Shown here: positions 1 to 64,000 of the stretch, piece by piece
Numbering within the stretch: position 1 is the first letter of the stretch
How the letters are laid out: each line of letters starts with the position of its first letter
From: Myxococcales bacterium
Lineage (GTDB): Bacteria; Myxococcota_A; Polyangia; Fen-1088
NCBI GenBank assembly: GCA_025350815.1
Contig: JANXXE010000051.1
Span: 37 to 64,036, forward strand
Length of the DNA stretch: 64,000 nt
Direction: 5' to 3'
Position numbers and translations under genes: made by a program
Notes under the pieces: generated by a model
The model's database searches: none
What the model was told of the DNA's origin: nothing
The model's input: only the letters and a program-made list of their open reading frames with translations

Positions 1-373
1 CCACCGGGTAGCGCGAGCCCACCGCCACGTCCGCCGTTTGTTCGGCGAAGGGCACCAGCAATTCTTTCGGCAACCCCCAGTCGAAAAATGCGCCGATCCG
101 GTTGCTGTCTGTCGCCGTCAGGTGCGTCACCTGGCCCAGTTCCAGTGCCGCCAGCTTGCGTGTCGCCAGCGGCCGGCCTTCCGAGTCGTTATAGATATAG
201 ACCGTCAGCTGGTCGCCCGTCTGCGCGTCGACTGGGATCTCGCTGCCCAACAACAGCACGACCGGTGCGCCGTCCCCGACGTTTTCGGGATCGACGGCCA
301 GAAACGCACCCGGCGGTCCGAAGCGGAGGATGGGCAGCGTGACCACCCGTCCGACAAGCTCGTGCGGCGTCAT
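1..373 (-). CDS. CvfB/YitL-family S1-like RNA-binding protein, N-terminal part (C-terminus lies beyond the left window edge)
   Basis: Own translation of the reverse strand from an ATG near 373: MTPHELVGRVVTLPILRFGPPGAFLAVDPENVGDGAPVVLLLGSEIPVDAQTGDQLTVYIYNDSEGRPLATRKLAALELGQVTHLTATDSNRIGAFFDWGLPKELLVPFAEQ. This is the tandem S1-like repeat pattern of the CvfB/YitL family. No stop is reached before position 1, which explains its absence from the ORF track. High GC3. Confidence 0.55.
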   Translation of the reverse strand, partial: MTPHELVGRVVTLPILRFGPPGAFLAVDPENVGDGAPVVLLLGSEIPVDAQTGDQLTVYIYNDSEGRPLATRKLAALELGQVTHLTATDSNRIGAFFDWGLPKELLVPFAEQTADVAVGSRYPV

Positions 374-529
374 GGCGACACATTCGCATGGATCAACGGG
401 GGATCGGCGGCGCTTCGAGACACGACGCCTGTCGGGAACCGCACCGCACGGCCGGTGTCTGACTGTGCAGCGAGGTGCCCATGTCCATCCGTCTTGCTGC
501 GCTGGCCGTGTTCGCGTCGCCGAGCCGCG

Positions 530-1006
530 CTAGTCGCCCTTGGGTGCTGTCGCCTTCTCGACCTTTTTCAGTTCGGCCAAATCAACAAGATCCTTTGGGC
601 GGCCAGAAGCGTGTTTGTTAATCAACAGCGCCTTGCGCCCAATGATCCGTACCGGAACGCCATCCAGATTTGCGGCCTCGCTCGAAAGAACGGCGGTCGC
701 AAAATCCACGCCAGAAATCGACGTCAGAAGATCAATTCGAAATGGCGGATGACCGAGTTGGACAACGTGCCCTGGGCTTGAAAACTGCTTTCGGAGATCC
801 CCAAGGTCCGCGAATCCGAACGCCGAAAGAACCCTCAGCAAGGCATCGGCATTGGCCGCTGTCGGCTCGACAAAGAAATCGATATCGCCTGTGAGCCGGG
901 GGTGCCCGTGAAAACCCACCGCGTGCCCACCCACCACCACATACTCAACCCCGTGCGAGTTCATCAACTCGATAAACTCGCGCCAGTCGGCCGGAATTTT
1001 CACCAT
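530..1006 (-). CDS. Pol-beta-superfamily nucleotidyltransferase-fold protein (MNT/AbiEii/MenT-like candidate toxin)
   Basis: 158-aa ORF with the hGG-x(n)-DhD nucleotidyltransferase signature (VVVGGHAVGFHGHPRLTGDIDFFV). Local GC is about 55% with many A/T-ending codons, against roughly 70% elsewhere. The start may instead be the internal Met of MNSHG (near 964). Confidence 0.6.
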   Translation of the reverse strand: MVKIPADWREFIELMNSHGVEYVVVGGHAVGFHGHPRLTGDIDFFVEPTAANADALLRVLSAFGFADLGDLRKQFSSPGHVVQLGHPPFRIDLLTSISGVDFATAVLSSEAANLDGVPVRIIGRKALLINKHASGRPKDLVDLAELKKVEKATAPKGD

Positions 1007-1136
1007 TGCTCCAAAAGCGAGTCGCCAGTTCGAGAACGATATCGAGGCGCTCCTGCGCGCCTAGCCCCGCATAGTAACGCGCGTCTGCGTTGTCCGCCTC
1101 TTCGAAACTCGAAAACGTCCGTAGCTGCCTCACCAT
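945..1136 (-). CDS. small hypothetical protein (63 aa) upstream of and overlapping the nucleotidyltransferase gene; candidate cognate antitoxin
   Basis: ORF track MVRQLRTFSSFEEADNADARYYAGLGAQERLDIVLELATRFW.... It shares the low-GC codon usage of the nucleotidyltransferase gene and overlaps its 5' end, as in a coupled pair. No family recognised. Confidence 0.3.
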   Translation of the reverse strand: MVRQLRTFSSFEEADNADARYYAGLGAQERLDIVLELATRFWSNGENSGRLARVYRVDELARG

Positions 1137-1235
1137 TTCCCCTCAATCATAACACGCCGCCATTGCCGTCCCGGTGACCTGCGCCCCGGCGTTGCTGTCG
1201 CGCAGCCGCCATCGACGAAGTAGGGTATCGCCCCA

Positions 1236-3593
1236 ATGTCGTCCCCTCTGTCGTTTTCAGTTTGGCTGCACGGGCAGCACCCGCAGATCCCCCTGCCTGG
1301 TGCCCAGGCCATCATTGCCCTGGCCGAGGGGGGCGCCACCGTGCCCTTCATTGCGCGCTACCGAAAGGAACAGACCGGCAACCTGGACGAGGTCGTGATT
1401 CGCAATGTGCTGGAAGCCAAGGAGCGCTGGGATGCGATTGGCAAGCGGCAAGCTTTCATCGTCGAGGAAATCACGCGGCAGGGAAAGTTGACGCCCGAGC
1501 TGGAGGCGCGCATTCGCACAACCTACGACGAGGCGGCGCTGGAAGATCTGTATTTGCCTTACAAGCAAAAGCGAAAGACCAAGGCGCAGGTCGCGCGCGA
1601 GGCGGGCCTGGAACCGCTGTGCGAATGGCTGTGGGCGTGCGCGCATGGCGAGGTCGATGCGGCCGGGGAGACGCCCGAGGCGCGGGCGGCTGGCTTCGTC
1701 GATGTGGATAAGGGCGTCGCCGACGTGGCGGCGGCGCTGGCGGGCGCGGGCGACATCGCGATCGAGCGTTTGTCCGAGTCGGCGGCCCTGCGCCAGCGCG
1801 TGCGGGAGTCGTTCTTCGAAAAAGGCTGCGCGCGCACGCGCAAGGCGGGCAAGGCCAAGACGCCCAGCCGGTTCGAGAATTATTTCGACCACCAGGAAAC
1901 GGTGCGCGAGTTGCTAAAGCCGCAAAGTTCGCACCGCTACCTGGCCATGCGTCGTGGCTGGATGGAAGAAGAGCTGACGCTGACGCTGGGTGGACGGCTG
2001 CCCGAGGACGCCGATGGCGCGAAGGATGATCCTTTGCTGGAGGATCTGGGCGCTGTGTTTGACGCCGCCGCGTGCACGGTTCCGTCGTTTGCGGGTGCGC
2101 CCTTTTTGAAACGCGCGGCGCGCCTGGCCCTGCGCGCGCACGTGGCGCCGTCGATTGAAAGTGAGGTCCACAAGGCATTGCGCGAAGTTGCCGATGCCGC
2201 CGCCATCGCCGTGTTCGCCGAAAATGTCCGCAAGTTGCTGCTGTCCGCGCCCTTCGGGCCGAAGGCCGTGCTGGGTGTGGATCCCGGGTTGCGCACGGGC
2301 TGCAAGCTGGCGGTGATCGAGTCGTCGGGAAAATATCTGGGCTCGGGGTTGATGCATCTCGAGACGCCCGCCGGCAAGGCATCGGCCGCGCCGGTGCTGG
2401 CGGATCTTGTGCAAAAGGGCGGCATCCGCGCCGTGGCTGTCGGCAACGGCACGGCCGGGCGCGAGACCGAGACCTTCGTGCGCGAATCCCTGCGCATCGC
2501 CAACCTGGATGTGCCTGTCGTCATGGTCAGCGAAGCGGGGGCCAGCGTCTACAGCGCCAGCGACACCGCCCGCGACGAATTCCCAGATCTGGACGTGACC
2601 ATCCGGGGCGCCATCTCGATCGCGCGCCGTCTGCAGGACCCCCTGGCCGAGCTGGTCAAGATCGATCCCAAGAGCATCGGCGTCGGGCAATACCAGCACG
2701 ATGTGTCGCCGGTGGCCCTGCAAAGAAGTCTGGATGACGTCGTCGATTCGTGTGTGAACCAGGTGGGTGTGAATCTGAACACCGCTTCGTATCACCTGCT
2801 GGCGCATGTGTCGGGCATCGGCCCCAGCCTGGCCCGCGGCATCGTCGAACACAGGTCGAAGATGGGGCTGTTCAAGTCACGCACGGAACTTCTGGATGTG
2901 CCGCGGTTTTCCAAGAAGGCCTTCGAGCAAGCGGCAGGCTTCCTGCGCATTCCCGAGGGCACCCACCCGCTGGACAACACCGGCGTGCATCCCGAACGCT
3001 ACCCCGCGTTGGAACGTCTGGCGGCGCGTCTGGGTGTGCCGGTGGCGGGATTGCTGGGGGCGGGCGTGAAAAGGGTGAAGGATTCGGCCGGGCACCAGGA
3101 CACCCTGAAGGACGAGCTGGGCGCGTTCACTTTCGATGACATCGTCAAGGAACTGGAGAAGCCAGGCCGCGATCCGCGCAGCGGTTTCGTTCCGTTTTCG
3201 TTCCGCGCCGACGTCCACAAGCTGGAGGATCTGCAGCCGGGAATGATGTGTCCCGGGATCGTCACCAACGTGACGAACTTCGGCGCGTTCGTCGACATTG
3301 GCGTCCACCAGGACGGCCTGGTGCACATCTCGCAACTGTCGGACAAGTTCGTCAAAGATCCGGCCGAGGTGGTCAGCGCGGGCGATCGCGTGACGGTACG
3401 GGTACTGGACGTGAAGCTTGACCGCAAACAGATAGCCCTGACCCTGAAGGCTGAACGGGGCGATGCGCCGCGGCCGCCTGCGCCGCAGCTGCGAAACACG
3501 CCCCGCGTGGATGGCCCCCGGCCCGCGGCGCCGCGCGCGCAAAGCCCGTTCAACAACCCCTTTGCGGCGCTGGCCAACAAGCCACGGCGTTGA
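1236..3593 (+). CDS. tex: transcription accessory protein Tex (YqgF/RuvC-like, HhH and S1 domains)
   Basis: 785 aa. N-terminal ATVPFIARYRKE motif and a C-terminal S1 domain (GMMCPGIVTNVTNFGAFVDIGVHQDGLVHISQLSD...RVLDVKLDRKQIALTLK). Confidence 0.93.
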   Translation: MSSPLSFSVWLHGQHPQIPLPGAQAIIALAEGGATVPFIARYRKEQTGNLDEVVIRNVLEAKERWDAIGKRQAFIVEEITRQGKLTPELEARIRTTYDEAALEDLYLPYKQKRKTKAQVAREAGLEPLCEWLWACAHGEVDAAGETPEARAAGFVDVDKGVADVAAALAGAGDIAIERLSESAALRQRVRESFFEKGCARTRKAGKAKTPSRFENYFDHQETVRELLKPQSSHRYLAMRRGWMEEELTLTLGGRLPEDADGAKDDPLLEDLGAVFDAAACTVPSFAGAPFLKRAARLALRAHVAPSIESEVHKALREVADAAAIAVFAENVRKLLLSAPFGPKAVLGVDPGLRTGCKLAVIESSGKYLGSGLMHLETPAGKASAAPVLADLVQKGGIRAVAVGNGTAGRETETFVRESLRIANLDVPVVMVSEAGASVYSASDTARDEFPDLDVTIRGAISIARRLQDPLAELVKIDPKSIGVGQYQHDVSPVALQRSLDDVVDSCVNQVGVNLNTASYHLLAHVSGIGPSLARGIVEHRSKMGLFKSRTELLDVPRFSKKAFEQAAGFLRIPEGTHPLDNTGVHPERYPALERLAARLGVPVAGLLGAGVKRVKDSAGHQDTLKDELGAFTFDDIVKELEKPGRDPRSGFVPFSFRADVHKLEDLQPGMMCPGIVTNVTNFGAFVDIGVHQDGLVHISQLSDKFVKDPAEVVSAGDRVTVRVLDVKLDRKQIALTLKAERGDAPRPPAPQLRNTPRVDGPRPAAPRAQSPFNNPFAALANKPRR

Positions 3594-3678
3594 ACCTTCA
3601 TGACCCGCCGCGTGGGGTCACCGAGGCTAGCCCCTCGTAACTTTGAGTTTTTTCTGAAAACTCCCGATATGTCCCGGC

Positions 3679-6051
3679 ATGGATGGGGCAGCCTGGATCC
3701 GCAGCGTCGAAGACTCGAACGCGCAGGCCGAAAAGCGCGCGCGCCTGGCCGAGCTTTCTGCGTTCATGAACCTGGCGCACAGCCTGGAAGATCTTCTGCC
3801 GACGGCGCAGGCCCGCATCACGGAGTTCTTCGGGGCCGAACGTTCGACGATGTACGCGATCGATCCCGCCACAGACCAGTTCTATTCGATTGCCAAGACC
3901 GGGGCCGACATCAAGGAAATCCGCGTCCCGCGCGACACCACCAGCATCACCGGCTTCGTGGGTGTTTCGAAAGCGCCGGTCAATCTTCGCAACGTCTATG
4001 ACGCAGCCGAGCTGACGCGCGTCAGTCCCAAGCTGCGCTTCGACGATCGCTGGGACAAGGTCTCGGGCTTCAAGACGCGTTCGATGATGACGGTGCCCAT
4101 CCTGCGCGACAAGACCCTTCTGGGCGTCATCCAGGTCATCAACCGTCGGGACGGGTTGCCGTTCATGCCGCGCGACGTGGCCAATGCCGAAGAAGTGGCG
4201 CGCATGCTGGGGGGCGCGATAGCGACGCTGAATGCGAGGGCGGCCGGACCGAAGGCCGCGTCCTTCCCCGCCGTTCCGGTGGTGGCGGTGCCCCCGGCGT
4301 CAACACCCGTGGCGGCGAAAACGCCTGCCCGCGCGGGCAAATGGGATCTGTTGGTCGAATCCGGGGTAATCCCGCCCGACGCCCTGGCCAGGGGGCTGGC
4401 CACGGCCGCCGCCAGCGCCCTCGATCCCGCGCGCTATCTCGTCGAAAAGATGGGCATTAACCGCGTCGACGTGGAAAAGGCCCTGTCGCAGTTTCACGGC
4501 TGCGAGTTCTTCCGCTTCACTGGCAAGGAAACAATTCCCGAGGAACTGCGCAGTCGACTGCGCGTCGACTTTCTGAAGAAGATTTGTGCCGCGCCCATCG
4601 AACGCCGGGGTGCGCAGTTGGTGGTGGTTATCGACGATCCCGCCGACATTGATCGGACGGATGCCCTGCGCTTGCTGGACAGCGATCGGTCGTTGCTGAT
4701 TCAGGTGGGCTTTCGCGACGAGATCCTGGCCTGCATCGAACATTCCTACGGTCTGCGCGGCGACGTCGGCCTGATTTTGAAGGAACTGTCCACCGACGAA
4801 GGCACGGGCGCCATCGAGGAAACCGTCGTCGATGACGAAGGGCGGGGCGGCGAATCGGACAGCGCAGTCATCAAGCTGGCCAATCAGGTCATCATCGACG
4901 CCTACCGACGGGGCGCGTCCGACATTCACATCGAGCCGAACGGCAAGGAAGAAAACACCACCATCAGATTCCGCATCGACGGCGAGTGCGTGGCCTACCA
5001 GGACATTCCCCCGGCCTACCGCAATCCCCTGGTCGCCCGTTTCAAGATCATGTCGAAGCTGGATATCTCCGAGCGGCGCAAACCTCAGGACGGGAAGATT
5101 CGCTTTCGCATGCAGGACCGCCAGATCGAACTGCGCGTTGCCACCTTGCCGACGGTGAACGGCAACGAGGACGTGGTGATGCGCATCCTGGCGGCATCGA
5201 AGCCGTTGCCGCTGGCCGAAATGGGCATGAGCGAACGCAATCTGCGTGGCCTCAAGGAGATCGTCGCCAAGCCCTATGGCCTGGTGCTGTGTGTGGGGCC
5301 CACGGGCTCAGGCAAGACGACGACGCTGCATTCGGCACTGGGGCACATCAACACCGTCGACATGAAGATCTGGACGGCCGAAGATCCCGTCGAGATTACG
5401 CAGCCTGGCCTGCGGCAGGTGCAGGTGCAGGCGAAGATCGGCTTCGATTTTGCGACGGCGATGCGCGCGTTTCTGCGCGCCGATCCCGACGTCATCATGG
5501 TCGGCGAAATGCGAGACAAGGAAACCGCCAGCACCGGTATCGAGGCGTCGTTGACCGGCCATCTGGTGCTGTCCACCCTGCACACCAACAGCGCGCCCGA
5601 GACCATCACGCGGCTTATCGACATGGATCTTGATCCCTTCAGTTTTGCCGATGCGTTGCTGGGCGTGCTGGCGCAGCGGCTGGCGCGCGGGATCTGCAAG
5701 AAGTGCCGGCAGGAATACGTCGCCGACAAGGACGAGGTCACGGCCATCATCGAGGCCTTCGGTCCCGAACAGGCCGAGGCGCGGGGTTACCGTCTGGGTG
5801 AGGTGAAGCTGTTCCGCGGTGCGGGCTGCGAGACCTGCGGCAAGTCCGGCTACAAGGGCCGCGTCGCCCTGCACGAATTGCTGCTGAACAACGACGAGAT
5901 CAAGCACGCCATCACGCACCGGGCGCCGGTCGAACAGATCCGGCAGTTGGCGATGAAAGGCGGCATGACCACGCTGTTGCAAGATGGCATCGAGAAGGCG
6001 ATGGCGGGGAAGACCGACCTCAAACAGGTATTGGCGGTGTGCTCGCGATGA
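3679..6051 (+). CDS. GAF domain + GspE/PilB N-terminal domain + type II/IV secretion-system ATPase (PilB/GspE/MshE family)
   Basis: 790 aa. N-terminal GAF-like region; central T2SSE_N-like region; C-terminal ATPase with Walker A GPTGSGKTT, Asp/His boxes and a tetracysteine motif (CKKC...CETC). Confidence 0.88.
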   Translation: MDGAAWIRSVEDSNAQAEKRARLAELSAFMNLAHSLEDLLPTAQARITEFFGAERSTMYAIDPATDQFYSIAKTGADIKEIRVPRDTTSITGFVGVSKAPVNLRNVYDAAELTRVSPKLRFDDRWDKVSGFKTRSMMTVPILRDKTLLGVIQVINRRDGLPFMPRDVANAEEVARMLGGAIATLNARAAGPKAASFPAVPVVAVPPASTPVAAKTPARAGKWDLLVESGVIPPDALARGLATAAASALDPARYLVEKMGINRVDVEKALSQFHGCEFFRFTGKETIPEELRSRLRVDFLKKICAAPIERRGAQLVVVIDDPADIDRTDALRLLDSDRSLLIQVGFRDEILACIEHSYGLRGDVGLILKELSTDEGTGAIEETVVDDEGRGGESDSAVIKLANQVIIDAYRRGASDIHIEPNGKEENTTIRFRIDGECVAYQDIPPAYRNPLVARFKIMSKLDISERRKPQDGKIRFRMQDRQIELRVATLPTVNGNEDVVMRILAASKPLPLAEMGMSERNLRGLKEIVAKPYGLVLCVGPTGSGKTTTLHSALGHINTVDMKIWTAEDPVEITQPGLRQVQVQAKIGFDFATAMRAFLRADPDVIMVGEMRDKETASTGIEASLTGHLVLSTLHTNSAPETITRLIDMDLDPFSFADALLGVLAQRLARGICKKCRQEYVADKDEVTAIIEAFGPEQAEARGYRLGEVKLFRGAGCETCGKSGYKGRVALHELLLNNDEIKHAITHRAPVEQIRQLAMKGGMTTLLQDGIEKAMAGKTDLKQVLAVCSR

Positions 6052-6086
6052 GAAAATGGCATGTCCCGCCACCTTCGGTAGGCTGA

Positions 6087-8867
6087 GTGCAGGGAATGGA
6101 AGATTTCCCCCGCCGATTCGGGCCGTATGTCCTGATGAAGCCCCTGGCGCACGGGGGCATGGGCGCCCTGTGTCTGGCCGTGCATGGCTCGCGCGGGATG
6201 GAGAAGTTGTGCGTCGTCAAGACGGCGCTGCCGCACCTGCACGGCAGCAGCTACCTGCAGCGCTTCCGCGATGAGGCCAAGATCGTCGTTCGCCTGTCGC
6301 ACGGCAACCTGGTCGCCGTCTTCGACGCGGGTCAAGTGGACGGCGAGATCTTTCTGGCCATGGATTTTGTTGAGGGCAAGGATCTGCGCGCGGTGTGGAA
6401 CCGATGTGCGCAAAAGGGCATTGCCTTTCCCGTCGACGTCGCCGTGCACATCGCAAAAGAATTGGCGCGCGGGCTGGCCTATGCGCATTCCTTCGAGGGG
6501 CTTTCGCTGGTGCACCGGGATGTGTCGCCGCCCAATGTGCTTCTGTCCTACACGGGTGAAACCAAGCTGACCGATTTCGGCCTGGCGTCATCGACCCTGA
6601 AGCTGGAAAAGACCGCGCCGGGGGTCATCTACGGCAAGGTCAGCTACATGGCGCCCGAGCAGGCGCGCGGCGATGCCCTGGACGCGCGTGCCGATCTGTA
6701 CGGCGCCGGAATCATCCTGTGGGAATTGCTGACCGGGCGGCAGTTGTTCCCGTCGGCGGCCTCGCGGGGCGGCCCGGCCAGGCCCGAAGGACCGCCAGTC
6801 GACGACGATTTGCTGGACCGGGTGCGCGAGCCACAGGTGGTGGCGCCATCCCAGCGCGCCGCCCGGGTGCCGGCCGAGCTCGATCGCATAGTCCTGCGGG
6901 CCCTGGCGACCGCGCCGGGTGATCGCTACCAGACCGGCGAAGAATTTCGTTCTGACCTCGCTGCCTTCCAGGCCAAGACGGCGCCCTCCACGGATGGTGA
7001 CCATGTCGCGCGCTTTCTGCGCGGGCTATTCGGCGACGTCATCGACAAAGAACGCGCCGAAAGAACAGCCCTAGTGGTGGCGTCCGCACCTCTGCTCGGC
7101 TCGTCGTTGCCGCGGCCGGCGGAACGTCCCGCAAACGTGCCGCCGCCGATGCCCGGGACCAGTGCGTCGTCTTCGTCGTCCTCGGAAATGTTGGGCCCCG
7201 GCGATTCTCGCGACAAGACCAAGGCCGAGGTGGTGCGCGACGAGCCATCGGAGATCGTGGGTAACGTTCTGGCCGGTCGATACAAGATCAAGCGGCTGTC
7301 CGGCGAGGGGGGCATGGGCCGTGTCTATGAGGCCGAACACATCGAGATCGGCAAGCGCGTTGCCGTCAAGGTTCTGCATCCCGCCTACTGCCGCATGCCC
7401 GAGGTCGTCGAACGCTTCAGGCGCGAGGCGCGGGCCGCCTCGAAGATTGGGCATCCCAACATCGTCAACGTGACCGACTCGGGCACGACCGACGACGGAT
7501 CGTTCTTCTTCGTGATGGAATACATCGAGGGCGTCGAGGTCGGCCTGGTCATCCACAGGGAGGGGCCTCTGCCCGTCATGCGCGCGTTGCACATCACGCA
7601 GCAGATGTGTTTGGCGCTGAAGGCGGCGCACGAGGCGGGCGTCATCCACCGCGACTTGAAGCCCGAGAACGTGCTGCTGGTCGCCGGCGAAAGTGAGAAG
7701 GACTTCGTCAAGGTGCTGGATTTCGGCATCGCCAAGAGCGCCGACGTCGAGGAGACGGCGAAGTCCGGGCGTCGTCTGACCCGTCCGGGGGTCGCGATGG
7801 GCACGCCGGAATACATGGCGCCCGAGCAAGCGGCGGGCAAACCGGCCGACCCGCGATCGGATATCTACGCGGTCGGTTCGATCCTGTACGAGATGCTGAC
7901 CAGCGTTCCCCCCTACGACGGGGACAACGTCATGGAGGTCTTGCACAAGAAGGCGAACGAAGCTCCGAGGCCCCTGCGCGAGTTGCGCCCCGACGTCCCG
8001 GAAGGTGTTGAGGAGTTGGTGATCCGCGCGATGGCCCGCTCGCCTGCGGATCGCCCGCAGTCGATGGCGGATCTGGCGCGCGACATTCAGGCCATGATGA
8101 CGACGCTTGACGATGGCCTTGGTCTGGTGCCGCCAGCGCCACCCCGCCGACAGACCGAGATCGTTGCTGCGCGCGTACCGCCCAGTTCCGGTCTAAGGGC
8201 GCTCGGGCTGTCGCGCCGAACCGTGGCCATCGCGGGTGCGCTGTTGATGAGCCTGGGCGTCGTGGTGATTATTCGTGGTGCCACCGCTTCCCGACCGGCG
8301 CCGCGGGTTGCGGGGGCGTCGAATGTCCCTGTCAAGCGGGCGGCGACGGCAGGTCCCAGGGCGGCCGCCCGCCCGGCCGCACCAATGGCTGTGACCGTGG
8401 TGCCCGCCCAGCCTAGCGAAGAGCCGGCCGCGGTGGAACCTGCGCCAGCGAGGCGGGTCGATTTGAAGGCGGGGCGGGGCAAGGCGTCAGCGGCGCGGGG
8501 GCTGTCGCCGGATGCCGCCAATCGATTGATCGCCACTGGCAACCAGCAACTGGCGCTTCGGCACTACGACGAGGCCGGCGCGACGTTCACGGGGCTTCTG
8601 GGCAGCAAGCGGGACCACGGCCGGGCGGCTCTGGGCCTGGCGCAGGTGGCGTTTCAACAAAAGCGTTACACCGAGATGGCCCGCCGGGCGAAGGAAGCGG
8701 TGGGGGCGGGCGAAGGCGTTCCGGCGCTGGTCTTGTTGGGCGACGCCCACTACAAGTTGAGGAACTACAAGGACGCCGTGAAGGTGTACGACGAGGCCCT
8801 GAGGCGCGCCCCGGGCAACGCGGGGGCCCAGAAGGGTTTGCAGGCGGCCAGGCGCGGCCTCGACTGA
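6087..8867 (+). CDS. tandem (two-kinase-domain) Ser/Thr protein kinase with TM segment and C-terminal TPR region
   Basis: 926 aa. Domain 1 has [15 protein letters not shown] (catalytic-loop Lys replaced), DFG and APE. Domain 2 is canonical ([14 protein letters not shown]). A hydrophobic segment [16 protein letters not shown] and TPR-like repeats lie at the C-terminus. Confidence 0.9.
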
Positions 8868-8931
8868 AGCCGGCGCTCGCGGGGCAGGCACGCCGGGCCG
8901 TCCCGTTGTAAACTGCGTTGTTCGCGGCGCC

Positions 8932-11733
8932 ATGACCGGACGCTACCCTCGACGTTTCGGCAAGTACGTCCTCCTCAAGCCGTTGGCGAAGGGGGGAATG
9001 GGTGAGATCTACCTGGCGGCAGGGGGCGAGATCGGCGGCTTCGAAAAGCTGTGCGTGATCAAGAAGGTCCTCACCGAGAAGGCCGACAAGACCAAGGCCA
9101 ACCGTTTCCTCGATGAAGCCAAGGTGGTGCTGCGGCTGTCCCACTCGGCGCTGGTGACCACCTTCGACGCCGGCGAGGTCGACGGCGAGTTCTACATCGC
9201 CATGGAGCTGGTCGAGGGCAAGGATCTGCGCGAGGTGTGGAACCGCTGCGTGCGGACCCGGCAGCGTATCCCCCTGGATGTGGCATTGCATGTGGTGCGC
9301 GAGGTGGCGCGGGCGCTGGCCTACGTACACGCCTACGGCGATCTGAAACTGGTGCACCGGGATGTGGCGCCGCCGAACATCTTGCTGGCCTATGTCGGCG
9401 ACGTAAAGCTGACCGATTTTGGTTTGGCCCGCAGCGTTCTCAAGCAGGAACATACCGCCCCTGGCGTCGTGTTCGGCCGGGCGGCGTATCTTGCGCCCGA
9501 ACAGGCCCGCGGCGAGGTGGCTGACGCGCGCACGGACGTTTACACCCTCGGCATCGTGCTGTGGGAGCTGCTGACCGGACAGCAGTTCTTGCAGCTATCG
9601 GGACTGGATCCGGCGGCGGCCCTGGCCATTGTGCGGCACCCGAAGATTGCCCCGCCGTCCTCGCGCGCGCCGTGGATTTCCCCCGCGCTGGATCAGGTGG
9701 TGATGCGCGCACTGACGCCCGATCGCGACGCCCGCTACTCGTCCGCCGAGGAAATGCGGCAGGGATTGGCCGACGTGATGTCGGACATAGCGCCGCGCGG
9801 GGATTCGGCGCGCGTGGCGGAATTCTTGCGCGGGATTTATAGCGAAACCATCGAGGAAGAACGCGCCGAGCGCGACCATTATCTGAAGGACGAGATCCCC
9901 AAGTTTCGCGCCGCTCTGGTGGCCCCGGAACGCACATCATTGGTTGGTGCGGAGGCTGCGCTGGCGGCAATCTCCGACGAGGATTCGGCCCCCTCGGCGC
10001 CCGGTGCGGCCGGACAGCCGATCACCATCAGTGGTCCGGTCGGATCCCCCCCGGCACTCCCAGTCGCCAGTCCAGCGTCGGCGCCCCGCCCCCGAGTCGG
10101 ACGTTCCTGGACCTCGCCTCGCTTGCCCGGCTTGCCGCCGTCGATCGTCCAGCCGCGCGACGGGATCTCCCACGCTGACCCTTCCGCCGCATCGGCGCCC
10201 CCGGCAACGTCGGTGCCCGCAGGCCCCTCCCCTCGATTGTCGTTTGGCGGCACGCCCGCGCGGCCGGTCGCGGCCGCAACCAATGTTCGTCTGACGCCCC
10301 GGGCGGGGGCGCCCGTCGTCGCGGCACGTACGTCGCTGGACGCTGAACGATCGCCGGTCGTCCCGGCGCCCGTCGTCGAGGAATCGCCCCCTGCCGAGGC
10401 GCGCATCATCGCGGGCCGCTATCGGGTGGTCGGCACGCTGGGCGAGGGGAGTCTCGGGATCGTGTACGCCGTCAAGCAGTCCGACGGCGGCCAGGATCTG
10501 TCCTTGCGTGTGATGGCCCGCAGCCGTTCATTCGACGGGCCGCTGGCGGATCGCTGGCGCCGTGAGGTGCGCGCGGTTTCGTCACTCGGACATCCGCACT
10601 CGGTCCTGGTGCACGACCTTGGGATCACCGAAGACGGCGCCTCGTACGTCGCGATGGATCCTTTGTCGGGCATGGACCTGGCGACCTATGTCGCGCGCGA
10701 GCAGCGTCTCGATCCCGTGCTGGCCCTCAAGATCGTGACGCCGCTGTGCCAGGTGCTGGGGGCGGCGCACGCCGCCGGGGTGGCCCACGGGGCCCTGCGG
10801 CCCGAAAGTATCTTCCTCGCGCCGCGGGGCAAATCCGTCGACGCGGTCAAGCTGATCGATTTCGGGCTCGCGGCTGCGCTGACCAAGGATCTGGTGCCCC
10901 GGCGACTGACGCCGGAGTCATTGCCGGCCAATGTCGTCGAGTACCTCGCGCCCGAACAGCTGGCCGGCCAGGCCCCTGATGTGCTGTCGGATGTCTTCGG
11001 CGTCGGTGTGATCTTGTACGAAATGCTGACGGGCGCGCCGCCACACGCGGGCTCCGGCGATCTGGTCGGGCGGCGCAGCCAGGAGGCGCCGCAGTCGCCG
11101 CGCATGTTTCGCCCCGACATTTCCGAGCCCCTTGAACGTCTCACGCTGGCGATGCTCGACCGCGACCGGACCCGTCGTCCACGTTCGATGGCCGACGTCG
11201 AGACCGCGCTGGTCGGCCTGGCGGTGCCGGGGGTCCGGCCAGCGACTGGGGCGGACCCCGCCGGCTCCGATCTCGTGGTCGGCGCTGAAGAGCGCAGCCA
11301 GCGCCGGGTGACCCGCGACGCGGCCTTTCGCGCCATCGCCGATTTGTCCGCCGAGCCTCCGGCCGCGTTGCCCGCCCTGCTGGCACCGAGGACGGCGCCT
11401 GAAGTGGTGTTCGGTGTCCCCGTCGACGAGACGGCCACGACCGACCCCGAAATCCCCACGCTGCCGGCGTCTGCCTTGCGGCCGTCGGCTGCCCAAACCT
11501 CGTCGAGTTCGATCCCGGCCCGGATACCCGGGGGCGGCATGCTCGCGCGCTACGGCGCTGGGTCTGCAAGAAAACAGACCTCGCCCATCTCCGGCGCCGT
11601 GGTCCAGGTGGGGGGCGGCCTGGCCGTCGTCGGTCTGCTGCTGTTGCTGCTGCTGACCGATACATTCTCCTGCCGCGATCGCTCGGCCGCTTCGAAACCA
11701 TCAGCCAAGACCGCGACGACCAAGAAGCCGTGA
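8932..11733 (+). CDS. tandem-kinase-domain Ser/Thr protein kinase paralog; second domain is a predicted pseudokinase
   Basis: 933 aa. Domain 1 aligns by eye with domain 1 of the upstream kinase (HRDVAPPN, DFG, APE). Domain 2 has HGALRPES in place of HRD and retains DFG. Long Pro/Ala/Ser linker, then a C-terminal poly-Leu TM segment. Confidence 0.9.
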   Translation: MTGRYPRRFGKYVLLKPLAKGGMGEIYLAAGGEIGGFEKLCVIKKVLTEKADKTKANRFLDEAKVVLRLSHSALVTTFDAGEVDGEFYIAMELVEGKDLREVWNRCVRTRQRIPLDVALHVVREVARALAYVHAYGDLKLVHRDVAPPNILLAYVGDVKLTDFGLARSVLKQEHTAPGVVFGRAAYLAPEQARGEVADARTDVYTLGIVLWELLTGQQFLQLSGLDPAAALAIVRHPKIAPPSSRAPWISPALDQVVMRALTPDRDARYSSAEEMRQGLADVMSDIAPRGDSARVAEFLRGIYSETIEEERAERDHYLKDEIPKFRAALVAPERTSLVGAEAALAAISDEDSAPSAPGAAGQPITISGPVGSPPALPVASPASAPRPRVGRSWTSPRLPGLPPSIVQPRDGISHADPSAASAPPATSVPAGPSPRLSFGGTPARPVAAATNVRLTPRAGAPVVAARTSLDAERSPVVPAPVVEESPPAEARIIAGRYRVVGTLGEGSLGIVYAVKQSDGGQDLSLRVMARSRSFDGPLADRWRREVRAVSSLGHPHSVLVHDLGITEDGASYVAMDPLSGMDLATYVAREQRLDPVLALKIVTPLCQVLGAAHAAGVAHGALRPESIFLAPRGKSVDAVKLIDFGLAAALTKDLVPRRLTPESLPANVVEYLAPEQLAGQAPDVLSDVFGVGVILYEMLTGAPPHAGSGDLVGRRSQEAPQSPRMFRPDISEPLERLTLAMLDRDRTRRPRSMADVETALVGLAVPGVRPATGADPAGSDLVVGAEERSQRRVTRDAAFRAIADLSAEPPAALPALLAPRTAPEVVFGVPVDETATTDPEIPTLPASALRPSAAQTSSSSIPARIPGGGMLARYGAGSARKQTSPISGAVVQVGGGLAVVGLLLLLLLTDTFSCRDRSAASKPSAKTATTKKP

Positions 11734-11736
11734 GGG

Positions 11737-12354
11737 TTAGCGCATGAGACGCTGGCCGAGCAACATCATGACTTGCATGGCCAGGGTCCGGTCGCCCTCG
11801 ATCCGGATTCGGCCTTGCAACAGCGCTTGCAAGGGGGGCATGCGGCCGGTCGTAACCCCCTCGTAGGTGGTGCCGTCGACGCGGACGATCGCACGCGGCC
11901 GACCCGCGGTGGCGCCAGTGCGACCGAACGCGACGTCCAGGCCCCAGCGACGGCGGCGCTTCCCTTCCACCTCGACCGCGAAGCGCCCATCCACCTGCCG
12001 CAGCATCGCGAGATCGCGCGGATCCAGGAACAGCAGATCCAGGGCGGACCACCCCGGCGGCATCAGGTCAGGCAGATCGGGATCGCGGTCAAAGGCGGCC
12101 TGAAAATCGGCGACCGATTGTCGCAGCCACACGTCCGGGCGGGGCGCGCTTCGTATCGCTGCCAGGGACAGGGCTTCGACGTCCAGACGGTCATCCACCG
12201 GGCACACGTCCCAATGTCCGCCGCCGGTTCCCGACAGCGACGTCCGCACCAGTGGCGCGCCATCGGGCGCGAGGGTGCCGGCGGCGGCATAAACCCCGGG
12301 CAGCCACGTCAGGAAGAAGTCCCCGGCCGCGAGGCCTGGCGGCGGCCTGTCCAC
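11737..12354 (-). CDS. SCP2 sterol-binding-domain-like protein
   Basis: 205 aa. C-terminal GRIRIEGDRTLAMQVMMLLGQ resembles the SCP2 C-terminal helix. Lies downstream of rnr on the same strand. Confidence 0.45.
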   Translation of the reverse strand: MDRPPPGLAAGDFFLTWLPGVYAAAGTLAPDGAPLVRTSLSGTGGGHWDVCPVDDRLDVEALSLAAIRSAPRPDVWLRQSVADFQAAFDRDPDLPDLMPPGWSALDLLFLDPRDLAMLRQVDGRFAVEVEGKRRRRWGLDVAFGRTGATAGRPRAIVRVDGTTYEGVTTGRMPPLQALLQGRIRIEGDRTLAMQVMMLLGQRLMR

Positions 12355-12377
12355 GTCGTTCCTGCGTCCTTGCCTGC

Positions 12378-14573
12378 CTAGCGTTTCCGCGTCTTGCGGC
12401 CCGGGCGGGGGTTCCGGCCCGGACCGCCGCCGCCCTTGGGCTTCTTGTCGGCGCGTCCCCGGTGGTGCGCGGACGGACGGCTTGGGCTATCGGGCATGGC
12501 GCCGCGACGGCCGTGGGTCTTGCGCTGATCCTCCCGCTGAGGCCGCTGGGGTGCCACCTGCGCCTTGTGCGTTTGCAACTTGAAGTCGATCTTGCGTCTG
12601 GTCACGCTGACCGACAGGACCTCGACGGTGACCTCATCGCCCAGCGAAAAGGTCTTGCCCGAGCGTCCGCCAACCAGGCGGCACGTGGTCTCGTCGAACT
12701 GAAAGTAGTCGCGGCCCAGATCCTCGACCCTGACCAGACCTTCGATGAACGGTTCGGGGACCGACACGAACATGCCGAAGCTGGCGATGCTGGAGATCGT
12801 CCCGGGGAAGACGTCGCCGATGCGATCGCGCATGAAGAAGGCGCGGTACAGATCCATCACCTCGCGTTCCACTTCCATCGCTTTTCGTTCGGCGAACGAC
12901 GCGTCGGCGGCCATCTTCTGCAGGGCCCCCTGATCCGGCATCGCCGGCGTGGCGCTCATCCGCGGGAACCCCCCGGCCGGCTTGCCCTGCTCGGCCAGGC
13001 GTCGCTTGAGCAAACGGTGCACGATGAGATCCGGGTAGCGTCGGATGGGCGACGTGAAATGCAGATACGCCGTCGCCGCCAGTCCGAAGTGACCCAGGTT
13101 GACGACGTCATACGTCGCCTGCTTGAGCGATCGCAGCAGCTGAAACGACAGCGCCTTGACCGCGGCATGCTCGGCCAGTTGTTCGAGCACGCGCGCCAGG
13201 CCCTTGGGTGACCGCGCTTCCTCGATGTCCACCCGGATGCCGTAGGACTCGGCCAGATTGGCGAACATTTCCAGCTTGGCCTCGTCGGGCACGTCGTGAA
13301 TGCGCCACAGGGTGTCTTCGCCCCGTTGCTTGAAGCTGTCACCCACGGCCTCGTTCGCCGCCAGCATGAATTCCTCGATCATCGAATACGCCTGGCGTTC
13401 GCCCGGATCACGTCGCGACCGTCGAATGTCACGCACCAATTGCGGGTTGTCGTCGTCCAGTTCGACCACCGGTTCGGGCAGATCCAGATCCAGGGCACCG
13501 CGCTGCTGCCGGCGCACGCGCAGGCGCGCGGACAGGGACGTCATCGCGCGCAGGGCGGGCAGGTGCGGCTCGTACTTCTTGCGCTTGCCGCGGGTGTCAC
13601 CCGCAAGGGCCGCTGCCACGCCCGGGTAGTCCAGCCGCGCGCGCGAATGAATCACCGCCGCACAAAAATCCGTGTCGACGACATTCAGGTTTCGATCGAG
13701 ATCAATGCGCACCACCATGGCCAGGCGGTCCTGCTCGGGCACCAGCGAGCACATATGACCGGACAGCGCCTCCGGCAGCATGGGGATGGCGCGGTTGGGT
13801 AGGTACACGCTGCAGCCGCGCTTCTGCGCCTCGTCGTCGATGGGCGAGCCTTCACGCACATAATGAGAGACGTCCGCGACAGCCACCCACAGGCGGTTGA
13901 TGCCACCCGGCAGCTCTTCCAGCGCGACGGCGTCGTCGAAGTCACGCGCCGTTTCGGGGTCGATGGTGGTGAAAGGAACATGACGAAGATCCGCCCGGTC
14001 CTGCCGATCCGCGTCCTGCACTTCTTGGGGGACGTGTGCGGCGATGCGCGCCACGGGTTCGGGGAATTCCTCGGTGATGTCGGCGATGGCGAGAATCTTC
14101 TCGATCTCGGTGCGGGGATCGTCCGGGTCGCCCAGCACCTTGAGGATGGTGACCTCCATCGGCGACTCGGCGCTGTCCGGGTAGCGGACGATTTCGGCCA
14201 CCACCGCCTGGCCCGTTTTTGCGCTGCCGGGGCCGCCGCGCAGGATGACGGCACCCGCGATGCGCGAGTCATCCGGTTCGAGGTGCAGGCCCTTGCCCGT
14301 GCCGACGATCTGGCCGGTGATCTTGCCGCGGCCACGCTCGACAATGCGGGCGACGCGCCCTTCGAGCCCGCGCGGTCCCACCCACCATTCGACCTCGACG
14401 CGGTCGGCGTCCATGGCCGCCCCGCGCGCCTGCGCGGAAATGTGAATGTCTTCGGATTTGTCGTCGGGCACCACGAAGCCATAGCCCCGTGGGTTGACCT
14501 TGATTCGTCCGGTCAAAATTCGTTTCGGTTGATTGCGATAAGGTTGGTCTTCGTTTTGATTCATTCTGGTCAT
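12378..14573 (-). CDS. rnr: ribonuclease R
   Basis: 731 aa. Cold-shock domain, RNB catalytic domain (YLHFTSPIRRYPDLIVHRLLK), S1 domain and a Lys/Arg/Gly-rich C-terminal tail. Its start overlaps the upstream gene's stop by one base. Confidence 0.93.
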   Translation of the reverse strand: MTRMNQNEDQPYRNQPKRILTGRIKVNPRGYGFVVPDDKSEDIHISAQARGAAMDADRVEVEWWVGPRGLEGRVARIVERGRGKITGQIVGTGKGLHLEPDDSRIAGAVILRGGPGSAKTGQAVVAEIVRYPDSAESPMEVTILKVLGDPDDPRTEIEKILAIADITEEFPEPVARIAAHVPQEVQDADRQDRADLRHVPFTTIDPETARDFDDAVALEELPGGINRLWVAVADVSHYVREGSPIDDEAQKRGCSVYLPNRAIPMLPEALSGHMCSLVPEQDRLAMVVRIDLDRNLNVVDTDFCAAVIHSRARLDYPGVAAALAGDTRGKRKKYEPHLPALRAMTSLSARLRVRRQQRGALDLDLPEPVVELDDDNPQLVRDIRRSRRDPGERQAYSMIEEFMLAANEAVGDSFKQRGEDTLWRIHDVPDEAKLEMFANLAESYGIRVDIEEARSPKGLARVLEQLAEHAAVKALSFQLLRSLKQATYDVVNLGHFGLAATAYLHFTSPIRRYPDLIVHRLLKRRLAEQGKPAGGFPRMSATPAMPDQGALQKMAADASFAERKAMEVEREVMDLYRAFFMRDRIGDVFPGTISSIASFGMFVSVPEPFIEGLVRVEDLGRDYFQFDETTCRLVGGRSGKTFSLGDEVTVEVLSVSVTRRKIDFKLQTHKAQVAPQRPQREDQRKTHGRRGAMPDSPSRPSAHHRGRADKKPKGGGGPGRNPRPGRKTRKR

Positions 14574-15904
14574 CAGTGCTCAGTTGGGGCGAGCGCGTAC
14601 AGCTTTCTGTCGTCCGCGCCCACGTAGATTGTTCCGTCAGGTCCAAGCACCGGGGAGCTATCGACGTCTCCTCCGAGTGCAACGGACCACCGCGGGCGAC
14701 CGTCCGACTCCAGCGCGTAGAGCCGATCGTCCTGCGATCCAAACAGGATCGCGCCGGCCGCGTCGACGAGTGCAGACGAAAGGATGCGATCTCCGGTACG
14801 AAAAGTCCATGCCAAAGTTCCGTCGGGCTTGATCGCGTAGAACAGTCCGTCGAACGATCCGACCAAAATCAGCCCGTTTTCACCCAGTGCCGGGGACGCG
14901 CGGATATCGTCGCGCGCAGTGAACGCCCAGCGCAAACTGCCGTCGGGGTTCAGGGCGTACAGCTTGCCGTCGTCGGAGCCGACGTAGATGGTTCCGTCTT
15001 CGGCCACCATGGGGCTGGATTCTATGTCGTCGCCGGCGCGGAAGTCCCAGCGCTTGCCGCCGTCCGGTCCCACCGCGTACACGAGGTTGTCCTGGCAGCC
15101 GGCCACCACGGTGCCATCGGCCATCAACGCAGGTGTCGACGACACGTGCGCGCCCGTGGCGAATCGCCAGCGCAGGGTGCCGTCAGGATTGATGGCGTAG
15201 ATGCCGTCACCGCCCGTGTACAGCGTGCCGTCGGGGCCGATGGTTGGTCCGGCGTCCACGTCGCAGCGACTGGCAGCGGGGCTGACGCCGACCGCCTGGG
15301 GACAGGACCCAACTTGAAAACGCCACTGCATCTTCATTTGTTTGAGGTCAAAGGCGTACAGGTGATCGTCGTCCGAGCCGAAGTACAGGATGCCGCTGGC
15401 ACTGATCGCGGCCGAGCTGAAGATGAGGTCCGACGAGGCCTGCAACGCGCGCGGGGTGCCGTCCTTGTCGACGATGTGCAGCCGTCCGTCGTGACTGCCG
15501 ACCGCCACCAACCCATCGCTTGTCACAGCCGCCGAGGCCGTTATGGGGGCACGTGTCTCGTAGGTCCATGCGACTTGTGGCTGGTGCAGCGGCAGGCGAT
15601 ACGGCGAGCGGCCGCGGTGCTCGGGGCCCAGGCGGAACATGGCCTGCGCCGTCGAGGCCGGTCGCGACTCGGCGGAAGGTTTCGGGGCCTCTGGCGCCGG
15701 CAGCGCGGTGGATGTGCGCGGTGGGGCCGTTCGTCTTGCGTCGTGCGCGGGCCAGACGCAGCGGCCGGATTCGCAGATGCGCTCCAACTTGCAGTCGCGG
15801 TCCGACAGGCAGCCCGCGATGGGCTGACGGGGCAGCACACAGGCGGACAGCAGCAGCGGACCAAGCCAGAGGAAGATGTTTCGGCCGCCGTGCGGCGGGA
15901 CCAT
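14573..15904 (-). CDS. PQQ-like beta-propeller repeat lipoprotein (BamB-like fold)
   Basis: 443 aa. Lipoprotein signal with lipobox LLSAC. Repeated DGTLYxG...YAxNPDGTLRWxF blades. Confidence 0.75.
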   Translation of the reverse strand: MVPPHGGRNIFLWLGPLLLSACVLPRQPIAGCLSDRDCKLERICESGRCVWPAHDARRTAPPRTSTALPAPEAPKPSAESRPASTAQAMFRLGPEHRGRSPYRLPLHQPQVAWTYETRAPITASAAVTSDGLVAVGSHDGRLHIVDKDGTPRALQASSDLIFSSAAISASGILYFGSDDDHLYAFDLKQMKMQWRFQVGSCPQAVGVSPAASRCDVDAGPTIGPDGTLYTGGDGIYAINPDGTLRWRFATGAHVSSTPALMADGTVVAGCQDNLVYAVGPDGGKRWDFRAGDDIESSPMVAEDGTIYVGSDDGKLYALNPDGSLRWAFTARDDIRASPALGENGLILVGSFDGLFYAIKPDGTLAWTFRTGDRILSSALVDAAGAILFGSQDDRLYALESDGRPRWSVALGGDVDSSPVLGPDGTIYVGADDRKLYALAPTEH

Positions 15905-15961
15905 GTGTCTTGCCGTTAGGGTAGGGCAATCCTCGAAACTCGCAAGTACGCGCCCGATGGC

Positions 15962-16732
15962 TCAGAAGAAGTTGATCACCATGTTGAGGCCGCTGTTGTA
16001 CCAGCTGATACCGGGGTAGCGCGCCACCGTCGCCGCCAGCTCGACGGCCAGCGAGGTGTTGTGGCCCTGCACGATCTCGACGCCGGCGCCCCCCATGAAC
16101 GCGTGCCCGCGGCTGTCCGCCCACCCGCGGCGGTCGGATTCGTCCGTGACGTGGGCCAGACCCAGCGCCCCGCGCAGGAACAGCCGCCTGAAGAAGAAGC
16201 CTTGCGCGCCGACCAGATAGGCGGTCTGTTCCTGATTCGAGGCCGTCTGGCCTGTGCTGGTGCCCTCGACGCCCAGAAAACAGACCCAGTTTCGCGCAAA
16301 GCCCACCCCCAAGCGGGCGGTGTAGGAAAGTCCGGCGCGTCCCTCGCTGTCGTTCACCGTATGCCAGGACAGCGCACCCATCCCCACGCCAAGGCCGATC
16401 GTGAAGGGGCGGAAGATCTCGCGCGCCGGGGCCGCCTGCCGTACGTAGTAGGGGGAAGGGTGATAGGCATAGCCGGGTGGGGCGCCGTAGGCCGCCGCCG
16501 GGTCATAGCTGGGGGGGTAGCCCGGGGCGCCGCCATATTCGGGGCTATAGGGTCCGGCCGGGCCGGGCGGGGCGGCGGGTGGGGGCGGGGGAATCGGCCG
16601 GGGGTCAGTCGGGGCGGCCGGTTCAGAAGGGGCCTCCGGGTCGTTCTGTTGTGCCTGGGCCTCAGTGTGAAACACCAGCACGGCGACAGCCCCGAATAAC
16701 AGCCGCGTGATCATCGATTCCCTGCTAAACAT
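15962..16732 (-). CDS. outer-membrane beta-barrel protein with proline-rich N-terminal linker
   Basis: 256 aa. Signal peptide, a PPPPPAAPPGPAGP linker, alternating beta-strand pattern and a C-terminal aromatic residue (MVINFF). Confidence 0.65.
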   Translation of the reverse strand: MFSRESMITRLLFGAVAVLVFHTEAQAQQNDPEAPSEPAAPTDPRPIPPPPPAAPPGPAGPYSPEYGGAPGYPPSYDPAAAYGAPPGYAYHPSPYYVRQAAPAREIFRPFTIGLGVGMGALSWHTVNDSEGRAGLSYTARLGVGFARNWVCFLGVEGTSTGQTASNQEQTAYLVGAQGFFFRRLFLRGALGLAHVTDESDRRGWADSRGHAFMGGAGVEIVQGHNTSLAVELAATVARYPGISWYNSGLNMVINFF

Positions 16733-16784
16733 CCCGCTTTCCTGAGGTCGTCCATCAGATCCCTTATTCCGCCCATCAAGTTCG

Positions 16785-18626
16785 GTGCCAACGGCACGTC
16801 GCCCTGATGTGTTCTTAGCGTCAGGGCGGACCTACACTAAACTGATCACATCCATGGCCGATCCTCGCACCGAAGGCATTTTTACCTCCTTGCGAGCCGC
16901 CGCGCGCGTGACCCACGACCGGTTTCTCGTCGGCGTCTCGGACGAGCGCGATCGAAAGCGCATCACCGCGGCGCTGGGTCTCGAGGGGTTGGTTGTCGAG
17001 CTCACCTCGACGCATGAGGCGCTGGATCGCCTGGCAGAGGAATCCTTCGAGTTGCTGGTCCTGGACGTCGATGAGGTGCGCGGCGCGCGCGATCCCCTGC
17101 CGGCCAGTCGCGAACTGCGGCCGTTTGCCGACCTGGTGGCGATTTTGGACAGCGATCCGATGCGTTGCAGTCAAGCGTTTGCCGGCGAGGTTGCGGCCGT
17201 CCTGCCACGGCCCTTGCCTCCGAACGACGCCCTGTTGCGCGCCCATCTGCGGTGGCTGGCGGCCTGTCGCCGATCGCGCACGCGCGGGTTGTTGCTGGGC
17301 AGTGCCCTGGCCCGCCACCGCGAGGACCTTCGCGCCGTAGAGCCCGCACTGGAAAGTGCCTTGTCAGAGATCCTGGCCGAGGCGGCGTTCGAGCCGACGG
17401 TCATGGTGATGGGCGACGCTGAACTTCTGCGCGTCGTCGGGGGCCGCCCCACCCACGCGGCGCCCGACGTTGTCGTGGTGGGTCTGGGGCAGGTCGACAA
17501 TCTGGAAGCGCGGCTGCAAGAGGCGCGGGCCCGAGCCGCCGGCGCGGCCCTGGTGGTGGTTGACGGTGCCGCGACGCCCGAGCGCCTGCGCGCGGCGATT
17601 TACGGAGGGGCGCGTGCCTATCTCGACCGCGGGAGGCTTGAGGATCTTGGGCGCGTTGTGGCGTTCGGTGCCATGCGCCGCCGGGCCGAAGTCAGCGGTC
17701 GGCGTCAGGTCGAAACGCTGGCACGTTTTGGTGTGCTCGATGAAAACGAGGGCACGACGCCCGCGCCGCCGAAGGATCTGGATGCCCGGCTGATAGCCGA
17801 CGCCACCGCCAGCGGCGGGCCGTTCGTTCCCTCCGGGCACGAGGTTCTGGTGGTTGACGACGAAGTGGTGGTCTTAACCGTCCTGCGCGAGGCCTTGCGC
17901 CGGGGTGGCTATCGCGTCACGACGGCGGCCTCGGCCGAGGAAGCCATCGATCTGATGAGGAAGCGGCCGTTTGATCTCGTACTGACGGACAAGAACCTTC
18001 CCGGCGCCTCGGGGCTCGAGGTCTTGCGGGCCTCCCGTCTGCTCGACCCGCCCCCTGCGGTTGTGCTCATCACGGGCTATTCGTCGTACGACTCGGCCGT
18101 CGAGGCCATGGACATTGGCGCGCACGACTACATCGAAAAACCGATCCGCGACGTCGAGAATCTGCGCTTTCGCATCCGTCGGGCCCTGTCCCGCCGCGAC
18201 CAGCAACTGGCGCGTAATAAGGCATCGCCCCCGGTGGGCGGCGCCAACGGGCGTGTTCTGGTGGTCGAGCTCGAAAGCAGCCGCCGGCAGTTGATCGCCG
18301 AGTTTTTGGGTCGCACCTACGACGTGACCGCCGCCGCCGATGGCGATGAAGCCCTGCGGTTGCTCCAGCTGGAACGCTACGACGTCGTGCTGGCCGACAG
18401 AAACTTGCCCGGGATGTCCGGTTTGCGCGTCATCGAACAGGCGCAGCGCCTGTTGCCGCATTGTGCGTCGGTGCTGTACACGGTCTATCCCTCGTATGAG
18501 ACCGTCAAGGAGGCGTTCGAACTGGGCGTCGACGCGTTCTTGGTTCGTCCCAGCGAGGACCTGAAGAACCTGGCCGAGAAGGTCGCAGGCGCCTTGCGCA
18601 GCCGCGGCGGTATTCTGCTCGGCTGA
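16785..18626 (+). CDS. multi-receiver-domain response regulator (three REC-like domains, no output domain)
   Basis: 613 aa. Canonical REC at roughly aa 355-470 (VLVVDDE...LTDKNLPG...DYIEKP). A second REC at roughly aa 485-600 has a degenerate acidic pocket (VVELESS). The N-terminal REC-like region is degenerate. Confidence 0.75.
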   Translation: MPTARRPDVFLASGRTYTKLITSMADPRTEGIFTSLRAAARVTHDRFLVGVSDERDRKRITAALGLEGLVVELTSTHEALDRLAEESFELLVLDVDEVRGARDPLPASRELRPFADLVAILDSDPMRCSQAFAGEVAAVLPRPLPPNDALLRAHLRWLAACRRSRTRGLLLGSALARHREDLRAVEPALESALSEILAEAAFEPTVMVMGDAELLRVVGGRPTHAAPDVVVVGLGQVDNLEARLQEARARAAGAALVVVDGAATPERLRAAIYGGARAYLDRGRLEDLGRVVAFGAMRRRAEVSGRRQVETLARFGVLDENEGTTPAPPKDLDARLIADATASGGPFVPSGHEVLVVDDEVVVLTVLREALRRGGYRVTTAASAEEAIDLMRKRPFDLVLTDKNLPGASGLEVLRASRLLDPPPAVVLITGYSSYDSAVEAMDIGAHDYIEKPIRDVENLRFRIRRALSRRDQQLARNKASPPVGGANGRVLVVELESSRRQLIAEFLGRTYDVTAAADGDEALRLLQLERYDVVLADRNLPGMSGLRVIEQAQRLLPHCASVLYTVYPSYETVKEAFELGVDAFLVRPSEDLKNLAEKVAGALRSRGGILLG

Positions 18627-18647
18627 TCTGTTACCGCGCCCGTTTTC

Positions 18648-20828
18648 TTGTACACTCGGGTCCTTCCAAACTTGAAAATTGCATTCACGCACAACCTCCA
18701 GCTGACAGACAGCGAGGACGAAGCCGAGTTTGACACAGTCGAAACCGTCGATGCCGTGGCCGATGGGTTGCGCGCGGGTGGTCACGAGGTCGAGAAGATT
18801 GAGGTCACCGGGCCGGCGTCGCACCTGGCCGCGCGCATCGAATCCTTCGCGCCGGATCTGATCTTCAACACGGCCGAAGGGCGCCGCGGACGCACGCGCG
18901 AGGCTTTTTACCCCGCGCTGTTCGAGGAACTGGGCTTCCCCTACACGGGTTCTGACGCCTACGTCCTGACGGTGACGCTGGACAAGTGGCTGACCAAGCT
19001 GATCTTGTCCGCCCAGGGCGTCGACACGCCGCGGGCCCGCTTGGTGGTTCCGGACGATCGGCGTCTGCGTGATCTCGGGGCCGTGGGTCTCGGCTATCCG
19101 GTCATCGTCAAACCTAATTACGAGGGCTCGTCGAAGGGCATCGGCGATGACGCCGTCGCGCGCGATCCCCGTGCGCTGGCCGAGATGCTGCCGCGGGCGC
19201 TGCGCAAGTATCCGGCGGGTGTGCTGCTGGAAGAATTCATCCCCGGCACGGACGTGACGGTGCCCTTCGTCGAAGGCCTCGGCGACGAGGGCGTGCTGTT
19301 GCCCGTCGACTACGTCTACGAGCCGGGCGCGCGCAGCCGCTTCAACATCTACGACTACCGCCTGAAGTCTGCTGAATCGAACCGCGTTTCCGTGCGCTGC
19401 CCGCCTGATCTGCCGCGCGATGTGGTGGCCCGCCTGCGCGCGCTGTCCAAACTGGCCATCCGGACTTTGGGTGTCCGGGATCTGGGTCGCATAGATTTTC
19501 GCGTCGGCGAAGACGGCCGCATCTTTTTGCTGGAGGTGAACGCGCTGCCGTCCCTGGAACGTGGGGCCAGCACGTTTGCTGCCGCCGCGCGCGAGGGTCT
19601 CGACTACGAAGCGGCGCTTGGCAGCATCGTTTCCAGTGCCGCGCGCCGCCAGGGTTTGCTGGTTCCCGCGGGCGTGCGGCGCCGGCGTCCGCCCGAACCT
19701 CTGCGCATTGGATTCACCTACAACGTCAAGCGGGTTGACTCGAAGGCGGGCAACGACGCCGAGGCCGAATACGACGCGCCCGAGACCATCGATTCGATTC
19801 GCGAGGCGATCGAGAGCCACGGGCACATCGTCCTGCCGCTGGAGGCCACGGCCGAGCTACCCCGACAGTTCACGGAGCAGCCTGTTGATCTGGTCTTCAA
19901 CATCGCCGAGGGCGTTTCGGGCCGCAACCGTGAGGCCGCCGTGCCCGCCCTGTGCGAGCTGATGGGCATCCCTTACACCGGCTCGGACGCGGCCACGTTG
20001 TCCATTGCCCTCGACAAGGCGCTGTCGAAACGCGTCCTGCGGCAGCACGGCATTCTGACGCCCGAGTTCCAGGTGATGGAATCCGGCCGCGAACGACTGT
20101 CGTCCAAGCTGAAGTTCCCCCTTATCGTGAAGCCCAATCAGGAAGGGTCCTCCAAGGGGGTCAGCGCCAGCGCCTCCGTGGTCGACGACGAGGAAGGCCT
20201 GCGGGCCGTGGTGCGGGAGCTGCTTGAGCGTTACCGGCAGCCGGCGCTGGTCGAGGACTATATCGCCGGCCGGGAATTCACCGTCGGCCTGCTGGGCGAC
20301 AAGCGCCCGCGCGTTTTGCCGCCGATGGAGATCCTGTTCAAGGACACCAGCAATCTGCGACCCGTTTACGACTACCAGATCAAGCAGGAATGGGAGAAGC
20401 ACGTCTACTACCAGTGTCCCGCCAAACTTTCGCCCGCCGAGCTCAAGGCCATCGAGCGGGTGGCGCGCGAGACCTTCTTGGCGCTCGCTTGTCGGGACGT
20501 GGCGCGCGTCGATCTGCGCATGGACGCCGCGGGCGAGCTGTGGGTCCTCGAGGTCAATCCCCTGCCGGGTCTGACGCCGGGCTATTCCGATCTGTGTCTG
20601 ATAGCCAACGCCGCCAACATCGACTACCGCTCGCTAATAGGCGAGATCATGGCCGGGGGGCTCAAGCGTCTGCGTGAGAAGCGTCGGGCCGAGGCCAGGC
20701 CCCCGGCCGCACCCACCCCCACCGCCTTTTCCCACGCCCCCGTGGCGGCCCACCCGGCCCCGGCCGCCGCCGCAAGCGCAACCGCCGAGGTTGCCGCCGT
20801 TCCGTCCGCCACCCTGACGCCGCCGTAG
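18648..20828 (+). CDS. tandem D-alanine--D-alanine-ligase-family ATP-grasp protein (two complete Ddl-like modules in one polypeptide)
   Basis: 726 aa. Each half has a Ddl N-domain followed by an ATP-grasp domain (VIVKPNYEGSSKGIG and LIVKPNQEGSSKGVS). The halves are mutually similar. Confidence 0.8.
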   Translation: MYTRVLPNLKIAFTHNLQLTDSEDEAEFDTVETVDAVADGLRAGGHEVEKIEVTGPASHLAARIESFAPDLIFNTAEGRRGRTREAFYPALFEELGFPYTGSDAYVLTVTLDKWLTKLILSAQGVDTPRARLVVPDDRRLRDLGAVGLGYPVIVKPNYEGSSKGIGDDAVARDPRALAEMLPRALRKYPAGVLLEEFIPGTDVTVPFVEGLGDEGVLLPVDYVYEPGARSRFNIYDYRLKSAESNRVSVRCPPDLPRDVVARLRALSKLAIRTLGVRDLGRIDFRVGEDGRIFLLEVNALPSLERGASTFAAAAREGLDYEAALGSIVSSAARRQGLLVPAGVRRRRPPEPLRIGFTYNVKRVDSKAGNDAEAEYDAPETIDSIREAIESHGHIVLPLEATAELPRQFTEQPVDLVFNIAEGVSGRNREAAVPALCELMGIPYTGSDAATLSIALDKALSKRVLRQHGILTPEFQVMESGRERLSSKLKFPLIVKPNQEGSSKGVSASASVVDDEEGLRAVVRELLERYRQPALVEDYIAGREFTVGLLGDKRPRVLPPMEILFKDTSNLRPVYDYQIKQEWEKHVYYQCPAKLSPAELKAIERVARETFLALACRDVARVDLRMDAAGELWVLEVNPLPGLTPGYSDLCLIANAANIDYRSLIGEIMAGGLKRLREKRRAEARPPAAPTPTAFSHAPVAAHPAPAAAASATAEVAAVPSATLTPP

Positions 20829-20839
20829 GTCGGGCCTGC

Positions 20840-21952
20840 ATGAGCGAGCGGCAGCGTCTGCGTCAGCTGGGCTTCTCGATCGGGCGATTCCCGACGGGGA
20901 CACAAAACGCCATCACCGATGTCGCGGGTGTTCGGGTCGGGCACACCACCCTTATCTCGGGCGAGGGCAAGCTGGAGATTGGAAAGGGCCCCGTGCGGAC
21001 CGGGGTCACCGCCATCGTGCCCCCGGCGCCCATCTTCACCGACCGGGTCGTGGCGGGTGCGTTTGTCCTCAACGGCGCCGGAGAAGTGTCGGGCCTTACC
21101 CAGGTGGTGGAATGGGGCCTGCTGGAGACGCCGGTTCTGCTGACCAGCACGATGTCCGTGGGCAAGGTTTCGGACGCCACCGTCAAATGGATGACCCGGC
21201 AGTTTCCGGGCATCGGCACCGACTACGACGTCATCATTCCCCTCGTGGGCGAATGCGACGATTCCTGGCTGAATGATTCCGTCGGGCGGCATGTCCGGTC
21301 CGAACACGTCTACCGCGCCATCGAACAGGCCAGCGGCGGTCCCGTGGCCGAAGGCGCGGTCGGGGCGGGCACGGGGCTTGTGACCTGCGACTTCAAGGCC
21401 GGCATCGGGACCAGTTCGCGTCGGGTGCCCGCCGAGGTCGGCCATTACACGCTGGGCGTTTTGGTCCAATCCAATTTCGGTGTCATGCGCAGCCTGGTGG
21501 TGAACGGCGCTCCCGTCGGAGAAATCCTCGCGCCCGAGTTTTCCTCGGCCGAAAAGCGAGTCCACAATGCCGGCTCGATCATCTGCGTCGTGGCGACGGA
21601 CGCGCCCCTGCTGTCGTCGCAGATCACCCGTTTGTGCAAGCGCGCGGCGCTGGGCATCGGCCGCGTGGGCTCATTCGCGGCGCACGGCTCGGGCGAGATC
21701 ATCGTTGGCTTTTCCACAGCCAACAAGGTGCCGCGCGAAACGCACGGCATGACCACGCGTCTTGAGGTCCTGCTCGATCCCGCCTGCGACGGCTTGTACG
21801 AGGCCGTGGTGGAGTGCACCGAGGAGGCCATCACGAACGCCCTGTGCATGGCCGAGGATATGCGCGGCCAGTCGGACCACTTCGCCCCCGCCCTTCCCCT
21901 CGATCGCCTGGCCACGATCCTCGACCGGCATCGCAAGGCCCACGCCGGCTGA
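20840..21952 (+). CDS. DmpA/S58-family (P1) aminopeptidase / D-Ala esterase-amidase-like self-processing peptidase
   Basis: 370 aa. N-terminal FPTGTQNAITDVAGVRVGHTT is characteristic of DmpA/BapA (ArgJ-fold) peptidases. Lies 11 bp after the upstream gene. Confidence 0.8.
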   Translation: MSERQRLRQLGFSIGRFPTGTQNAITDVAGVRVGHTTLISGEGKLEIGKGPVRTGVTAIVPPAPIFTDRVVAGAFVLNGAGEVSGLTQVVEWGLLETPVLLTSTMSVGKVSDATVKWMTRQFPGIGTDYDVIIPLVGECDDSWLNDSVGRHVRSEHVYRAIEQASGGPVAEGAVGAGTGLVTCDFKAGIGTSSRRVPAEVGHYTLGVLVQSNFGVMRSLVVNGAPVGEILAPEFSSAEKRVHNAGSIICVVATDAPLLSSQITRLCKRAALGIGRVGSFAAHGSGEIIVGFSTANKVPRETHGMTTRLEVLLDPACDGLYEAVVECTEEAITNALCMAEDMRGQSDHFAPALPLDRLATILDRHRKAHAG

Positions 21953-21968
21953 CGGGGACCTGTCGGCG

Positions 21969-23027
21969 ATGCGGGTTTGCTTTCTGGTCGGTGACATCAA
22001 GGCGCAGCAGCCCACGTACGGCGGCGTGTACCTGGCCTGGGCGGCCCATCGCCGTGGCCACGACGTGCGCTTCGTTTCGGTGGATGATCTGTCCTTTCTC
22101 GACGACAACAACATCCTGGCCACGACAACGCGCGTGCGCGCGGGCGACTACACGCGGCCTGCTGACTTCTGGCGGGCGCTGACCTCGGACGACGTGGTCA
22201 AGGAAGAGGACGCCCTTTCGGGATTCGATGTCGTCTTTCTGCGCTACAACCCGCTGCGCGAGGGGCCGGGCCTGCCCGGCTCGCCCGTCATCGACGTGTG
22301 CTGGCGCTTGCGGCTCGGCGGGACGCTGGTCATCAACGATCCGGAGGGCTTGCGCCGCGCGGGGGGGCGCATGTACCTGGGCGACCTGCCGCCCGAGATT
22401 CGCGCCAGAACGCTGGTGTCCCGCTCGGCCCGGCGCCTGAAGGAATTTCTGCGGGCCCTCGACGGGCCGGCGGTCCTCAAGTCACTGTCGCGAATGGGCG
22501 CCGAGAAGGTTTTCTACGTGCGGCGCCGCCAGGTTGCGAATCTCAATCAGATCATCACGGCCATCACCAAGACCGGGCACGCGGTCGCGCAGGAATACCT
22601 GCCCGAGGCGCAGCAGGGCGAAAAGCGCTTGTTGCTGCTGGGGGGCCAGCCCCTGCGGGTGGGCAAGCAGGTCGCTATTTACCGCCGGGTTCCCGCCCTG
22701 CGCCCCGCTGGTGGCGGCGCGGCCGATGCGCCGGGTACCGGACCCAAGGCCGGCAACACCAGGGCGGACTTTGGCCCGACCGAGGCCCGCCTGTGCGAAT
22801 TGCTTCGGCCGAAACTTCTGGCCGATGGTCTCTATTTCGTCAGCGTCGACATCGCCGGCGACCGCATTCTCGAGGTGAATGTGTTCACCCCCGGTGGGTT
22901 GCATTCACTGAAGGAGGTCTACAAGATCGACGCTGCCGCGGTGATCATGCGCGACGTCGAGCGGCGGGTTCGCCTGCGGGCTGCGTACCGGACGACCTTC
23001 GATCCCGAAGCCGCAGACGTGGTGTAG
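21969..23027 (+). CDS. glutathione-synthetase/RimK-like ATP-grasp ligase
   Basis: Internal ATG (MRVCFLVGDIK...) chosen to avoid overlap with the DmpA gene. GshB-like N-domain and ATP-grasp with GDRILEVNVFTPGG (compare GshB GDRLTEINVTSPT). Confidence 0.72.
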   Translation: MRVCFLVGDIKAQQPTYGGVYLAWAAHRRGHDVRFVSVDDLSFLDDNNILATTTRVRAGDYTRPADFWRALTSDDVVKEEDALSGFDVVFLRYNPLREGPGLPGSPVIDVCWRLRLGGTLVINDPEGLRRAGGRMYLGDLPPEIRARTLVSRSARRLKEFLRALDGPAVLKSLSRMGAEKVFYVRRRQVANLNQIITAITKTGHAVAQEYLPEAQQGEKRLLLLGGQPLRVGKQVAIYRRVPALRPAGGGAADAPGTGPKAGNTRADFGPTEARLCELLRPKLLADGLYFVSVDIAGDRILEVNVFTPGGLHSLKEVYKIDAAAVIMRDVERRVRLRAAYRTTFDPEAADVV

Positions 23028-23057
23028 GCGAACGTAGTGACAAGGGGCGGCTAGAAA

Positions 23058-24311
23058 ATGCCCCTGACTCCGGGTAGCCTGAAGGAACAGGTGAGCGCTT
23101 CTTCCGCCGATCGTGACCGCGACCGAGATCGGGATCGAGAGGCCGACGTCATGGATCTCGCGAGCCAGCCTGCGCCCGCCCAGCCGCCGGCGGAACCGGG
23201 TCCCGTCCTGACGGTATCGCCCGAGGAGATCTCGCGCTTCTTCGTGCGCGTCCGCCGCGACCAGGAAACCGAACGCTGGGACGTGCGTCTGGATGGGGCC
23301 CTGCGCGAGATTCTTGAGCGCGCAAACGAGTTCGTTCCGTCGGAATCGGGTGGCATCTTGCTGGACGATCCGCGCGCCAAGCTGGCGGGCGTGCGCACCC
23401 CGCGGCTGACGTTCATCGCGGTGTACGGGCCAGGCTCGGCACAGCTGCTCGGCATGCGTATCCCGAGCGATCGTGGATTTGTCGGACAGATTTACCGTTC
23501 GGGCAGCCCCTACCGGACCGACAATTTGACGCCCGACGATCCCCTGATCGTCACGGTGCCCCCGCGCCCTTCGGGGCCGCCCATCGGGTCCATCATCGGC
23601 GTGCCAGTCATCGTGGGCGAGTCGATCTGCGGCGTGTTGCAACTGGCGAACCGTCGTTCGGGTGGGCCCTACACTGTCCGTGACAACGAGTTGCTCCGGA
23701 TCTTTGCCGCCTACATGTCCTCGTCGATCCAGAACGCGCTCGACGCCATCCGGGCGCGGGCGCTGGCGAGGCTCGATCACCTGACGGGGCTTTTCAACAG
23801 TCGTTATTTCCACATCCGGTTGCAAGACGAAATCGTGCGCGCCGATCGGGATGGCACCGAACTTTCGATGCTGTTTCTCGACCTCGACAACTTCAAGCTG
23901 GTCAACGATCGCTTCGGCCATATGGCCGGTAGCTGGACCCTGCGCGAGGTGGCCCGCCTGTTGGCCGAAAATGCGCCACCAGCGACTGTGCTGGCGCGCT
24001 ACGGGGGCGACGAATTCGTGGCGATCCTGCCAGGGACGGGCCTACAGCGCGCGGTGCAGACGGCCGAATTGCTGCGGCGGGTGATTGCCGACGCGACCCT
24101 ATTCGACGTCGAATCGGAGCCCGGCCAACCCGCACAAATGCTGCCCGGCGTGCGTGCCTCGCTGGGCGTTGCGTCCTACCGGGATCACCTGGCACCCGGT
24201 GGCAACCAGCGCCGGCGTGAGAACGTCTTTCTGCGCCTGGCCGATTCGGCTATGTATCGGGCCAAGGCCAATGGTCGCAACCGCGTCGAAGTCGCCGAAG
24301 GCGAAGAGTAG
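23058..24311 (+). CDS. GAF-GGDEF diguanylate cyclase
   Basis: 417 aa. GAF-like N-region; GGDEF domain with RYGGDEF. The start may be the downstream Met at about 23151. Confidence 0.85.
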   Translation: MPLTPGSLKEQVSASSADRDRDRDRDREADVMDLASQPAPAQPPAEPGPVLTVSPEEISRFFVRVRRDQETERWDVRLDGALREILERANEFVPSESGGILLDDPRAKLAGVRTPRLTFIAVYGPGSAQLLGMRIPSDRGFVGQIYRSGSPYRTDNLTPDDPLIVTVPPRPSGPPIGSIIGVPVIVGESICGVLQLANRRSGGPYTVRDNELLRIFAAYMSSSIQNALDAIRARALARLDHLTGLFNSRYFHIRLQDEIVRADRDGTELSMLFLDLDNFKLVNDRFGHMAGSWTLREVARLLAENAPPATVLARYGGDEFVAILPGTGLQRAVQTAELLRRVIADATLFDVESEPGQPAQMLPGVRASLGVASYRDHLAPGGNQRRRENVFLRLADSAMYRAKANGRNRVEVAEGEE

Positions 24312-24337
24312 GGCGCACGTCAGGGTGTGGTGGGCGA

Positions 24338-24906
24338 TGCTCCTGGTCGCCGCCGTGTCCGCGGGCTGCACCCGCCGGGGTGGCGAGGCCGGTACGTCCG
24401 GGGCCCCGGTTGTGGAGATCCGGGACGCCGACGGTCAGCCGACGCTGTCGGTGCGTCGGATTGACGGCGGTCTCCGGTGGCTCGATCTGGCCGGGCACAC
24501 CCAGGGTGATCTCTTCGCCAAGGACGGACGCATCGTCACCACCAGGGGCGGCCAGGAGGGTGAAGCGTTGACGGCCGACAAGGAAGCCGTGGACGCCCTC
24601 GCCATCAGGCGTCCGGGCGGGCACCGGCTGCTTCTTGCGCGTGTCGGCGGTGCTTTGCGCCTGGGTGACGGGGCCGGGATCCCGGTGGCCCGCATACGCG
24701 CCGAGGGCGATAACGGGGCGGTGGCTTACGACGCCGGGGGGCTAATCGTCGCCAGCGCGCGCAGCGCCGGGGGCCGCATCGTGCTGTCGGATAGCGCCGG
24801 ACACACGACTGGATTCGTCACAGGATCCGCCAGCGTCGAGCGGGCGGCCCTGATCATGCTGGGCATGCTCCTACCCGCCGAGCGCGCGATTTTGCTCGCG
24901 TACTGA
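24338..24906 (+). CDS. hypothetical lipoprotein
   Basis: MLLVAAVSAGC lipobox start within the long ORF 24085..24906; the upstream part of that ORF overlaps the GGDEF gene in another frame. Confidence 0.45.
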
Positions 24907-24928
24907 CGCGGCCGGAGCAAGTGGGCGG

Positions 24929-25135
24929 CTACTTGTCGTCGCGCAACGCGCGGGACAAGATCTTGCCGGCCAGCTTCTCGCCGTCGACCTTGTACTGGCC
25001 TGAAGCGACAAGACGCCGAAGCTCGCCGACGCGGGCCTGGCGGGCAATCTGTGGTCCCGACTGCGACGCCAAGAAAGCATCGCGTTTGGACGGGGAGGAT
25101 GACTTCCGGGGGGAGGGCCTACTGGTGACCGACAT
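24929..25135 (-). CDS. FlgM-like anti-sigma-28 factor (putative)
   Basis: 68 aa. The C-terminal region GQYKVDGEKLAGKILSRAL resembles the FlgM sigma-binding helix region. Located immediately downstream of a FliA/WhiG-type sigma factor gene, with a sigma-28-like promoter just upstream. Confidence 0.45.
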   Translation of the reverse strand: MSVTSRPSPRKSSSPSKRDAFLASQSGPQIARQARVGELRRLVASGQYKVDGEKLAGKILSRALRDDK

Positions 25136-25143
25136 GCATACCT

Positions 25144-25170
25144 AATTCGGCCAAAAACCAAAAAGCTTGA
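25144..25170 (-). promoter_or_regulatory. candidate sigma-28 (FliA/WhiG)-type promoter for the FlgM-like gene
   Basis: Reverse strand reads TCAAGCTT-N11-GCCGAATT (consensus TAAAGTTT-N11-GCCGATAA) inside a 100-bp AT-rich intergenic region. The -10 element ends 8 nt before the ATG, which would make the transcript leaderless or nearly so. Confidence 0.35.
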
Positions 25171-25239
25171 AGTAATTTCTTGTCATAAAAAAATCCACAG
25201 TAGTTACAAATGCTTACATGCCCAGTTGGAGTGCGCCGA

Positions 25240-26028
25240 TCAGGCTGCGACGGTTTCTTCCAGCTCGCCCAAGGTCTCGCGCAGCTTCTTCGTCGCCTCG
25301 CCGTGGATCTGGCACACCCGCGATTCCGTGACGCCCAGGACGTTGCCAATCTCTTTCAAATTCAGATTCTCGCAGTAGTACAGCGACAGAACCTGCTGCA
25401 TCTTTTCGGGCAAATCGTCGATGCCAGCGACGAGTCGGGCCACGGTTTCCCGGTGTGAGGTGATCTCAAACGGGTCAGGCGCGTTGTCGTCGCCGGTGCG
25501 CTCAAGGAAATCGGGACCGGCGTCATCGATGCCCACCACCGACGAGCCAGACAGCTTCTGCTGGCGGGCGTACAGCTCCTCGACCTCGACCCCAAGGGCC
25601 TCGGCAATTTCCTGCTGGTCAGGTGTGCGGCCCAGTTGCGCTTCAAGGCGGCGCGTGGCTTCGCGCAGCTCGTTTGACAGCCGGCGCATGTCGCGGGACA
25701 GGGTGTCGCGCGAGCGCAGGTCGTCCAACATCGCACCCCGGATACGGAACTCGGCGAAGGCCTCGAACCGGTCGACCCGTTTGGGGTCGAAGCGGTCGGC
25801 CGCCTCCATCAGCCCGATCACGCCCGACGAGATCAGGTCATCGATCTCGACGTGGGCCGGCAAACGCCGCGCAAGCCTTCGCGCAACCTTTTCGATGTAA
25901 GGGAAAAACTTTGCGGCGTACTCGCGCCTTTTTTCGGCCACTGACTTACGGGAAGGTTTGCGTGCCGCCTTGGCTTTCTTCCGTTTCGCGATGGGCATAC
26001 GCCATGACAAGAGCACCGAATGTGCCAA
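25240..26028 (-). CDS. FliA/WhiG-family (group 3) RNA polymerase sigma factor
   Basis: 262 aa. Region 2 (DLISSGVIGLMEAADRFDP), region 3 and region 4 HTH (NLKEIGNVLGVTESRVCQIHGEA). Confidence 0.85.
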   Translation of the reverse strand: MAHSVLLSWRMPIAKRKKAKAARKPSRKSVAEKRREYAAKFFPYIEKVARRLARRLPAHVEIDDLISSGVIGLMEAADRFDPKRVDRFEAFAEFRIRGAMLDDLRSRDTLSRDMRRLSNELREATRRLEAQLGRTPDQQEIAEALGVEVEELYARQQKLSGSSVVGIDDAGPDFLERTGDDNAPDPFEITSHRETVARLVAGIDDLPEKMQQVLSLYYCENLNLKEIGNVLGVTESRVCQIHGEATKKLRETLGELEETVAA

Positions 26029-26157
26029 GATTCGAAACCGCGCCGACGCTGGGCTTCACCTGTCCGACGGACAGGTCACCGTCAGCCGAATGACGTTCAG
26101 GGGCGCTTGACGCTGTCAATCGGGTGACGCCCCGGCAGGTCCTTGACGGTGTCAGGC

Positions 26158-27606
26158 TCACGCGACGTTTCTCCGACGGAGCTTCTCGACGAGGGTGGTG
26201 CGGTTCATACCCAGCAGCTCGGCCGCGCGGTTCCGGTTGCCGCCCGTTCGTTCCAGCGCCTGTCCGATCAGGCGTTCTTCCAGTTGGTGCAGCAGCATGC
26301 GCAGGTCGACACCCGACGGTGGCAGGTCGACCATGCCCGCGTTCAGGTCCACGACGTCTGTGCGGAGGTTGGGGGGCAGGTCGTCAACTGTGACCATCCG
26401 GTTGCCGGCGACCAGAACCAGGCGCTCGATGGTGTTTTCAAGCTGGCGGACGTTGCCAGGCCAGTCGTGGGAACACAGGACTTCCATCACTTCGGGCGTG
26501 AAGCCAGGCACCGAACGCCGGTCGACTGCGTTGATCTCCTGGCGAAAATGCTCGGCCAAAAGGGCGATGTCCTCGCGCCGGTCGCGCAAGGCCGGCACGT
26601 CGATGGGGATGACATCCAGGCGGTAGAACAGGTCCTCGCGAAAGCTTCCGTCCTGCACCATCTGTTCGAGGTTGCGGTGCGTGGCCGCGATGACGCGGAC
26701 CTCCACGGGAACCGGATGGCTGCCCCCCACCTGCATCACCTCGCGCTCCTGCAGCACGCGCAGTAGCTTGCCCTGCAGGCTCTTCGGCATGTCGCCAATC
26801 TCGTCGAGAAATAGCGTGCCGTTCTGCGCGGCCAGCACCTTGCCAAGACGTGCCTTGTCCGCGCCCGTGAAGGCGCCCTTGGTGTGTCCGAGCAGTTCGG
26901 ACTCGGCCAGTGACTCAGGGATCGCCGCCATGTTCACGGCGACGAAAGGCCCGGCTCGGCGGGCGCTGGCGGCGTGAATCAGCCGGGCGAGAATTTCCTT
27001 GCCGGTACCGGTCTCGCCGCGGATGAGAACATTCGCCTCGGTGTCGGCCACCTGATCGATTCGTTCCAGGACAAGGCGCATCGCCGGGTGCTCGCCTATG
27101 ACGGCTGCGCCCCTGGTCTGCCGCACGTGGTTGGCGCGTGCCGGCTCGGCCAGTAACTTTTGCAGCGTTTCCTGAAAGAACATCGCGTGAAAGGGCTTGG
27201 CCAGAAAGTCGACCGCGCCCGCGCGCAGGGCGGCGACGGCGTCTTGCACCGTGCCTTCTCCGGTCAGGACCACGACGGACACTGGCGGTGTTCGCTTCCG
27301 CGCCGCCTCTAGTACGTCGAAGCCACTGGCCCCGGGCATGCGCAAGTCCGTGATGCACAGATCCACCTGTTCGGACTGGAGCAGGGCAATAGCGTGCGCG
27401 CCATCCGTCGCCTCGAGCGCTTCGTGCCCGACGGACGTCACCAGGCGATGAAGAATCGCCCGGATAGTGGGATCGTCATCCACCAGAAGGATGCGCTTGC
27501 TAATCAACAATCGGGGGATCCCATCGGCTGGATCGGCCACCCCCTTGAAGTGCGCTTCCGCGTCCGTGACCGGCTGATGCGTTGCGCGTGTACGCGAATC
27601 AGGCAT
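26158..27606 (-). CDS. sigma-54-dependent response regulator (NtrC family: REC + AAA+ with GAFTGA + Fis-type HTH)
   Basis: 482 aa. REC (LLVDDDPT...ITDLRMPG), Walker A GETGTGKE, GAFTGA motif present, C-terminal HTH. Confidence 0.9.
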   Translation of the reverse strand: MPDSRTRATHQPVTDAEAHFKGVADPADGIPRLLISKRILLVDDDPTIRAILHRLVTSVGHEALEATDGAHAIALLQSEQVDLCITDLRMPGASGFDVLEAARKRTPPVSVVVLTGEGTVQDAVAALRAGAVDFLAKPFHAMFFQETLQKLLAEPARANHVRQTRGAAVIGEHPAMRLVLERIDQVADTEANVLIRGETGTGKEILARLIHAASARRAGPFVAVNMAAIPESLAESELLGHTKGAFTGADKARLGKVLAAQNGTLFLDEIGDMPKSLQGKLLRVLQEREVMQVGGSHPVPVEVRVIAATHRNLEQMVQDGSFREDLFYRLDVIPIDVPALRDRREDIALLAEHFRQEINAVDRRSVPGFTPEVMEVLCSHDWPGNVRQLENTIERLVLVAGNRMVTVDDLPPNLRTDVVDLNAGMVDLPPSGVDLRMLLHQLEERLIGQALERTGGNRNRAAELLGMNRTTLVEKLRRRNVA

Positions 27607-27610
27607 TCGC

Positions 27611-29080
27611 TCACGCCGACTTGTCGTCGGTGCTCCAGGGCCCCTTGAAACCGGCGCGCGTCAAAAGCGAGCCGAATTCCTTCTTGGCGGGCGCGCGGTC
27701 GTAAGCCTCTTCCGGTGCGACGATGTCGTTCTTGACGAGATCCATCATCGAATCGTTCAGCGTTTGCATGCCCAGGCCCCGGCCCGTTTGCATCATCGAC
27801 GGAATCTGGAACGTCTTGCCGTCGCGGATCAGATTGGCGACGCCGGTCGTGACAATGAGAATTTCGAGCGCGGCGACGCGACCTCCGCCCTTCTTTTTCA
27901 GCAGCGTCTGCGCGACGACGCCCTTGAGGGATTCGGACAACATCACCCGGATCTGCGACTGGCGATCGGTCGGGAATTGATCAATCAGGCGGTCCACGGT
28001 CGACGGCGCCGTGTTCGTATGCAACGTGCCGAACACCAGGTGACCGGTCTCGGCGGTTTCGATGGCGATGGCCACTGTTTCAAGATCGCGCATCTCGCCG
28101 ACCAGGACGATGTCGGGATCCTCACGCAAAGCCGCCCGCAGCGCGGCCTTGAAGCTTTTGGTCTGCGTGCCGACCTCGCGCTGGTTGATGAGGCACTTTT
28201 TGTCCTTGTGGACGAATTCGACCGGGTCCTCGATGGTGATGATGTGATCGTCGCGGTTGGCGTTGATCCAGTCGACCATCGCCGCCAGCGTTGTCGATTT
28301 GCCGCTGCCCGTCGGTCCCGTCACCACCACCAGGCCCTTGTCGTACTGGCAGAAATCGAGACAGGCCTTGGGCAGGCGCAGTTCCTCGGCGGTCAGAATC
28401 TTCGACGGGATTTGCCGGAAGACGGCCCCGATGCCACCGATGTCGCGGAAGACATTGCAGCGCATGCGCGCGCGTTCGCCGAGCTCGTACGCGAAGTCGC
28501 TGTCATTGGTTTCCGCGAACTCGGCCCGGTTCCTGGCGGGCATGATGGCCTCGATGATGGGACCCAGCTGATCGGGCGTCAGGACAGCGCGGTCGGGCAT
28601 CACGGTCATGCTGCCGTCGATGCGCACCATCGGCACGTTGTGGGACTTGAGGTGCAGGTCAGACGCCTTCAGGTCGAGCATCTGGTGGAACAATTCGTCG
28701 ATGTGCTGCACGGGTCCCGCGTTGACCGGGGGGCGCCTGTCGGGCATCGAAATGGCGACGCTGGGCTTTGGTGCCGCGGGTGCCGCGCCGGCCAGTTTGA
28801 TCCGCACCGACAGGCCCACGATGGTGTCCTCGACGTCGATGGATACGCTGCCGATGGGCGCGGCGTAGGAATACGTGCGCGTGCCGGTCAGCCCCGGCGT
28901 GTAGGTGGCCCCAAGAACCTCGACCAGAAGACCTGCGATTTGTTCTTCGGACGCGGGTCGGGACGAAATGGGTCGGACTGATCCGCTGGCAATCAATTCG
29001 ACGGCCGCGCCGGCACGGAAGACCAGCGCCTCCGCCTTGTGCTTGACCATTGCTTCCAGGTAGCGGTCGAGGACTGCCAT
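27611..29080 (-). CDS. PilT/PilU-family type IV pilus retraction ATPase paralog with about 120-aa N-terminal extension
   Basis: 489 aa. The C-terminal roughly 370 aa align with PilT along the full length (GPTGSGKSTTLAAMVDWIN, HIITIEDPVEF, GEMRDLET, GHLVFGTLHT). The N-terminal extension looks like a degenerate PilT N-domain. Confidence 0.88.
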   Translation of the reverse strand: MAVLDRYLEAMVKHKAEALVFRAGAAVELIASGSVRPISSRPASEEQIAGLLVEVLGATYTPGLTGTRTYSYAAPIGSVSIDVEDTIVGLSVRIKLAGAAPAAPKPSVAISMPDRRPPVNAGPVQHIDELFHQMLDLKASDLHLKSHNVPMVRIDGSMTVMPDRAVLTPDQLGPIIEAIMPARNRAEFAETNDSDFAYELGERARMRCNVFRDIGGIGAVFRQIPSKILTAEELRLPKACLDFCQYDKGLVVVTGPTGSGKSTTLAAMVDWINANRDDHIITIEDPVEFVHKDKKCLINQREVGTQTKSFKAALRAALREDPDIVLVGEMRDLETVAIAIETAETGHLVFGTLHTNTAPSTVDRLIDQFPTDRQSQIRVMLSESLKGVVAQTLLKKKGGGRVAALEILIVTTGVANLIRDGKTFQIPSMMQTGRGLGMQTLNDSMMDLVKNDIVAPEEAYDRAPAKKEFGSLLTRAGFKGPWSTDDKSA

Positions 29081-29129
29081 CGCCCCACGGGGATCGACGC
29101 GTCCGGCACAAAGCTTGAGGAGGGCGGGT

Positions 29130-30674
29130 TCAGCCGCCGCGCGCGATGGCCTGTGCGAACAGCCGTGCGTGCGCGTAGATCGACAGCTGTGGATTCACCC
29201 CCACCGCCGTCGGAAAGATCGAGCCGTCGACGATCCACAGGTTCTCTATCTGGTGGTGGCGGCCTCGGGAGGTCACGACCGATCGTTTGGGATCGTCGCC
29301 CATCGGGCAGCCGCCCATTTGGTGGGCGGAAAACAATGTGTGCAGGTTCGGTCCGAACTGCGCCCGATCAAGATCGCCAATCTCGGCGTCTGTGCGAATG
29401 TGGATCGGCTTTGCGTGCAGCGAGATCACCTCGGTGGCGCCCGCCGCCAGCAGCAGACGCGCCATGTTCTTGATCGCGTCCCGCGCGGCCTCGCGCAGTC
29501 CGTCGCCTAACGGATAGGCAAGACGGATGCGCCCGTCAGCGCCGCAGCGAACCCGCCCACCCGGATCATCGTGCTGGCCATCGACCATCAAGGCGATGGT
29601 TGCCTGTGCGAAAGACAAGCGTTCGGCGAGGTGGCGGTGGCTGTCCCCGAAACCCGGAAAAGCGATCGAGGCCAGCATCGGGTGCGTGGGTGACGCCTCA
29701 AGGAAGTATCCAACGTTTGTCCCCCTGTCAGCGAAGTGATGGCAGGACACCGACTGGGGCGCGCCGTAGAAGCCTTCGACGGGTTCTGCGAACAGTCCCA
29801 CCATCGGGACCGCGGGGTGCAAGAACGTTCGCTTGCCGACAAGGCCACTGTCGTCGCCCACGCCCGCGCGCAGCAGCAGGGCCGGCGTGTTGATCGCGCC
29901 GGCGGCCAGCACCAGGCCCCGGGACGGGTGGACGGTGATGCCGCGACCACTCGGGCGATCGAGATCTTCGTCCAGAAACTCGCCGCTGACGGACTCGACG
30001 CGATGGCCCTTGCGTTTGATGGTGGTGACGCGACAGTTGGCGTAGAGATCGGCGCCGGCAGCGACGGCGTCAGGGACGTAGGTGACCAGCGCGGACTGCT
30101 TGGCGTCCAGCGGGCAACCCATGCCGCAGTAGCCAAGTCGCGCGCAGCCCTTGACGTTTCGATGGATCAATTCGGGCCGCCAGCCCAGCTTGTCGGCGCC
30201 GTCCCACAGTTTCTGGTTGTTGCGGTTCACGTCGTCGCGGCTGCCGGGGTGGATGTTCAGGCGGTGCTCGACGGCCTCGAAGTGTGGGGCCAGCGTCGCG
30301 GGATCAAGGCCTGTGACACCGAACTTGTCCGCCCACAGCCGCAGCGTCCGGTCCGGCGTTCGAAACGACGACGTCCAGTTCACCGTGGTACCGCCACCGA
30401 CGGTGCGGCCCTGCAGGATCATGATCGCCAGATCTTCGGTCGCGCGGTTTCCGTGGTCCTGGTACAGCGTGGGATAGGCCCAGGCCTCTTGCATGTTGAA
30501 CTCGCGGCGCGTGTGGTGCCCGCCTTCCTCCAGGATGACAACGCGTGCGCCGGCCGCCGCCAGCGTCGCGGCGGCCACGCTGCCCCCGGCGCCGCTGCCC
30601 ACCACGCAGAAGTCGCAGTCCAGCGTCAGGTTGCCGCTGATGTCCTGACCCCGCTTGATGGTCCCGGGTGTCAT
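29130..30674 (-). CDS. GMC-family FAD-dependent oxidoreductase (gluconate 2-dehydrogenase / choline dehydrogenase-like large subunit)
   Basis: 514 aa. N-terminal FAD-binding motif CDFCVVGSGAGGSVAA; GMC C-terminal region. Confidence 0.88.
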   Translation of the reverse strand: MTPGTIKRGQDISGNLTLDCDFCVVGSGAGGSVAAATLAAAGARVVILEEGGHHTRREFNMQEAWAYPTLYQDHGNRATEDLAIMILQGRTVGGGTTVNWTSSFRTPDRTLRLWADKFGVTGLDPATLAPHFEAVEHRLNIHPGSRDDVNRNNQKLWDGADKLGWRPELIHRNVKGCARLGYCGMGCPLDAKQSALVTYVPDAVAAGADLYANCRVTTIKRKGHRVESVSGEFLDEDLDRPSGRGITVHPSRGLVLAAGAINTPALLLRAGVGDDSGLVGKRTFLHPAVPMVGLFAEPVEGFYGAPQSVSCHHFADRGTNVGYFLEASPTHPMLASIAFPGFGDSHRHLAERLSFAQATIALMVDGQHDDPGGRVRCGADGRIRLAYPLGDGLREAARDAIKNMARLLLAAGATEVISLHAKPIHIRTDAEIGDLDRAQFGPNLHTLFSAHQMGGCPMGDDPKRSVVTSRGRHHQIENLWIVDGSIFPTAVGVNPQLSIYAHARLFAQAIARGG

Positions 30675-31246
30675 CGGAGGGGAAAGGCCGGAACCTCGGG
30701 CGGGCCGGGGTAACCCATCAGGGGGTAGACTTCGGGCGACGAGAAGTAGGTGGCGTGGGCCAGACGCACGACGGCCTGGTAGCCGGTACGAAAAATCACG
30801 ATCCGCGAGTCGCGCCAGTGTTCGAGGCGGGTGTCTTGGTCCGTCGGCGACAGGCGCGTGAACGGCGTGGGCGCCAGCTGAATCAGCAGACCGACGAGGC
30901 CATTTTCGAACAGTGTCAGCAGTTGTTTGAACTCACGACCTATAGACGGGTGTGCCCGCGCCAGCAGCGCGTCGACCTTGCCGGCACAATCCAGCGCTTC
31001 GGCGGACGGCCACGTGGGATCTGCCGCGGGCCCTGGCACCACGCGGGCCGCAATCGCGCTGAACACAGCGTGCTCGGACCTGGACAGCAGTTTCAGCGGC
31101 CCACGGGGCTCGGGCCCCAGTCGCGTCGCGCGCAGGGCAATGGGAAGGGCGCCGCCCACAAACAGCAGCGCGCCCCCCACCATCCCCTTTTTCACCAGAC
31201 TGCGCCGCGCAAGCGCGTGTGGGGTCAGGGGCTCGGGCGCGATCAT
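30671..31246 (-). CDS. gluconate 2-dehydrogenase subunit 3-family protein (Tat-signal small subunit)
   Basis: Internal Met chosen so the protein begins MIAPEPLTPHALARRSLVKKGMVGG, a twin-arginine signal. Overlaps the GMC gene by 4 nt. Confidence 0.65.
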   Translation of the reverse strand: MIAPEPLTPHALARRSLVKKGMVGGALLFVGGALPIALRATRLGPEPRGPLKLLSRSEHAVFSAIAARVVPGPAADPTWPSAEALDCAGKVDALLARAHPSIGREFKQLLTLFENGLVGLLIQLAPTPFTRLSPTDQDTRLEHWRDSRIVIFRTGYQAVVRLAHATYFSSPEVYPLMGYPGPPEVPAFPLR

Positions 31247-31360
31247 CGCTGCGCATAGTAGCCCGTCCAGGGCGGGCGTTCGCCACCGGCGTGAACTCCC
31301 GAGATTCGGCCCGAGATCGAGTTTGACAGGCCGGTTAGATTCTCCTAGGGTTCCGGCGGT

Positions 31361-31894
31361 TTGACGTCCATGCCTCTTGAGTTCTCTGCCCAATCGAAGC
31401 TGCAAATCGAGCGTCTTCGCAGCCGCTATCCCACGAACCAGGCCGCACTGTTGCCAGTGCTGCATCTGGCGCAGGACGAGTTTGGTTCACTACCCGACGA
31501 GGCGCTGGATCTGGTCGCGAAGACGCTGGAGCTTCCTGCCGCGCACGTTTTCGGCGTGGTCACCTTCTACACGATGTTTCACCGCGAGCCGCACGGCGCG
31601 AACGAGCTGATGGTGTGCACGAACGTGTCGTGCATGCTGCGCGGCGGATACGACATTTTGCATCACATCGAAAAGACGCTGGGCGTGAAGGCGGGTGAGA
31701 CCACCGCCGATGGCGCTTTCTCGCTGGTCGAAGAAGAGTGCCTCGCGGCCTGCGCGAACGCGCCCATGATGATCTGCGGCAACGAATATTTTCTCGACCT
31801 GACGCCCGACAAAGTCGACCGGGCGCTCGACGAGCTGCGGAAGCGGTATGACGAGCGCAAGCGCGTGGCAGCACCGGCCGGACGCAAGACCTAG
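31361..31894 (+). CDS. nuoE: NADH-quinone oxidoreductase subunit E (2Fe-2S)
   Basis: 177 aa. Cys ligands in CTNVSCMLRGG and EECLAACANAPMMICG. Confidence 0.9.
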   Translation: MTSMPLEFSAQSKLQIERLRSRYPTNQAALLPVLHLAQDEFGSLPDEALDLVAKTLELPAAHVFGVVTFYTMFHREPHGANELMVCTNVSCMLRGGYDILHHIEKTLGVKAGETTADGAFSLVEEECLAACANAPMMICGNEYFLDLTPDKVDRALDELRKRYDERKRVAAPAGRKT

Positions 31895-31901
31895 GAAATA
31901 C

Positions 31902-33239
31902 ATGGGCTGGCAGGACGCAAAGGGCACCAAGATAGTCACGCGAAACTTCGGCGTGGCGAATTCGCACAAGCTGGCCGTGTACACCTCGGGCGGCGGCTGG
32001 GAGGGCTTCAAGAAGGCCATCACGGCGGCCCCGCCCGCGCTGCTGGACGAGGTCAAGAAGTCGAATCTGCGCGGACGCGGGGGCGCCGGTTTCTCGACGG
32101 GGATGAAGTGGTCCTTCATTCCCAAGGAGGCCAAGCGCGTTTACCTGGTCTGCAACGCTGACGAGTCCGAGCCGGGCACCTGCAAGGATCGGGAGCTTCT
32201 GGCCTACGACCCGCACATGCTGATCGAGGGTATGACAATCGCGTCGTACACCGTCGGCTGCAAGCACGCGTACATCTACATCCGTGGCGAGATGATGCGC
32301 GAAGCGAAGATCGTTCAGGCTGCGATCGACGAGGCCTACGAGGCCGGCTGGCTGGGACGTGAGCACGCCACGGCGAATGGGCCCTTCAAGCTGGATATCA
32401 CCCTGCATCGGGGGGCCGGCGCGTACATCTGCGGCGAAGAAACGGCCTTGCTGAATTCGCTGGAAGGGCAGCGCGGGTGGCCGAGGCTGAAGCCGCCGTT
32501 CCCGGCGGTCAAGGGTCTGTTCAAGGAAGCGACCATCGTCAACAATGTCGAGACCTTGATGAACGTTCCCGACATCGTTCTCAAGGGCGGCGACTGGTTC
32601 GCCAAGCTTGGCACCGCAAAGTCTGGTGGCACGCGCATCGTCTGCGTGTCGGGCCACGTGAAGAAGCCCGGGGTTTACGAGCTTCCGATGGGGATCCCCT
32701 TCCGCGATCTCATCTATGACGTTTGCGGCGGCATCGTCGGTGACCGCCCCCTCAAGGGGCTGATTCCGGGTGGCAGCTCTATGCCGCCACTGGATGCCAG
32801 CGAGATCGACGTGCCGATCGAATTCGATGCCCTAATGACCGACCCACGCATCAAGGATGTCGAGGCCAAGCCCGGCGTGCCCTTCGATCTTGGTGGCGGC
32901 CGGCGCCTCAAGACAATGGCCGGTTCGGGCGGCGTGGTCGTGTTCGACGACAGCACGGATGTGGTCGCTTTGTGCGCGCGGATCATGCGGTTTTATGCCC
33001 ACGAATCCTGTGGGCAGTGCACGCCCTGTCGCGAAGGCACGGGCTGGTTGGCGCGGGTCTGCACACGCCTGGCGGCGGGGGACGGGCGTCCTGGCGATGT
33101 GGACCTGCTGGCCCACGTGGCGGTGGGGATCGCCGGCAACACCATCTGTGCGCTGGGCGAGGCGGCGGCCTGGCCGATGCTGGGTTTCCTGACCAAGTTT
33201 CGTGGCGACTTCGAACAGAGACTGCGGAAGGTGGCCTAG
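31902..33239 (+). CDS. nuoF: NADH-quinone oxidoreductase subunit F
   Basis: Start moved to an ATG preceded by AGGAAA, 8 nt after the nuoE stop. FMN/NADH and 4Fe-4S motifs (GRGGAGF, ESCGQCTPCREG). Confidence 0.9.
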   Translation: MGWQDAKGTKIVTRNFGVANSHKLAVYTSGGGWEGFKKAITAAPPALLDEVKKSNLRGRGGAGFSTGMKWSFIPKEAKRVYLVCNADESEPGTCKDRELLAYDPHMLIEGMTIASYTVGCKHAYIYIRGEMMREAKIVQAAIDEAYEAGWLGREHATANGPFKLDITLHRGAGAYICGEETALLNSLEGQRGWPRLKPPFPAVKGLFKEATIVNNVETLMNVPDIVLKGGDWFAKLGTAKSGGTRIVCVSGHVKKPGVYELPMGIPFRDLIYDVCGGIVGDRPLKGLIPGGSSMPPLDASEIDVPIEFDALMTDPRIKDVEAKPGVPFDLGGGRRLKTMAGSGGVVVFDDSTDVVALCARIMRFYAHESCGQCTPCREGTGWLARVCTRLAAGDGRPGDVDLLAHVAVGIAGNTICALGEAAAWPMLGFLTKFRGDFEQRLRKVA

Positions 33240-33400
33240 TGCCTCACGTCAGAAGTTCGGGCAGTGCTGGCAAGCCGATCCGACGCTCCGGCTGCGTTGC
33301 TTCTCGTTACCGTACCTACGGGTACGCCTTCTCGTCGCGCCTTGCCGGACCGCCGGCTTGGCTTCCGATCACTGCCCGATCTTCTGACGTGAGGCACTAG
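33236..33400. repeat. 31-bp inverted repeat (1 mismatch) flanking a 103-bp spacer, exactly filling the nuoF-nuoJ intergenic region
   Basis: Arm 1 at 33236-33266 is CTAGTGCCTCACGTCAGAAGTTCGGGCAGTG. Arm 2 at 33370-33400 is its reverse complement apart from one base. A nested short palindrome CCGTACCTACGGGTACG lies in the spacer. Confidence 0.8.
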
Positions 33401-33402
33401 CC

Positions 33403-34065
33403 GTGCACCAATTGCATACGCAGACGGTGGGACTGCCGGCGACAATCACCTTCGCGATTCTCGCCGGGCTGACTGTTATCGGGGCGCTGTTCACCATCAC
33501 GCGTCGGAATCCCGTCGTCGCCGTGATCTCGCTGGTTGGGACGTTTTTCGCGCTGGCCGGCGTCTACGCGTCGTTGTCGGCCCACTTTCTCGCCATCCTG
33601 CAGATCCTGGTCTACGCGGGCGCCATCATGGTGCTTTTCATCTTCGTCGTGATGATTCTCAACCGGGACGAGATCACGCGCGTCGCGGCCCGGGGCATGG
33701 TGCGGCGGGGTCTGGGCGTGGTCGCCGCTGGGTATGTCGTGTGGCTACTGGCGTCGGTGGTCGCGAATTCCAGCGCGACGCCGCTTCTGGGCGGTCCCCT
33801 GTCGGAGCCGGGAGCCGATTTCGGCACGGTGGCGTCGGTGGGCGCATCGCTGTTCACGGACTTCATGTTCCCCTTCGAGGCCGTCTCGTTGCTGTTGCTG
33901 GTGGCCGTTGTCGGCGGTCTGGTGGTCTCGCGCTCTGAGAAACAGGAAGACGACGCCGAAGAAACCGCGCGTCGCCGCGCCCAGGTCGCGACCGAGATTC
34001 GTCCCGAGTCAATGGTCGGGGGACCGACCGATGCCACGGCCAACCACGAGGCCGCCCACCACTAA
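33403..34065 (+). CDS. nuoJ: NADH-quinone oxidoreductase subunit J
   Basis: 220 aa, GTG start. Polytopic membrane protein with the NuoJ pattern (ILQILVYAGAIMVLFIFVVM). Confidence 0.82.
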   Translation: MHQLHTQTVGLPATITFAILAGLTVIGALFTITRRNPVVAVISLVGTFFALAGVYASLSAHFLAILQILVYAGAIMVLFIFVVMILNRDEITRVAARGMVRRGLGVVAAGYVVWLLASVVANSSATPLLGGPLSEPGADFGTVASVGASLFTDFMFPFEAVSLLLLVAVVGGLVVSRSEKQEDDAEETARRRAQVATEIRPESMVGGPTDATANHEAAHH

Positions 34066-34364
34066 TGCCAACCCTCTACTATCTGTACCTGTCCTTTGCG
34101 CTGTTCTTCATTGGGACGGCGGGTGTGCTTTTGCGCCGCAACGCGCTTATCGTTTTGATGGCGATCGAGTTGCAGTTGAACGCGGGCAACCTCGCCTTGC
34201 TCGCGTTTTCGCGCTCGCTCGGCGATCTCAAGGGGCACGTCTTTGCGTTCTTCGTGATTGCGCTGGCCGCTGCCGAGGCGGCCGTTGGTCTGGCCATCCT
34301 GGTCGGCATGTACCGAACCCGCCAGACGATCAATCTGGACGAAGTCGCCACGATGAAGCGTTGA
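34065..34364 (+). CDS. nuoK: NADH-quinone oxidoreductase subunit K
   Basis: 99 aa (MPTLYYLYLSFALFFIGTAGVLLRRNALIVLMAIELQLNAGNLALLAF). Confidence 0.9.
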   Translation: MPTLYYLYLSFALFFIGTAGVLLRRNALIVLMAIELQLNAGNLALLAFSRSLGDLKGHVFAFFVIALAAAEAAVGLAILVGMYRTRQTINLDEVATMKR

Positions 34365-34385
34365 TGAAGCGTTAGGGATCCACAC

Positions 34386-36602
34386 ATGTCTTTCAGCCTC
34401 CGTCTCATCCCCCTTCTGCCCTTCGCCGGCGCGACCGTGTTGCTGCTGTTCGGACGGGCCTTCAGCCGTCAATGGGTCCACCTGATTGCCTGCTTGGCGA
34501 TCGGCACGGCCTTCCTGGTGTCCGCTGACGCCTTCTTCACGGCGTTGCCGGCGGCGCATGAATCGGGTGGTCTGCACGACATCGTGTGGGCCTGGTTCGC
34601 AAGCGGCGACCTCAAGGTCGACCTCGCGTTTCGCATGGATGCCCTGTCCGGCGTGATGTGTCTCATCATCACGTTCATCGGGACGCTGATTCACATCTAT
34701 TCGGCAGGCTACATGAGCCACGAGAAAGATTACGCCCGCTTCTTCGCGTATCTGAACCTGTTCTGCGGCGCGATGTTGATCCTGGTCCTCGGCGATTCCC
34801 TGCCGGTGATGTTCGTCGGCTGGGAGGGCGTGGGTCTGTGCAGCTACCTGCTGATCGGCTTCTGGTACGGGCAGACAGCGAACGCCAACGCCGGCAAGAA
34901 GGCCTTCATCACCAACCGCATCGGCGACTTCGGCTTCCTGCTGGGGATGTTTCTGCTGTTTTCGGCCACGAACACCCTGGATATGCCGGGCATCAATGCT
35001 GCGGCGAAGGCCGGGGCGGCGGGCCTGACCGAGATTTCGTGGATGGGGCAGCCGGTCGCTTTTTGGGCCGCGCTGTTCTTGTTTGTGGGTGCGGCGGGCA
35101 AGTCGGCGCAGATTCCCCTTTACGTCTGGCTGCCGGACGCAATGGCGGGTCCCACCCCAGTTTCGGCCTTGATCCACGCTGCCACGATGGTGACGGCGGG
35201 TGTGTACATGGTCGCCCGCCTCGGGGCGCTTTACTTGTTGTCGCCGGCCGCGATGGCGATTGTGGCGCTGGTTGGCGCCGCGACGGCCATCTTCGCCGCC
35301 ATCATCGGGTTCGCGCAGAACGACTTCAAGAAGGTGCTGGCCTATTCAACCGTCAGCCAGTTGGGCTTCATGTTTGCCGGCGTCGGCACCGGCGCGTTCG
35401 GCAGCGGCGTGTTCCACCTGTATACGCACGCCTTCTTCAAGGCCGGGTTGTTTCTGTGTGCCGGCTCGGTCATGCACGCGATGAGCGGCTCAGGCGACAT
35501 CACGAAGATGGGTGGTCTCGGTCGCAAGATTCCCTGGACGCACCGGGTGTTCTTCGTTTGCTGGTTGGCCATCTGCGGCGTGCCGATCTTCTCGGGGTTC
35601 TTTTCCAAGGACGCCATCGTCGCGGGCGCGTTTGCGACGCACGTCTTCGGCGAATCGCTGTCCTGGGTCGGTCCCGTCGTGGGTACGGTGCTGCTGCTGG
35701 CCGCACTGTGCACGTCGTTCTACATGTCGCGCCTGTACTTTCTGGTTTTCAGCGGCGAATGCCGCGCCGACCACGAGACACAGCACCACATTCACGAGTC
35801 GCCGATCGAGATGGTCGGACCCCTGGTGGTTCTGGCCGTCGGTGCGGGCCTGGGTGGTCTCATCGGATTTCCCGGGGGGCTGTTTGGCCACGAGGAATGG
35901 AATCTGCTCGGTCACTGGCTTGAGCCCGTCGTGGGCCCCGAGTTGCATATACCGCACGCAGTGGAAGTGACCGTAATGGCGGCCTCGACCGCGGTCGCGT
36001 TCGTCGGAATATTCTTGGCGCGCGCGTTTTTCGGCGGCGGCTACCGCGAGCCGGCCCATCAGTTTGCGCGGTCGATGCCGGGCTTTGTGGCCCTGGTGCG
36101 GGACAAGTTTCGCGTCGACGAACTGTACAATTTCTTCATCGTTCGCCCTCTGCGATTCGTGAGCCGGGGATTGTTCGTCATCGTCGATCGCATCGTCATC
36201 GACAAGGCGATGGTGGAAGTGCCGGCAGCGATTGTCGGCGTTTTCGGCCGCGCGGCGCGCTGGTTTCAAGCCGGCGATGCCCAGCGCTACCTGGCAACAT
36301 TCGCCATCGGCGTGGCGGCGATCTTTTATCTGGCCACACGCCCGCCTGCCCCCGACGCATTCAAGGTGACCATCCAGGGCACCGCCGTCGACGTGGACGC
36401 CCGGGGCGTCGCTGGAACCGCGGGCCGCACCCTGCTTTACGATTTCGACTTCGAGGCTGATGGCACCGTGGATCGCAAGGGCTCAAGTCCCACCGCCCAT
36501 TTCGTGTATGAGGGCACCGGAACGTACGTCATCCGGGTCACCATCAAGGATCCGCGCTGGGGTACATCCACCAGGCTCGAGCAGAAGGTGAGAATTCAGT
36601 AG
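34386..36602 (+). CDS. nuoL: NADH-quinone oxidoreductase subunit L with C-terminal PKD-like domain fusion
   Basis: 738 aa. NuoL antiporter-like core to about aa 640, then AFKVTIQGTAVDVD...LLYDFDFEADGTVDRKGSSPTAHFVYEGTGTYVIRVTIKDPRWG, which matches the PKD hallmark (YDFDFGDG...HxYxxxGTYTVTLTV). Confidence 0.88.
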   Translation: MSFSLRLIPLLPFAGATVLLLFGRAFSRQWVHLIACLAIGTAFLVSADAFFTALPAAHESGGLHDIVWAWFASGDLKVDLAFRMDALSGVMCLIITFIGTLIHIYSAGYMSHEKDYARFFAYLNLFCGAMLILVLGDSLPVMFVGWEGVGLCSYLLIGFWYGQTANANAGKKAFITNRIGDFGFLLGMFLLFSATNTLDMPGINAAAKAGAAGLTEISWMGQPVAFWAALFLFVGAAGKSAQIPLYVWLPDAMAGPTPVSALIHAATMVTAGVYMVARLGALYLLSPAAMAIVALVGAATAIFAAIIGFAQNDFKKVLAYSTVSQLGFMFAGVGTGAFGSGVFHLYTHAFFKAGLFLCAGSVMHAMSGSGDITKMGGLGRKIPWTHRVFFVCWLAICGVPIFSGFFSKDAIVAGAFATHVFGESLSWVGPVVGTVLLLAALCTSFYMSRLYFLVFSGECRADHETQHHIHESPIEMVGPLVVLAVGAGLGGLIGFPGGLFGHEEWNLLGHWLEPVVGPELHIPHAVEVTVMAASTAVAFVGIFLARAFFGGGYREPAHQFARSMPGFVALVRDKFRVDELYNFFIVRPLRFVSRGLFVIVDRIVIDKAMVEVPAAIVGVFGRAARWFQAGDAQRYLATFAIGVAAIFYLATRPPAPDAFKVTIQGTAVDVDARGVAGTAGRTLLYDFDFEADGTVDRKGSSPTAHFVYEGTGTYVIRVTIKDPRWGTSTRLEQKVRIQ

Positions 36603-36604
36603 TC

Positions 36605-38235
<1,631 letters not shown>

Positions 38236-38239
<4 letters not shown>

Positions 38240-39729
38240 GCTTCGATCTGTCACAACTGTCGGCGATCGTTCCTCTGATCATCGTGACGGGGATGGGTTG
38301 CCTGATCTTGCTGGCCGAAACCTTCGCCCGCAACCGGGCGCGGACGGGCCTCGCGTCGTTGGCCCTTGGCGGCTGCGTGTTCGCGTTCGTTGCAGTCGCC
38401 GCGCAGTGGGACGCGGCCGCGACCAAGACGACGGTTCTGCAAGGCATGTGGGTCATGGATCGCATGGCCCTGTTCCTTGACGCGACCTTTGTCGCAACAG
38501 CCGCTATCACCGTGCTGATTTCGGGGCCGTTCATGCGCGAGCACGGCTTCGAATTCGGCGAGTTTTACGGCATCGTCCTGTTTGCGACCGGCGGCATGAT
38601 GATGGTGTCGCACGCCGACCACCTGCTGATGCTGTTGATCGGTATCGAGACGACTTCGCTGGCCGCCTACGTCCTGACCGGCTGCTGGCGCCGCAACGCG
38701 CGCAGCTCCGAAGGGGCGATGAAGTATTTCCTGATGGGTGCGTTCGCGACCGGCTTTCTGGTTTACGGGATGGCGCTTATCTACGGCACGACCGGTGGCG
38801 AGATGACCTACGCGGGCATCGCCGCCAAGGCCGCCGTATCGTCGAACAGCTCGCTGTTTGTCGCTGGCGTTTATTTCGTCCTGATTGCACTCATCTTCAA
38901 GGTCGCCGCTGTGCCCTTTCATATGTGGGCCCCGGATACCTACGAGGGCGCGCCCACCCCGGCAACGGGCTTCATGGCAGCCGGAGTCAAGGCCGCGGCG
39001 TTCGGCGCCATTTTGCGCCTGTTCGGTACGGTTTTCGGCGGCCCCGGCTTGCCGGGCGAGCCCATCGGATGGGTGCGCATCCTGGCGACCGTGGCCATTT
39101 TGACAATGACGTTTGGCAACCTGGCGGCGCTGCGCCAGGAAAACATCAAACGCATGCTCGCCTATTCCTCCATCGCCCACGCAGGTTACCTGCTGGTGGG
39201 TGTGGTGGCGGTCGGCGTGGGGATCGCTGGCGCGCAGTCGGCCGTCTTGTTTTACCTGGTGACCTACACCTTCACGACCCTCGGCGTCTTCGGCGTCATC
39301 GCGTGGGTCGGCAAACGCGGTGACGAACGCCTGTTCGTCGACGACTGGGCGGGCCTTGGCACCGCGCGCCCGGCGCTGGCCCTGGCGATGACCATCTTTC
39401 TTCTATCGCTGGGTGGCGTGCCGCCGACCGGTGGCTTCTTCGGAAAATTCTATCTGTTCCGGGCCGCGATGCAGAGCCCTGAGCTGTACCCGCTGGTCAT
39501 CGCGGGCGTCCTCAACAGCGTCGTCAGCGTCTACTACTACCTGCGTGTGGTGGTGGCGATGTACTTCCGCGATGCCACGCGACCGCTCGACTCGTATCCC
39601 TCGGCGTCGATGCGGGCGGCGCTGGTGCTCACGGCGATTGCCGTCGTTGTGCTGGGTCTGTTCCCGGGGGCGGTGGTGGACTGGGCTGGCGGCGCGGGGG
39701 CGGCCGTGGCCAAGGTCGCCGGTCTCTGA
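38236..39729 (+). CDS. nuoN: NADH-quinone oxidoreductase subunit N
   Basis: GTG start overlapping the nuoM stop (GTGA). The protein begins VSFDLSQLSAIVPLIIV and has antiporter-like membrane repeats. Confidence 0.85.
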
Positions 39730-39738
39730 GTCGCGCGA

Positions 39739-40188
39739 CTATTTCGCGACGACGGGGTTAACGCCCAATGGCCCTTCGCCGCGCGCGCGCTTGTCCGTCA
39801 TGCGTGCGATGGCAGCCCGTGCGGCATCGCCCAGTGGGCCCGGCGCGACAGCCCAGCCCTTGAGTAATCCCTCGCAGGCATTCCGGATCTCGGCCTTCGA
39901 GTCGTAAATCGCGAAGTGGCGCAAGATCGGCACTGTTTCCTCGTCGTGGATGGCCGACAGGGCGGCGATGAGGTTCAGCTTGCCGGTCGGCGAGGCGGTG
40001 TGCAGGGCGGTTTCGATCTGGGGAATGGCCCGTCGGTGGAAGCCCGCCAGGCGATCCCGTGCGGGGCCCACCAGGGCGTCGCTGCGCTTGGTCAGAATGT
40101 TGATCTCGGCCCCGATGTCCCGGTACGAACGATCCTCGCAGCCAAGGCTGACCGACAGCAACAGGGCCAGGGCGGTCAGGCCGCGCAT
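39739..40188 (-). CDS. hypothetical lipoprotein (HEAT/ARM-like helical)
   Basis: 149 aa; signal with lipobox LSVSLGC. Confidence 0.45.
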   Translation of the reverse strand: MRGLTALALLLSVSLGCEDRSYRDIGAEINILTKRSDALVGPARDRLAGFHRRAIPQIETALHTASPTGKLNLIAALSAIHDEETVPILRHFAIYDSKAEIRNACEGLLKGWAVAPGPLGDAARAAIARMTDKRARGEGPLGVNPVVAK

Positions 40189-41282
40189 CCCTCATCGGCC
40201 TCGACGTGTCCGCCGCTGCGGCGCTCTTGCCGCGCGATGGATTTGGCCACCGGATCTGCGGGCACCGAAAGGGCGAGGGCGGCGCCCTCGGGGCCCTGCG
40301 CGACATTCTGCAGTCGATCGAAGAATGCTTCGCCGAGGTCGACCAGGGTCTGGGGATCGTTTTGCGTGAACGATCGCTGGCGCAACTCGGCGCCGCCGCG
40401 CAGACCGCGCGAGTACCAGGCCATGGTTTTGCGCAGCTCGTGCAGACGCATCTTTTCGACCGCGTGCTCGAATACGAGGTCGGCGTGGCGCCGCCAGACA
40501 GTCTGGCGTTCTGCCAGCGTCGGCGGCCCGGGGTCGGCCTCGCCGCGCTCAAGGGCCTGCAGCGAACGAAACAGCCAGGGGTTGCCCATCGCCCCGCGAC
40601 CGATCATCACGCCGTCGCAGCCGGTCTCACGCTTCATGCGCTGATAGTCCTCGACGGTCTTGACGTCGCCATTGCCGATGACCGGGATGGTCGCGGGCAG
40701 GACAGCGCGCACGCCGGCGATCGGTGGCAAGCGGACGCTGCCCGAAAATCCCTGCGCGCGCGTGCGGCCGTGAACGGTGATCAGCGCGGCGCCGGCGTCC
40801 ACCAGGCGCTGCGCGAATTCGGGGGCGTTCACGCAGGAATCGTCCCAGCCGGCCCGGTGCTTGACGGTCACCGGAATCTTCGACGGGATGGCGGCACGTA
40901 CGGCCGCGACCAGCCGAGCCGCCAGGGCGGGCTCGCGCATCAGGGCCGAACCGCACACACCCGCGGTCACCTTCTTGGCCGGGCAACCCATATTGATGTC
41001 GAGGACACTGGCCCCGACCTCGACGGCCATCTCGGCCGCGCGCGCCAGCACGGTCGCTTCGCGCCCGAAGATCTGCACGGCGAAACGTCGACCCTCGCGG
41101 CTTGGCCACATGCGCTTGACCGCCTTGGCGGCGCCGCGGGTCAGGGCATCCGCCGACAGGAATTCCGTGAAGGTGAGGCTGGCGCCCAGTTCCTCGCAAA
41201 TGGTGCGAAAGGGCAGATCGGTGACCGCCTCCATCGGGGCCAGGTAAATGCCGGGACCAAAGTCGAGCTCTCCGACGCGCAT
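40176..41282 (-). CDS. tRNA-dihydrouridine synthase (Dus family)
   Basis: Dus TIM-barrel motifs (LAPMEAVTDLPFR, LDINMGCPAKKV, TVKHRAGWDD). Start set at the Met of MRVGELDFG; the long ORF extends upstream to 41600. Confidence 0.8.
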   Translation of the reverse strand: MRVGELDFGPGIYLAPMEAVTDLPFRTICEELGASLTFTEFLSADALTRGAAKAVKRMWPSREGRRFAVQIFGREATVLARAAEMAVEVGASVLDINMGCPAKKVTAGVCGSALMREPALAARLVAAVRAAIPSKIPVTVKHRAGWDDSCVNAPEFAQRLVDAGAALITVHGRTRAQGFSGSVRLPPIAGVRAVLPATIPVIGNGDVKTVEDYQRMKRETGCDGVMIGRGAMGNPWLFRSLQALERGEADPGPPTLAERQTVWRRHADLVFEHAVEKMRLHELRKTMAWYSRGLRGGAELRQRSFTQNDPQTLVDLGEAFFDRLQNVAQGPEGAALALSVPADPVAKSIARQERRSGGHVEADEGCAA

Positions 41283-41355
41283 CGCCAGCCGCGCAGGATA
41301 GCAGAACCCGCTCACCGGGACGAACCGGCCCTCGAAAACCGAGCGTCCCGCGGCT

Positions 41356-41643
41356 ATGCTGTGGCTTTCCGTGAAGCGGGATTCCCAAGGCAAGACAGGC
41401 ATCAAACGCGTGGCCCCGGCGGCGGGCCTGATGGCGTTCAGCGCCTTCATGGATCGCGACGACGCCCGACGCAAGAGGGGCCGCAGCCGCCGTACGACGG
41501 TACTTGTGTCCATTCTGATCCACGCCGTCGCGCTGGCCTTCATCGTGGTTCTGTCGATGTGGCGCGTGGACGAACTGTTTTCTCCGTCGGTGAAGGTCAC
41601 CGTCTTTCCGAGCGCTACCGCCCCGCCCGCGGCCGTGCCCTAG
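41356..41643 (+). CDS. small hypothetical membrane protein (95 aa), possible TonB-like N-terminal fragment
   Basis: Very high GC3. Basic stretch RRKRGRSRR, then TM helix VLVSILIHAVALAFIVVL, then a Pro/Ala tail. Does not overlap the corrected Dus CDS. Confidence 0.3.
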   Translation: MLWLSVKRDSQGKTGIKRVAPAAGLMAFSAFMDRDDARRKRGRSRRTTVLVSILIHAVALAFIVVLSMWRVDELFSPSVKVTVFPSATAPPAAVP

Positions 41644-43232
41644 AAACCCGACGATTTCAGCTTGGCGCGCGCCATCTGACCGACCTTGGTCCGCCCGGCG
41701 CTTTTGACGACGGCGGTCAGGACTTCCTCACCCAGCGGATGGCCCTGTTCGGCGAAATGAAAGCCCACCTGATAGCGTTGTGCGGGGCCAAGCGCGCGAT
41801 CCGCCCCGATCGCCGCCGCGACATCGAACCCGCGATCCAGAAGCTGGCCGATGATGGCCAAGGCCTGGTCGCGCAGCCCGTGCGTCAGCTCTAGCGATGC
41901 CAGGGCGTAACCATCCTGCGGGGCCGCTTCGGCGCTACGGCCAAGGACACGCAGCACGGCCAGCGCATGCTCGGGCTTTTTCGCCCGTCTCAACTTGTCA
42001 CCCAGCGCCCGCAGTCGCTGCGTGGTCCCGGTGGGATCCGCGGCGCGCGCGATTCCAAGCAGCGTCTCCCACGTCGGATCGTGCGCTTCAAGACGAGCCA
42101 GCGCGGTGTCCAGCGCTTGCCGCCGCAGATTCGCGCCTACCGCCGCGAGCCGCGGTCGCAACAGACTGGCCAGCATCTGGGCGCGGTCCCGATCGTGGGT
42201 TGACAGCAGCGCGCGCAGCAGGGCATTCGCTGCCTCGGGGCGCCGGCCGAGGGCGTTCGCCGCCGCCTCGGCGCGCGCGCGATCTTGCGTGGACGTCAGG
42301 ACGCGGGCGAGCGCGTCTGAACTTTCGCTGCCTGGTACCTGCCCGATAATGTCGATGGCCAGAAGCCCGCGTTCCGGTTCCACGTGCGCGGCCAGGTTGC
42401 CCAGGCGTTGGGCGGCGGCGGCCGGGATCTTCGCCCCGGCGAGCGAGTACAGCGCCACCCGCGCCACGGCCAAAGTGGACGTCTCGGCGATGCCCACAAG
42501 CTTGTCGACGATCTTCCGGCCCGCCTTGCCGGCGACGTAGGCCCGCAGGGAAATAACGGCCTCCTGTTTTTCCGCATCGCCTTGCCGGGAAGACGTGGCG
42601 TGTTTCAGCAGCGTCGGCACCGCGCTGTCGTCGTCGAGGAAGCCCAGCACCTTCAGAGCGGCGACGCGCGCTGCCGGAGACACCACTGCCTTCTTGCTGG
42701 CGAGGTAGCCGGTTGCCTGCTGCAAGTAGCGGCGGCGCTCGCGGGCGTCGGCGTCCTTGATGCCGGGTCGCAGCGCGGAAGCCGCGGCCCGCGCCGCCTC
42801 GATGTCGTTGGGTGCCAGGCTTGGCAGCAACGTCGCCAGGGCGTCCTGGCCCCCGAGCCGACCCAGGATTTCCTCCAGGGCGCGCTTTTCCTGCGGCGTG
42901 GCCGCGGGCAATCGTCCGCGGATCGCCGGCAGGGCCTGTTCACCGAGACCCGCGACGGCCGCGATCGCCGCGCGCCGCAGATCTTCGTCGCGCGTGGCCA
43001 GCAGTTCGAAAGCGCGGGGCACGATCCTGGGCGTTCCAATGGCGGTCAGTGCTTCCAGCGCGTGTCGTTGTAGCGACGGCAGTTCCTGGTCCAGCAACGA
43101 CAGCAATGCCCGCACGGCCCCGGCATCCTTGACCCGCAGCTCGCCCAGAATGATGGCGGCCGCCGTCTGCCGATCGGTTGCGTCGCTGCGCAACAGTCCG
43201 ACAATCTTGCTGATGACAGGATTGGCGCTCAC
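41640..43232 (-). CDS. HEAT/PBS-lyase repeat protein
   Basis: Repetitive alpha-helical repeats (ALxxLGxxEALPxL). The upstream part of the ORF is Met-free, so a GTG start near 43232 is assumed. Start is uncertain. Confidence 0.55.
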   Translation of the reverse strand: MSANPVISKIVGLLRSDATDRQTAAAIILGELRVKDAGAVRALLSLLDQELPSLQRHALEALTAIGTPRIVPRAFELLATRDEDLRRAAIAAVAGLGEQALPAIRGRLPAATPQEKRALEEILGRLGGQDALATLLPSLAPNDIEAARAAASALRPGIKDADARERRRYLQQATGYLASKKAVVSPAARVAALKVLGFLDDDSAVPTLLKHATSSRQGDAEKQEAVISLRAYVAGKAGRKIVDKLVGIAETSTLAVARVALYSLAGAKIPAAAAQRLGNLAAHVEPERGLLAIDIIGQVPGSESSDALARVLTSTQDRARAEAAANALGRRPEAANALLRALLSTHDRDRAQMLASLLRPRLAAVGANLRRQALDTALARLEAHDPTWETLLGIARAADPTGTTQRLRALGDKLRRAKKPEHALAVLRVLGRSAEAAPQDGYALASLELTHGLRDQALAIIGQLLDRGFDVAAAIGADRALGPAQRYQVGFHFAEQGHPLGEEVLTAVVKSAGRTKVGQMARAKLKSSGF

Positions 43233-43354
43233 GGTGGGCCTGAAAGATGGTGCCACCACCGACGCGGACAAGGCAAAAACTCTCTGGGAGTGTGGAATGC
43301 GGTCCGTGCTGCTGTTGCTTGCGAGTAACTTGCGTTTTCGCCCGGGCTGGAACC

Positions 43355-44332
43355 ATGTGGTGGCGTGGCCCCAGGGACGGCGTGACGGACGACGAACGAC
43401 AGCGGCAGGTGTTTGAGCGCATTCGCGAACTCGACCACGCGCATCGTAGCCGCGCCCGCGCGCAGGGGCAGACCGGAATGGGCCTGGCCCTGTCGTTGCG
43501 TTTTCTCCGTTCGGCGGTGGCGGGTCTGTTGCGCCCGCCACGCCGCACGCTGGCCAAGCCGGTCCCGCTTCCGTCCACGGGCGGCGTCGGCATCACCTTC
43601 GTGGGTCATGCGACGGTGATGCTGACGACTCCGCAAAGTCGTGTGCTGACTGATCCCTTCTTGGGTGATTTTCTGCACGGGTTGCGCCGACGCGAGTCCG
43701 CCTGCCTGGATCCAGCCGACGCCGAGGATGTGGACCTGATCGTCGTTTCGCATGCCCACCGCGATCACCTGGACCGCGCCAGCCTGCGCCGGCTGCCGAG
43801 GACAGCCACCATCGCCGTTCCCGCGCGCTGCGAGGGCCGCGTTGCCGATTTGGGATTTGCCGACGTGATCGCGCTGGAGCCCGGCGAGGAGATCAGTCAC
43901 CGCGATTTGGTCGTCACCGCCGTCGCCGCACGGCATGGGGACGCCCGCGCCAATGGCTATGTCCTGCGCGGCGCGGGGGTGTGCACGTACTTTGCCGGAG
44001 ACACGGGCTACTTTTCGGGGTTCGCCGACATCGGCCGGCGTTTCAGGCCGCACGTCGCCGTCTTGCCCATCGCGGGGTACCAGCCGCCGGCCCTGCGCGA
44101 TTCGCATATGTCGCCGCTGGACGCCGTCACAGCTTTTGAAGATCTGGGCGCGCGCGTTCTGATTCCCATCGCCTATGGGTCTTTTCAGTTGGGCTACGAG
44201 CCAATGGACGAGCCGCGCCAGTGGCTTGAACGGCTGTGCGCCGAACGTGGCCATGACGCGCAACTGGCGGCCCTGGCGCACGGGGAGACCTGCCGAATTA
44301 CCGGGGTGGACGTGCCCCCCCCGCTTGGATAG
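43355..44332 (+). CDS. metallo-beta-lactamase-fold hydrolase
   Basis: FVGHATVML...LIVVSHAHRDHLD (HxHxDH motif). Start set at an internal Met to avoid overlapping the divergent gene. Confidence 0.75.
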   Translation: MWWRGPRDGVTDDERQRQVFERIRELDHAHRSRARAQGQTGMGLALSLRFLRSAVAGLLRPPRRTLAKPVPLPSTGGVGITFVGHATVMLTTPQSRVLTDPFLGDFLHGLRRRESACLDPADAEDVDLIVVSHAHRDHLDRASLRRLPRTATIAVPARCEGRVADLGFADVIALEPGEEISHRDLVVTAVAARHGDARANGYVLRGAGVCTYFAGDTGYFSGFADIGRRFRPHVAVLPIAGYQPPALRDSHMSPLDAVTAFEDLGARVLIPIAYGSFQLGYEPMDEPRQWLERLCAERGHDAQLAALAHGETCRITGVDVPPPLG

Positions 44333-44362
44333 AGTGCCGCTTTTCCCGGGAATTCAAGGAGC

Positions 44363-46762
44363 ATGAGCTTAGCTGAACGACTGCGCCGCGTGCCGCCACT
44401 GGGCTGGGTTGTGCTGTTCGCCGTCCTGATGACGCTGCCCGGTCTGTGGTCATTCGGCTTCTGGGATCCCTGGGAGCTGAGCATCGCTGACCGTGCGCGC
44501 GCCCTGCTGCGGGCGGGTGATTTGCTGGACACCACCGTCGCTGGCAAGTATGCCGCCGAACCGCCGCTGGACCTGTTCCTGAGCGCGGCCGGCATGAAGA
44601 TTTTCGGCGCGCGAGAGCTGGGGGCGCGTTTGTTCAACGCCCTGGCGGGTATAGGCGCGCTGCTGGGCGTGTACTGGGCCGGCCTCGGGTTGTTCCGCCG
44701 GCGGGCCGCGCTGCTGTCGGCGCTGGTGCTGGGCAGCATGCCGCTTTTTGTTTTGCAGGCGCGTCAGCTGACGTCCGATATGCCGCTGGTCGCGGGCCTG
44801 GCGCTGTCGCTGGGCGGCCTTGGGCGTTATGCATGGCCGGCTTCGGGCCAGCGCCAGTTGCGCAATTTGTTGCTGGCCGCCGTCGGGCTGGCGCTGGGCG
44901 CCTTGTCAGGCGGGGCGCTGCTGGGTGTGGCCTTGCCCTGTCTGGCGCTGACCGGTGCCCTTGTTACCGGATTCGGTCTGCGACCCGGCAAGGTCGAAGA
45001 CAAGGCCGACGAATCGGATATCAGCAGCGCGCTGTCACCCGGTGGCGTGGGCCCGGACGTGCCGACCGACAAGACGTTCGGCGCGGGGCTGTTCTCGAAG
45101 GGGGTCAAGGGCCGCGGGGCGTTGCTCCTGGTCGCCGTGGTCGGGATTGCGGTCCTGCTGCTGACGCTGACCACCGCCAATATTGCGGGCCGGTATTCGG
45201 TTCTGCTGGGGGGTGTTCCGCGCGGTGGGACGCCGTCGCAGATGTTCGAGTTCATCGTCAAGCAGCTGGGTTTCGGCCTGTTCCCGTGGAGCGCGCTGGT
45301 GGTCTTCGCGCTTGGGCGCGCGCTGATTCATGCAGGCGACGATCAGGATCGCGGAGGGCGCCTGGGCTTCCTGCAGCTATACCTGCTTGTTTTCGCGGCC
45401 TTCGGGTTCGGTCTCACGACGTTGTTCGTGCTGATGACGGGGGATGCGCGCTTTGCCCCGCTGGCCCCGCTGGCGCTGGCCGTGGGCGTGTTTCTCGACG
45501 AGGCCCTCGACGGCGAGCGCGCCGAGCCCGTGCTGGGCTTGCTGGTGGCCACCGGCACGATGGTGGTGGCGCGCGATTTTTTCCTGGGCCCCGAGGAACT
45601 GGTGTCGATGCACCTTTTGGCCAAGGTCAAGTGGCCGCCGACGCTGTCGGTGGGTTACGGCGTCCTGGTGGTGGGCCTGCTGGCCGGCGGCGGCATCTAC
45701 GCGGGTCTGGCGACACGCGGGCGGGCGCTGGGGCGGATTGCGCCGCGCGATCTCGGTGACGCGGGGCCCTTGAAAAGGCGTCTCGAAGCGCTGGCCGTCG
45801 AGGCCGGGCGCTGGGGCATTCACGTGGCGGTGGCCGTGGCGATTGTTTTCTCGGCGCTGCTGGCGCACGTTCTGGTGCCCAATTTGTCGCAGCACTTTTC
45901 CTTCAAGCCGGTGCTTGAGTCCTACAGCCGCTTTGCCAAGGAGGGCGAGGAAATCGGCAAGTACCACGTCGAGGGGCACGGGACCAGTTTCTACGGCGCG
46001 AGCGACATGGTGGAAATCCCGACGCAGGATCGCCTGGTCGAGTTCTTGAAGCGCCCCAAGCGAGCTTTCGCGCTGGTCGGCGCCGACGATCTGGCCTCGC
46101 TGGACGCGGCGCTGAAGTTGGTGCAGGTCGACTACGTCGTGGTGGATGCGTCGTCGTCACGTTTCCTTCTGTTGTCGAATCAGTTGGGCGCGGGCGAGGC
46201 GGACCACAATCCAATCAAGAAGAACGTCTGGATGGCGCCGCGGCCGCCCGAGAGAATCACCACGCAGGCGGCTGAGGGCACCGTTCCCGAGCGCGGTGGC
46301 AACGCGATCAAATACAACTGGCATGGCCAGATTCCGCCGTGGGGTGAGCCGTCGATCAAGGTGAACGCCGTCTTCGCCAACTCCATCGAATTGTTGGGTG
46401 CCGACTTGCCCTCGTCGATACGCCGCCCGGGAAAGATTCCGCTGACGCTGTATTTCCGCGTGCTGACGCGCCCGCCGGGCGCCTACAAGGTATTCGCGCA
46501 CTTCGATGCGCCGGGCGAGCCGCGCCTGCTGGGCGACCATGTGCCGGTCGACGGCACCTTCGCCACGGGCAACTGGTTGCCCGGCGAATACATCCGCGAC
46601 CAGTACGACGTGGACGTGCCGCTGATGACGACGCCGGCTGGAACCTACACCGTTTTGGTCGGATTTTGGCCCGGGGGCGAGCAAAAACGCCTGGCTATCA
46701 CCGCAGGGACCAGCAATGATGGCGTCGATCGCGCTCGGGTGGGGACCATTGAGATCCGATAA
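44363..46762 (+). CDS. glycosyltransferase family 39 (PMT_2/ArnT-like) membrane protein with large C-terminal periplasmic domain
   Basis: 799 aa. N-terminal polytopic region with a GT39-like pattern (FWDPWE...RLFNALAGIGALLGVYW...RRAALLSALVLGSMPLFVLQARQLTSDMPL). Confidence 0.65.
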   Translation: MSLAERLRRVPPLGWVVLFAVLMTLPGLWSFGFWDPWELSIADRARALLRAGDLLDTTVAGKYAAEPPLDLFLSAAGMKIFGARELGARLFNALAGIGALLGVYWAGLGLFRRRAALLSALVLGSMPLFVLQARQLTSDMPLVAGLALSLGGLGRYAWPASGQRQLRNLLLAAVGLALGALSGGALLGVALPCLALTGALVTGFGLRPGKVEDKADESDISSALSPGGVGPDVPTDKTFGAGLFSKGVKGRGALLLVAVVGIAVLLLTLTTANIAGRYSVLLGGVPRGGTPSQMFEFIVKQLGFGLFPWSALVVFALGRALIHAGDDQDRGGRLGFLQLYLLVFAAFGFGLTTLFVLMTGDARFAPLAPLALAVGVFLDEALDGERAEPVLGLLVATGTMVVARDFFLGPEELVSMHLLAKVKWPPTLSVGYGVLVVGLLAGGGIYAGLATRGRALGRIAPRDLGDAGPLKRRLEALAVEAGRWGIHVAVAVAIVFSALLAHVLVPNLSQHFSFKPVLESYSRFAKEGEEIGKYHVEGHGTSFYGASDMVEIPTQDRLVEFLKRPKRAFALVGADDLASLDAALKLVQVDYVVVDASSSRFLLLSNQLGAGEADHNPIKKNVWMAPRPPERITTQAAEGTVPERGGNAIKYNWHGQIPPWGEPSIKVNAVFANSIELLGADLPSSIRRPGKIPLTLYFRVLTRPPGAYKVFAHFDAPGEPRLLGDHVPVDGTFATGNWLPGEYIRDQYDVDVPLMTTPAGTYTVLVGFWPGGEQKRLAITAGTSNDGVDRARVGTIEIR

Positions 46763-46763
46763 A

Positions 46764-47195
46764 GACATGCGCCGGAAGGACAGACGCCAGGAGCTGCGCC
46801 CCGTCGATGACGATCGCCGTGTGGCCTCTGATCGTCGCGGCCACCAGCGCGTGCTGGTGAACTTCGAAGTCGACTACAAGTGCGATGACACCTTCTTGTT
46901 CGCGTACATCACCGATCTGTCGGCGGTGGGAATCTTCATCCAGACCAGCACGCCGCACCCGCCCGGCACGCGGCTGAACATGCACTTCACGCCGCCCGGC
47001 GGCTCGCCGCTGGACATCGAGGCACGGGTCATTTGGGTCAATCCCTACCGGCCGGGTCGCAAGGAAAACCTGAATCCCGGGATGGGTCTGCAGTTCATCG
47101 ACCTGACCCCGGGGCAGCGCGAGCAGATCATGGGGCTGGTTCGTACGTTCGCCTATCTCAGCGACGACGACGACATGACTCTCGGCAATAGTTGA
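46764..47195 (+). CDS. PilZ-domain c-di-GMP-binding protein
   Basis: RxxxR (RRGHQR) and DxSxxG (DLSAVG) motifs. Start set immediately after the upstream stop. Confidence 0.8.
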   Translation, partial: DMRRKDRRQELRPVDDDRRVASDRRGHQRVLVNFEVDYKCDDTFLFAYITDLSAVGIFIQTSTPHPPGTRLNMHFTPPGGSPLDIEARVIWVNPYRPGRKENLNPGMGLQFIDLTPGQREQIMGLVRTFAYLSDDDDMTLGNS

Positions 47196-48652
47196 AGCTG
47201 GCTGCGTCGACGCGAAGGTGGCGCCCGCAGCGGGTCGGCGGTGTGATGGTGCCGCCCGGGGCAAAGGCCGTGGTCACAGTGCGCTTCGGCGGCACATCAT
47301 CGTCCAAGTACGACATTCCCGCCGTCGCTCTTGTCGGGGCTGCTCCCGGGCCGCGGGTGACGATTCTCGCCGGGCTACGTGGCTTCGAGGCGGCGGCCAG
47401 CGCGGCGGCGCACCGTCTGGCGGCGACGCTGGATGCGTCGATCTTGCGCGGCAGTCTTCTGGTTGTGCCTGTCAGTCGGGCGGGTGGGCGATTCGGTCGG
47501 CCGGGGCGCGTCTATCGTCCGTTGTCGTTTCCCGGTGACGTCGTCGGGGGGCGACTGGCGCGACTGGCGTTCGCGCTGCACGCAGAGGCCTTGGTCCCCG
47601 CACAGATCCTCATCGAACTTTCCACGCCGTCGCCGGGGCGCCAGGCGCTGCTGACGGTGATGGGTCCCGCAGACGATGCCCGGGTAGGACGCCTGGCCCT
47701 GGCCTGTGGGGCGCCCGTAAGCGTCTTTGGACCACCACCCGTCGGGTCGGCCGTCGCGGCGGCTGTTGCTCTGGGGCGGGTGGGTCTGCGGCTGTGCGTG
47801 GGCGGCCTTCCGGGGGGGCTGCGCGCGGACGCCGATGCCCTAATCTTGTCGGTGCGCAAGGTCCTTGGCGCCGCCGGCGTGTTGGCCCCCTCGACGGCCG
47901 AGCCCAAGGCCTGCGCGCCCGCCTCCGTCATCGGTGAGCCTGTCGCTGTTCGCGCGCCCGCGCGTGGGTTCCTGGCCGACGTGGTGCCTGTGGGATGCCA
48001 CGTTGCCAGGGGTACGCGCCTTGCCAGCCTGACCCCGGCGACGGCCATCCGGGCCCGTGCACTCGGGGCCGCTGTCGACGGAATCGTGCTGGAAACTCCG
48101 GATCGCGAGCTTGCCCGGCGGGGGGCGATTCTGTTCACGATTGGCCGGCTGTCCCGCGAAGCCGGGCGACGGACGTCGGGCCCATTGTCGTCCCGGTCGG
48201 TACCCGCGGCATCGACGCCCAAGGTTCGCATCGGATGGGCCGAGCGTGTGTCGCTGCCGGGTCTCGGCGTCGTGGGCCTCAAGGCCAAGATTGATACGGG
48301 CGCCCGCACGTCGGCCCTGCATGTGCTGGCGGCGCGCGTTGTGGACCAAGCCGGCGGCCCCGGTGGGCGGCCCATCATGGACCTGACGTTGCCGGTGCGG
48401 GGTGGGGGGCGTGGATACCTCAAAGTCCGGGTGCCGGTCCGCGATTTCATCGAGGTGCGCGAGCCCTCGGGCCGCAAGGAACGTCGGCCCGTCATCGAAA
48501 CGATTCTGGAGCTGGGGCCGGTGAGAAGGCGCATCCGCCTGACGCTGACGAACCGTGGCGACATGCAATACCCGATGCTGGTCGGGCGAACGTCGCTGGG
48601 CCCGGAAGTCGTCGTGGATCCGACGGCCCGCTATCTGCTCACGCGCGCCTGA
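47192..48652 (+). CDS. fusion protein: succinylglutamate-desuccinylase/aspartoacylase-like (M14-like, apparently degenerate) + RimB-like retropepsin-type aspartic protease (so-called ATP-dependent zinc protease) domain
   Basis: 486 aa. N-part PRVTILAGLRGFEAAASAAAHRL, where the HGNE zinc site reads RGFE. C-part GLKAKIDTGARTSALHV carries the DTG catalytic motif and ...TLTNRGDMQYPMLVGRTSL. Confidence 0.65.
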   Translation: MKLAASTRRWRPQRVGGVMVPPGAKAVVTVRFGGTSSSKYDIPAVALVGAAPGPRVTILAGLRGFEAAASAAAHRLAATLDASILRGSLLVVPVSRAGGRFGRPGRVYRPLSFPGDVVGGRLARLAFALHAEALVPAQILIELSTPSPGRQALLTVMGPADDARVGRLALACGAPVSVFGPPPVGSAVAAAVALGRVGLRLCVGGLPGGLRADADALILSVRKVLGAAGVLAPSTAEPKACAPASVIGEPVAVRAPARGFLADVVPVGCHVARGTRLASLTPATAIRARALGAAVDGIVLETPDRELARRGAILFTIGRLSREAGRRTSGPLSSRSVPAASTPKVRIGWAERVSLPGLGVVGLKAKIDTGARTSALHVLAARVVDQAGGPGGRPIMDLTLPVRGGGRGYLKVRVPVRDFIEVREPSGRKERRPVIETILELGPVRRRIRLTLTNRGDMQYPMLVGRTSLGPEVVVDPTARYLLTRA

Positions 48653-48868
48653 CGCACGGCCCGGGCCAGCGTGGCCAGAGCGCCTCAAGTCATCGACTGA
48701 AACTGTCGACCCATTGCTATCTGACAAATGTCACGTAATTTCGCTTACGTCATATTGCGTCTAATAATTTGGGAGGCTTGTACTGGTGACGTTTCGCAGC
48801 TGCGCCGTCCTTACCTTGACGAGGGCGAGAGGCCCTCAGGTTCAGGACCCGGCTAGGCAGGAGGAACC

Positions 48869-50599
48869 ATGCAGCGAATATCCTGTGTTCTTGCGTCCTT
48901 GATGGTAGCCGGGTGCACTGGCGAGATAGCCGGCACCGAGGCGCCCGCGGGTGATCAGACAGTTGGCGGCGCGCCCGCATCGCATCCTTCGCCGGGACGG
49001 GGCACCGGGGGGGCGACCGGCAGCGGCACGGGGGGCGCAACACAGCAGCCGCCTGGTGCCGATCCGACGCGGCCGGTGGCGGCCTGCGGTGCCGGGTCGA
49101 AGCTTCCCGCGTCGCCGATGCGTCGCCTGACCCGCACCGAATACAACAACACGGTTCGGGATCTGCTGTTCGTGAATAGCAAGCCGGCCACGTCGGTATT
49201 CGACGAGGACGAAAAGTTCGGTGGTTTTTACGCCAACAGCATAGCCCCGATGACGCGCTCGGGTGCCGAGGCGTACATGTCCCTGGCCGAAAGCCTGGCG
49301 GCCAACGTGGATCTCAGCAAGCTTGTCACCTGCGATCCGGCGCAAGGCGGCGAGGCGGCCTGCGCCCGCACCTTCATCACCAGTTTCGGCAAGCGCGCCT
49401 ACCGCAGGACGCTGGATGAGGGCGACATCGGCAGGCTGATGACCGTCTTCACCGCCGGTCGGATGGGCGCCGACTTTCAGGCCGGCATCCGCCTGGTCAT
49501 CACCGCCGCCCTGCAGGCGCCCGGGTTCATGTATCGCCCCGAGGCATCTGTGGCGGACAAGATTGACGCATCGACGGTGGCGCTGTCCGGGTTCGAACTG
49601 GCGAGCCGCCTGTCCTACTTCATCTGGTCCAGCATGCCTGACGACGCCCTGCTGGCGCTGGCTGAATCGGGCGCGATCGCCAAGACAGCGACGCTGGAAT
49701 CCGAGGTTCGCCGCATGCTGGCCGACCCCAGGGCGTCGGACACTTTCTCCAGTTTTGCGCGCCAGTGGCTGGGCGTGCGTGGGATCCCAGACAAAGATCT
49801 CAAATTGTTCCCGGACTTCAACGATGCCCTGTGGGCGTCGATGGGCGGCGAGGTAGACGCGCTGACGGATTACGTCTTCCGTCAGGGCGAGGGCAAGCTG
49901 ACGACCTGGCTGACTGCGCCCTTCTCGTTCGTCGATCCGGCGCTGGCCAAGTTGTACGCGCTGCCCACGCCCAAAACCAAGACCTTCGACAAGACAGCGA
50001 TGCCCGCCAACCAGCGCTCGGGCGTCATCACGACGGCGGCCATGCTGACCATGCGCGCGTTCCCGGGCGAAGGGTCGCCGATCCAGCGCGGCAAGTTTGT
50101 CCGTGAAAGTCTTTTCTGTCAGACGCCCCCGCCCCCGCCCCCCGGTGTCAACGTCACGGCGCCCGCTCGCGATCCCAACAAGTCTACCAAGCAGCGCTTC
50201 GACGCCCACCGCACCGACCCGACGTGCGCCACGTGCCACGAGCTGATGGACCCCCTTGGCTACGCGTTCATGAACTACGACGCGATTGGGCGCTGGCAGA
50301 CCATGGACGGAAATTTCCCCGTCGATGCCAAGGGTGAAATCAAGGGCACAGTCAGCAGCAACGGCGCCTACGACGGGGCCATCGATCTCGGACACAAGCT
50401 GGCTGACAGCGGAGAAGTACAGCGCTGCGTCTCGCGGCAATGGCTGCAATTCTCGCTCGGTCGGCCGGACGAAGATGGCGATTCGTGTGCGGTCGACGAA
50501 CTGACCAAGAAGTTCGTCGGAGCGAACCAGGACATGCGCGAATTGCTGGTGGCTGTCGCGACCAGTTCGTCCTTTCGGTACCGACGGATCAGCAACTAA
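48869..50599 (+). CDS. DUF1592/DUF1588/DUF1585-family lipoprotein
   Basis: 576 aa. Lipobox MVAGC, a CATCHELMDP CxxCH-like motif and an architecture typical of the family paired with DUF1552. SD AGGAGG upstream. Confidence 0.65.
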   Translation: MQRISCVLASLMVAGCTGEIAGTEAPAGDQTVGGAPASHPSPGRGTGGATGSGTGGATQQPPGADPTRPVAACGAGSKLPASPMRRLTRTEYNNTVRDLLFVNSKPATSVFDEDEKFGGFYANSIAPMTRSGAEAYMSLAESLAANVDLSKLVTCDPAQGGEAACARTFITSFGKRAYRRTLDEGDIGRLMTVFTAGRMGADFQAGIRLVITAALQAPGFMYRPEASVADKIDASTVALSGFELASRLSYFIWSSMPDDALLALAESGAIAKTATLESEVRRMLADPRASDTFSSFARQWLGVRGIPDKDLKLFPDFNDALWASMGGEVDALTDYVFRQGEGKLTTWLTAPFSFVDPALAKLYALPTPKTKTFDKTAMPANQRSGVITTAAMLTMRAFPGEGSPIQRGKFVRESLFCQTPPPPPPGVNVTAPARDPNKSTKQRFDAHRTDPTCATCHELMDPLGYAFMNYDAIGRWQTMDGNFPVDAKGEIKGTVSSNGAYDGAIDLGHKLADSGEVQRCVSRQWLQFSLGRPDEDGDSCAVDELTKKFVGANQDMRELLVAVATSSSFRYRRISN

Positions 50600-50610
50600 C
50601 GGGGGAACAC

Positions 50611-51954
50611 ATGCGAATTTCCAATCTGACCCGCCGCCAGCTCCTCGGTTCGACTGCCGCCGGGGCCGTCCTTGCCCCCTTTGTACCGCTGTTGCCGGCG
50701 CGCGCTGCCCTCGACAAGCCGCCTTTGCGCTTGATCATGATGTACAGCTCGAACGGGACGGTGCGCGAAGCCTGGCTACCGACGGTTGCCAACGGCCAGC
50801 TGCAGCTACCCGCGATTCTGGCGCCGCTTGAGAAGCACAAGGGCGACATGATCGTCATAGATGGCATCAAGCACTCGGGCGGAGAAAAGGCGCAGGGCGG
50901 GCACGCGGGCGGGATCACTTCTTGCCTCACGGGCTCTGTGGGGAAGTTCGTCGGCACCGTCATTCGCGCGCCCAGTATTTCTGTCGATCAGCACATCGCC
51001 AATACGGTCTCCAACAATCTAAAGTTCAAGGTCATAAATCCCGGCGTTATCGTGGACACATTCGATGCAGAAGTCTGCGCATTTTCCTACACCGGTCCCA
51101 TGCAGTACGTATTTCCAGAAAATGACCCTTTGAAGCTGTATGGCAAGGTCTTCGCCAATACGCAATTGCCAAGCGGCGGCGTTCCCGGTCCAACAAATGA
51201 TCGAGCCAAGCTGGCCCGTCAAAGCGTCATTGACTACGTGCGATCCGATCTGGCGGCACTCAAGCCCAAGCTGGGCGTGGACGATCAGCAAAAGATTGAT
51301 CGCCACCTGCAAATCATTCGCGAGGTGGAACAAGGGCTGGCGACAGGAGCGGGCGCGGCCGCATCGGTCGACTGCAAAAAGCCCGGTGTCCCAAACGTCG
51401 CCATTTCAAATGATACGATTCCCAAAATTGGGGATCTGCAGACGGACCTCCTGGTCACCGCGATGGCGTGCGACCTGAGCCGCGTGGGGACGCTTGCGTG
51501 GGGGCGCGCCGGCTGCAACCATCGGTTTACGTGGCTCGGCAAGCAATTCGATCTGCCCGGCGGCGTTCAAGGCATTCATGCCGCCGCGCACGACGAATTC
51601 AACCCGACCATGCGTTCGCTGCTGGTGCAGATGCACACCTGGTACGCCGCCCGTGTGGCGGCCCTGGTCGATCGCCTGAAGGCGACACCCGAAGGCAACG
51701 GGACAATGATGGATAACACCTTGGTGGTTTGGTTCAACGAGATTGGCGTGGGGTCAACCCACTCGCTGAGCAACGTTCCGTGGGTTTTGCTTGGGCATGC
51801 GCAAAAGCAGCTCAAAACTGGCCGGCTTCTGTCGGTACCGGGCAAGCCCAACAATGCCCTGCTGGTTTCGCTGTGTAATCTGATGGGTCTCGTCACTGTG
51901 AATACTTTCGGCGATCCTCAGTTTGGCAGCGGTTCGTTGCCCGGCCTGGTCTAG
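50611..51954 (+). CDS. DUF1552-family Tat-signal protein
   Basis: Start at MRISNLTRRQLLGSTAAGAVLAPF (twin-arginine), 11 nt after the upstream stop. Confidence 0.72.
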   Translation: MRISNLTRRQLLGSTAAGAVLAPFVPLLPARAALDKPPLRLIMMYSSNGTVREAWLPTVANGQLQLPAILAPLEKHKGDMIVIDGIKHSGGEKAQGGHAGGITSCLTGSVGKFVGTVIRAPSISVDQHIANTVSNNLKFKVINPGVIVDTFDAEVCAFSYTGPMQYVFPENDPLKLYGKVFANTQLPSGGVPGPTNDRAKLARQSVIDYVRSDLAALKPKLGVDDQQKIDRHLQIIREVEQGLATGAGAAASVDCKKPGVPNVAISNDTIPKIGDLQTDLLVTAMACDLSRVGTLAWGRAGCNHRFTWLGKQFDLPGGVQGIHAAAHDEFNPTMRSLLVQMHTWYAARVAALVDRLKATPEGNGTMMDNTLVVWFNEIGVGSTHSLSNVPWVLLGHAQKQLKTGRLLSVPGKPNNALLVSLCNLMGLVTVNTFGDPQFGSGSLPGLV

Positions 51955-52018
51955 CCCGTCGGCTGTCAAACGCCGATGCGTGACGTTTCCGGGCTGGGAA
52001 CGTCTTGGTTGCTGACCT

Positions 52019-54748
52019 ATGAACCAAAGAATGAAAGCCTTGATCATTGTCGGCTTGTTGTTGGCGCCCTCCGCAGTTTTCGCACAGGGCAGCAACTCGG
52101 GGGCCATCGTCGGAAATGTGATGGACCAGGCGGGAAATCCGGTCAAGGGCGTGAAGATTGTCGTGAAATCCGACACCCAGATCGGTGGGCAGAAGACGGC
52201 CTATACCAACGACGAAGGCTTTTTTCGCATCATCCAGCTAGAGCCCGGTGAGTTCGAGATTCATGCGACGGCGCCTGGTCTTGCGCCCTACGTCCAAAAA
52301 GGCGTGAAGGTCGGCATCAGTGCGGCTGCCGAGATCTCACCCATCATGGAGGTGAAGACCGCCGAGGAGCAGGTCGTCGTGGTCCAGAAGGCACCCGTCA
52401 TCAGCACCACGACGGCCAACGTGAAAGAGGTCTACGACGTCGAGTTCATGGATTCTCTGCCCCTGGCCGCGCGCAACAACGGCCCGGCCAGTATGGCCTT
52501 GTCCGCCTCGGGGGCCATTCGTGGGCAGAAGATGCGCGGCGGTAATGACAACCAGACCGCCTACACCATGGATGGGTTCACCATGCTCGGCCAGTTTCCG
52601 ACGCTGAAGTCAGCCGCGGCCTACGAGATCCAGGGTGCAGGGTACGGCGCCGACAACCCAACGGTGACGGGTGGTGTCGTGAATCTGGTGACGCGGTCGG
52701 GTTCCAATCGTTTTGAGGCGCAGTTCGAGACCTTCGTGCAAAGTCCGCAGCTTCAGTTCTTCCGGGATTCGACTGACTCGCGTCTGGGCGAATCGTTCCT
52801 CCTGCTCAATCCGACTTTATCCGGTCCCATCATCAAGGATCGCCTGTGGTTCGCGGTGAATGCCGAATTCAATGAATTCGTCGTCGGCCGCGACAAGGAT
52901 CCCCTGGGCATTCTTCCGGATCCACCGAATTCTCTGAAGACGGTCATGAAGGGGACGGGGAAAGTGACCTGGCAGGCGAGCCCACGACACAAGGTGTCAC
53001 TGGTATTCAACTGGGACTGGTCCTTCGAGTTCAATCGCAACGGCGGTCTTGGCTATACGGCCGATGCGCAGGAGGATCGCTTGAGTCGTCGCTACTTCGG
53101 CGGCCTAATTTGGGAAGCCTTGCTCACCGATAAGCTGGTTTTTCGCAGCCAGCTTGGCGTGGTCATGTGGCCGGAGCACATCTATCCGCGCCTGTGTGCA
53201 ACCAATCCGAACTGTGACTTTGTGGTTCCTGTCGCCAATACCTACCCGCGCACCGTCTATTACAACAACAGCAATAACCACCAGAGAAATGACACGTCCA
53301 GCATCGAACTTATCAACCGACTGGAGTACTTTCTCGACACGAAGTCGTTCGGCGAGCACGACATCAAGGTCTCGGACACCTTCCGTGCAGAACGTCAGGT
53401 GATGCGGCAGGCCAGGCCGGGGGACCAGTTTCTCCAGTACAACGGCGACATCCCGCTGCAATTGACAGAATACTTTTCAAACGATCCGCGCTACGAAACC
53501 CCGCGCTACGGCTGGAATATTGTTGCGGGGATCACCCAGAAAAACACCACGACGCTGGCCGACACCTGGCGGGCCACGCGCCACCTGACGTTCACGCCCG
53601 CCATCAGCCTGGTGTTTGGACGCGGCGAAAATCAGCGGGGCGATGTCGCGGTCAACACCCTTGCCTGGGCGCCCAGCATCACGGCGGCGTGGGATCCGAC
53701 GCACGACGGGCGCACGGTCATCCGCGGCAGCTTCAGCTCGTACGTCGACGTCGAATTGCTGGACCTGGCGCGCTTCAGTTCGGGCAGTCAGGCGTCGAGA
53801 AACTGCCGATACAACGCGGCCAATGGTCTGTTCGATACAGGTTGCACGTTCTCCGGCGGTCTGTCGTCGAATACCTTTGGCTTGCCGTGTGGACCGACGG
53901 GCGTGGATATCACGGGGAAGAATTGCCGCGAGGCCCTCAGAATTCCTCGGACCTGGGAGTACACCACGGGCGCTGAGCGCGAGGTGGTCGAGGGCGTCGC
54001 ACTGGGATCTGACGTCATCTACCGGCGCTTCATCAACCAGTACGAGTCGCGTGAGACCAACCGCATCTGGAACGCGTCGGGCAGCGAGCTGGACCGAACG
54101 GGCAGCTACAGGAACGGTCGGGCCCAGACCATCATGGATATGGGAACACCTGATGGCGCTCGGCGTTCGTACCTCGGCGTCACGACGTCGCTCAGCAAGC
54201 GTGAAGGTAAGGTCAAGGCCCGCATCGCGTACACGTGGAGCCAGTTGCAGGGCACCGTTTACGGCGGCAACAGCAACCCCTATGGAGACATCACGCCCCG
54301 TGACGTCTATTTGAACGGCCCGTTGTCGGACGATCACCGGCACGAGGTGAAGGCGCTCATGACGTATCAGGCCACTTCATGGCTGAGCCTGGGCGCGACG
54401 GATACTTATTACTCGGGCGTCCCGTACAGTCGGCTGTTTCGCAATACGGAGACGGGCAATTTCGAAGACTACCGCGCGCGCAGGGGCAGCAATCCCGGGA
54501 CGAATATCAACGATCCCAGTGACGATCGGGAACTGAGGCTGCCGGACGTTCAGGATATGGCCGTCCAGGTGCGCGTGAATTTGCGGCCCCTCATTGGCCA
54601 CCGGTTGGAGTTTTTTGCCGACATACTGAACGTGCTGGCGCTGCGGACGATTACAAGTGTGCAGGAACAGGATGGTCCGCAGTTTGGCCAGCTTACGGGC
54701 CGCATGTCGCCGTTCAGGGTGCGCCTCGGCGCCAGCTACAAATACTGA
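52019..54748 (+). CDS. TonB-dependent receptor of the Oar type (CarboxypepD_reg-like N-domain + plug + 22-strand barrel)
   Basis: 909 aa. Signal peptide, CarboxypepD_reg-like domain (AIVGNVMDQAGNPVKGVKIVVKSD...), C-terminal barrel ending ...LGASYKY. Confidence 0.85.
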   Translation: MNQRMKALIIVGLLLAPSAVFAQGSNSGAIVGNVMDQAGNPVKGVKIVVKSDTQIGGQKTAYTNDEGFFRIIQLEPGEFEIHATAPGLAPYVQKGVKVGISAAAEISPIMEVKTAEEQVVVVQKAPVISTTTANVKEVYDVEFMDSLPLAARNNGPASMALSASGAIRGQKMRGGNDNQTAYTMDGFTMLGQFPTLKSAAAYEIQGAGYGADNPTVTGGVVNLVTRSGSNRFEAQFETFVQSPQLQFFRDSTDSRLGESFLLLNPTLSGPIIKDRLWFAVNAEFNEFVVGRDKDPLGILPDPPNSLKTVMKGTGKVTWQASPRHKVSLVFNWDWSFEFNRNGGLGYTADAQEDRLSRRYFGGLIWEALLTDKLVFRSQLGVVMWPEHIYPRLCATNPNCDFVVPVANTYPRTVYYNNSNNHQRNDTSSIELINRLEYFLDTKSFGEHDIKVSDTFRAERQVMRQARPGDQFLQYNGDIPLQLTEYFSNDPRYETPRYGWNIVAGITQKNTTTLADTWRATRHLTFTPAISLVFGRGENQRGDVAVNTLAWAPSITAAWDPTHDGRTVIRGSFSSYVDVELLDLARFSSGSQASRNCRYNAANGLFDTGCTFSGGLSSNTFGLPCGPTGVDITGKNCREALRIPRTWEYTTGAEREVVEGVALGSDVIYRRFINQYESRETNRIWNASGSELDRTGSYRNGRAQTIMDMGTPDGARRSYLGVTTSLSKREGKVKARIAYTWSQLQGTVYGGNSNPYGDITPRDVYLNGPLSDDHRHEVKALMTYQATSWLSLGATDTYYSGVPYSRLFRNTETGNFEDYRARRGSNPGTNINDPSDDRELRLPDVQDMAVQVRVNLRPLIGHRLEFFADILNVLALRTITSVQEQDGPQFGQLTGRMSPFRVRLGASYKY

Positions 54749-54921
54749 TAGCGGGTCGGCGCGTAACCAAGATCGCCCGTCGTGCGGCCTTGGGGATCAT
54801 GGACGCGCGCCTGGCGATGCCCCTGTTGCACAGAGCCATAGATCCCGTGGTTGCCCTGGGTCCGCCCCCGGATCGGGCTGTCGAACGGCCGCCGCGCCTT
54901 GCGCATCGCTACTGGGTGCCG

Positions 54922-55302
54922 ATGCTGGGGAATGCGTTTCGCGTCCTGGAGGCCTTTGGCGACGCCCGCGCTGAGCTGAGCCTTCAGGATGTGACGACAT
55001 CGGCGAAGATAACGAAAACATCCGCGTTCAGGATCCTCTTCACGCTGGGCCAGCTTGGCTACGTGACGAAGGACGCAAGAACGGGCCGGTATCGCCTGGG
55101 CCGTCAGCTGTTCGAGGTGGCCCAGCGAGCCTGCGCGGGGGGCGATGTGGCGCCCGCGGCGCAGCCGCATATGCGCGCCCCTGGCGGTCGTTTCGGCGAG
55201 ACCATCAGCCTGTGCTGGCGGGTCGTCGCCGCGAAAGCGGCAGCGCTATCGGCGCCTGCGAAGGCGGGTCGCAGCCCGGCTCGGGAAGGCCAGCAGAAGT
55301 AG
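54922..55302 (+). CDS. IclR-type HTH domain protein lacking the effector-binding domain (possibly truncated)
   Basis: IclR HTH (LSLQDVTTSAKITKTSAFRILFTLGQLGYVTKDARTGRYRLG) followed by only about 60 aa. The ORF could start at 54790. Confidence 0.45.
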   Translation: MLGNAFRVLEAFGDARAELSLQDVTTSAKITKTSAFRILFTLGQLGYVTKDARTGRYRLGRQLFEVAQRACAGGDVAPAAQPHMRAPGGRFGETISLCWRVVAAKAAALSAPAKAGRSPAREGQQK

Positions 55303-55315
55303 TCGGGACGGCGCC

Positions 55316-56353
55316 CTATTGCACGAATTTCAGACAGCACCCCGTCTGGCAAAAATACCCCGCCGCCGTCGCGCAGCCATTGGTCGCCACTTGTCCACCG
55401 GGGCCGCAGGACATGATGCCGGGCGGACATTGCGGGGCCGGGGGCGTTGGGCCCGGGGGCCCTGCGTCGACACCGGGAGCCGGCGGCGGCGCCGCATCGA
55501 CACCGGGAGGAGGCGGCGGTGGCGGTAAGGGCGGCTGGCCGCCGGGAATGCTGGGGCAACTGGGGTCGGGGCTGGGTTTGCCGACGCAGATCTCGCACTT
55601 TTCACAGGTGTTTATGCATGACGCTTGCTGCGTACAAACGGGGCATGCCAGCGGGTTGCCGAAGTCCTTGGCGGTGCAGCCGGCGACCAGAAGAACGGCG
55701 CGGGTGGCCCCGTTGCTCGGCACCGCACAGCAGCCAAAACAGTCACAACCGTTGGGGGTCAGCTTCTGGCAGTTCATCACACACCTGGCGGACTGCGTCG
55801 CCGGGCAGTTCTTGAACCCGGGGTCGTAAGGGCAGGGCTTGGTCGTGTGCGCGCCCGGATTGGCTGCATCGCACTTCAGATTCCATTCGCAGCCGTCGTC
55901 ACCCATGCCAGAATTGCCGTCGAAGAAACAATCCTGCTTGCAGGCATCCACGTTATCGCCCGGGATTCCGGTGGCGAAGCTGCCTTCGTCATTGTCACAG
56001 GGCCCCACGCACTCGGGGTCGGCGGAATCGATCTTGCCGTCATGGTCGTTGTCGATCCCGTCGCTGCACTGGGCCGGACTGACGGGACAAATCGCCGGGG
56101 TTGTGACCATGCCCCCCGCGCCGGCGTTGCCCCCGGCGCCCACCCCGCCCGTGCCGGCCGTACCGCCTTTGCCGGCTTTGCCGCCTGTGCCCCCAGCCCC
56201 GGACGAGCCTCCGCCGCCCACAGCGCTCCCGGAATCATCCGTCGCCCCCCCGTCACCCATGAAAATTCCGGTGCCGTTGTTGTTGCAGCCCAGATACAGG
56301 GCCGGCGCGGTCAGGCAGGCAAGGGCCAGCAGACGTAATCTCGTCATGAACAT
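55316..56353 (-). CDS. secreted Cys-rich / Gly-rich / Pro-rich lipoprotein
   Basis: Start at MFMTRLRLLALACLTAPALYLGC (lipobox; coordinate accurate to 1-2 nt). Gly-rich low-complexity run, CSDGIDNDHDGKIDSADPEC acidic Ca-binding-like loop, at least 30 Cys in paired spacing, PPLPPPPPPPG stretch. Confidence 0.6.
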   Translation of the reverse strand: MFMTRLRLLALACLTAPALYLGCNNNGTGIFMGDGGATDDSGSAVGGGGSSGAGGTGGKAGKGGTAGTGGVGAGGNAGAGGMVTTPAICPVSPAQCSDGIDNDHDGKIDSADPECVGPCDNDEGSFATGIPGDNVDACKQDCFFDGNSGMGDDGCEWNLKCDAANPGAHTTKPCPYDPGFKNCPATQSARCVMNCQKLTPNGCDCFGCCAVPSNGATRAVLLVAGCTAKDFGNPLACPVCTQQASCINTCEKCEICVGKPSPDPSCPSIPGGQPPLPPPPPPPGVDAAPPPAPGVDAGPPGPTPPAPQCPPGIMSCGPGGQVATNGCATAAGYFCQTGCCLKFVQ

Positions 56354-56533
56354 CGTACGACCAGCGCGGTGCGGGGATACGTCGAATAGTCGGCGGCGCG
56401 AGTAATCGTTGGGGAGTAATCGTTGGATCGATGTCGCACCTCCGCGTACCACGCCAATGTCCCCGACATTCAGCGGGTCGAGTATGATCAATTCGTGTAT
56501 CCGGGCGATGGGGACGGTCGTAAGAGATCCGCC

Positions 56534-57139
56534 GTGACCGGATCGTACCCATTGCCGCTGGTACAGACGCGCGTGGAGCCGACGGAGGAAGAGCAGATCG
56601 TGGCTCGTTGTCTGGCCGGTGATGCAGAGAGCTTTCGGCCGCTGGTCCACCGCTACCAGCGACTAGCCTTCTCGGTGGCGCTGCGCATGCTGGGGTCGCG
56701 CGCCGACGCCGAGGACGTCACTCAGCAAGGGTTCACGGACGCCTACCGCGCCCTTGACCGGTTCCGTGGCGACGGCCGCAAGAACGCGTTTTCGACGTGG
56801 CTCGTACGCATCGTCGTCAATCGCTCGAAGGACATCCTGAAATCGAAAAAACGGACCGAATCACCCCTTGACGGTGATGTAGCGGGGTCGGACGCGATCT
56901 TTGCCCACCAGCCCCGGTCTCCCGAAGAAACGCTCGTCCTCGCCCAGAGGCGACGTTCTTTGGAGGTCGCCCTGCAGAAGATCCCGCTGAAGTACCGCGA
57001 GGTACTGGTTCTCAAGGATGTCGAGGACCTTGCTTACGAGGACATCCGCGCCATCCTGCGCTTACCGATCACCACGCTCAAGATCCGTGTCGTCAGGGCG
57101 CGGGCGATGATGCGCGAATATTTGGGGGACACGCGATGA
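56534..57139 (+). CDS. ECF (group 4) RNA polymerase sigma factor
   Basis: Region 2 (IVARCLAGDAESFRPLVHRYQRLAFSVALRMLG...DVTQQGF) and region 4 (LKYREVLVLKDVEDLAYEDIRAILRLPITTLKIRVVRAR). A GTG start at 56534 is assumed; the ORF is open from 56423. Confidence 0.75.
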   Translation: MTGSYPLPLVQTRVEPTEEEQIVARCLAGDAESFRPLVHRYQRLAFSVALRMLGSRADAEDVTQQGFTDAYRALDRFRGDGRKNAFSTWLVRIVVNRSKDILKSKKRTESPLDGDVAGSDAIFAHQPRSPEETLVLAQRRRSLEVALQKIPLKYREVLVLKDVEDLAYEDIRAILRLPITTLKIRVVRARAMMREYLGDTR

Positions 57140-57690
57140 CCGCGGAAGACGACAACGAATCCGATGGCATCCGGGGCCTGTCCGACCTGGCCCAGGTCGT
57201 GCCGCCGACCTCGCTGGTCCCCGCCGTCATGCGCAGAATTACCGAGCCCGAGCCCACCGGCCTATGGCACTGGTTGCGCCGCCCGCATTCCTTCGAAATT
57301 CGTTTGTCTCCGTTGGCTGCCGGCGCCCTGATGGCGGCCCTGGGCATGGTCGTGTTTGGCGTCGTGCGCCGCCCGGCAACCGAGTCTCAAGCGTTTATCA
57401 GCCATGCGCCGTCGAACACGATGGGCGACGGCGTCGTGTCGGTGCGGTTCGTGCTGGCCGCCCGGGGGGCGAAACGCGTGGCTATCGCAGGCGACTTCAA
57501 CGCATGGAATCCGGCGGACACCATTTTGGTCGACAGCGACGGGCAGGGGATGTTTGTGGCAACGATCCGGCTTCCGCGCGGGGCGCACGAGTACATGTTC
57601 GTCGTGGACGGGGAATGGGTGACGGATCCCGCCGCGGCCGAACGCCGCCCCGATGGATATGGGCGCACGAACGCTATCTTGCGTCTGTGA
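57136..57690 (+). CDS. membrane anti-sigma factor-like protein with periplasmic CBM48/AMPK-beta glycogen-binding-like domain
   Basis: Overlaps the sigma gene (ATGA). Single TM helix (AAGALMAALGMVVFGVV). C-terminal VSVRFVLAARGAKRVAIAGDFNAWNP...HEYMFVVDGEWVTDP matches the CBM48 core. Confidence 0.68.
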   Translation: MTAEDDNESDGIRGLSDLAQVVPPTSLVPAVMRRITEPEPTGLWHWLRRPHSFEIRLSPLAAGALMAALGMVVFGVVRRPATESQAFISHAPSNTMGDGVVSVRFVLAARGAKRVAIAGDFNAWNPADTILVDSDGQGMFVATIRLPRGAHEYMFVVDGEWVTDPAAAERRPDGYGRTNAILRL

Positions 57691-57716
57691 CCGCGGTACC
57701 GATTACTCTGTAGGTT

Positions 57717-59000
57717 GTGTTTGAAAGGCGTCGGTCCTGGGGACCGCTGGCAGGGCTCTTGGTCGCGTGGGGGGGATCCGCCCACGCCGAGGGCGCCCCG
57801 TCCCTGTCGGCCGACGTCTCGGCTGGCGCAGGGCACGACAGCAACATGTTCTTGTCCCTGTCCCCGGACGCACCGACACCGGCGGCATCGGGATTTTTTG
57901 CGCAAGTTTCGCCCAATCTGCTTGGCGCCGCGGCGCTTTCCAGCTGGCGCTTACAACTGGCCCTTAGCGGGGATTATCGCGGGTCGGTCGCCGCGGGGCA
58001 TCTGTTCTTCGAGGCTGCCGAGGCACGGGTTGTCTTGCCTCCGTTCGGCTTCGCCCGCGTCCAGTTGAGTGGCTCGGGCGGAAGGTTCGATGCCACACGG
58101 GACGCAAATGCCCGATTCTTGTTTGCCGCGGGGGCATCCGAATTGCGCCTCCAGGTGGTCGATTCATTGCGAATCTTGGCCTCGTATCGTGTCGAAATGC
58201 GCTTCTATCCGGGACGCCCGGCCACCGAGGGAGATCGAGATCTCCTTCAAATGGCCGCTCTGCGGGCACCGTTCCGACCGCATCCGTTCTTCGAACTGGC
58301 CCCGTTTGGTTCGTATCTGCATCTGGCCGGCAGGGGCGATGCCGGGGCTGGCGCCGTGCTCGTGCGCGCCCGAACGGGCTTGGATGCGACGGTCATCTGG
58401 TCTCGTGTCACGGCGTCAGTGGCGGGCTGGGTGGGGCGCGTTGATCTGTCAAATGTGGTGAACGCCTGGCAGACGGGGGCGGCCATCGAGATGCGTGTGC
58501 GGGTGTCGCCGCTCGTGGACGCCGTGGCCACCTTTGACTGGGATTCGGGGACGCCCCCTTCGGGGACGGGCCCGCGCGATTTTTCGCGGCGCCTGCTCCT
58601 GCTGGGCCTGCTTGCCCACGATACGACGCGGCCTGCATTGTCGCCGGCCCGGCGGGCGGCAGACCTTCGCCCGCGCTTGCAGGGCCGCCACGTGCACTTT
58701 CGTCTCCGGCTCGCCCGGGCCGCGCAAGTGCGCATCATCGGATCCTGGGATGACTGGGCGGGACAGGGTCGTCTTGTTCCATCGGCTGACGAATCCAACC
58801 TGTGGGAGTTGACCTTGGAATTGCCGCCCGGGGTGCACAGATATCACTTCGTCGTGGACGACCAGCCGGTGCGGCCGCCAGACGCGTCGCGGTACGCGCC
58901 GGATGGCTTCGGGGGCCAGGACGGCGTCGTCGAGGTACAGGGCTCTGTATCCGATGTAGAGGCCGCTCGTACTGTCAACACGGTCGAAGGATCGCGCTGA
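57717..59000 (+). CDS. secreted protein with C-terminal CBM48-like domain
   Basis: 427 aa. Signal peptide (LLVAWGGSAHA). C-terminal VHFRLRLARAAQVRIIGSWDDWAGQ...HRYHFVVDDQPVRPPD. Confidence 0.6.
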   Translation: MFERRRSWGPLAGLLVAWGGSAHAEGAPSLSADVSAGAGHDSNMFLSLSPDAPTPAASGFFAQVSPNLLGAAALSSWRLQLALSGDYRGSVAAGHLFFEAAEARVVLPPFGFARVQLSGSGGRFDATRDANARFLFAAGASELRLQVVDSLRILASYRVEMRFYPGRPATEGDRDLLQMAALRAPFRPHPFFELAPFGSYLHLAGRGDAGAGAVLVRARTGLDATVIWSRVTASVAGWVGRVDLSNVVNAWQTGAAIEMRVRVSPLVDAVATFDWDSGTPPSGTGPRDFSRRLLLLGLLAHDTTRPALSPARRAADLRPRLQGRHVHFRLRLARAAQVRIIGSWDDWAGQGRLVPSADESNLWELTLELPPGVHRYHFVVDDQPVRPPDASRYAPDGFGGQDGVVEVQGSVSDVEAARTVNTVEGSR

Positions 59001-59746
59001 TGGATTCACCACTTGCTGCTCTTGTCCTGCTGGTCGTCGGTGTCGGGACGCCGGCGTTGCCCCAGGATGCTCGTCTTGCGCCCGTGCGGTCGCATCTGAA
59101 CCAGCTACTTGACCAGGCAACGACCGAGGGCCTGCCGACGGACCTGCTGGTCAGCAAGATCCGCGAGGGACTGGCCAAGGGCATCGATGGTTACCGGATT
59201 GATCAGGCGGTCGGCCGTCTCGCCGACAACCTGCACGCCGCGAAAGAATTCGCGACGGCGCGCCGGGGTGGCGCCCCCTCGGGTGGCTTGGTCCGCGCGC
59301 TGGCCGAAGCCAAGCTGGCCGGTGTGGAACTGGTCAGCACCGAGGTTTTGCTGCGCAAAGATCGCCCGGAAGTCGAGGCCACACGCGCGGTGGACGCGCT
59401 GACGGATCTGTCCCTGCGGGGCTATCCGCCGGCGCGGGCGTCGTTGCTCGTGCGCGACGTTCTGCTTCGAGACAGGCCTGCCCTTGAACGGGTTCCGGCC
59501 GCTCTGGAGATCATTCGTAGGGACCAGGCCCTCTCGGCGGCCGAGGCGGTGGACGCCCTGTCCCGCGGGGTGGCCGCCAGCGACTCGCTGCAGTCAGGGT
59601 TGGCACGGACAATCGACGACGAGCGCCGAAGGAACATCAGCAAGGGCCAGGGGAAGGCCAAGGGCGACACCGATTCACCCGGCAGGAATGATCTCGCGCC
59701 CGGGCACTTGCCCAAATCGATTCTCGGACGGGGACGCAAACCCTGA
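59000..59746 (+). CDS. secreted hypothetical protein
   Basis: ATG overlaps the upstream stop (TGATG). Signal-like MDSPLAALVLLVVGVGTPALPQ. Confidence 0.5.
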   Translation: MDSPLAALVLLVVGVGTPALPQDARLAPVRSHLNQLLDQATTEGLPTDLLVSKIREGLAKGIDGYRIDQAVGRLADNLHAAKEFATARRGGAPSGGLVRALAEAKLAGVELVSTEVLLRKDRPEVEATRAVDALTDLSLRGYPPARASLLVRDVLLRDRPALERVPAALEIIRRDQALSAAEAVDALSRGVAASDSLQSGLARTIDDERRRNISKGQGKAKGDTDSPGRNDLAPGHLPKSILGRGRKP

Positions 59747-59807
59747 CCGGTGCGTTTGGCGGAGCACAATAAGTTGACAGTACCGTCGACGGGCAGAAAC
59801 TCGAATC

Positions 59808-60098
59808 ATGCTCTCCGCCCGTCGACGAACTGCCCGGCAGCGTCGACCCCTGCCGTCCCGACGTGTCCCCGCCCAGTCCCGCCTCACGGTGCCCCGCGCG
59901 GTCGAGGCCCTGCGCCTTTCGCGTCTGGCGCTGTCTGACATCGAAGGGCAGCTGGGTGCGCTGCTGACGGCGCTGCACGATCCAGGTCTTCCCATCGATC
60001 TCGGGGCGCCTGACCGGCTGGCCGGCGTGGCACAACAGGCGCAGACGGCGTTGTCGTCACTATCGGAGCTGCGGCGCTTGTTTCCCTCGCCGCGCTGA
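59808..60098 (+). CDS. small hypothetical protein
   Basis: 96-aa ORF whose 3' two-thirds have high GC3. Preceded by clustered CGTCGAC motifs. Weak call. Confidence 0.25.
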   Translation: MLSARRRTARQRRPLPSRRVPAQSRLTVPRAVEALRLSRLALSDIEGQLGALLTALHDPGLPIDLGAPDRLAGVAQQAQTALSSLSELRRLFPSPR

Positions 60099-60106
60099 CA
60101 CCGGTC

Positions 60107-60874
60107 GTGCCGGACAGCGTCCCCAGTCCCGCCGGCACGCCTCGGCTGACCGAACCGGTCGCTACCTTCTTCGCGGCGACCGCCGTCGCGTCCCTGTGTT
60201 ACTGGCTGGGCACCACCGTTCCGCTGATCGGCGCGAACCTGCACGGCATCATCGCGATTGTCTTCCTGTACGCGCCCGCCGCTGCTGCGCACCTGTTTGG
60301 CCGCCCCTTCGACTACCGCGAAGCCGGCCTGCGCGCCTTTCCCTTGCTGCCCAATCTGGCGGTGGCGGGCCTGGCAATCCTGGCGACCTGGCCGCTGTTT
60401 TTCGGTGGCTTTTTGCTGTTCTACAACGTCAGTTGCGGGCCAGGCGGCGCGAATCTGCTCGGCTCATGGTCGGAGGTCTTCGCCCCCGCCTGCGCCCACT
60501 TTACGGGACTTGCCGGCGCGCACCTGCGCCTGCCTGAAAACTTCCTGCTGCTGGCGGCTTCCCAGGTCATCGCCATCGCCTTGCCCGAGGAATTCTTCTT
60601 CCGTGGCTACCTGCTTGGCCGGTTCGAGGACCGCTGGCCCTCCCGGCGGCGGCTGTGGGGGGCGCCGGTCGGCCGCGCGCTGCTTGCGTCCAGTGTCCTG
60701 TTCGCGCTCGGGCACGTGCTGGTCGACTTTGATCCCTTGCGCCTGGTGGTCTTCTTCCCGGCGCTGGTGTTCGGGTGGATGCGCGCGCGCACGGGCTCGC
60801 TGCTGGCCGGTGCGCTGTTCCACGCGCTGTGCAACCTGCTGTCCGACGTCCTATACGCCAGCTTCTTCAGGTAG
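60107..60874 (+). CDS. CPBP-family (CAAX/Abi) intramembrane metalloprotease
   Basis: 255 aa. EEFFFRGYLLG, FALGHVL and HALCNLL motifs. Confidence 0.8.
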   Translation: MPDSVPSPAGTPRLTEPVATFFAATAVASLCYWLGTTVPLIGANLHGIIAIVFLYAPAAAAHLFGRPFDYREAGLRAFPLLPNLAVAGLAILATWPLFFGGFLLFYNVSCGPGGANLLGSWSEVFAPACAHFTGLAGAHLRLPENFLLLAASQVIAIALPEEFFFRGYLLGRFEDRWPSRRRLWGAPVGRALLASSVLFALGHVLVDFDPLRLVVFFPALVFGWMRARTGSLLAGALFHALCNLLSDVLYASFFR

Positions 60875-61693
60875 CGAGCCGCCGCCGTCATCGCCATGCA
60901 GATGAAGGGCGGCATTGATCGCCCCGGCGTCAAGGCGCGGGCCCTGCCGGTACAGCAGCAACGCGCGTTCAAGGGTGGCCTCCAACTCGCGCAGGTTGCC
61001 CGGCCAGGAATGGGCGCACAGCGCCTCGACGGCGGATGCTTCCAGTTCGATGGCCCGCTTGCGTTCCACCGCGGGGGCGCGTTTCAGATCCTCGCTCGTA
61101 CGCAGGTCCAGTGGCACGTGGGCGGACGCCAGGATCCTGTTGCCCATCCACACCGCGGCGGCGCCGATGTCTTCAGGGCGCTCGCGCAAGGGCGGCAGGC
61201 ACAGGCTGATCCGCGCCAGCCGGTAATAAAGGTCGTGGCGCAAGCGTCCCTCGGCCACGGCGACCGCCGGATCTCGATCGGACAAGGCAATGGCGTTCAC
61301 GACCAAGCGCCGCTGGATGTCCTTGCGCTCGCCGACGCGCCGGCAGCGCCCCGCCTTCAACAGACGCAGCAACGCCTCCTGCGCGCGGGCCGGCAGGGCC
61401 GTCGCCTCTTCGATCAACAAAACACCGCCATTCGCGGCCTCGGCGGCGCCGGGGTGTCGACCGACCCCGCACAGCGCCTCAAGGGCCGCCTCCTCGGGGA
61501 AGCCGACGATGTCCAGGCGAACCAGGGGCCCCTGCGGCGCGATCAACTGCGCCACAGCGCGCGCCAGACCGTCTTTTCCGGTGCCGGGTTCACCCAGTAG
61601 CAGGAAGTTGGTGCGGTAGGGGTGGCCCTGCAACCGTTCGATGGTGTCAAGGACGCGGGTCATCGCCGGGTGGGCCGACGAGATTCGAATCAT
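60851..61693 (-). CDS. sigma-54-interaction-domain AAA+ protein lacking GAFTGA and a DNA-binding domain
   Basis: Walker A GEPGTGKDG, Walker B VLLIEEATAL, sensor-II-like WPGNLRELEATLERALLL. The GAFTGA position reads GVGRHPGAAEA. No C-terminal HTH. Start set at an internal Met to avoid overlap with the NUDIX gene. Confidence 0.65.
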   Translation of the reverse strand: MIRISSAHPAMTRVLDTIERLQGHPYRTNFLLLGEPGTGKDGLARAVAQLIAPQGPLVRLDIVGFPEEAALEALCGVGRHPGAAEAANGGVLLIEEATALPARAQEALLRLLKAGRCRRVGERKDIQRRLVVNAIALSDRDPAVAVAEGRLRHDLYYRLARISLCLPPLRERPEDIGAAAVWMGNRILASAHVPLDLRTSEDLKRAPAVERKRAIELEASAVEALCAHSWPGNLRELEATLERALLLYRQGPRLDAGAINAALHLHGDDGGGSLPEEAGV

Positions 61694-61797
61694 CGCGCCG
61701 ATCCAGCACGCCGCCGCCGGATCGATGGCCTTCAGGGCGCGTCCTCCATCGAGGGACTGCCGGATGCCAGTGGCTTGTCCTTTAGCGGGCGGCACGA

Positions 61798-62220
61798 CTA
61801 GCCGCGCTTGACCCCCAGCAGCAGATCCGTCGTGGCCTGATCCGCGGCTGGAAAGGGATAGCGCTCGAAGTCTTCCGACGAGACCCACAGGTGGTTTGCC
61901 ACCCGCAGTGACCGCGGCTCTTGCCCGGGCAGAAGGTGCGCTTGGTACAGATTCAGCTCGACCGAATAGCCGTCGTACTGGTGGACCCGCTGGGCCATGC
62001 GATCCTTGACGTCGACCTCGACACCGACCCGCTCGCGGATTTCTCGGCGCAGCGCCACTTCGTTGGTCTCGCCCGGCTCAACCTTGCCACCCGGGAACTC
62101 CCACAGGCCGGGTAGCACCGCGATCGAACGGCGCTGGGTAATCAAATAGCGCCCCTCTCTTTCGATGATGGCGGCGACGACGCATATCTGCTTGGGCATG
62201 GGCAGCGCCGGACTATACAT
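61798..62220 (-). CDS. NUDIX hydrolase (MutT-like)
   Basis: 140 aa. Nudix box GLWEFPGGKVEPGETNEVALRREIRERVGV. Confidence 0.85.
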   Translation of the reverse strand: MYSPALPMPKQICVVAAIIEREGRYLITQRRSIAVLPGLWEFPGGKVEPGETNEVALRREIRERVGVEVDVKDRMAQRVHQYDGYSVELNLYQAHLLPGQEPRSLRVANHLWVSSEDFERYPFPAADQATTDLLLGVKRG

Positions 62221-62317
62221 CGGAGCGCGACGATACGGGAAGCGCGACCGAAACCCGCGTCCGAATCCCAGGGACCGCGCGGCTGGTTTATCGCATCGGC
62301 CGTGCTAGATAGCGCCC

Positions 62318-62746
62318 ATGCCCAAACGCATCGCGCCCCCCGAAGCTGCCGCCCTACTGAATCAGGGGTGGCGCTATCTGGACGTTCGGTCGATCCCGGA
62401 ATTCGAACAGGCCCACCCCGAGGGCGCCGCCAACATTCCCCTGCTGCATGCGCGCGAAGGTCGCATGGTGCCGAACCCGGATTTCCAGAAGGTGGTCGAG
62501 GTCAACTTCGCGAAGGACGATAAGCTGGTCGTGGGTTGCAAGTCGGGCGGCCGGTCGTTGCAGGCGGCCACATTGATGGAATCGCTCGGCTACAGCAACC
62601 TCGTCGACATGCGCGGGGGTTTCTCGGGCGAGCGCGACGGCCTGGGCCGCGTCGCCTGCGCCGGCTGGGCCGAATCAGGCCTGCCCGTCGCCGCGAAGGC
62701 CGCCCCCGGAAACAGCTACGCCGAGCTCGAAGAGAAGAAGACGTAG
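62318..62746 (+). CDS. rhodanese-domain sulfurtransferase
   Basis: 142 aa. Active-site loop VVGCKSGGRS. Confidence 0.85.
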   Translation: MPKRIAPPEAAALLNQGWRYLDVRSIPEFEQAHPEGAANIPLLHAREGRMVPNPDFQKVVEVNFAKDDKLVVGCKSGGRSLQAATLMESLGYSNLVDMRGGFSGERDGLGRVACAGWAESGLPVAAKAAPGNSYAELEEKKT

Positions 62747-62769
62747 GTGGCCGCGGTCATATGAACGGC

Positions 62770-62806
62770 GCACCCGCCCCGTGGGCACAGTTGCCCTGAC
62801 GGGTGC
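62770..62806. terminator. GC-rich nested hairpin between convergent genes (candidate bidirectional terminator)
   Basis: GCACCCG...CGGGTGC outer stem with inner GGGCAcagtTGCCC; no U-tract. Confidence 0.3.
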
Positions 62807-62865
62807 TTCGCCCCCCATCCGCCGGCCACTGGGGAGGAAGGGCTTCATGAACGCCGGTCGGTGGA

Positions 62866-63666
62866 CTAGTTGACGAATCCGCAGGCCCAGCGAAGCTGGT
62901 TGGAACCGTTCCGCCTGGTGCAGACGCAGCCCTCTCGGTTTCCGGCGGAGCAGACTTCGTTCTCGGTGGTGCAGTCTTTCCCATTCGGGTTGTTCGGGCA
63001 CATCATCAAGGTGCCGTCGTTATCGCAGCGCCACATGGAGTTGATACACAGGCAGTTGACCGCGCTTCCGCCGTCACCGATGTTGCTAACGCATTGGTTC
63101 GGCACGTTGGCACCGCCGCAGACCTTGCCTGAGGGCATGGCGGGGCAGGCAGGGATTGTCGCCGCCGCGTCCGCAGGGGCGCCCCCATCGGGGATCTCGC
63201 AGATGTTGCTGCAGAACAGCGTTCCCCCGCTACAGATGCAATGGCTCATGCCCGTGTTGCCACGGCCGCAGGGAGTGGCGCAGTTCGCTGTGCACTTCTG
63301 GCCGGCGCGGCAGATCTCGGCGGCGGCATCAGGCAGCCTGGCATCGATGATCGTCGCGGGAGCATCGGCAGCGGCATCGATCTGGGCGCCGGTGGAGCCA
63401 GCCGTCCCACCGGATCCTGCTGTCCCGGTGGCGCCTGCGGTCCCCGTGGAACCCGCTGTTCCCGTGGCACCTGCCGTCCCTGTGGAACCCCCGGTGCCGG
63501 AAGAGCCGGCCGTGCCGGCGCTATCGGCGGTGCCGACGCCGCCGTCGCCGTTGATATCTCCGCCGTCTCCCGTGCTCTTGGTCGCGTCGGACCCGCAGCC
63601 ATGAACCGCCAGCGCCACCGCCAGCGAAGCGCCAACCACCGAGAAGAGAAAGGGTTTCCGTATCAT
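62866..63666 (-). CDS. secreted Cys-rich lipoprotein with Gly/Thr/Ala hexapeptide repeats
   Basis: 266 aa. SD AAGGAG 7 nt upstream. Lipobox AVHGC. (TGTAGS/A)n run, then about 26 Cys. Confidence 0.6.
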   Translation of the reverse strand: MIRKPFLFSVVGASLAVALAVHGCGSDATKSTGDGGDINGDGGVGTADSAGTAGSSGTGGSTGTAGATGTAGSTGTAGATGTAGSGGTAGSTGAQIDAAADAPATIIDARLPDAAAEICRAGQKCTANCATPCGRGNTGMSHCICSGGTLFCSNICEIPDGGAPADAAATIPACPAMPSGKVCGGANVPNQCVSNIGDGGSAVNCLCINSMWRCDNDGTLMMCPNNPNGKDCTTENEVCSAGNREGCVCTRRNGSNQLRWACGFVN

Positions 63667-64000
63667 TTAGTCTCCTTAGAAGGGTAACGATAACCTGTTA
63701 GAGGCAACAAGCCGAGTGACTCATCAAACGCCACTCGTCAACGTCGCATCGCGCTGTAGACCCGTCGGCGGACAGCTGTTCCAGACGTACGAGTGACGTC
63801 AGCAAAGGAGACGCATCTTCCAACATTGTTTCGATCCGTGGGTCCGCGGGGCGCCATCACGCAGCCGATACCGCTAACGCAGCGTGGGTGACGCAGACAT
63901 CCGCGACAGCGTCAAAGCATCGGACACCCAACGAGATCGACACGATCCGGGTGGCCACCGCTTGCAGAGACCTGCGCAAATTGAACTGTTGCTGAGGGCG

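Follow-up and report, generated by a model that had tools for sequence, protein, structure and literature searches.

A probable mobile toxin-antitoxin cassette of the MenAT1 kind, with a new family of candidate antitoxins, beside tex in a Myxococcales bacterium

Two overlapping minus-strand ORFs occupy positions 530–1136 of the window, by which we mean the whole 64,000-nt stretch of contig JANXXE010000051.1 that was analysed. We consider it probable that the two genes form an autonomous toxin-antitoxin cassette of the MenAT1 kind that moves horizontally and carries an antitoxin family of a new type. A sequence-only reading of the window had described a 63-aa ORF upstream of, and overlapping, a 158-aa nucleotidyltransferase (NTase) on the same strand, set between a CvfB-like gene and tex and divergent from tex. 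Both ORFs are present, and the coordinates and domains of the neighbours agree with that description, the CvfB_1st match of the CvfB-like flank being weak (0.25 in Pfam). The start of the NTase may be GTG 1003 instead of ATG 1006: the GTG fits the usual register of the family and has a GGAG 5 nt upstream. We presume that the cassette promoter lies in the divergent intergenic region, where neither a match to the sigma-70 consensus nor an operator was found; an Rfam search around the cassette, this region included, also gave no match. Since no terminator-like site was found in the spacer downstream of the NTase, read-through from the cassette into the CvfB-like gene is possible. The features are collected in the table.

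Table. Features of the cassette and its flanks, in window coordinates
Feature	Position	Strand	Size and basis
CvfB-like gene (S1_2 domain), N-terminal part, cut by the window edge	2..373	-	124 aa; PF13509 S1_2, E=9.4e-15
Spacer, NTase stop to start of the co-directional CvfB-like gene	374..529	.	156 nt; ORF coordinates
NTase, putative toxin, MenT1-like, Pfam DUF2204	530..1006	-	158 aa from ATG 1006, or 157 aa from GTG 1003
C-terminal NTase motif, codons N130-K131...R136-P-K138-D139-L-V-D142	581..619	-	MenT1 alignment
Metal-binding DxD and threonine, codons P36-R37-L38-T39-G40-D41-I42-D43	878..901	-	MenT1 alignment
Small ORF, putative antitoxin	945..1136	-	63 aa; ORF list and homologues
Dual-coding overlap	945..1006	-	59–62 nt; ORF coordinates, NTase in +1 frame
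Palindrome or possible mRNA hairpin in the overlap	953..981	-	Inverted repeat, 11 bp in the window
Divergent intergenic region, small ORF start to tex start	1137..1235	.	99 nt; ORF coordinates
tex, divergent from the pair	1236..3593	+	785 aa; full set of Tex domains (Pfam)

To place the NTase, we compared it with domain families, solved structures and its own homologues. The GG...DID catalytic signature claimed earlier is present as VVGGHAVGFHGHPRLTGDIDF. In Pfam the protein scored 37.4 bits against PF09970 (DUF2204; gathering threshold 20.3), with residues 9–151 lying on profile positions 6–149 of 181, and 26.9 bits against PF08843 AbiEii (threshold 22.5), over residues 22–76 only; the PADLOC AbiEii match was 2.7e-5. 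It falls outside PF10706 (Aminoglyc_resit), where it scored 14.7 bits (E=0.035) and the cutoff is 21. A PDB search with a profile of 30 homologues returned MenT1 (8an4/8an5/8rr5) at E=4.5e-8 over residues 13–148, followed by TM1012 at E=0.24. The AF2 model (pLDDT 85) likewise had MenT1 chain 8an5_B as its best Foldseek match in the PDB (TM 0.64, with about 21% identity in the structural alignment), further matches being LnuA and ANT(2'')-Ia (TM 0.53 each) and TM1012. The predicted fold thus resembles small-molecule NTases only a little less than it does MenT1, which counts against the toxin reading. The earlier assignment to MenT/AbiEii-type NTases could be narrowed to MenT1, of which the 157/158-aa protein is, by profile and predicted fold, a homologue: a minimal nucleotidyltransferase with the Pol-beta fold.

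Homologues of the NTase number more than 2246 and are labelled DUF2204, DUF6036 (PF19502) or both. Over 69 distinct homologues, R37 and T39 were kept in all 69 and D41 and D43 in 67, while K131 was kept in 67 and R136, D139 and D142 in 68 each; in the profile alignment the last four correspond to MenT1 K137, R146, D149 and D152. Mutation of MenT1 shows that T39, D41, K137 and D152 matter (excerpts of PMC11375011 and PMC10435456), and T39 is its phospho-acceptor (residue roles in excerpts of PMC11375011). These four mutationally tested residues align to T39, D41, K131 and D142 of the window NTase, each present in 67–69 of the 69 homologues. Searching the literature for DUF2204, DUF6036, PF09970 and COG4914, we found nothing relevant on function or on a conserved partner.

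The sequence-only reading had itself asked whether the small ORF might lack coding signal or conservation. A first homologue search with it gave 4 homologues, and the family as now assembled has at least 473 cluster representatives, mostly 61–66 aa long. When co-occurrence was counted only in loci with enough upstream sequence, the small ORF stood directly upstream of the NTase on the same strand in all 81. Three motifs run through the family (F-x-S-F-E-E-A-x-x-A-D-x-x-Y-Y, L-T-P-x-E-R-L and R-L-x-R-V-Y-R-V-x-E-L), and its most conserved part is an Arg-rich tail with R50, the invariant R53 and R56. The AF2 model (pLDDT 81) predicts helices at residues 11–23 and 27–44 followed by a coil tail at 45–63. 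On this sequence conservation we conclude that the 63-aa ORF is a real, coding protein family new to databases. In existing annotations members are sometimes mis-annotated, or the gene is simply not called.

No relative of the small protein emerged outside its own family. It had no family match in Pfam, NCBIfam, PADLOC or the PDB; two profiles of it, searched at E<=10, matched neither the MenA1 chain of 8an5 nor any other PDB chain; and Foldseek gave no fold match to its model. Its kinship with MenA1 or another known antitoxin was rejected on these empty searches, and weak, below-threshold hits to WHIM1 and Vts1 were set aside as noise. A Pfam search of 60 family members turned up no domain, HEPN or other. 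The architecture for which the earlier reading named MenAT and AbiE is confirmed, a small gene lying upstream in 81/81 loci, but, to judge from the sequence comparisons, it is not homologous to MenA or to AbiEi (COG5340/COG4861 types).

The two genes are tied together by an out-of-frame overlap. In the window it measures 62 nt from the ATG start or 59 nt from the GTG start, with the NTase in the +1 frame; the same +1 offset was found in 81/81 loci, 39 of them with an overlap of 59 nt, 21 with one of 62 nt and the others with 47–68 nt. It comprises the final ~20 codons of the small ORF, among them those for the invariant R53 and V54, and the first ~20 of the NTase, its helix 1, so that the small protein's tail R-V-Y-R-V-x-E-L and the NTase helix D-L-R-E-F-I-x-L-L-N-S are written in the same bases. 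Relative synonymous-codon entropy of the NTase was 0.51 inside the overlap and 0.88 outside (Mann-Whitney p=0.001), and third-position information was 0.91 bits inside versus 0.53. Synonymous variation is suppressed in the overlap, which indicates a dual-coding constraint. A programmed +1 frameshift fusing both ORFs was considered and rejected as unnecessary, because the NTase comes with a Shine-Dalgarno sequence and a start of its own, and the small-ORF tail is conserved as protein up to a fixed stop.

Within the overlap lies an 11-bp palindrome, GCGAGTTTATC-GAGTT-GATGAACTCGC. The corresponding hairpin appears in both the MFE and the centroid folds of the window sequence (z = -0.86). Across 72 loci 69% of cells pair, compared with 27–46% in slid controls, most pairs being fixed by the coding sequence. 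Pair 54-78 alone shows AU/CG exchange (31/7, with 34 unpaired), and this is confounded by genome GC content. RNAalifold, run over the alignment of the 72 loci, predicted no consensus structure.

Base composition and context both bear on the origin of the pair. Positions 530–1136 have a GC content of 57.0% as against 65.6% for the whole window; for 607-nt windows the standard deviation is 3.1%, and 0.98% of them are as low. The GC dip reported by the sequence-only reading is thus significant, but its figures of ~55% and ~70% were somewhat off. The lower GC3 that it had also noted was borne out, with values of 0.63 (NTase) and 0.56 (small ORF), compared with ~0.80 in the long ORFs of the window. 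Among the 47 homologous loci with flanks, each flanking gene family turns up in 3 at most, and no third conserved gene of the cassette was found. One pair lies inside a toxin-antitoxin island; another, on a cyanobacterial plasmid, within a type I restriction system, between hsdS and hsdR, and beside a VapC pair; a third on an Acidisarcina plasmid, with IS6 copies on either side and a RES toxin next to it. Other pairs adjoin a type I CRISPR-Cas locus and, in Fibrella, an AbiEi/AbiEii pair. A search of 50,697 phage records found no homologue. At one locus the small ORF is intact and the NTase is truncated to 44 aa, as one would expect of decay in a pair whose harmful member is the NTase.

The competing possibility raised at the outset was a housekeeping gene with a fixed place between cvfB and tex. 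In the nearest tex relatives (78% and 69% identity) both the pair and cvfB are missing beside tex, and the homologous pairs sit in unrelated contexts. In a contig scan with Tex, the 69% relative was the only one above 52% identity; a protein search gave Tex homologues of at most 80% identity, and those at 72–80% were labelled Polyangia or Myxococcales MAGs. Among these Tex relatives (<=80% identity) no empty cvfB-tex junction was found and the tex neighbourhoods are not syntenic with the window, so that insertion at this junction is suggested by composition and lack of synteny. In one relative the equivalent tex-upstream position holds an AbiL-like/PDC-M38 pair. As for flanking direct repeats or a target-site duplication, the window yielded short matches at chance level only. 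Altogether, the trough in GC and GC3, the variable contexts and the absence of the pair beside tex in relatives support, from sequence, the earlier proposal that the cassette was acquired horizontally and is mobile.

How the pair might work can be proposed by analogy with MenT1. The toxin would be the downstream NTase, binding NTP and Mg2+ through D41/D43, R37 and K131; like MenT1, it would extend tRNAs by nucleotides at their 3' CCA ends, so that aminoacylation would be blocked and translation arrested. The upstream 63-aa protein would be the antitoxin, translated first from the common mRNA and neutralising the toxin by direct binding; in addition, it might induce the toxin to phosphorylate itself at the invariant T39, which is how MenA1 acts on MenT1. 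Since the genes share the conserved overlap, ribosomes on the antitoxin would pass over the toxin's Shine-Dalgarno sequence and start codon and over its first 20 codons. This should couple toxin synthesis to antitoxin synthesis, probably limiting the former, and would make the gene pair hard to separate. A bolder reading, which we put forward as possible though doubtful, takes the 59–62-nt overlap as a functional device. The cassette would then be a 'genetically interlocked' toxin-antitoxin family, in which ribosomes ending the antitoxin control toxin initiation, possibly via the palindrome, and one gene could not be lost, moved or mutated there without touching the other; the new antitoxin might even act through T39 auto-phosphorylation though unrelated to MenA1.

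Could the same biochemistry serve mainly in defence? The cassette might be an abortive-infection module like AbiE, whose NTase is freed when a phage depletes or inactivates the labile small protein. The AbiEii homology in PADLOC and Pfam points that way, as do the copies between hsdS and hsdR, beside CRISPR-Cas and beside AbiEi/AbiEii, and the AbiL-like/PDC-M38 pair upstream of tex in a relative. However, most of the 47 flanked loci have no defence neighbours and no neighbour recurs, those in the window are core genes, the PADLOC scores are weak, the family has no known defence phenotype, and the empty search of phage records gives no sign of an arms race. We therefore regard a role chiefly in phage defence as unlikely, at some distance from negligible.

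The remaining alternatives change what the two proteins do. Roles might be reversed as in the type VII system MntA-HepT, with the NTase protecting the cell by nucleotidylating and inactivating, or by regulating, a 63-aa effector. Minimal NTases do serve as antitoxins in MNT-HEPN systems, and the Arg-rich tail of the small protein (R50, R53, R56) could, to judge from its sequence, bind nucleic acid. Set against this, neither HEPN nor any other toxin domain is present in the partner, among characterised proteins the NTase is closest to MenT1, a toxin, and the small protein comes first, the usual order for an antitoxin. The locus that lost its NTase and kept the small ORF shows the opposite of what a toxic small protein would lead one to expect, and we hold the reversal to be very improbable. 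Scarcely better placed is a non-toxic enzyme with a small-molecule substrate such as an antibiotic, like LnuA and ANT(2'')-Ia, or one that acts benignly on RNA, with the small protein as an accessory or regulatory subunit. The Foldseek matches to LnuA, ANT(2'')-Ia and TM1012 and the weak Aminoglyc_resit hit are consistent with it. MenT2, moreover, was reported to be non-toxic on overexpression (excerpts of PMC10435456), so homology does not guarantee toxicity. But the MenT1 profile match is about seven orders of magnitude better than that of any other solved NTase, the Aminoglyc_resit score is below its cutoff, and residues specific to MenT1 (T39, R37, K137 and D152) are conserved. An obligatory overlapped partner and contexts in a toxin-antitoxin island or next to IS elements are, in addition, foreign to resistance NTases. 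This makes a benign enzyme highly unlikely, and a toxin-antitoxin cassette of the MenAT1 kind remains our preferred explanation.

To our knowledge, experiments on MenT-type NTase toxins have been made almost only in M. tuberculosis and on streptococcal AbiE. The cassette would represent a large uncharacterised branch of MenT1-like toxins, with over 2,000 homologues from Myxococcota, Planctomycetota, Cyanobacteriota and Acidobacteriota as well as from many metagenomes, each putative toxin being paired with a small-protein family that no database describes. If confirmed, that family would be a new antitoxin family for the MenAT group; it would test how general antitoxin-induced auto-phosphorylation at the conserved threonine is, and would provide a clean natural example of long dual-coding between toxin and antitoxin. 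For annotation, ~150-aa DUF2204/DUF6036 'nucleotidyltransferase' genes deserve a check for an overlapping 60–65-aa gene upstream.

Among known systems, the cassette comes closest to MenAT1 of Mycobacterium tuberculosis (Rv0078B-Rv0078A; PDB 8AN4, 8AN5, 8RR5). The putative toxin here is likewise a short NTase of <200 aa, gives the best profile and fold match, and has identical active-site residues: R37, T39, D41, D43 and, in the order MenT1/here, K137/K131, R146/R136, D149/D139 and D152/D142. Both pairs have a very small protein directly upstream on the same strand, MenA1 with 68 aa and the window protein with 63 aa, and both lie in DNA of atypical composition; according to excerpts of PMC10435456, the MenAT1 region is presumably acquired. 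The two systems also differ. The best Pfam family here is DUF2204 and not DUF1814, and the partner has no detectable sequence or fold likeness to MenA1, being predicted to form two short helices and a conserved tail where MenA1 has one long helix. The partner family has at least 473 clusters as against ~21 known MenA1 homologues, and we found no description of a conserved 59–62-nt out-of-frame overlap for MenAT1 (both points from excerpts of PMC10435456).

With AbiE (AbiEi-AbiEii, a type IV toxin-antitoxin and abortive-infection system) and with MenAT3 and MenAT4, the cassette shares the NTase superfamily, AbiEii models matching the N-terminal catalytic core, and the antitoxin-first gene order. 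AbiEii, MenT3 and MenT4 are ~290–310 aa long with a larger C-terminal domain, and in these systems large wHTH proteins (AbiEi, COG5340) serve as antitoxins and regulate their own transcription, whereas the partner here has 63 aa and no DNA-binding domain detectable in Pfam or in its AF2 model. Type VII MNT-HEPN (MntA-HepT) resembles it as a mobile two-gene cassette that joins a minimal Pol-beta NTase to a second small gene. In that system the minimal NTase is the antitoxin and a HEPN RNase the toxin; here both a HEPN domain and an RxxxxH-type partner are absent, and MenT1, not MNT, is the nearer relative of the NTase. At the level of domain families, the window NTase belongs with the DUF2204 (PF09970)/DUF6036 (PF19502) NTases, both uncharacterised families, and it scores above the gathering cutoff of DUF2204 along almost its entire length.

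The ORF listing contains both minus-strand ORFs that the sequence-only reading had placed at 530-1136, and Pfam domains identify the flanking genes, as it had stated, as a CvfB-like gene and tex.

Coordinates of the cassette and its flanking genes in the window
Feature	Position	Strand	Length
Small ORF	1136..945	minus	63 aa
NTase ORF	1006..530	minus	158 aa
S1_2-domain (CvfB-like) gene	373..<1	minus	
tex	1236..3593	plus	

The nucleotidyltransferase (NTase) falls in Pfam DUF2204 (37.4 bits against a gathering score of 20.3, nearly full length), with a second above-threshold match, AbiEii, limited to the catalytic core. Pfam DUF6036, Aminoglyc_resit and NTP_transf_5 stayed below threshold, the PADLOC AbiEii models matched weakly, and NCBIfam has no model for this protein. 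More than 2,246 homologues, typically ~60% identical, were found in metagenomes, Planctomycetaceae and Polyangium. When a profile built from 30 of them was searched against all PDB sequences, it matched MenT1, the toxin of the M. tuberculosis MenAT1 pair (8an4/8an5/8rr5), at E=4.5e-8 over residues 13-148; the next match was TM1012 at E=0.24. In a Foldseek search of the PDB with the AF2 model (pLDDT 85.4, pTM 0.81), MenT1 was again best (8an5_B, TM 0.64), followed by TM1012, LnuA and ANT(2'')-Ia at TM about 0.5-0.6. The profile alignment between the NTase and MenT1 was then read against published residue roles, and conservation was counted in 69 distinct complete homologues (42-61% identity to the window NTase) from the fetched loci. 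A distant homologue (33% identity) on a Fibrella sp. plasmid (CP155474.1; locus L174:224-4399) is built differently: its NTase domain forms the N-terminal part of a 635-aa 'DUF6036 family nucleotidyltransferase' whose gene is preceded by a non-overlapping 75-aa ORF and directly adjoins a canonical AbiEi/AbiEii pair.

MenT1 residues, with roles as described in PMC11375011 and PMC10435456, and their equivalents in the window NTase
MenT1	Role in MenT1	Window NTase	Conserved in homologues
R37	nucleotide phosphate contact	R37	69/69
T39	phospho-acceptor	T39	69/69
D41 / D43	Mg2+ binding	D41 / D43	67/69 each
K137	nucleotide binding	K131	67/69
R146	ATP contact in published MD simulation	R136	68/69
D149	ribose 3' OH contact	D139	68/69
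D152	needed for activity on total RNA	D142	68/69

The small ORF belongs to a sizeable family: a word-indexed search gave four relatives, and 1.84 billion cluster representatives searched exhaustively with an HMM gave 473 at E<=1e-3, mostly 61-66 aa long and matching end to end. The family motif opens at the N-terminus with a short strand-like x-V-x-V-F-x-S-F, continues with the acidic helix E-E-A-x-x-A-D-x-x-Y-Y and L-T-P-x-E-R-L-x-I-L-L-E-L and, after a variable linker, ends in the tail R-L-x-R-V-Y-R-V-x-E-L. R53 does not vary, and V54, R30 and R56 hardly do. In the AF2 model (pLDDT 81), residues 11-23 and 27-44 are helical and the tail is unstructured. The family had no match in Pfam (60 members scanned), NCBIfam or PADLOC and none among PDB sequences, the MenA1 chain of 8an5 included, nor did the small ORF match the PDB by fold. 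RefSeq names the small partner on Geminocystis sp. NIES-3708 plasmid pGM02 (L169:2353-2535) 'toxin secretion, membrane fusion protein'; that on Acidisarcina polymorpha plasmid pACPOL3 (L170:2326-2544) carries no RefSeq annotation, and the NTase there is given as 194 aa rather than about 170, apparently because its start was moved upstream over the small ORF.

To define linkage, 80 fetched metagenomic loci with NTase homologues and six other loci were searched with an iterated HMM. The small ORF lies directly upstream of the NTase on the same strand in 81 of them, and the remaining five each have <25 nt of upstream sequence. Relative to the small ORF, the NTase is read in the +1 frame in every one of the 81; the overlap measures 59 nt in 39 loci and 62 nt in 21, and ranges from 47 to 68 nt in the others. 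The same arrangement is kept in the Acidisarcina plasmid copy, with an NTase at just 36% identity. NTase codons within the overlap show limited synonymous variation: their relative codon entropy is 0.51, compared with 0.88 over the 25 codons that follow (p=0.001), and third positions carry 0.91 bits of information against 0.53. V19, for instance, is always GTT, because the TGA stop of the small ORF takes its T from this codon; N15 is AAC in 46/48 and L7 is TTG in 38/42. Selection at the protein level therefore acts on both overlapping frames. A palindrome in the overlap (953-981) is predicted to form an 11-bp hairpin in the window sequence.

In the window, too, the NTase lies in the +1 frame, and the ORFs share 62 nt, or 59 nt counted from an alternative NTase start, GTG 1003, which gives 157 aa. 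This start is called in a near-identical Logan contig, is the family's usual register and has GGAG 5 nt upstream; it may be the true one rather than 1006. A direct repeat (D5; 1000-1012 and 1130-1142) places the same string, G-G-x-x-A-A-T-G-G-T-G-A on the coding strand (i.e. ATG-GTG-A), at both gene starts, so the ATG/GTG ambiguity applies to both ORFs.

The low GC from which horizontal acquisition had been argued is a real dip, although the figures first given (55% against 70%) were somewhat off: the 530-1136 block has 57.0% GC, the window as a whole 65.6%, and only ~1% of 607-nt windows (sd 3.1%) are as low. GC3 is 0.63 in the NTase and 0.56 in the small ORF, against ~0.80 in the window's long ORFs. 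The other marked low-GC block, 50440-54748 (0.55-0.60 over about 50.7-53.7 kb), encodes a 504-aa DUF1552/HXXSHH protein and another of 909 aa whose N-terminal domain is CarboxypepD_reg; PADLOC matched neither. The block may be another acquired segment or merely genes of different composition.

The window derives from an uncultured Polyangia/Myxococcales-like MAG, and two Logan contigs of the same strain have the identical tex/pair/cvfB order. Other Tex proteins are at best 72-80% identical to the window's, and the closest other tex loci (L171/L172 and L173, 78%; L004, 69%) have neither the pair nor the cvfB-like gene upstream of tex, which refutes a housekeeping NTase conserved in synteny. These loci gave no empty site, and the case for insertion here comes from composition and from how the cassette behaves in other genomes. 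At the tex-upstream position L004, from a Myxococcales MAG (fen_1158) that is the nearest relative in the genome collection, carries a different mobile pair. This two-gene candidate defence module (2050-3761), divergent from tex and also in a GC trough (0.56-0.59), comprises an AbiL-like/PDC-M38 AAA_21 ATPase (367 aa, AAA_21/AAA_15; PADLOC PDC-M38A 7.5e-55, AbiLi 1e-52) and a 203-aa DUF3226 protein. In this clade, small mobile modules may repeatedly land upstream of tex.

Elsewhere, no neighbour gene family recurs in >3 of the 47 loci with flanks. The pair lies between isocitrate/isopropylmalate dehydrogenase and FAD monooxygenase genes on the Polyangium jinanense chromosome, between hsdS and hsdR (type I restriction) beside a VapC pair on pGM02, on the Acidisarcina plasmid with IS6 copies on either side and a RES toxin and a recombinase as neighbours, and, in one metagenomic case, in a toxin-antitoxin island (Unstab_antitox, MqsA-like, PIN/HicB and Xre-RES genes). 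Six plasmid records carry a homologue; none of the phage records searched does. A decayed copy (L002:5882-6352; GCA_043754455.1, contig JAYUUT010000331.1) keeps an intact small ORF, 81% identical to the window's, and an NTase truncated after 44 aa; a 47-nt direct repeat (81% identical, 398 nt apart) and a 22-nt one (95% identical, 362 nt apart) flank the remnant, and its neighbours are a WYL regulator and a type I CRISPR-Cas locus (Cas3, GSU0053). In the window, tex is followed by the gene for a 790-aa GAF-MshEN-T2SSE ATPase (3679-6051), and a 120-kb JGI contig (L168) has a 766-aa GAF-MshEN-T2SSE protein and, some 5 kb away, a further copy of the pair; this contig may come from a relative of the source organism with the cassette at a different site.

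The cassette is a real feature that had been correctly read, and the toxin-antitoxin proposal is supported and, with MenT1 the best match by both profile and fold, narrowed: the best-supported reading is a MenAT1-like cassette. The NTase would be the toxin, a MenT1-type tRNA 3'-end nucleotidyltransferase, neutralised by the small, upstream, co-translated protein; we infer toxicity, the tRNA target, the assignment of roles and the mode of neutralisation from homology and architecture. A mainly abortive-infection role fits this evidence less well, as do a reversal of roles between NTase and small protein and a benign or small-molecule NTase.

A search of one literature library found no paper on this NTase/small ORF family. 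Most worth following are the conserved 59-62-nt interlocking of toxin and antitoxin coding and the undescribed putative antitoxin family. Compared with MenAT1, the window NTase belongs to Pfam DUF2204 and is about 21% identical to MenT1 in structural alignment, the small-protein family of its partner is unrelated and far more widespread, and the cassette family differs in its conserved dual-coding overlap.

Follow-up and report, generated by a model that had tools for sequence, protein, structure and literature searches.

Two adjacent genes in the 64,000-nucleotide stretch of Myxococcales DNA analysed here (the window), K1 and K2, each encode a protein with two kinase domains (D1 and D2), and in both proteins the N-terminal D1 has an exchange of two active-site residues (the swap): a small residue, Ser in K1 and Ala in K2, stands where the catalytic-loop Lys would be, and a basic one, Lys in K1 and Arg in K2, where the P+1 loop would have its 'GT' Thr. 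These two positions are near-invariant features of Ser/Thr kinases and are used for specificity and 'deadness' calls. Across the sequences compared, the HRDV[S/A]PPN loop is the mark of a large, essentially monophyletic subfamily rather than of a local oddity or of decay, and because the loop change is matched by Lys or Arg at the 'GT' position, the D1 active site looks rewired rather than impaired. Overall, we somewhat favor a model in which K1 and K2 would be ancient tandem-kinase receptor paralogues, with D1 rewired around a relocated Lys and K2 undergoing reduction; the anatomy, conservation, covariation and evolutionary series that enter this model are observed.

The features of K1 are as follows.

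6087..8867, + strand: K1, receptor-type tandem kinase of 926 aa (ORF and Pfam; two Pkinase stretches, TPR)
6096..7070, + strand: K1-D1, aa 4-328, swap-type kinase domain (HMM and PknB alignments, AF2)
6513..6536, + strand: K1-D1 catalytic loop HRDVSPPN, aa 143-150 (M. tuberculosis PknB and HMM alignments)
6630..6659, + strand: K1-D1 P+1 loop (GKVSYMAPE), aa 182-191 (alignment)
6996..7073, + strand: K1-D1 C-terminal helical extension, ending ERAERTAL, aa 304-329 (AF2 helix)
7248..8132, + strand: K1-D2, aa 388-682, canonical Ser/Thr kinase domain with HRDLKPEN (Pfam and alignments)
8217..8288, + strand: K1 TM helix, aa 711-734 (Kyte-Doolittle scan, 19-residue mean 2.24)
8493..8840, + strand: K1 TPR region, aa 803-918 (Pfam TPR_16, TPR_2, TPR_14)

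Those of K2 are given in the same way.

8932..11733, + strand: K2, tail-anchored tandem kinase paralogue of 933 aa (ORF and Pfam)
8941..9879, + strand: K2-D1, aa 4-316, swap-type kinase (HMM and PknB alignments)
9355-9378, + strand: K2-D1 catalytic loop HRDVAPPN, aa 142-149 (alignment)
9472-9501, + strand: K2-D1 P+1 loop FGRAAYLAPE, with Arg183 (alignment)
9880..10398, + strand: K2 inter-domain linker, aa 317-489, low complexity (A 20%, P 19%, S 12%)
10399..11280, + strand: K2-D2 pseudokinase, aa 490-783 (alignments)
10786-10809, + strand: K2-D2 loop HGALRPES, aa 619-626 (alignment)
11587..11676, + strand: K2 C-terminal TM helix, aa 886-915, followed by an 18-residue tail

K1 starts at a GTG codon, with an ATG three codons downstream as a possible alternative, and runs from the atypical D1 through a Ser/Pro-rich linker to the canonical D2, the TM helix, an Ala/Pro-rich linker and the TPR region, which is predicted to be periplasmic since it comes after the single TM helix. 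K2 runs from its atypical D1 through a 170-aa Pro/Ala-rich linker to the D2 pseudokinase and then the TM helix. Both proteins belong to Pfam Pkinase (PF00069), with two stretches each (E 1.6e-80 for K1, 2.3e-68 for K2) and whole-protein scores of 270.8 and 230.9 bits against a gathering cut-off of 31.7; together with the ORFs, these matches bear out the two full kinase domains per protein given in a preliminary description of this DNA. The same description set the C-terminal modules of the two proteins apart, as TPR in K1 versus a Pro-rich linker plus TM in K2. The TPR is indeed confined to K1, but K1 likewise has a TM helix, and whereas K2 does have both a Pro-rich linker and a TM helix, the linker lies between D1 and D2 and is not C-terminal.

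Alignments to PknB and to Hanks-type HMM profiles place the motifs in all four domains as originally described: the N-terminal domains are paralogous, with HRDVSPPN or HRDVAPPN and with DFG and APE kept, K1-D2 is canonical with HRDLKPEN (kept in 74 of 76 orthologues), and HRD is lost from K2-D2. In K1-D1, Ser147 occupies the catalytic-loop Lys position (PKA K168, PknB K140) and Lys184 the 'GT' Thr position (PKA T201, PknB T179); the G-loop (AHGGMG), beta3 Lys45 (CVVK), alphaC Glu63, DFG (163-165) and APE are present, and the activation-loop Thr is Thr176 (EKTAPG). K2-D1 has Ala146 at the catalytic-loop Lys position, with the remaining catalytic residues intact. The core residues (beta3 Lys, alphaC Glu, HRD Asp, loop Asn, DFG Asp) are thus complete in K1-D1, K1-D2 and K2-D1, and a canonical Ser/Thr active site, with the loop Lys and a P+1 Thr or Ser, is present only in K1-D2 of the four domains. 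The solved folds nearest to D1 are the bacterial kinases PknI, Stk1, PknA and PknB. The AF2 model of K1-D1 is a confident kinase fold (pLDDT 83.8, pTM 0.87), in which the block of helix 304-329 has pLDDT 89-98 and activation-segment residues 167-182 fall below 50; this C-terminal helical extension is conserved between K1 and K2 by alignment.

The swap is strongly conserved. Among Myxococcota MAGs, HRD[VI]SPPN is present in 79/80 K1 orthologues, and all 36 of the 36 K2 orthologues combine HRD[VI]APPN with a P+1 Arg; the loop and P+1 residues pair as K/T in 103/103, S/K in 81/81 and A/R in 36/36 domains of the orthologous loci. Covariation was also counted over the domains of the 142 cluster representatives (50% identity) nearest to the K1/K2 family. 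In these representatives a loop Lys is always accompanied by a P+1 Thr or Ser (100/100), and a loop Ser by Lys (87) or Arg (12), that is by a basic residue in 99/101, the other two having Thr. Loop Ala is paired with Arg (16) or His (3), loop Thr with Lys (8), Arg (1) or Thr (2), loop Asn with Lys (6) and loop Cys with Arg (3), so that few members are without either basic residue (two S/T and two T/T). The beta3 Lys, alphaC Glu, loop Asn and DFG are all kept in 131/142 swap-type domains. The activation-loop Thr is conserved as well (E[KH]T[AQ]PG in D1, RLTxPG in D2) and aligns with PknB T171, and a motif resembling the D1 extension follows only swap-type domains (39/79 in K1, 16/36 in K2, 0/103 in K-type domains).

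In a neighbor-joining tree, one clade of 153 domains takes in 143/144 swap domains, which also have additional signature positions (PknB R58 to D, A142 to P/S/Q, Y207 to W). Two K/T domains (P0227, P0192) fall within the swap clade on long branches and are not counted as independent reversions. Since the swap is essentially one clade, the covariation appears to reflect few independent events, and historical accident plus a change in specificity could be an alternative to compensation. The preliminary description had also allowed that HRDVxPPN might prove to be a common active variant with no functional consequence; as regards commonness this comes close to what was found, as the loop marks a large subfamily.

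Two-kinase proteins are frequent in the wider family, with two kinase domains in 108/142 of the nearest cluster representatives. S-K tandems account for 53/142 and A-K tandems for 10/142, there are 11 S-S tandems among the representatives, and S- or A-type domains are found without a canonical partner in 17 representatives and in the 15 K2 orthologues that consist of D1 only. The tandem-kinase receptor family appears to be widespread in Polyangia-type Myxococcota.

The D1 domains of K1 and K2 are 51% identical and the D2 domains 37%, both above the 31-34% between D1 and D2, and therefore the whole two-kinase gene was duplicated, in agreement with the duplicated tandem-kinase module first proposed; on sequence grounds the duplication is ancient. 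K1 orthologues with the same two-domain architecture are present at 80 Myxococcota MAG loci, of which 36 have K1-K2 pairs. Subfunctionalisation, as suggested in the preliminary description, is too generous a term for K2, as its orthologues form a reductive series, from the full A-K-TM-TPR form through TPR loss and a pseudokinase D2 to D1 only. D2 is canonical in 17 of the 36 K2 orthologues, degenerate in two, absent in the 15 with D1 only, and cut by the contig edge in two; K2 of the window is a third case with a degenerate D2, beyond these two. A TPR is present in the three canonical-D2 K2 orthologues tested. K2 started from the K1 architecture (an atypical kinase followed by a canonical one, a TM helix and TPR) and has been shrinking since; loss of the TPR from K2, and not a separate construction of the two proteins, accounts for the differing C-terminal modules.

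K2-D1 is the constant part of K2, with 70-89% identity among the orthologues, and between the window and its closest relative, L001, K2-D1 is 89% identical and K2-D2 only 50%. In addition to the described change of HRD to HGA, K2-D2 has beta3 Lys replaced by Arg (SLRVM), loop Lys by Arg and Asn by Ser, and has lost the P+1 'GT', although DFG and APE are retained. Defining a pseudokinase as a domain without at least one of the VAIK Lys, HRD Asp and DFG Asp, K2-D2 is one, with two of the three gone, and K1-D1 and K2-D1, with all three present, are not. The derived states of K2-D2 (beta3 Arg, HG., loop Arg) are common to L001/P0163, P0159 and P0169. K2-D2 is a recent derivative of a canonical domain, restricted to this lineage, and sister lineages do without it altogether.

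With every other catalytic residue intact, D1 is probably catalytically active, its basic residue having been relocated. In PKA, K168 contacts the gamma-phosphate, and the T201 hydroxyl is hydrogen-bonded to D166 and K168, so that a Lys side chain at position 201 would span the distance to the site of the K168 amine. In D1, the P+1 basic side chain, for which K1 Lys184 is the candidate, may reach back into the active site and take on the phosphate-stabilising role, and by analogy with WNK the domain would then be a working kinase with a relocated catalytic lysine. Its substrate selectivity may also differ, because the swapped P+1 residue lines the phospho-acceptor pocket.

Three parts of the model are inferred: that D1 is catalytically competent, what the P+1 Lys/Arg does, and in which order the domains are activated. 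K1 would be a PknB-style receptor that senses through its TPR region in the periplasm, crosses the membrane with one TM helix and has the canonical D2 close to the membrane; D1, a second kinase domain of a distinct subfamily, would be tethered at the N-terminus by the flexible Ser/Pro-rich linker. The sensor and TM helix would drive D2 dimerisation and autophosphorylation, D2 would phosphorylate D1, an RD-type domain, on its conserved activation-loop Thr, and downstream targets would in turn be phosphorylated by D1; this D2-to-D1 order is proposed purely by analogy, and because the linkers are long and of low complexity, a fixed D1-D2 interface cannot be assumed. In the lineage of the window, K2 has lost its TPR, its D2 has turned into a fast-evolving pseudokinase that would serve at most in binding or scaffolding, and D1 would be its conserved working part. 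A wider reading, plausible but short of an even prospect, is that a large bacterial Hanks-type clade has moved the catalytic-loop Lys to the P+1 loop (K168<->T201 in PKA numbering) and acts as the output kinases of widespread two-kinase (up to six-kinase) Myxococcota membrane receptors, forming intramolecular cascades.

The strongest competing explanation, although we consider it unlikely, is that D1 is a nucleotide-binding but catalytically silent regulator or scaffold of D2, similar to JAK JH2/JH1, with the P+1 Lys/Arg serving in binding. The phosphate-stabilising catalytic-loop Lys is missing from every swap member, the first Gly of the G-loop is Ala, and the domain is nearly always fused to a canonical kinase, as the S-K and A-K tandems illustrate. 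Retention of the HRD Asp along with the loop Asn, DFG Asp, beta3 Lys and alphaC Glu in those 131/142 domains, over deep divergence, speaks against a silent domain, and the real pseudokinase of the family, K2-D2, drops these residues fast; the S-S tandems and the partnerless S- and A-type proteins are likewise hard to square with a purely regulatory role.

A less probable alternative again is that D1 is active and the swap mainly retunes its target (Tyr or dual specificity, acidic or primed sites, or a non-protein substrate), the P+1 Lys/Arg being a specificity determinant. The K168 and T201 positions are classical discriminators of Ser/Thr from Tyr kinases, DLKPEN versus DLAARN/DLRAAN (PMC2887360). 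Ala takes the Lys position in K2-D1, as it does in HRDLAARN, and from established kinase structural knowledge the altered P+1 residue lines the acceptor pocket. The D1 domains are, however, without the Arg at loop position +2 and without the PxxW of the Tyr kinase P+1 motif: the Tyr kinase signature (HRDLAARN/HRDLRAAN, PxxW) is absent, K2-D1 having Pro-Pro where Ala-Arg would be expected, and the P+1 loops read GKVSYMAPE (K1-D1) and GRAAYLAPE (K2-D1). The near-absolute presence of a basic residue when the loop Lys is missing also fits charge compensation better. The retuned-specificity and relocated-lysine readings are compatible with each other.

The best sequence and fold matches of D1 are receptor kinases of the PknB/Stk1 type (M. 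tuberculosis PknB, PknA and PknI; S. aureus Stk1), which resemble the tandem kinases in having a cytoplasmic kinase, a single TM helix, an extracytoplasmic sensor, a Thr aligned with PknB T171 and the bacterial 'RF' alphaC motif. Unlike these, K1 and K2 have two kinase domains per chain, the K1 sensor is TPR with no PASTA domain by Pfam, and of the PknB residues K140, the catalytic-loop Lys, is missing from D1, whereas T179 is replaced there by Lys or Arg. K1 does not belong to the Stk1/PknB PASTA kinases of NCBIfam NF033483, the match being limited to model positions 2-271 of 563 and its 519 bits exceeding the cut-off of 450 only through the summing of two kinase domains. Proteins that are lifted above the NCBI PASTA-kinase cut-off by such a summed two-domain score are liable to misnaming.

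In WNK kinases the catalytic beta3 Lys is relocated to beta2, and this relocation is structurally proven. D1 is similar in that an 'invariant' Lys is missing from its canonical motif, a Lys elsewhere in the active-site shell is conserved and the rest is intact; it differs in that the change concerns the K168 equivalent and not beta3 K72, that the destination is the P+1 loop, and that relocation is here deduced from covariation only, with homology limited to the kinase fold. RIO (HxDLSEYN) and Bud32 (HGDLTTSN) have Ser or Thr at the catalytic-loop Lys position and still hydrolyse or transfer phosphate. Unlike D1, which has all three and scores as a standard Pkinase, they are without an activation segment, APE and P+1 loop, and K1 and K2 do not belong with them (57 and 54 bits with the Bud32 NCBIfam models against a cut-off of 125).

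The eukaryotic RSK/MSK proteins likewise have two complete kinases from different subfamilies on one chain with a flexible linker. Both of their domains are active and are switched on sequentially, which offers a plausible precedent for activation of one domain by its partner: RSK relies on its C-terminal CaMK-like domain to activate the N-terminal AGC one via the hydrophobic motif and PDK1. The K1/K2 architecture is of independent origin and membrane-anchored, and no counterpart of the hydrophobic motif or PDK1 was seen in these proteins. K2, which pairs a probably active domain with a pseudokinase lacking the VAIK Lys and HRD Asp, resembles JAK JH2-JH1, GCN2, obscurin/SPEG and the plant TKPs (WTK, Pm57, Gb3), although it is bacterial and membrane-anchored and a regulatory role of K2-D2 is putative. 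The plant TKP literature describes the same theme of kinase duplication or fusion followed by degeneration.

Other bacterial parallels are the myxobacterial ELK expansion and the 'Myxo1' group of the bacterial STK atlas (kinase plus TM or TPR), which share with K1 and K2 the Myxococcota origin, a C-terminus with TM and TPR, and tandem duplicates (bioRxiv 2025.01.12.632604; PMC11032199). The atlas text describes single-STK-domain architectures and no tandem kinase domains (bioRxiv 2025.01.12.632604), and neither it nor a bacterial pseudokinase review includes the motif or the swap. Treuner-Lange 2010 says no more on this than that 'the majority' of myxobacterial ELKs have the loop Lys. The literature searched returned nothing relevant on HRDVSP, HRDVAP or HRDISP motifs or on a K168/T201 swap, nor on two-kinase-domain bacterial proteins; two-kinase ELKs may be listed in Perez et al. 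2008 (PNAS, myxobacterial kinome). Sequence and structure searches turned up the swap neither in a characterised protein nor in a solved structure, and a query from the catalytic loop to APE had canonical K/T kinases as its top matches among solved structures. A clade with a K168<->T201-type swap thus appears to be undescribed in the literature searched.

A PilB/GspE-like gene lies immediately upstream of K1.

3679..6051, + strand: GAF-MshEN-T2SSE (PilB/GspE-like) ATPase, 35 nt upstream of K1 (Pfam)

There is no terminator-like site in the 35-nt gap, and the ATPase gene may be co-transcribed with K1. It is adjacent and on the same strand at 14/63 loci having at least 2.5 kb of upstream sequence, and we rejected it as a part of the kinase module on account of this lineage-specific adjacency. 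MasK of M. xanthus, which is reported to be a Tyr kinase with a link to type IV pili, may be a swap-type kinase too, and this would fit with the upstream PilB-like ATPase; the MasABK paper contains no motif information. The other neighbours of K1 and K2 (Tex, RNase R, a BamB-like protein and an SCP2 protein) are housekeeping genes.

It is very improbable that the pair is an anti-phage defence kinase module of the PD-T4-6, MADS Mad6 or PglW kind. There are strong matches to the PADLOC PD-T4-6 and mad6 models, and NCBIfam MAD6 and PglW also match, but these span the generic kinase domain only, with NCBIfam scores well under the curated cut-offs (MAD6 268 and 234 against 460; PglW 137 and 129 against 990). 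No partner defence genes are present, and instead of sitting on a variable island the locus keeps its synteny throughout a class-level clade; the defence reading, including membership in MADS Mad6, BREX PglW or PD-T4-6, was rejected on the sub-cut-off scores and the housekeeping context. There is next to no chance that sequencing, assembly or a frameshift, which the preliminary description named as a possible source of the two-domain architecture, produced it or the pseudokinase: although the source is a metagenome-assembled contig, we found no evidence of an artefact, and the reading is effectively refuted by the 80 orthologous loci with the same architecture, the pseudokinase signature in four diverged sequences, and the exact K2 protein on an independently assembled contig (Logan SRR23617167).

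Tandem-kinase architectures are familiar chiefly from RSK, JAK and the resistance proteins of plants, and the family described here shows that such proteins are also common in one bacterial phylum. The K2 series, from two active domains through a kinase plus pseudokinase to a single domain, could show how a pseudokinase originates and under what conditions it is dispensable. The swap clade provides a natural experiment on the plasticity of the kinase active site and a caution that motif-based pseudokinase calls can mislead; if the proposed relocation is true, it would be the second natural case, after WNK, of a relocated 'invariant' kinase lysine.

Two neighbouring genes, K1 and K2, lie on the forward strand where the preliminary description placed them, and each encodes a protein with two protein-kinase stretches (Pfam), an N-terminal domain (D1) and a second domain (D2). 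All of the motifs quoted in that description were reproduced by alignment with M. tuberculosis PknB and by an HMM alignment. The source contig, from an uncultured Polyangia-type Myxococcota bacterium, is GC-rich (~65%). An assembly or frameshift artefact is ruled out, as a K1 orthologue with the D1-D2(-TM-TPR) layout is encoded at 80 loci in MAGs of this group, and an identical copy of the K2 protein, pseudokinase included, is encoded on a contig assembled independently (run SRR23617167).

Features of K1 and K2
6087-8867, + strand: K1 ORF, 926 aa, GTG start
K1 aa 143-150: D1 catalytic loop, HRDVSPPN
6996-7073 (K1 aa 304-329): post-D1 helix (..ARFLRGLF....ERAER..); K2 equivalent, aa ~295-320
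K1-D2: catalytic loop, HRDLKPEN
K1 aa 711-734: TM helix, between D2 and the TPR region
K1 aa 803-918: TPR repeats (Pfam)
8932-11733, + strand: K2 ORF, 933 aa
K2 aa 142-149: D1 catalytic loop, HRDVAPPN
K2, 170 residues: Pro/Ala-rich stretch, the D1-D2 linker
K2 aa 619-626: D2 catalytic loop, HGALRPES
K2 aa 886-915: TM helix, a tail anchor

Both D1 domains retain DFG and APE despite the odd loop, together with the beta3 Lys (CVVK, CVIK), alphaC Glu, HRD Asp and loop Asn, and K1-D2 is canonical. K2-D2 has lost not only HRD but also the beta3 Lys (SLRVM) and the P+1 'GT', and is thus a pseudokinase by the standard definition. The C-terminal modules do differ, with TPR repeats in K1 and a TM helix in K2, but the TM helix of K1 had been overlooked, and the Pro/Ala-rich stretch of K2 is the linker between its kinase domains.

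The most interesting element, unseen in the preliminary description, is a reciprocal exchange between two active-site positions. K1-D1 was searched against 1.84 billion cluster representatives, and active-site columns were taken from the best 142 new proteins (285 kinase domains), among which the loop variant is common (HRDxSPxN in ~115 domains, A/T/N/C variants in ~50). In these, the residue at the catalytic-loop Lys position (PknB K140, PKA K168) predicts that at the P+1 'GT' (PknB T179, PKA T201): Lys is paired with Thr or Ser in 100/100 domains, Ser with Lys (87), Arg (12) or Thr (2), Ala with Arg (16) or His (3), Thr with Lys (8), Arg (1), Thr (2) or Asn (1), Asn with Lys (6), and Cys with Arg (3). 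At the 80 loci the loop/P+1 pairs K/T (103/103), S/K (81/81) and A/R (36/36) hold without exception, and the window obeys the same rule, with Ser147 and Lys184 in K1-D1, Ala146 and Arg183 (FGRAAYLAPE) in K2-D1, and Lys and Thr in K1-D2. The spacing from the P+1 residue to APE is the same in all, so the alignment is secure.

We refer to domains with a small loop residue and a basic P+1 residue as swap-type. In a neighbour-joining tree, a phylogeny of the kind proposed in the preliminary description for the HRDVxPPN group, all but one of the 144 swap domains sit in a single clade of 153. With the swap confined essentially to one clade, few independent events underlie the covariation; two K/T domains close to the base of the clade are on long branches and are not countable as reversions. 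Further signature positions are an Asp preceding the alphaC Glu, a Pro, Ser or Gln preceding the loop Asn, and a Trp in the alphaF-region 'ILWELLTG', and on these sequence criteria the swap-type domains are a distinct subfamily of Hanks kinases.

In PKA, K168 touches the gamma-phosphate, and the hydroxyl of T201 forms a bridge between D166 and K168. If residue 168 is small, a Lys or Arg at 201 would be long enough to place its charge at the site of the K168 amine, and in swap domains residue 168 is S, A, T, N, C or G. One alternative is that D1 is simply dead, which fits the pattern less well: beta3 Lys, alphaC Glu, loop Asn and DFG are kept together in 131/142 swap-type domains, and K2-D2 serves as an internal control, indicating that once constraint is lifted, domains in this family soon shed catalytic residues. 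A relocated catalytic lysine fits the small-168 and basic-201 pattern, with the other catalytic residues under purifying selection. It would resemble the relocated beta3 lysine of the WNK kinases, with the catalytic-loop lysine moved instead. The sequence evidence for the exchange itself is strong; its role as a catalytic mechanism is a proposal. As the P+1 residue lines the acceptor pocket, an altered substrate preference is also likely. Both D1 (E[KH]T[AQ]PG) and D2 (RLTxPG) are of the RD type with a conserved activation-loop Thr, which makes a signalling order from sensor to D2 to D1 to substrates plausible.

An AF2 model of D1 from a 41-sequence alignment is confident (pLDDT 83.8, pTM 0.87), with a poorly defined activation segment (residues 167-182) and a long helix at the C-terminus (304-329; block pLDDT 89-98) that matches the stretch conserved in both K1 and K2. 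The model groups with the bacterial Hanks kinases PknI, Stk1 and PknA (Foldseek), and its longest alignments are to CaMKII and CASK, probably because of the extra helix. In CaMKII and CASK a regulatory helix follows the kinase domain, and the modelled helix has a possible autoinhibitory or docking role. The closest solved structures by sequence are all canonical K/T kinases, none with the swap.

The K1/K2 duplication is old, and the duplicated gene already had two kinase domains, as K1-D1 and K2-D1 share 51% identity and the two D2 domains 37%, whereas D1 and D2 share only 31-34%. That part of the earlier proposal of a duplicated, subfunctionalising module stands, but reductive evolution of K2 fits the orthologue series better. 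K1 is stable, with HRD[VI]SPPN in 79/80 orthologues (D1) and HRDLKPEN in 74/76 (D2). A K2 orthologue (HRD[VI]APPN) is found downstream of K1, adjoining or within ~4 kb, at 35/80 loci, and one further at locus L068, where the K1-D1 loop deviates from the standard motif. Seventeen of these 36 have a canonical D2 (HRDLKPEN), with the post-TM TPR of the K1 architecture in all three checked by Pfam; two have a degenerate D2 (HGGLRPES in L001, truncated in L006), another 15 are D1-only soluble proteins (352-484 aa), and two are cut by a contig end. In one sub-lineage (L012, L013, L014, L015, L042, L076 and others) the soluble K2 is ~430 aa and starts 15 nt after K1 or overlaps it. The window K2-D2 shares derived states (beta3 Lys to Arg, HRD to HG., loop Lys to Arg) with L001/P0163 and the representatives P0159 (HGDVRPER) and P0169 (HGTLRPDN), indicating that the pseudokinase has a single origin in a sub-lineage and has been retained as an intact domain. 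Identities between the window and L001 (50% for K2-D2, 89% for K2-D1, 79-82% for the K1 domains) point to a fast-evolving D2 and to D1 as the conserved core of K2.

The surroundings are ordinary chromosome:
upstream: Tex
3679-6051, + strand: GAF-MshEN-T2SSE ATPase (PilB/GspE-type secretion; N-terminal GAF), 35 nt upstream of K1
downstream, opposite strand: SCP2 protein, RNase R and BamB-like propeller

The gaps of 35 nt (ATPase-K1) and 64 nt (K1-K2) contain no terminator-like site, suggesting that the three genes are co-transcribed, and the ATPase is probably in the K1 operon. It adjoins K1 in only 14/63 informative loci; linkage to RNase R, the BamB-like protein and SCP2 is broader. In other proteins, MshEN binds c-di-GMP. 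The M. xanthus kinase MasK, which has a link to type IV pili, may be a relative. A defence-system identity was rejected, as the models match only the generic kinase domain at scores far below curated cut-offs. Elsewhere in the window, a 613-aa protein with two receiver-domain matches (16785-18626, +) is followed by a 726-aa protein (18648-20828, +) in which two stretches match the D-Ala-D-Ala ligase C-terminal domain, alongside several further ATP-grasp matches; this second protein resembles a duplicated ligase. AT skew is strongly negative (-0.22 to -0.30) at 34000-40000 and 44000-46000, and GC dips to 0.59-0.61 at 50000-54000 (~0.65-0.70 elsewhere); long + strand ORFs lie in all three regions, whose genes are possibly compositionally unusual or acquired.

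Literature searches with the literal motifs and for bacterial tandem kinases returned nothing relevant, and a 2025 review on bacterial pseudokinases has nothing on the K1/K2 case. The loop Lys was reported in 'the majority' of myxobacterial ELKs and used to infer Ser/Thr specificity (Treuner-Lange 2010, PMC2887360). A 2025 atlas covering ~300,000 bacterial STKs includes two Myxococcota families (Myxo1 has TM or TPR) and describes single-kinase architectures; it makes no mention of the loop Lys or of a P+1 change (bioRxiv 2025.01.12.632604).

Two kinase domains are present in 108 of the best 142 representatives, most commonly arranged (by loop residue) as S-K (53), S-S (11), A-K (10) and K-S (4), although the proteins were ranked on whole-protein score, which favours those with several domains, and these are not unbiased frequencies. 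Six giants (P0152, P0160, P0180, P0209, P0215 and P0235; 1,500-2,600 aa) have four to six kinase-like domains per chain, several of them degenerate and the canonical ones usually C-terminal; they would amount to bacterial multi-kinase arrays. On NCBIfam NF033483 ('Stk1 family PASTA domain-containing Ser/Thr kinase', cut-off 450) K1 reaches 519 bits yet has no PASTA domain, as the scores of its two kinase domains add up, and automatic annotation could mis-name such tandem kinases. From their predicted features, K1 and K2 appear to be Hanks-type receptor kinases that combine a tandem-kinase architecture with a rewired active site, and the ~430-aa D1-only K2 of one sub-lineage is a naturally free-standing swap-type kinase that would be the easiest form to study biochemically.

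Follow-up and report, generated by a model that had tools for sequence, protein, structure and literature searches.

A conserved pair of a tandem Ddl-like ATP-grasp ligase and an S58 peptidase, a candidate cassette for a small non-ribosomal peptide or amide in Myxococcota and other bacteria

The 64-kb stretch of Myxococcales DNA analysed here (the window) carries between positions 16785 and 24311 five genes on the same strand, encoding a multi-REC regulator, a tandem Ddl-like ATP-grasp ligase, an S58 family peptidase, a GshB-like ATP-grasp ligase and a GAF-GGDEF protein (Table 1). The gene positions and identities given in a first-pass annotation of this DNA were borne out by ORF and domain searches, as were the gaps of 11 bp between the ligase and S58 genes and of 16 bp between the S58 and GshB-like genes; a further 30 bp separate the GshB-like gene from the cyclase. 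The 20-bp gap initially reported between regulator and ligase holds for a ligase start at 18648, but the true start is probably the TTG at 18672 (MKIAFTHNLQ), which agrees with the orthologues and with a 718-aa database entry (P0001) and would widen this gap to 45 bp. The regulator has a second possible start at ATG 16854. With intergenic gaps of 11–45 bp across the five genes, a shared strand and a scan in which neither promoters nor terminators rose above shuffle expectation, with no excess of terminators between the genes, the layout is operon-like. No Rfam element was found in 15.5–26.2 kb and no PADLOC defence model matched the double ligase, the S58 protein or the GshB-like protein. Wider neighbours in the window include RNase R, a BamB-like protein, an OMP and regulators, and the DNA here is 66% G+C.

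Table 1. Genes and ligase modules of the locus, in window coordinates.
Feature	Position	Strand	Evidence or remark
Multi-REC response regulator without output domain	16785..18626	+	Pfam Response_reg 161.8 bits, 2 stretches
Tandem Ddl-like ATP-grasp ligase, 726 aa	18648..20828	+	Two PF07478 stretches
Ligase N-module (type N)	~18672-19680	+	
Ligase C-module (type C)	~19683-20700	+	Followed by a Pro/Ala-rich tail
Peptidase S58 (DmpA/BapA family), predicted self-processing Ntn aminopeptidase/amidase	20840..21952	+	PF03576 372 bits
GshB-like ATP-grasp ligase	21969..23027	+	GSH-S_ATP 102.6 bits, GSH-S_N 33.2 bits
GAF-GGDEF diguanylate cyclase	23058..24311	+	GGDEF 117.8 bits, GAF_2 57.5 bits

The presence of two Ddl-like modules in one polypeptide, noted at the outset, is confirmed by the two PF07478 stretches and by 36% identity between its halves (E 9e-59). 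The best PDB match of the ligase is a Ddl (8EVY, 2.3e-33). Only with the two modules summed does it pass the NCBIfam subfamily models NF002378 (323.7 against a cut-off of 243) and TIGR01205 (274.7 against 245.65), which keeps a Ddl-like reaction formally conceivable, and it fails all Ddl/Van equivalog and exception models, such as NF011169 (227.7 against 404). Pfam finds Ddl-type modules only, and no Mur_ligase domain, in the double ligase. Alignment to E. coli DdlB, the single reference for all substrate-pocket arguments and for the numbering used here, places the catalytic and ATP/Mg residues K97, K144, S150/S151, E180, K215, R255, D257, E270 and N272 in both modules of the window ligase, and they hardly vary in either module among 76 orthologues. 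The D-Ala pocket and specificity set (H63, the E15-S150-Y216 triad and L282) is not retained, and its changes are kept family-wide. In the 76 orthologues H63 is replaced by E and E68 by R, (near-)invariantly and in both modules, Y216 gives way to N/S/T or Q/L (the N-module of the window ligase has S, its C-module Q), and L282 is invariably D in the C-module, the window modules carrying T or D. The C-module retains the Ddl-type S281. A structure prediction of the double ligase from an alignment of close relatives was too low in confidence to use (pLDDT 37.9, pTM 0.24).

That Ddl is the best PDB and NCBIfam match, with subfamily cut-offs exceeded, would be expected of a cell-wall variant in which the ligase makes D-Ala-D-Ala or D-Ala-D-X as part of peptidoglycan precursor supply or recycling, with the S58 protein serving as an editing or recycling D-aminopeptidase. 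DmpA is itself a D-Ala amidase/aminopeptidase, and uppP lies downstream of the ligase–S58 pair in one Bdellovibrionota-like clade. Such a role is nevertheless improbable given that the window holds no mur, fts or dcw context, that neither this nor any ddl-type context is a conserved neighbour in any of 80 genome loci, that all Ddl/Van equivalog models stay below cut-off and that H63, Y216 and L282 of the D-Ala pocket have given way to other residues, positions 63, 68 and 282 being invariantly charged. Synthesis and hydrolysis encoded in one operon would in addition amount to a futile cycle. Because its substrate-site residues differ from those of Ddl and mur/fts context is lacking, the double ligase is probably not a cell-wall Ddl, despite its annotation. 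The same two observations rule against the fallback offered in the first-pass annotation, a duplicated cell-wall Ddl in murF/ftsQ-type context, and D-Ala specificity of the ligase is not indicated.

Enzymes of the S58 family cleave N-terminal D-Ala, Gly, beta-Ala and beta-homo-amino acids as well as aminoacyl amides, and have so far been known mainly for cutting synthetic beta-peptides and D-Ala amides. The window protein matches PF03576 with 372.4 bits (cut-off 23.9) over residues 23–347 of 370. Among solved structures it is closest to the uncharacterised 2DRH of Pyrococcus horikoshii (2.6e-90), ahead of BapA (3N2W, 7.7e-72) and DmpA (1B65, 3e-65). The segment NAG/SIICVVATD, with the slash marking the cleavage site, aligns with ERG/SIIVVLATD of DmpA and DKN/SLLIVIATD of BapA, and GSGEI and PLVGEC align likewise, such that the protein retains the G/S cleavage and nucleophile site, the SGE motif and a Glu matching BapA E133. 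No signal peptide is evident. Published work shows DmpA/BapA acting on beta-Ala and beta-peptides by both hydrolysis and aminolysis (PMC9235088), and this documented peptide-forming capacity of the DOM-fold family, combined with an intact catalytic Ser and oxyanion motifs, would also suit a transferase. The S58 protein would then pass an N-terminal aminoacyl group via Ser to another amine, in an ArgJ-like manner or by DmpA/BapA aminolysis, making the cassette an aminoacyl-donor factory. This is a very improbable role, as DmpA/BapA aminolysis is known solely from activated donors in vitro and no acceptor-related gene is conserved near the pair.

Genome loci of the ligase were recovered in 80 cases, and the 74 species-level loci with enough flank were counted. 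In 40 of the 74 the S58 gene immediately follows the ligase gene and in nine more it lies within 8 kb, while 24, mainly from a Kofleriaceae/Haliangiales-like clade, have no S58 gene within the flank. The pair spans Myxococcota, Bdellovibrionota, Nitrospirales, Planctomycetes (Planctomycetaceae) and Vulcanimicrobiota MAGs, and its cultured carriers include Myxococcus, Corallococcus, Citreicoccus and Sorangium. The remaining flanking genes vary among pair-bearing loci. With flanks otherwise different, ligase–S58 adjacency at this frequency is far above chance, and the conserved core is the double ligase and the S58 gene only. The five-gene neighbourhood, when checked for conservation, therefore stands in part: the ligase–S58 pair recurs across phyla, but the set of five is not conserved as one system. 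A ribosome-independent ligase/peptidase unit, as originally proposed, is a reasonable reading because the link to S58 is kept across phyla. The gene order had also been called unfamiliar as a pathway, and no description of it was found in the searchable literature; in full text neither the pair nor its KamA-linked relatives, considered below, are described, and an earlier in-silico mention may exist.

Some features of individual clades are recorded here. In Myxococcaceae, mutually unrelated genes are inserted between ligase and S58 (carotenoid-oxygenase-like, TetR regulators and others). A polyamine link was considered and rejected as a general clue: potCBA and an agmatinase-like gene precede the pair in one Bdellovibrionota-like clade only (L008, L009, L011, L012, L019), and 'PotA' matches elsewhere are generic ABC ATPases. 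The context of two single-module relatives (P0163, P0168) is uninformative or their contigs are too short.

The alignment of the third ligase to the model NF009110 (PRK12458) runs from end to end, but the score is 253.9 against a cut-off of 408. A more distant GshB-like protein, that of locus L021, reaches 236.8, compared with 446 and 462 bits for the true members at L067 and L119. The GshB equivalog models NF003573 and TIGR01380 are likewise not reached (139.6 against 272 and 136.2 against 299), and neither the five genes nor the neighbours annotated at 8.9–31.5 kb include a gamma-glutamylcysteine ligase. Within the window's Polyangia clade the gene is tightly linked to the pair in 11 loci and stays nearby in L001 despite insertions; it also adjoins the pair in a second related lineage (L021, L172), where it is 41–44% identical to the window copy. 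Close homologues without the pair nearby occur in L173 and L174. The gene represents a diverged branch of the PRK12458 family that two Polyangia-type lineages have recruited.

In 36 of 48 metagenome loci, genuine PRK12458 members belong to an operon ordered FGase-like amidohydrolase, QEGLA/DUF1704 (TIGR02421), ligase; both partners are absent from the window operon. The resemblance of that arrangement to ligase/peptidase tagging cycles, together with weak, sub-threshold matches of the RimK and TTL Pfam models on the ligases, raises the idea that the ATP-grasp modules and the GshB-like protein add amino acids to a protein or peptide in the manner of RimK or TTL and that the S58 protein removes the tag. 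We find such a cycle distinctly unlikely. No conserved candidate substrate protein lies beside the pair in the 80 loci, S58 enzymes act on free N-termini whereas RimK/TTL tags are C-terminal, and the C-module keeps S281, the Ddl-type binder of the carboxylate of a free amino-acid nucleophile.

The outer genes are less firmly attached. The regulator had been described as having three receivers. Pfam recognises two canonical REC domains, at aa 354–460 and ~490–600, with the acceptor-Asp motifs LVLTDKNLPG and VVLADRNLPG; the third, at aa ~45–155, is a degenerate REC-like domain seen by profile-profile comparison alone (hhalign probability 71%, E 3.7e-5), and residues 190–345 have no domain assignment. 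The GGDEF motif of the cyclase is intact (YGGDEF in translation). The regulator gene precedes the ligase gene only at loci whose ligase reaches 81% identity or more to the window protein, and in 7 of the 80 loci the cyclase adjoins the GshB-like gene (L038, L039, L045, L054, L055, L064; others with a gap). Even among close relatives the arrangement is not constant, as L003 has no regulator and a GGDEF gene 6.5 kb away, and L001 has no GGDEF gene in its flank. Regulator and cyclase are lineage-specific syntenic neighbours in the window's clade that lie outside the conserved core and are not demonstrably part of its mechanism. Since they flank the pair only in that clade, and not always, the signal-controlled production or c-di-GMP link first suggested finds no support beyond local synteny.

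This pattern lends an appreciable, if minority, chance to there being no system beyond the ligase–S58 pair, with the GshB-like gene, regulator and cyclase unrelated to it and their order simply inherited in one Polyangia clade. The identity limit on the regulator and GGDEF genes and their loss of order in L001 and L003 would fit, as would the GshB-like homologues that occur without the pair and the other partners of most PRK12458 members. For the GshB-like gene the fit is poorer, given its start 16 bp after the S58 gene, its persistence near the pair in L001 despite insertions and its renewed association with the pair at L021 and L172, which are more distant.

Hints of substrate come from the C-module. 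It carries a type-C signature (E63, G64, R68, E69, G276, S281 and D282) that is also found in P0179, P0200, L007 and P0186_m1, and it is 47% identical to P0179 compared with 41% to the C-module of a P0133-type orthologue. Modules fused or linked to the lysine-2,3-aminomutase KamA interleave with window-type C-modules in a neighbour-joining tree without support values, and the KamA of the linked systems keeps the lysine-binding residues D293 and D330 of 2A5H. Because this subtype is common to KamA-fused modules, the kinship hints at a basic or beta-amino-acid substrate. A KamA match is missing from the 64-kb window and from all 80 S58-linked loci, so a beta-lysine substrate is unsupported in cis.

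Our preferred explanation of the whole, to which we assign a probability of about 0.5, is that the pair is a two-gene cytosolic cassette, one enzyme assembling a small non-ribosomal peptide or amide and the other trimming it. The two catalytically intact modules, N and C, would carry out two successive ATP-dependent amide ligations via acyl-phosphates, giving a product at least the size of a tripeptide. The substrates would be other than D-Ala and D-Ala, and the invariant E63, R68, E69 and D282 together with the kinship of the C-module to KamA-fused modules suggest a charged building block, possibly basic or a beta-amino acid. The S58 Ntn-hydrolase may then take the N-terminal residue off the ligase product in a turnover, recycling or editing step comparable to that of cyanophycinase on cyanophycin. 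The GshB-like ligase recruited in the window's lineage probably adds one more residue to the C-terminal carboxylate of the same product or of a precursor.

A bolder and doubtful extension is that the pair represents a widespread, unrecognised pathway that makes and recycles a cytosolic oligopeptide with an N-terminal beta- or non-proteinogenic amino acid, possibly basic and lysine-derived. If true, the DmpA/BapA 'beta-aminopeptidase' family would for the first time have a natural substrate and a physiological role, and the pair would be tied to sister Ddl-like ligases that are coupled to an aminomutase and make beta-lysine peptides. More immediately, the 'D-alanine-D-alanine ligase' annotated in hundreds of Myxococcota and Bdellovibrionota genomes is likely a mis-annotation of what is probably a two-step amide ligase that depends on a peptidase partner. 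Its product would be a non-ribosomal, non-NRPS metabolite or modification in predatory and social bacteria, and could be the long-missing natural substrate of S58 aminopeptidases. The aminomutase-fused relatives offer a concrete substrate lead, and cultured Myxococcus, Corallococcus and Sorangium that carry the pair are tractable hosts.

Compared with known systems, each window module has the full three-domain layout of Ddl (the DdlB/VanA family) with conserved ATP/Mg and catalytic residues. The window ligase departs from Ddl in the fusion of two modules, in the replacement of H63, E68, Y216 and L282 (by E, R, a non-aromatic residue and, in the C-module, D), in failing every equivalog cut-off and in having an S58 partner instead of dcw/mur context. 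The S58 protein resembles DmpA/BapA (MEROPS S58/P1, Ntn DOM-fold) over its full length, with the self-cleavage site, Ser nucleophile, SG(D/E) and amino-group-binding Glu conserved; to our knowledge, no characterised DmpA/BapA enzyme adjoins an ATP-grasp ligase gene. The third ligase shares GSH-S_N, GSH-S_ATP and its end-to-end model alignment with PRK12458 (NF009110)/GshB, whereas true PRK12458 members, at 446–462 bits, have QEGLA/DUF1704 operons and not Ddl-like/S58 neighbours. The KamA-linked Ddl-like systems (L005, L006, L007, L090, L091), which also appear to be uncharacterised, have two or three Ddl-like modules in series, with the type-C signature and 41–47% identity to the window C-module. 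They differ in their aminomutase, their type-X second module and their GNAT/HDAC/S51 partners, in place of which the window type carries a type-N module and S58, with KamA in cis in 0 of 80 loci. The pair has no Mur-ligase-like domain or N-domain of the cyanophycin synthetase kind, has S58 in place of S51 and shows no evidence for a polymer; what it shares with cyanophycin synthetase and cyanophycinase is a gene for a cytosolic ATP-grasp amide ligase beside a gene for a hydrolase that degrades the product. Itself apparently uncharacterised, the pair belongs with the ATP-grasp-ligase-plus-peptidase pairs that Iyer et al. 2009 (Mol Biosyst 5:1636) reportedly surveyed.

The conserved unit is the double Ddl-like ligase together with the S58 peptidase, because everything else around this pair varies by lineage. 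A ligase scan of one genome per species, with a 40%-identical relative at the head of the alignment, recovered 80 loci, which span all major groups of Myxococcota (Myxococcus, Corallococcus, Citreicoccus, Archangium, Anaeromyxobacter, Sorangium, Kofleriaceae, Haliangiales and Bradymonadia) and extend to Bdellovibrionota (Pseudobdellovibrionaceae, Bacteriovoracaceae and Oligoflexia) and to single MAGs labelled Nitrospirales, Planctomycetaceae, Vulcanimicrobiota, Acidobacteriota and Gemmatimonadaceae. Neighbours were counted by tblastn of the window's proteins and clustering of called genes in the 74 loci whose downstream flank was 1.5 kb or longer. S58 lies directly downstream of the ligase on the same strand in 40 of the 74 (gap 53-437 bp), within 8 kb on the same strand in nine and in divergent orientation in one; it is absent from the flank in 24, mostly from a Kofleriaceae/Haliangiales-like clade. 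Which genes flank the pair depends on the lineage. Myxococcia carry hemB, DUF4177-like and RDD-like genes, while in one Bdellovibrionota-like clade (L008:3125-11088; L011, L012, L019) a divergent potCBA polyamine ABC transporter and an agmatinase-like gene precede the pair and uppP follows it, a polyamine and cell-envelope context not seen in other lineages among the recovered loci. Outside these two groups the neighbours are unrelated genes.

Close to the window the arrangement is also fluid. The ligase itself is strongly conserved: more than 120 ligase clusters (90% identity level) are at least 79% identical to the window copy, one being named as Polyangia. Among close relatives, L002 has the window's gene order, L003 is without the regulator and has its GGDEF gene 6.5 kb off, and L001 has two genes inserted ahead of the GshB-like gene and no GGDEF gene in its flank. 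Only loci whose ligase shares at least 81% identity with the window copy have the regulator and the GGDEF gene with the pair. The first-pass annotation had treated the five genes as one system; across the 80 loci (74 counted for S58) only the ligase and S58 are conserved, and the other flank genes are lineage-dependent. That there is no functional link beyond the pair is possible, if on balance doubtful; this alternative concerns no genes but the three extra ones and can stand alongside our main model of ligation and trimming.

In the window, of about 66% G+C, the block comprises five ORFs on one strand between 16785 and 24311, with domains called by Pfam and NCBIfam (see table). The intergenic gaps are, in order, 45 (or about 20-21), 11, 16 and 30 bp, and a scan of the block found no excess of terminator-like sites over shuffle expectation and no Rfam elements. 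The long ligase ORF opens at TTG 18648. TTG 18672 (MKIAFTHNLQ) is where the orthologues and database entry P0001 (718 aa) open, and by this agreement it is probably the real start, so that the gap to the regulator becomes 45 bp and not the 20 bp first proposed. The description of the regulator as having three receivers is roughly right: two REC domains are canonical, and the third is a degenerate REC-like domain visible in profile-profile comparison only. Pfam has no match in the regulator's N-terminal 350 residues (16785-17834), where residues about 45-155 align with REC over 108 columns (probability 71%, E 3.7e-5) and carry Asp at the acceptor position; residues 190-345 are kept among orthologues.

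Features of the window and KamA-linked loci, with domain evidence or gene arrangement
Feature	Position	Strand	Evidence or arrangement
Response regulator	16785-18626	+	Pfam REC x2 (aa 354-460, about 490-600)
Tandem Ddl-like ligase	18648-20828	+	PF07478, two stretches, 217.7 bits
S58 peptidase	20840-21952	+	PF03576, 372 bits
GshB-like ligase	21969-23027	+	GSH-S_ATP 102.6 bits, GSH-S_N 33.2 bits
GAF-GGDEF cyclase	23058-24311	+	GGDEF 117.8 bits, GAF_2 57.5 bits
Genes upstream of block	3679-6048, 6087-8864, 8932-11733		GAF-MshEN-T2SSE ATPase and two large proteins, each with two Pkinase stretches
Second T2SSE ATPase	26158-29080		
KamA-linked locus	L005:8001-12321		KamA-Ddl fusion, then two more Ddl-like genes
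KamA-linked locus	L006:8001-11914		KamA-Ddl fusion, Ddl-like gene, GNAT
KamA-linked locus	L007:2341-5196		Ddl-KamA fusion, Peptidase_S51
KamA-linked loci	L090:218-5821, L091:830-5420		KamA, double Ddl-like gene, GNAT-HDAC (histone-deacetylase) fusion

The window is otherwise ordinary chromosome, encoding Tex, a GAF-MshEN-T2SSE ATPase, Ser/Thr kinases, RNase R, a BamB-like protein, a sigma factor, a sigma-54 activator and nuo genes. Signalling genes are numerous in this region: T2SSE ATPases, Pkinase proteins, the GGDEF gene and the sigma-54 activator. The MshEN domain is one that binds c-di-GMP in other proteins. AT skew is strongly negative (-0.22 to -0.30) at 34000-40000 and 44000-46000, stretches that coincide with genes for polytopic membrane proteins, namely three Proton_antipo_M (nuoL/M/N-like) and a PMT_2 glycosyltransferase.

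The two ligase halves, the N- and C-modules, share 36% identity (E 9e-59). With both aligned to E. coli DdlB, whose numbering is used here, K97, K144, S150/S151, E180, K215, R255, D257, E270 and N272 are kept in each and are near-invariant over 76 orthologues, which indicates that both modules are under selection as active ligases. Positions shaping the D-Ala pockets are altered, and their changes are conserved in the same 76 orthologues. Throughout the double-ligase family H63 is replaced by E, E68 by R and D69 by E; Y216 becomes N, S or T in N-modules and Q or L in C-modules, G276 is S in N-modules and L282 is D in all C-modules. These pocket changes and the missing mur/fts context argue against a cell-wall Ddl. 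A variant producing cell-wall D-Ala-D-X is decidedly unlikely; besides the tandem ligase, no further Ddl homologue occurs in the window. The best matches of the peptidase are P. horikoshii 2DRH (2.6e-90), BapA (7.7e-72) and DmpA (3e-65), and in alignment it retains the G-S self-cleavage/nucleophile site, the SG(E/D) motif and the Glu to which, in BapA, the amino group of the substrate binds. DmpA and BapA split off N-terminal beta-Ala and beta-homo-amino acids and hydrolyse aminoacyl amides, and the reverse reaction is possible via aminolysis (PMC9235088). That S58 serves as an aminoacyl transferase is highly improbable in our estimation.

The window's GshB-like protein misses the GshB equivalog cut-offs (139.6 vs 272 and 136.2 vs 299) and the PRK12458 subfamily cut-off (253.9 vs 408), and aligns with the PRK12458 model end to end. 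A PRK12458 metagenome scan led by a Vulcanimicrobiota homologue (L067) recovered true members at 446-462 bits; in 36 of 48 metagenome loci these form an operon in the order FGase-like, QEGLA/DUF1704 (TIGR02421), ligase. Given this conserved operon, the PRK12458 'glutathione synthetase' is unlikely to be a simple glutathione synthetase. Its FGase-like protein is of 264 aa and its QEGLA/DUF1704 protein of about 650 aa (L095-L171, e.g. L171, L097, L119). The Ddl-like pair is near PRK12458 members in only 2-3 of 41 long loci. A member of the window-type GshB-like branch stands beside the pair at 11 loci in the window's clade; a homologue (41% identity) lies two genes downstream of S58 in L021, and another (44%) again accompanies the pair in L172. 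The pair was not found in the available flank of the homologues in L173 (56%) and L174 (42%). We take the GshB-like ligase to be a lineage-specific recruit to the ligase-S58 cassette and a plausible candidate for a functional partner.

Two of these loci have further peculiarities. In L001 (13413-22175), genes for three very large proteins resembling spermine/spermidine synthases (753, 918 and >1050 aa; one includes an MFS-like part) are inserted around the GshB-like gene and separate it from S58. In L172 (3969-7317 of a 185-kb metagenome contig) the double ligase and S58 are broken over several reading frames, perhaps through frameshifts in the assembly or because they are pseudogenes. Next come the GshB-like gene, a HAMP histidine kinase and a sigma-54 activator, and this kinase family also follows the ligase in S58-less Kofleriaceae-type loci.

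Among 1.84 billion representative proteins, a full HMMER search matched 1460 clusters at E < 1e-30. Besides double-module and single-module proteins, these include proteins in which a radical-SAM 2,3-aminomutase of KamA type is fused to a Ddl-like module (P0179, P0200), an arrangement often seen in Deltaproteobacteria, Nitrospirota, Omnitrophota and archaeal MAGs. The P0179 aminomutase is lysine-type because it retains D293 and D330, which bind the lysine epsilon-ammonium in C. subterminale LAM (2A5H). Three module types can be told apart by signature positions: type C (E63, G64, R68, E69, G276, S281, D282) comprises the window C-module, all KamA-fused modules and the single-module P0163; type N (D187, S276) the window N-module and the single-module P0168; and type X (W216, G281, F282) the second module of KamA-linked systems. 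In the latter the aminomutase is fused or adjacent to two or three Ddl-like modules, of type C and the distinct type X. This suggests that these widespread, apparently uncharacterised systems make beta-lysine-containing peptides. KamA-fused type-C modules interleave with S58-linked C-modules in an NJ tree without support values, and the window C-module is 47% identical to P0179 vs 41% to the C-module of a P0133-type orthologue. Such relatedness hints at a lysine-like or beta-amino substrate for the C-module; since KamA occurs neither in the 64-kb window nor at any one of the 80 S58-linked loci, this is a lead rather than a result.

Our best reading, to which we give jointly a probability of about 0.5, is one in which the tandem ligase would carry out two ATP-dependent steps to yield a small peptide or amide, S58 would take off the product's N-terminal residue for turnover, recycling or editing, and the GshB-like enzyme would, in the window's lineage, append a C-terminal residue, the regulator and cyclase being presumed neighbours only. 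That the same enzymes instead run a protein-tagging cycle is unlikely. No description of the pair or of its KamA-linked relatives was found in the searchable literature. An ATP-grasp ligase gene beside its peptidase gene is a well-known theme, and the ligase-S58 cassette, by its architecture and its pairing, seems to be an uncharacterised form of that theme.

Follow-up and report, generated by a model that had tools for sequence, protein, structure and literature searches.

Correia elements (CREE/NEMIS) of Neisseria are intergenic elements of about 100 to 160 bp that are bounded by terminal inverted repeats, often adjoin genes, and duplicate a TA target. RUP of Streptococcus pneumoniae is linked to IS630-Spn1, and a GTAG-type head is a feature of REP sequences. 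At the coat-replicase junction of phage MS2, a stem sequestering the ribosome-binding site is melted by the upstream ribosome, resulting in translational coupling. Bacterial MITEs are usually smaller than 200 bp, with some reaching about 400 bp, contain no transposase gene, end in terminal inverted repeats, occupy several different loci, and form a stable stem-loop as a single strand; the comparison of filled with empty orthologous sites is a criterion used to recognize them (PMC3184786). RUP and other IS630-linked MITEs carry both terminal repeats and target duplications (PMC3184786). For the Chunjie MITE of Geobacter uraniireducens, the same article gives RNA folding energies of about -98 to -130 kcal/mol (PMC3184786). 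Transcripts of Correia elements form a long stem, and RNase III can cut them at the repeats (PMC10969869). REPINs are intergenic, and each folds into a long, imperfectly matched hairpin in which the copies retain the pairing; they are expected to lack a target duplication and to be accompanied by a RAYT transposase gene that the repeats flank (PMC3116915). With respect to target sites, IS630/Tc1-mariner transposases duplicate TA at insertion (PMC2170065), and a preference for CTAG is credited to Tenzen & Ohtsubo 1991 in that article. MITEPsy1, a MITE related to IS5, duplicates 4 nt of its target, CTAG or YTAA (PMC3189936).

We analyzed a palindrome located between nuoF and nuoJ in a stretch of DNA of 64,000 nt, which is referred to below as the window. 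Positions 33237 to 33399 very probably represent a single non-autonomous transposable element (MITE), ordinary selfish DNA consisting of a 159-nt core flanked by duplicated TA dinucleotides. The element resembles those of the Correia type in size, in its terminal inverted repeats, in its TA duplication, in the long stem of its RNA, and in its intergenic position next to genes, but it shows no sequence similarity to them, its window copy has no promoter-like site, its stem is full-length and displays covariation, and its host is GC-rich and Myxococcota-like. Terminal repeats and a target duplication are likewise common to RUP and the other IS630-linked MITEs, the sequences of which are unrelated to that of the window element. 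A very stable RNA fold is shared with Chunjie, which differs in being 178 to 235 bp long and A+T-rich and in having repeats of 21 bp and direct repeats of 9 bp, versus 159 nt, a G+C-rich composition, and a TA duplication for the window element. The REPINs are similar in their hairpin, in its conserved pairing, and in their location, but the window element is flanked by duplicated TA and ends in true terminal inverted repeats, and no RAYT was found among the large window open reading frames (ORFs) scanned.

The features of the locus are listed in Table 1. Downstream of nuoJ, Pfam assignments identified nuoK, nuoL, nuoM, and nuoN in turn. The nuoJ gene call was reproduced independently on Logan contig L001. 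Because the nuoF products of relatives contain 445 to 447 amino acids, the real start of nuoF is probably located about 16 codons downstream of position 31848. As stated in the earlier note on this DNA, nuoG, nuoH, and nuoI are missing between nuoF and nuoJ according to Pfam analysis of the window ORFs, and none of the three was detected among the 39 large window ORFs scanned.

Table 1. Positions of the nuo genes and of the parts of the inserted element in the window
Feature	Position	Strand	Basis or remark
nuoE	31361-31894		Pfam
nuoF	31848-33239	+	Pfam Complex1_51K, SLBB, NADH_4Fe-4S; TAG stop 33237-33239
Left target TA copy	33237-33238	.	Comparison with the L008 empty site
Element core, 159 nt, GTGCC...GGCAC	33239-33397	-	Aligned with L003:718-876, L004:5120-5279, and L009:772-930; strand given as in the alignment to the L003 and L004 copies
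Left terminal inverted repeat	33239-33266	+	CCTC 33242-33245 pairs with GAGG of the right repeat
Central hairpin CCGTACC-TACG-GGTACG-C, tip of the element	33309-33326	+	Conserved in all copies
Right terminal inverted repeat	33370-33397	+	Carries GAGG 33391-33394
Right target TA copy	33398-33399	.	Comparison with the L008 empty site
nuoJ	33403-34065	+	Pfam Oxidored_q3; GTG start at 33403

The earlier note reported two 31-nt arms (33236-33266 and 33370-33400) that are reverse complements with a single mismatch, and our analysis reproduced both the arms and the mismatch, which sets T against A at position 21 of the arm. A 28-nt arm pattern had two matches in the window, exactly the two arms, with 0.00 expected from shuffled sequences. 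The sequence also agreed with the placement of the end of arm 2, 2 nt before the nuoJ GTG. The reported overlap of arm 1 with the nuoF stop codon was found as well, except that arm 1 does not begin within this codon: it starts 1 nt before the stop and contains the whole of it. Complementarity extends beyond the 31-bp arms, since a repeat search delineated 57-nt arms (33236-33292 and 33344-33400) that are 86% complementary, and positions 33236 to 33400 form a single 165-nt stem-loop around a central CGTACC-TACG-GGTACG hairpin. The large RNA stem-loop envisaged in the earlier note was recovered by folding of the 165 nt, with a predicted energy of -111.8 kcal/mol versus -64.5 ± 3.9 kcal/mol for shuffled sequences (z = -12.1; reached by none of 200 shuffles). 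Folded as DNA, the 165-nt hairpin had an energy of -59 kcal/mol (z = -10.5).

The terminal repeats of the window copy comprise 28 nt with one mismatch, and the core they enclose has no coding capacity. Its two open frames were translated and searched, and neither was assigned to a protein family. The protein search with the second frame returned nothing, and the search of the other frame against 1.84 billion representative proteins returned one match, P0121, the last 54 residues of which correspond to a gene call running into a further copy of the element on contig L009. P0121 is a spurious gene call caused by the element.

The orthologous junction was compared in seven relatives, represented by the contigs of NuoJ homologues with 54 to 74% identity (L006, L007, L008, L010, L011, L016, and L017). 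nuoF abuts nuoJ in all seven, and the full order nuoE-F-J-K-L-M-N is visible on the four long contigs, which also share the flanks of the window, namely, a T2SSE ATPase and/or a GMC oxidoreductase gene upstream, on the opposite strand, and Dus downstream. The spacers between nuoF and nuoJ in the relatives are short (a 4-nt ATGA overlap and 1, 2, 2, 12, 16, and 22 nt), and none of the seven contains the element; nhmmer detected no match to it in the five relatives reaching far enough for this search (L006, L007, L008, L010, and L011). Since these seven relatives already have nuoF next to nuoJ without the element, the absence of nuoG, nuoH, and nuoI is ancestral, and the insertion is later and lineage specific.

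One relative, L008, provides an exact empty site, GGTGGCCTAGCCGTGCA. The L008 junction reads AAGGTGGCCTAGCCGTGCAG, or, divided into its parts, GGTGGCC-TA-GCCGTGCA, and the filled site of the window reads GGTGGCC-TA-[159 nt]-TA-GCCGTGCA, with flanks identical to those of L008. Written as codons, L008 has ...AAG GTG GCC TAG CC GTG CAG and the window has ...AAG GTG GCC TA[G TGCC...GGCA C]TA G CC GTG CAC. The window has two copies of the TA within CTAG and L008 has one, and the nuoJ GTG occupies the same position relative to CTAGCC in both. Judged from the two aligned sequences, the window and L008 constitute a textbook filled and empty pair displaying a target duplication. The comparison indicates that the element inserted into the TA of the ancestral CTAG in ...GCC TAG CC GTG..., thereby duplicating TA. 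Because the ancestral gap between the two genes was only 2 nt, the insert makes up essentially the whole intergenic region.

Copies were also found at other loci. In a metagenome collection, a 21-base arm pattern matched three contigs, two of which (L003 and L004) carry full-length copies and one of which (L005) carries the last 33 nt of the element at the contig end. The copy on L009, the fifth locus if the window is counted, was found via the search with the translated element. The copies lie in unrelated gene contexts: with an ABC ATPase gene on one side and an ABC-2 permease gene on the other in L003, after a hypothetical gene converging on a Ser/Thr kinase gene in L004, next to an OmpA-family gene in L005, and next to a truncated HD_4 gene in L009. 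The full cores (window, L003, L004, and L009) comprise 159 to 160 nt and are 82 to 93% identical, and homology among the copies ends sharply at GTGCC and GGCAC. At the L004 locus, the element is absent from a relative, L015, in which two convergent stop codons share a CTAA. The spacer there differs by about 20 nt, so that the comparison agrees with an empty site without being exact. The 64-kb contig, the sole contig of the organism examined, contains a single copy, and an nhmmer profile built from the copies detected no extra or degenerate copies in the window or in most of the fetched loci.

Three independent assemblies (JGI, ENA/NCBI, and Logan) agree at every base of the L004 insertion. This agreement and the presence of the arm-2 junction in independent Logan contigs led us to reject an assembly artifact. 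The nuo locus is contained in Logan run SRR23617167. Contigs L001, L005, and L014 end inside the element, indicating that it breaks short-read assemblies.

The search of 185,579 species genomes with the arm pattern produced no match, either with 25 specified bases, which is too specific, or with 20, which covers all arm variants. There was likewise no match for two patterns in viral contigs, for the element in plasmids and phages (blastn), or for the whole window in Rfam 15 at gathering thresholds; the best permissive Rfam match, P33, was at chance level (16.2 bits versus a threshold of 45; E = 0.43). The MITE family appears to be undescribed, and the libraries searched contained no sequence match.

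Predicted folding energies of the four full copies ranged from -102 to -129 kcal/mol. The same strand of the element folded better in all four, by 2.6 to 17 kcal/mol, regardless of the direction of the neighboring genes. Within the outermost 16 nt, pairing is perfect in the copies from the window and L004 and complete in L009; a single mismatch occurs in L003. The consensus hairpin of the four copies contains 57 pairs, with 98.2% of the cells occupied by standard pairs. Ten of the 57 pairs were altered on both sides, versus 0 to 3 when the partners were slid by 1 to 3 columns, and the covariation score was 0.228, compared with 0.095 ± 0.024 for shuffles (reached by 0 of 500). The central hairpin (columns 71 to 78 with 83 to 90) displays one compensatory change, from G-C to A-U, in L009. 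This pattern, in an alignment of only four related sequences, is suggestive of a hairpin kept by compensatory change; that the stem is preserved further inward than the terminal repeats is nevertheless clear. The strand bias could reflect the transposition mechanism, correction from one arm to the other, or selection on the transcript.

Together, these results describe an element that has the size, the non-coding sequence, the terminal repeats, the target duplication with an empty site, and the stable fold of a MITE and that occurs at different loci, five of which (window, L003, L004, L005, and L009) were found across metagenomes with one copy per contig. The occurrence at unrelated loci, the sharp boundaries, the TA flanks, and the exact empty site in a relative all speak for the MITE-like option among the possibilities listed in the earlier note.

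The target was investigated by comparing the flanks of the copies. TA flanks the element on both sides at three loci (window, L004, and L009), occurs at the single end available in L005, and is missing at the left end of L003. The flanking tetranucleotides are CTAG/CTAG in the window and L004, CTAG/CTAA in L009, and GCCG/CTAG in L003, which retains the G of the element although CTA is missing. Because CTAG is palindromic and extends the inverted repeat, the exact pair is ambiguous as to how many nucleotides were duplicated. Taken by itself, it is compatible to the same degree with duplication of 2 nt, with duplication of 4 nt, and with insertion 3′ of CTAG that duplicates nothing. The flanks of L009 and L003 favor a 2-nt TA duplication. 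By analogy with elements that duplicate TA, our guess is that mobilization may occur in trans through a DDE transposase of the IS630/Tc1-mariner type. If so, the ends of the partner insertion sequence would start with GTGCCTCACGTCAGAAG, and this partner would encode an IS630-type DDE transposase. No transposase or RAYT gene was detected among the 39 large window ORFs scanned, and no partner element with matching ends was found in window ORFs or in plasmid or phage records.

The composition of the window (65.5% G+C) bears on where such an element may land. TA is depleted (804 observed versus 1,890 expected), and CTAG is depleted about ten-fold (21 observed versus 203 expected), with several of the 21 CTAG sites being stop codons of long ORFs. 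In L004, the upstream ORF (4230-5120) likewise ends in the flanking TAG. Because CTAG is rare and concentrated at stops, an element requiring TA or CTAG would be expected to often strike TAG or TAA stop codons, which would account for the exact fit of the insert between the nuoF stop and the nuoJ start.

The pairing and the palindromic target also bear on a very unlikely alternative, according to which the element is a REPIN-like hairpin repeat moved as single-stranded DNA by a Y1 transposase (RAYT or IS200/IS605 type) and inserted beside a CTAG-like tetranucleotide without true duplication. Compensatory changes preserve the whole 57-pair hairpin, beyond the ends, and the same has been described for REPINs (PMC3116915). 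DDE transposition does not call for covariation over the full stem, which may point to a further constraint, and the constancy of the better-folding strand in the four copies would suit a strand-specific single-stranded intermediate. At one exact empty site, moreover, the palindromic CTAG hides the distinction between duplication and insertion 3′ of CTAG, but three of the four complete copies have TA on either side, and the CTAG/CTAA flanks of L009 fit a 2-nt duplication better. Both ends are also true terminal inverted repeats, perfect over 16 to 20 nt, in the style of DDE elements, and the exact empty and filled pair displays a TA duplication. Neither a RAYT nor a Y1 transposase was found among the 39 large window ORFs scanned, and a conserved GTAG-type REP head is not evident.

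Less probable still is a derivation of the MITE from the IS5 family, whereby it would duplicate 4 nt (CTAG/YTAA) in the manner of MITEPsy1 of Pseudomonas syringae and the element proper would be TGCC...GGCA. The copies of the window and of L004, each with CTAG on either side, agree with this proposal, but the flanks of L009 are not identical, and the G kept in L003 without CTA indicates that this nucleotide belongs to the element and not to the target.

The two other readings offered in the earlier note, a native nuo RNA element (processing site, attenuator, or stabilizer) and a scar marking the split of the nuo operon by removal of nuoG, nuoH, and nuoI, can hardly be correct even though a very stable stem-loop lies exactly between two cistrons and the three genes are absent here, since the seven relatives combine the same nuoF-nuoJ adjacency and flanking synteny with no such structure at the orthologous site, copies of the sequence are found in unrelated gene contexts, and the 3′ end has no U-tract or terminator and the sequence has no Rfam family match. 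The element may nevertheless influence the nuo transcript as a side effect.

At the left junction, TA followed by the G of the element re-forms TAG. Because the element begins with G, the stop codon is restored and NuoF is unchanged, its C terminus (...RKVA*) being the same as in L008. In L008 and L016, an ancestral-type GGTGG is located 7 nt before the start codon of nuoJ; in the window, this motif is now displaced about 160 nt upstream and is replaced by the GAGG of the element. This Shine-Dalgarno-like GAGG, contributed by the right repeat, is placed 8 nt before the nuoJ GTG because the terminal repeat ends in GAGGCAC. In L003, the end of the element places GGGAGG-cactag directly before the ATG of the permease gene.

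The partner of GAGG in the stem, CCTC, is located 3 to 6 nt after the nuoF stop codon. In the nuo mRNA, the 57-pair stem would hide GAGG, for which folding predicts an unpaired probability of 0.000 in free RNA. During termination at the nuoF stop codon, a ribosome would occupy the opposite arm and thereby melt the base of the stem; when positions -15 to +13 around this stop were held open, the predicted unpaired probability of GAGG was 0.37. On this model, translation of nuoJ probably stays coupled to that of nuoF or couples to it more tightly. The arrangement is similar to coupling of the MS2 type in that the downstream Shine-Dalgarno motif is predicted to be paired just after the upstream stop codon, and it differs in being a by-product of the inverted repeats of a transposon, predicted here by folding. 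Cutting of the 57-pair stem by RNase III is a further possible consequence of such a structure.

The stem is followed by CCGUGCACC, with no U-tract, and a terminator scan made no call at its 3′ end, the only hit being a weak 6-pair site inside the element. An intrinsic terminator was therefore rejected. The possibility that the element carries a promoter was also rejected, since the scan revealed no promoter-like site in or near it.

These properties raise the rather unlikely possibility that the family is adapted to gene junctions, as a MITE specialized for life inside operons whose RNA stem is selected, which would explain the covariation. If this were true, the combination of TA with the initial G would turn any TAG or TAA stop codon into TAG, GAGGCAC followed by TA would supply a suitably spaced Shine-Dalgarno motif to a start codon close behind it, and the full-length stem would loop the insert out of the mRNA, leaving stop and start codons side by side so that coupling survives.

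The named relatives, both for distant NuoJ matches and for the gene flanking the L004 copy, are metagenome-assembled genomes designated "Polyangia bacterium." The hosts of the element family are probably uncultured soil bacteria of the Polyangia type (Myxococcota). The other genes of the window include many encoding Ser/Thr kinases and sigma-54 activators, in keeping with a Polyangia-like host.

For the history of the complex I genes, the palindrome is no guide to how or when nuoG, nuoH, and nuoI left this position, the nuoEF-JKLMN arrangement being conserved across the clade. The insertion of the putative MITE into a 2-nt gap between the stop and start codons of a complex I gene cluster, with both proteins unchanged, offers a clean natural example of such an event, and the locus may be used as a test case for translational coupling or for processing by RNase III.

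The nuoE-F-J-K-L-M-N genes of the window form a partial complex I cluster. Both the cluster and its surroundings are conserved in no fewer than five Polyangia-like assemblies (the window and four relatives' contigs, L006, L007, L010, and L011). Genes for GMC oxidoreductase/gluconate-2-dehydrogenase subunits lie upstream, in divergent orientation, in the window and in three of the four relatives, the divergent upstream flank in L010 holding a T2SSE gene alone; Dus forms the downstream flank. The nuoA-D and nuoG-I genes were found neither within 10 kb of the cluster nor among the large open reading frames of the window, indicating that they are located elsewhere or absent.

The longest nuoF open reading frame encodes 463 residues and starts at an ATG that places its first 47 nt within the end of nuoE. 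In the relatives, NuoF comprises 445 to 447 residues and starts just after nuoE or up to ~70 nt beyond. The true nuoF start in the window is probably located just after position 31894. The motif CTAG is also present at the nuoE end. The PKD match of the window NuoL (E = 3e-5) is just above the curated cut-off, and the NuoL homologue of L010 displays a PKD match as well, also weak. Fusion of an Ig-like domain to the antiporter-like subunit L of complex I is unusual.

Three contigs, assembled from the short reads of different data sets (L001, which carries the nuoJ of the window, L005, and L014), terminate inside the MITE-like element found between nuoF and nuoJ, consistent with the breaking of assembly graphs at repeated or palindromic sequences. 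In two metagenome contigs with element copies at unrelated loci, L003 and L009, the variant GACGGGAGGCAC replaces GACGTGAGGCAC in the terminal repeat, thereby converting GTGAGG into GGGAGG, which is a stronger Shine-Dalgarno match. The variant is compensated in L009, where it occupies both arms; in L003, it is present on a single arm, immediately 5' of the ATG of an ABC-2 permease gene. The L009 copy also provides an example of a spurious protein tail produced by the element: in protein P0121, similarity to HD_4 is lost after ~90 residues, and the reading frame then crosses the element up to the TAG of the latter. P0121 originates either from a truncated gene or from a chimeric contig.

Adjacent large Ser/Thr kinase genes are typical of myxobacteria. 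The window contains such a pair, one member of which encodes C-terminal TPR repeats, and this supports the assignment, made as a guess, of the DNA to Polyangia/Myxococcota.

Coordinates of the features discussed in the text
Feature	Location	Content
Ser/Thr kinase genes, adjoining	window 6087-8867 and 8932-11733	two Pkinase matches each
nuoE-F-J-K-L-M-N	window 31361-39729	
nuoE/nuoF overlap	window 31848-31894	longest nuoF frame, ATG at 31848
CTAG, nuoE end	window 31891-31894	
NuoL	window 34386-36602	C-terminal PKD domain, residues 666-733 (Pfam PF00801)
NuoL homologue	L010:11007-13220	
Element at contig ends	L001:1-30; L005:1-33; L014:1899-2043	
Variant terminal repeat	L003:868-876	
P0121 gene call	L009:391-933	HD_4 (RelA/SpoT-type) N terminus, then element read through
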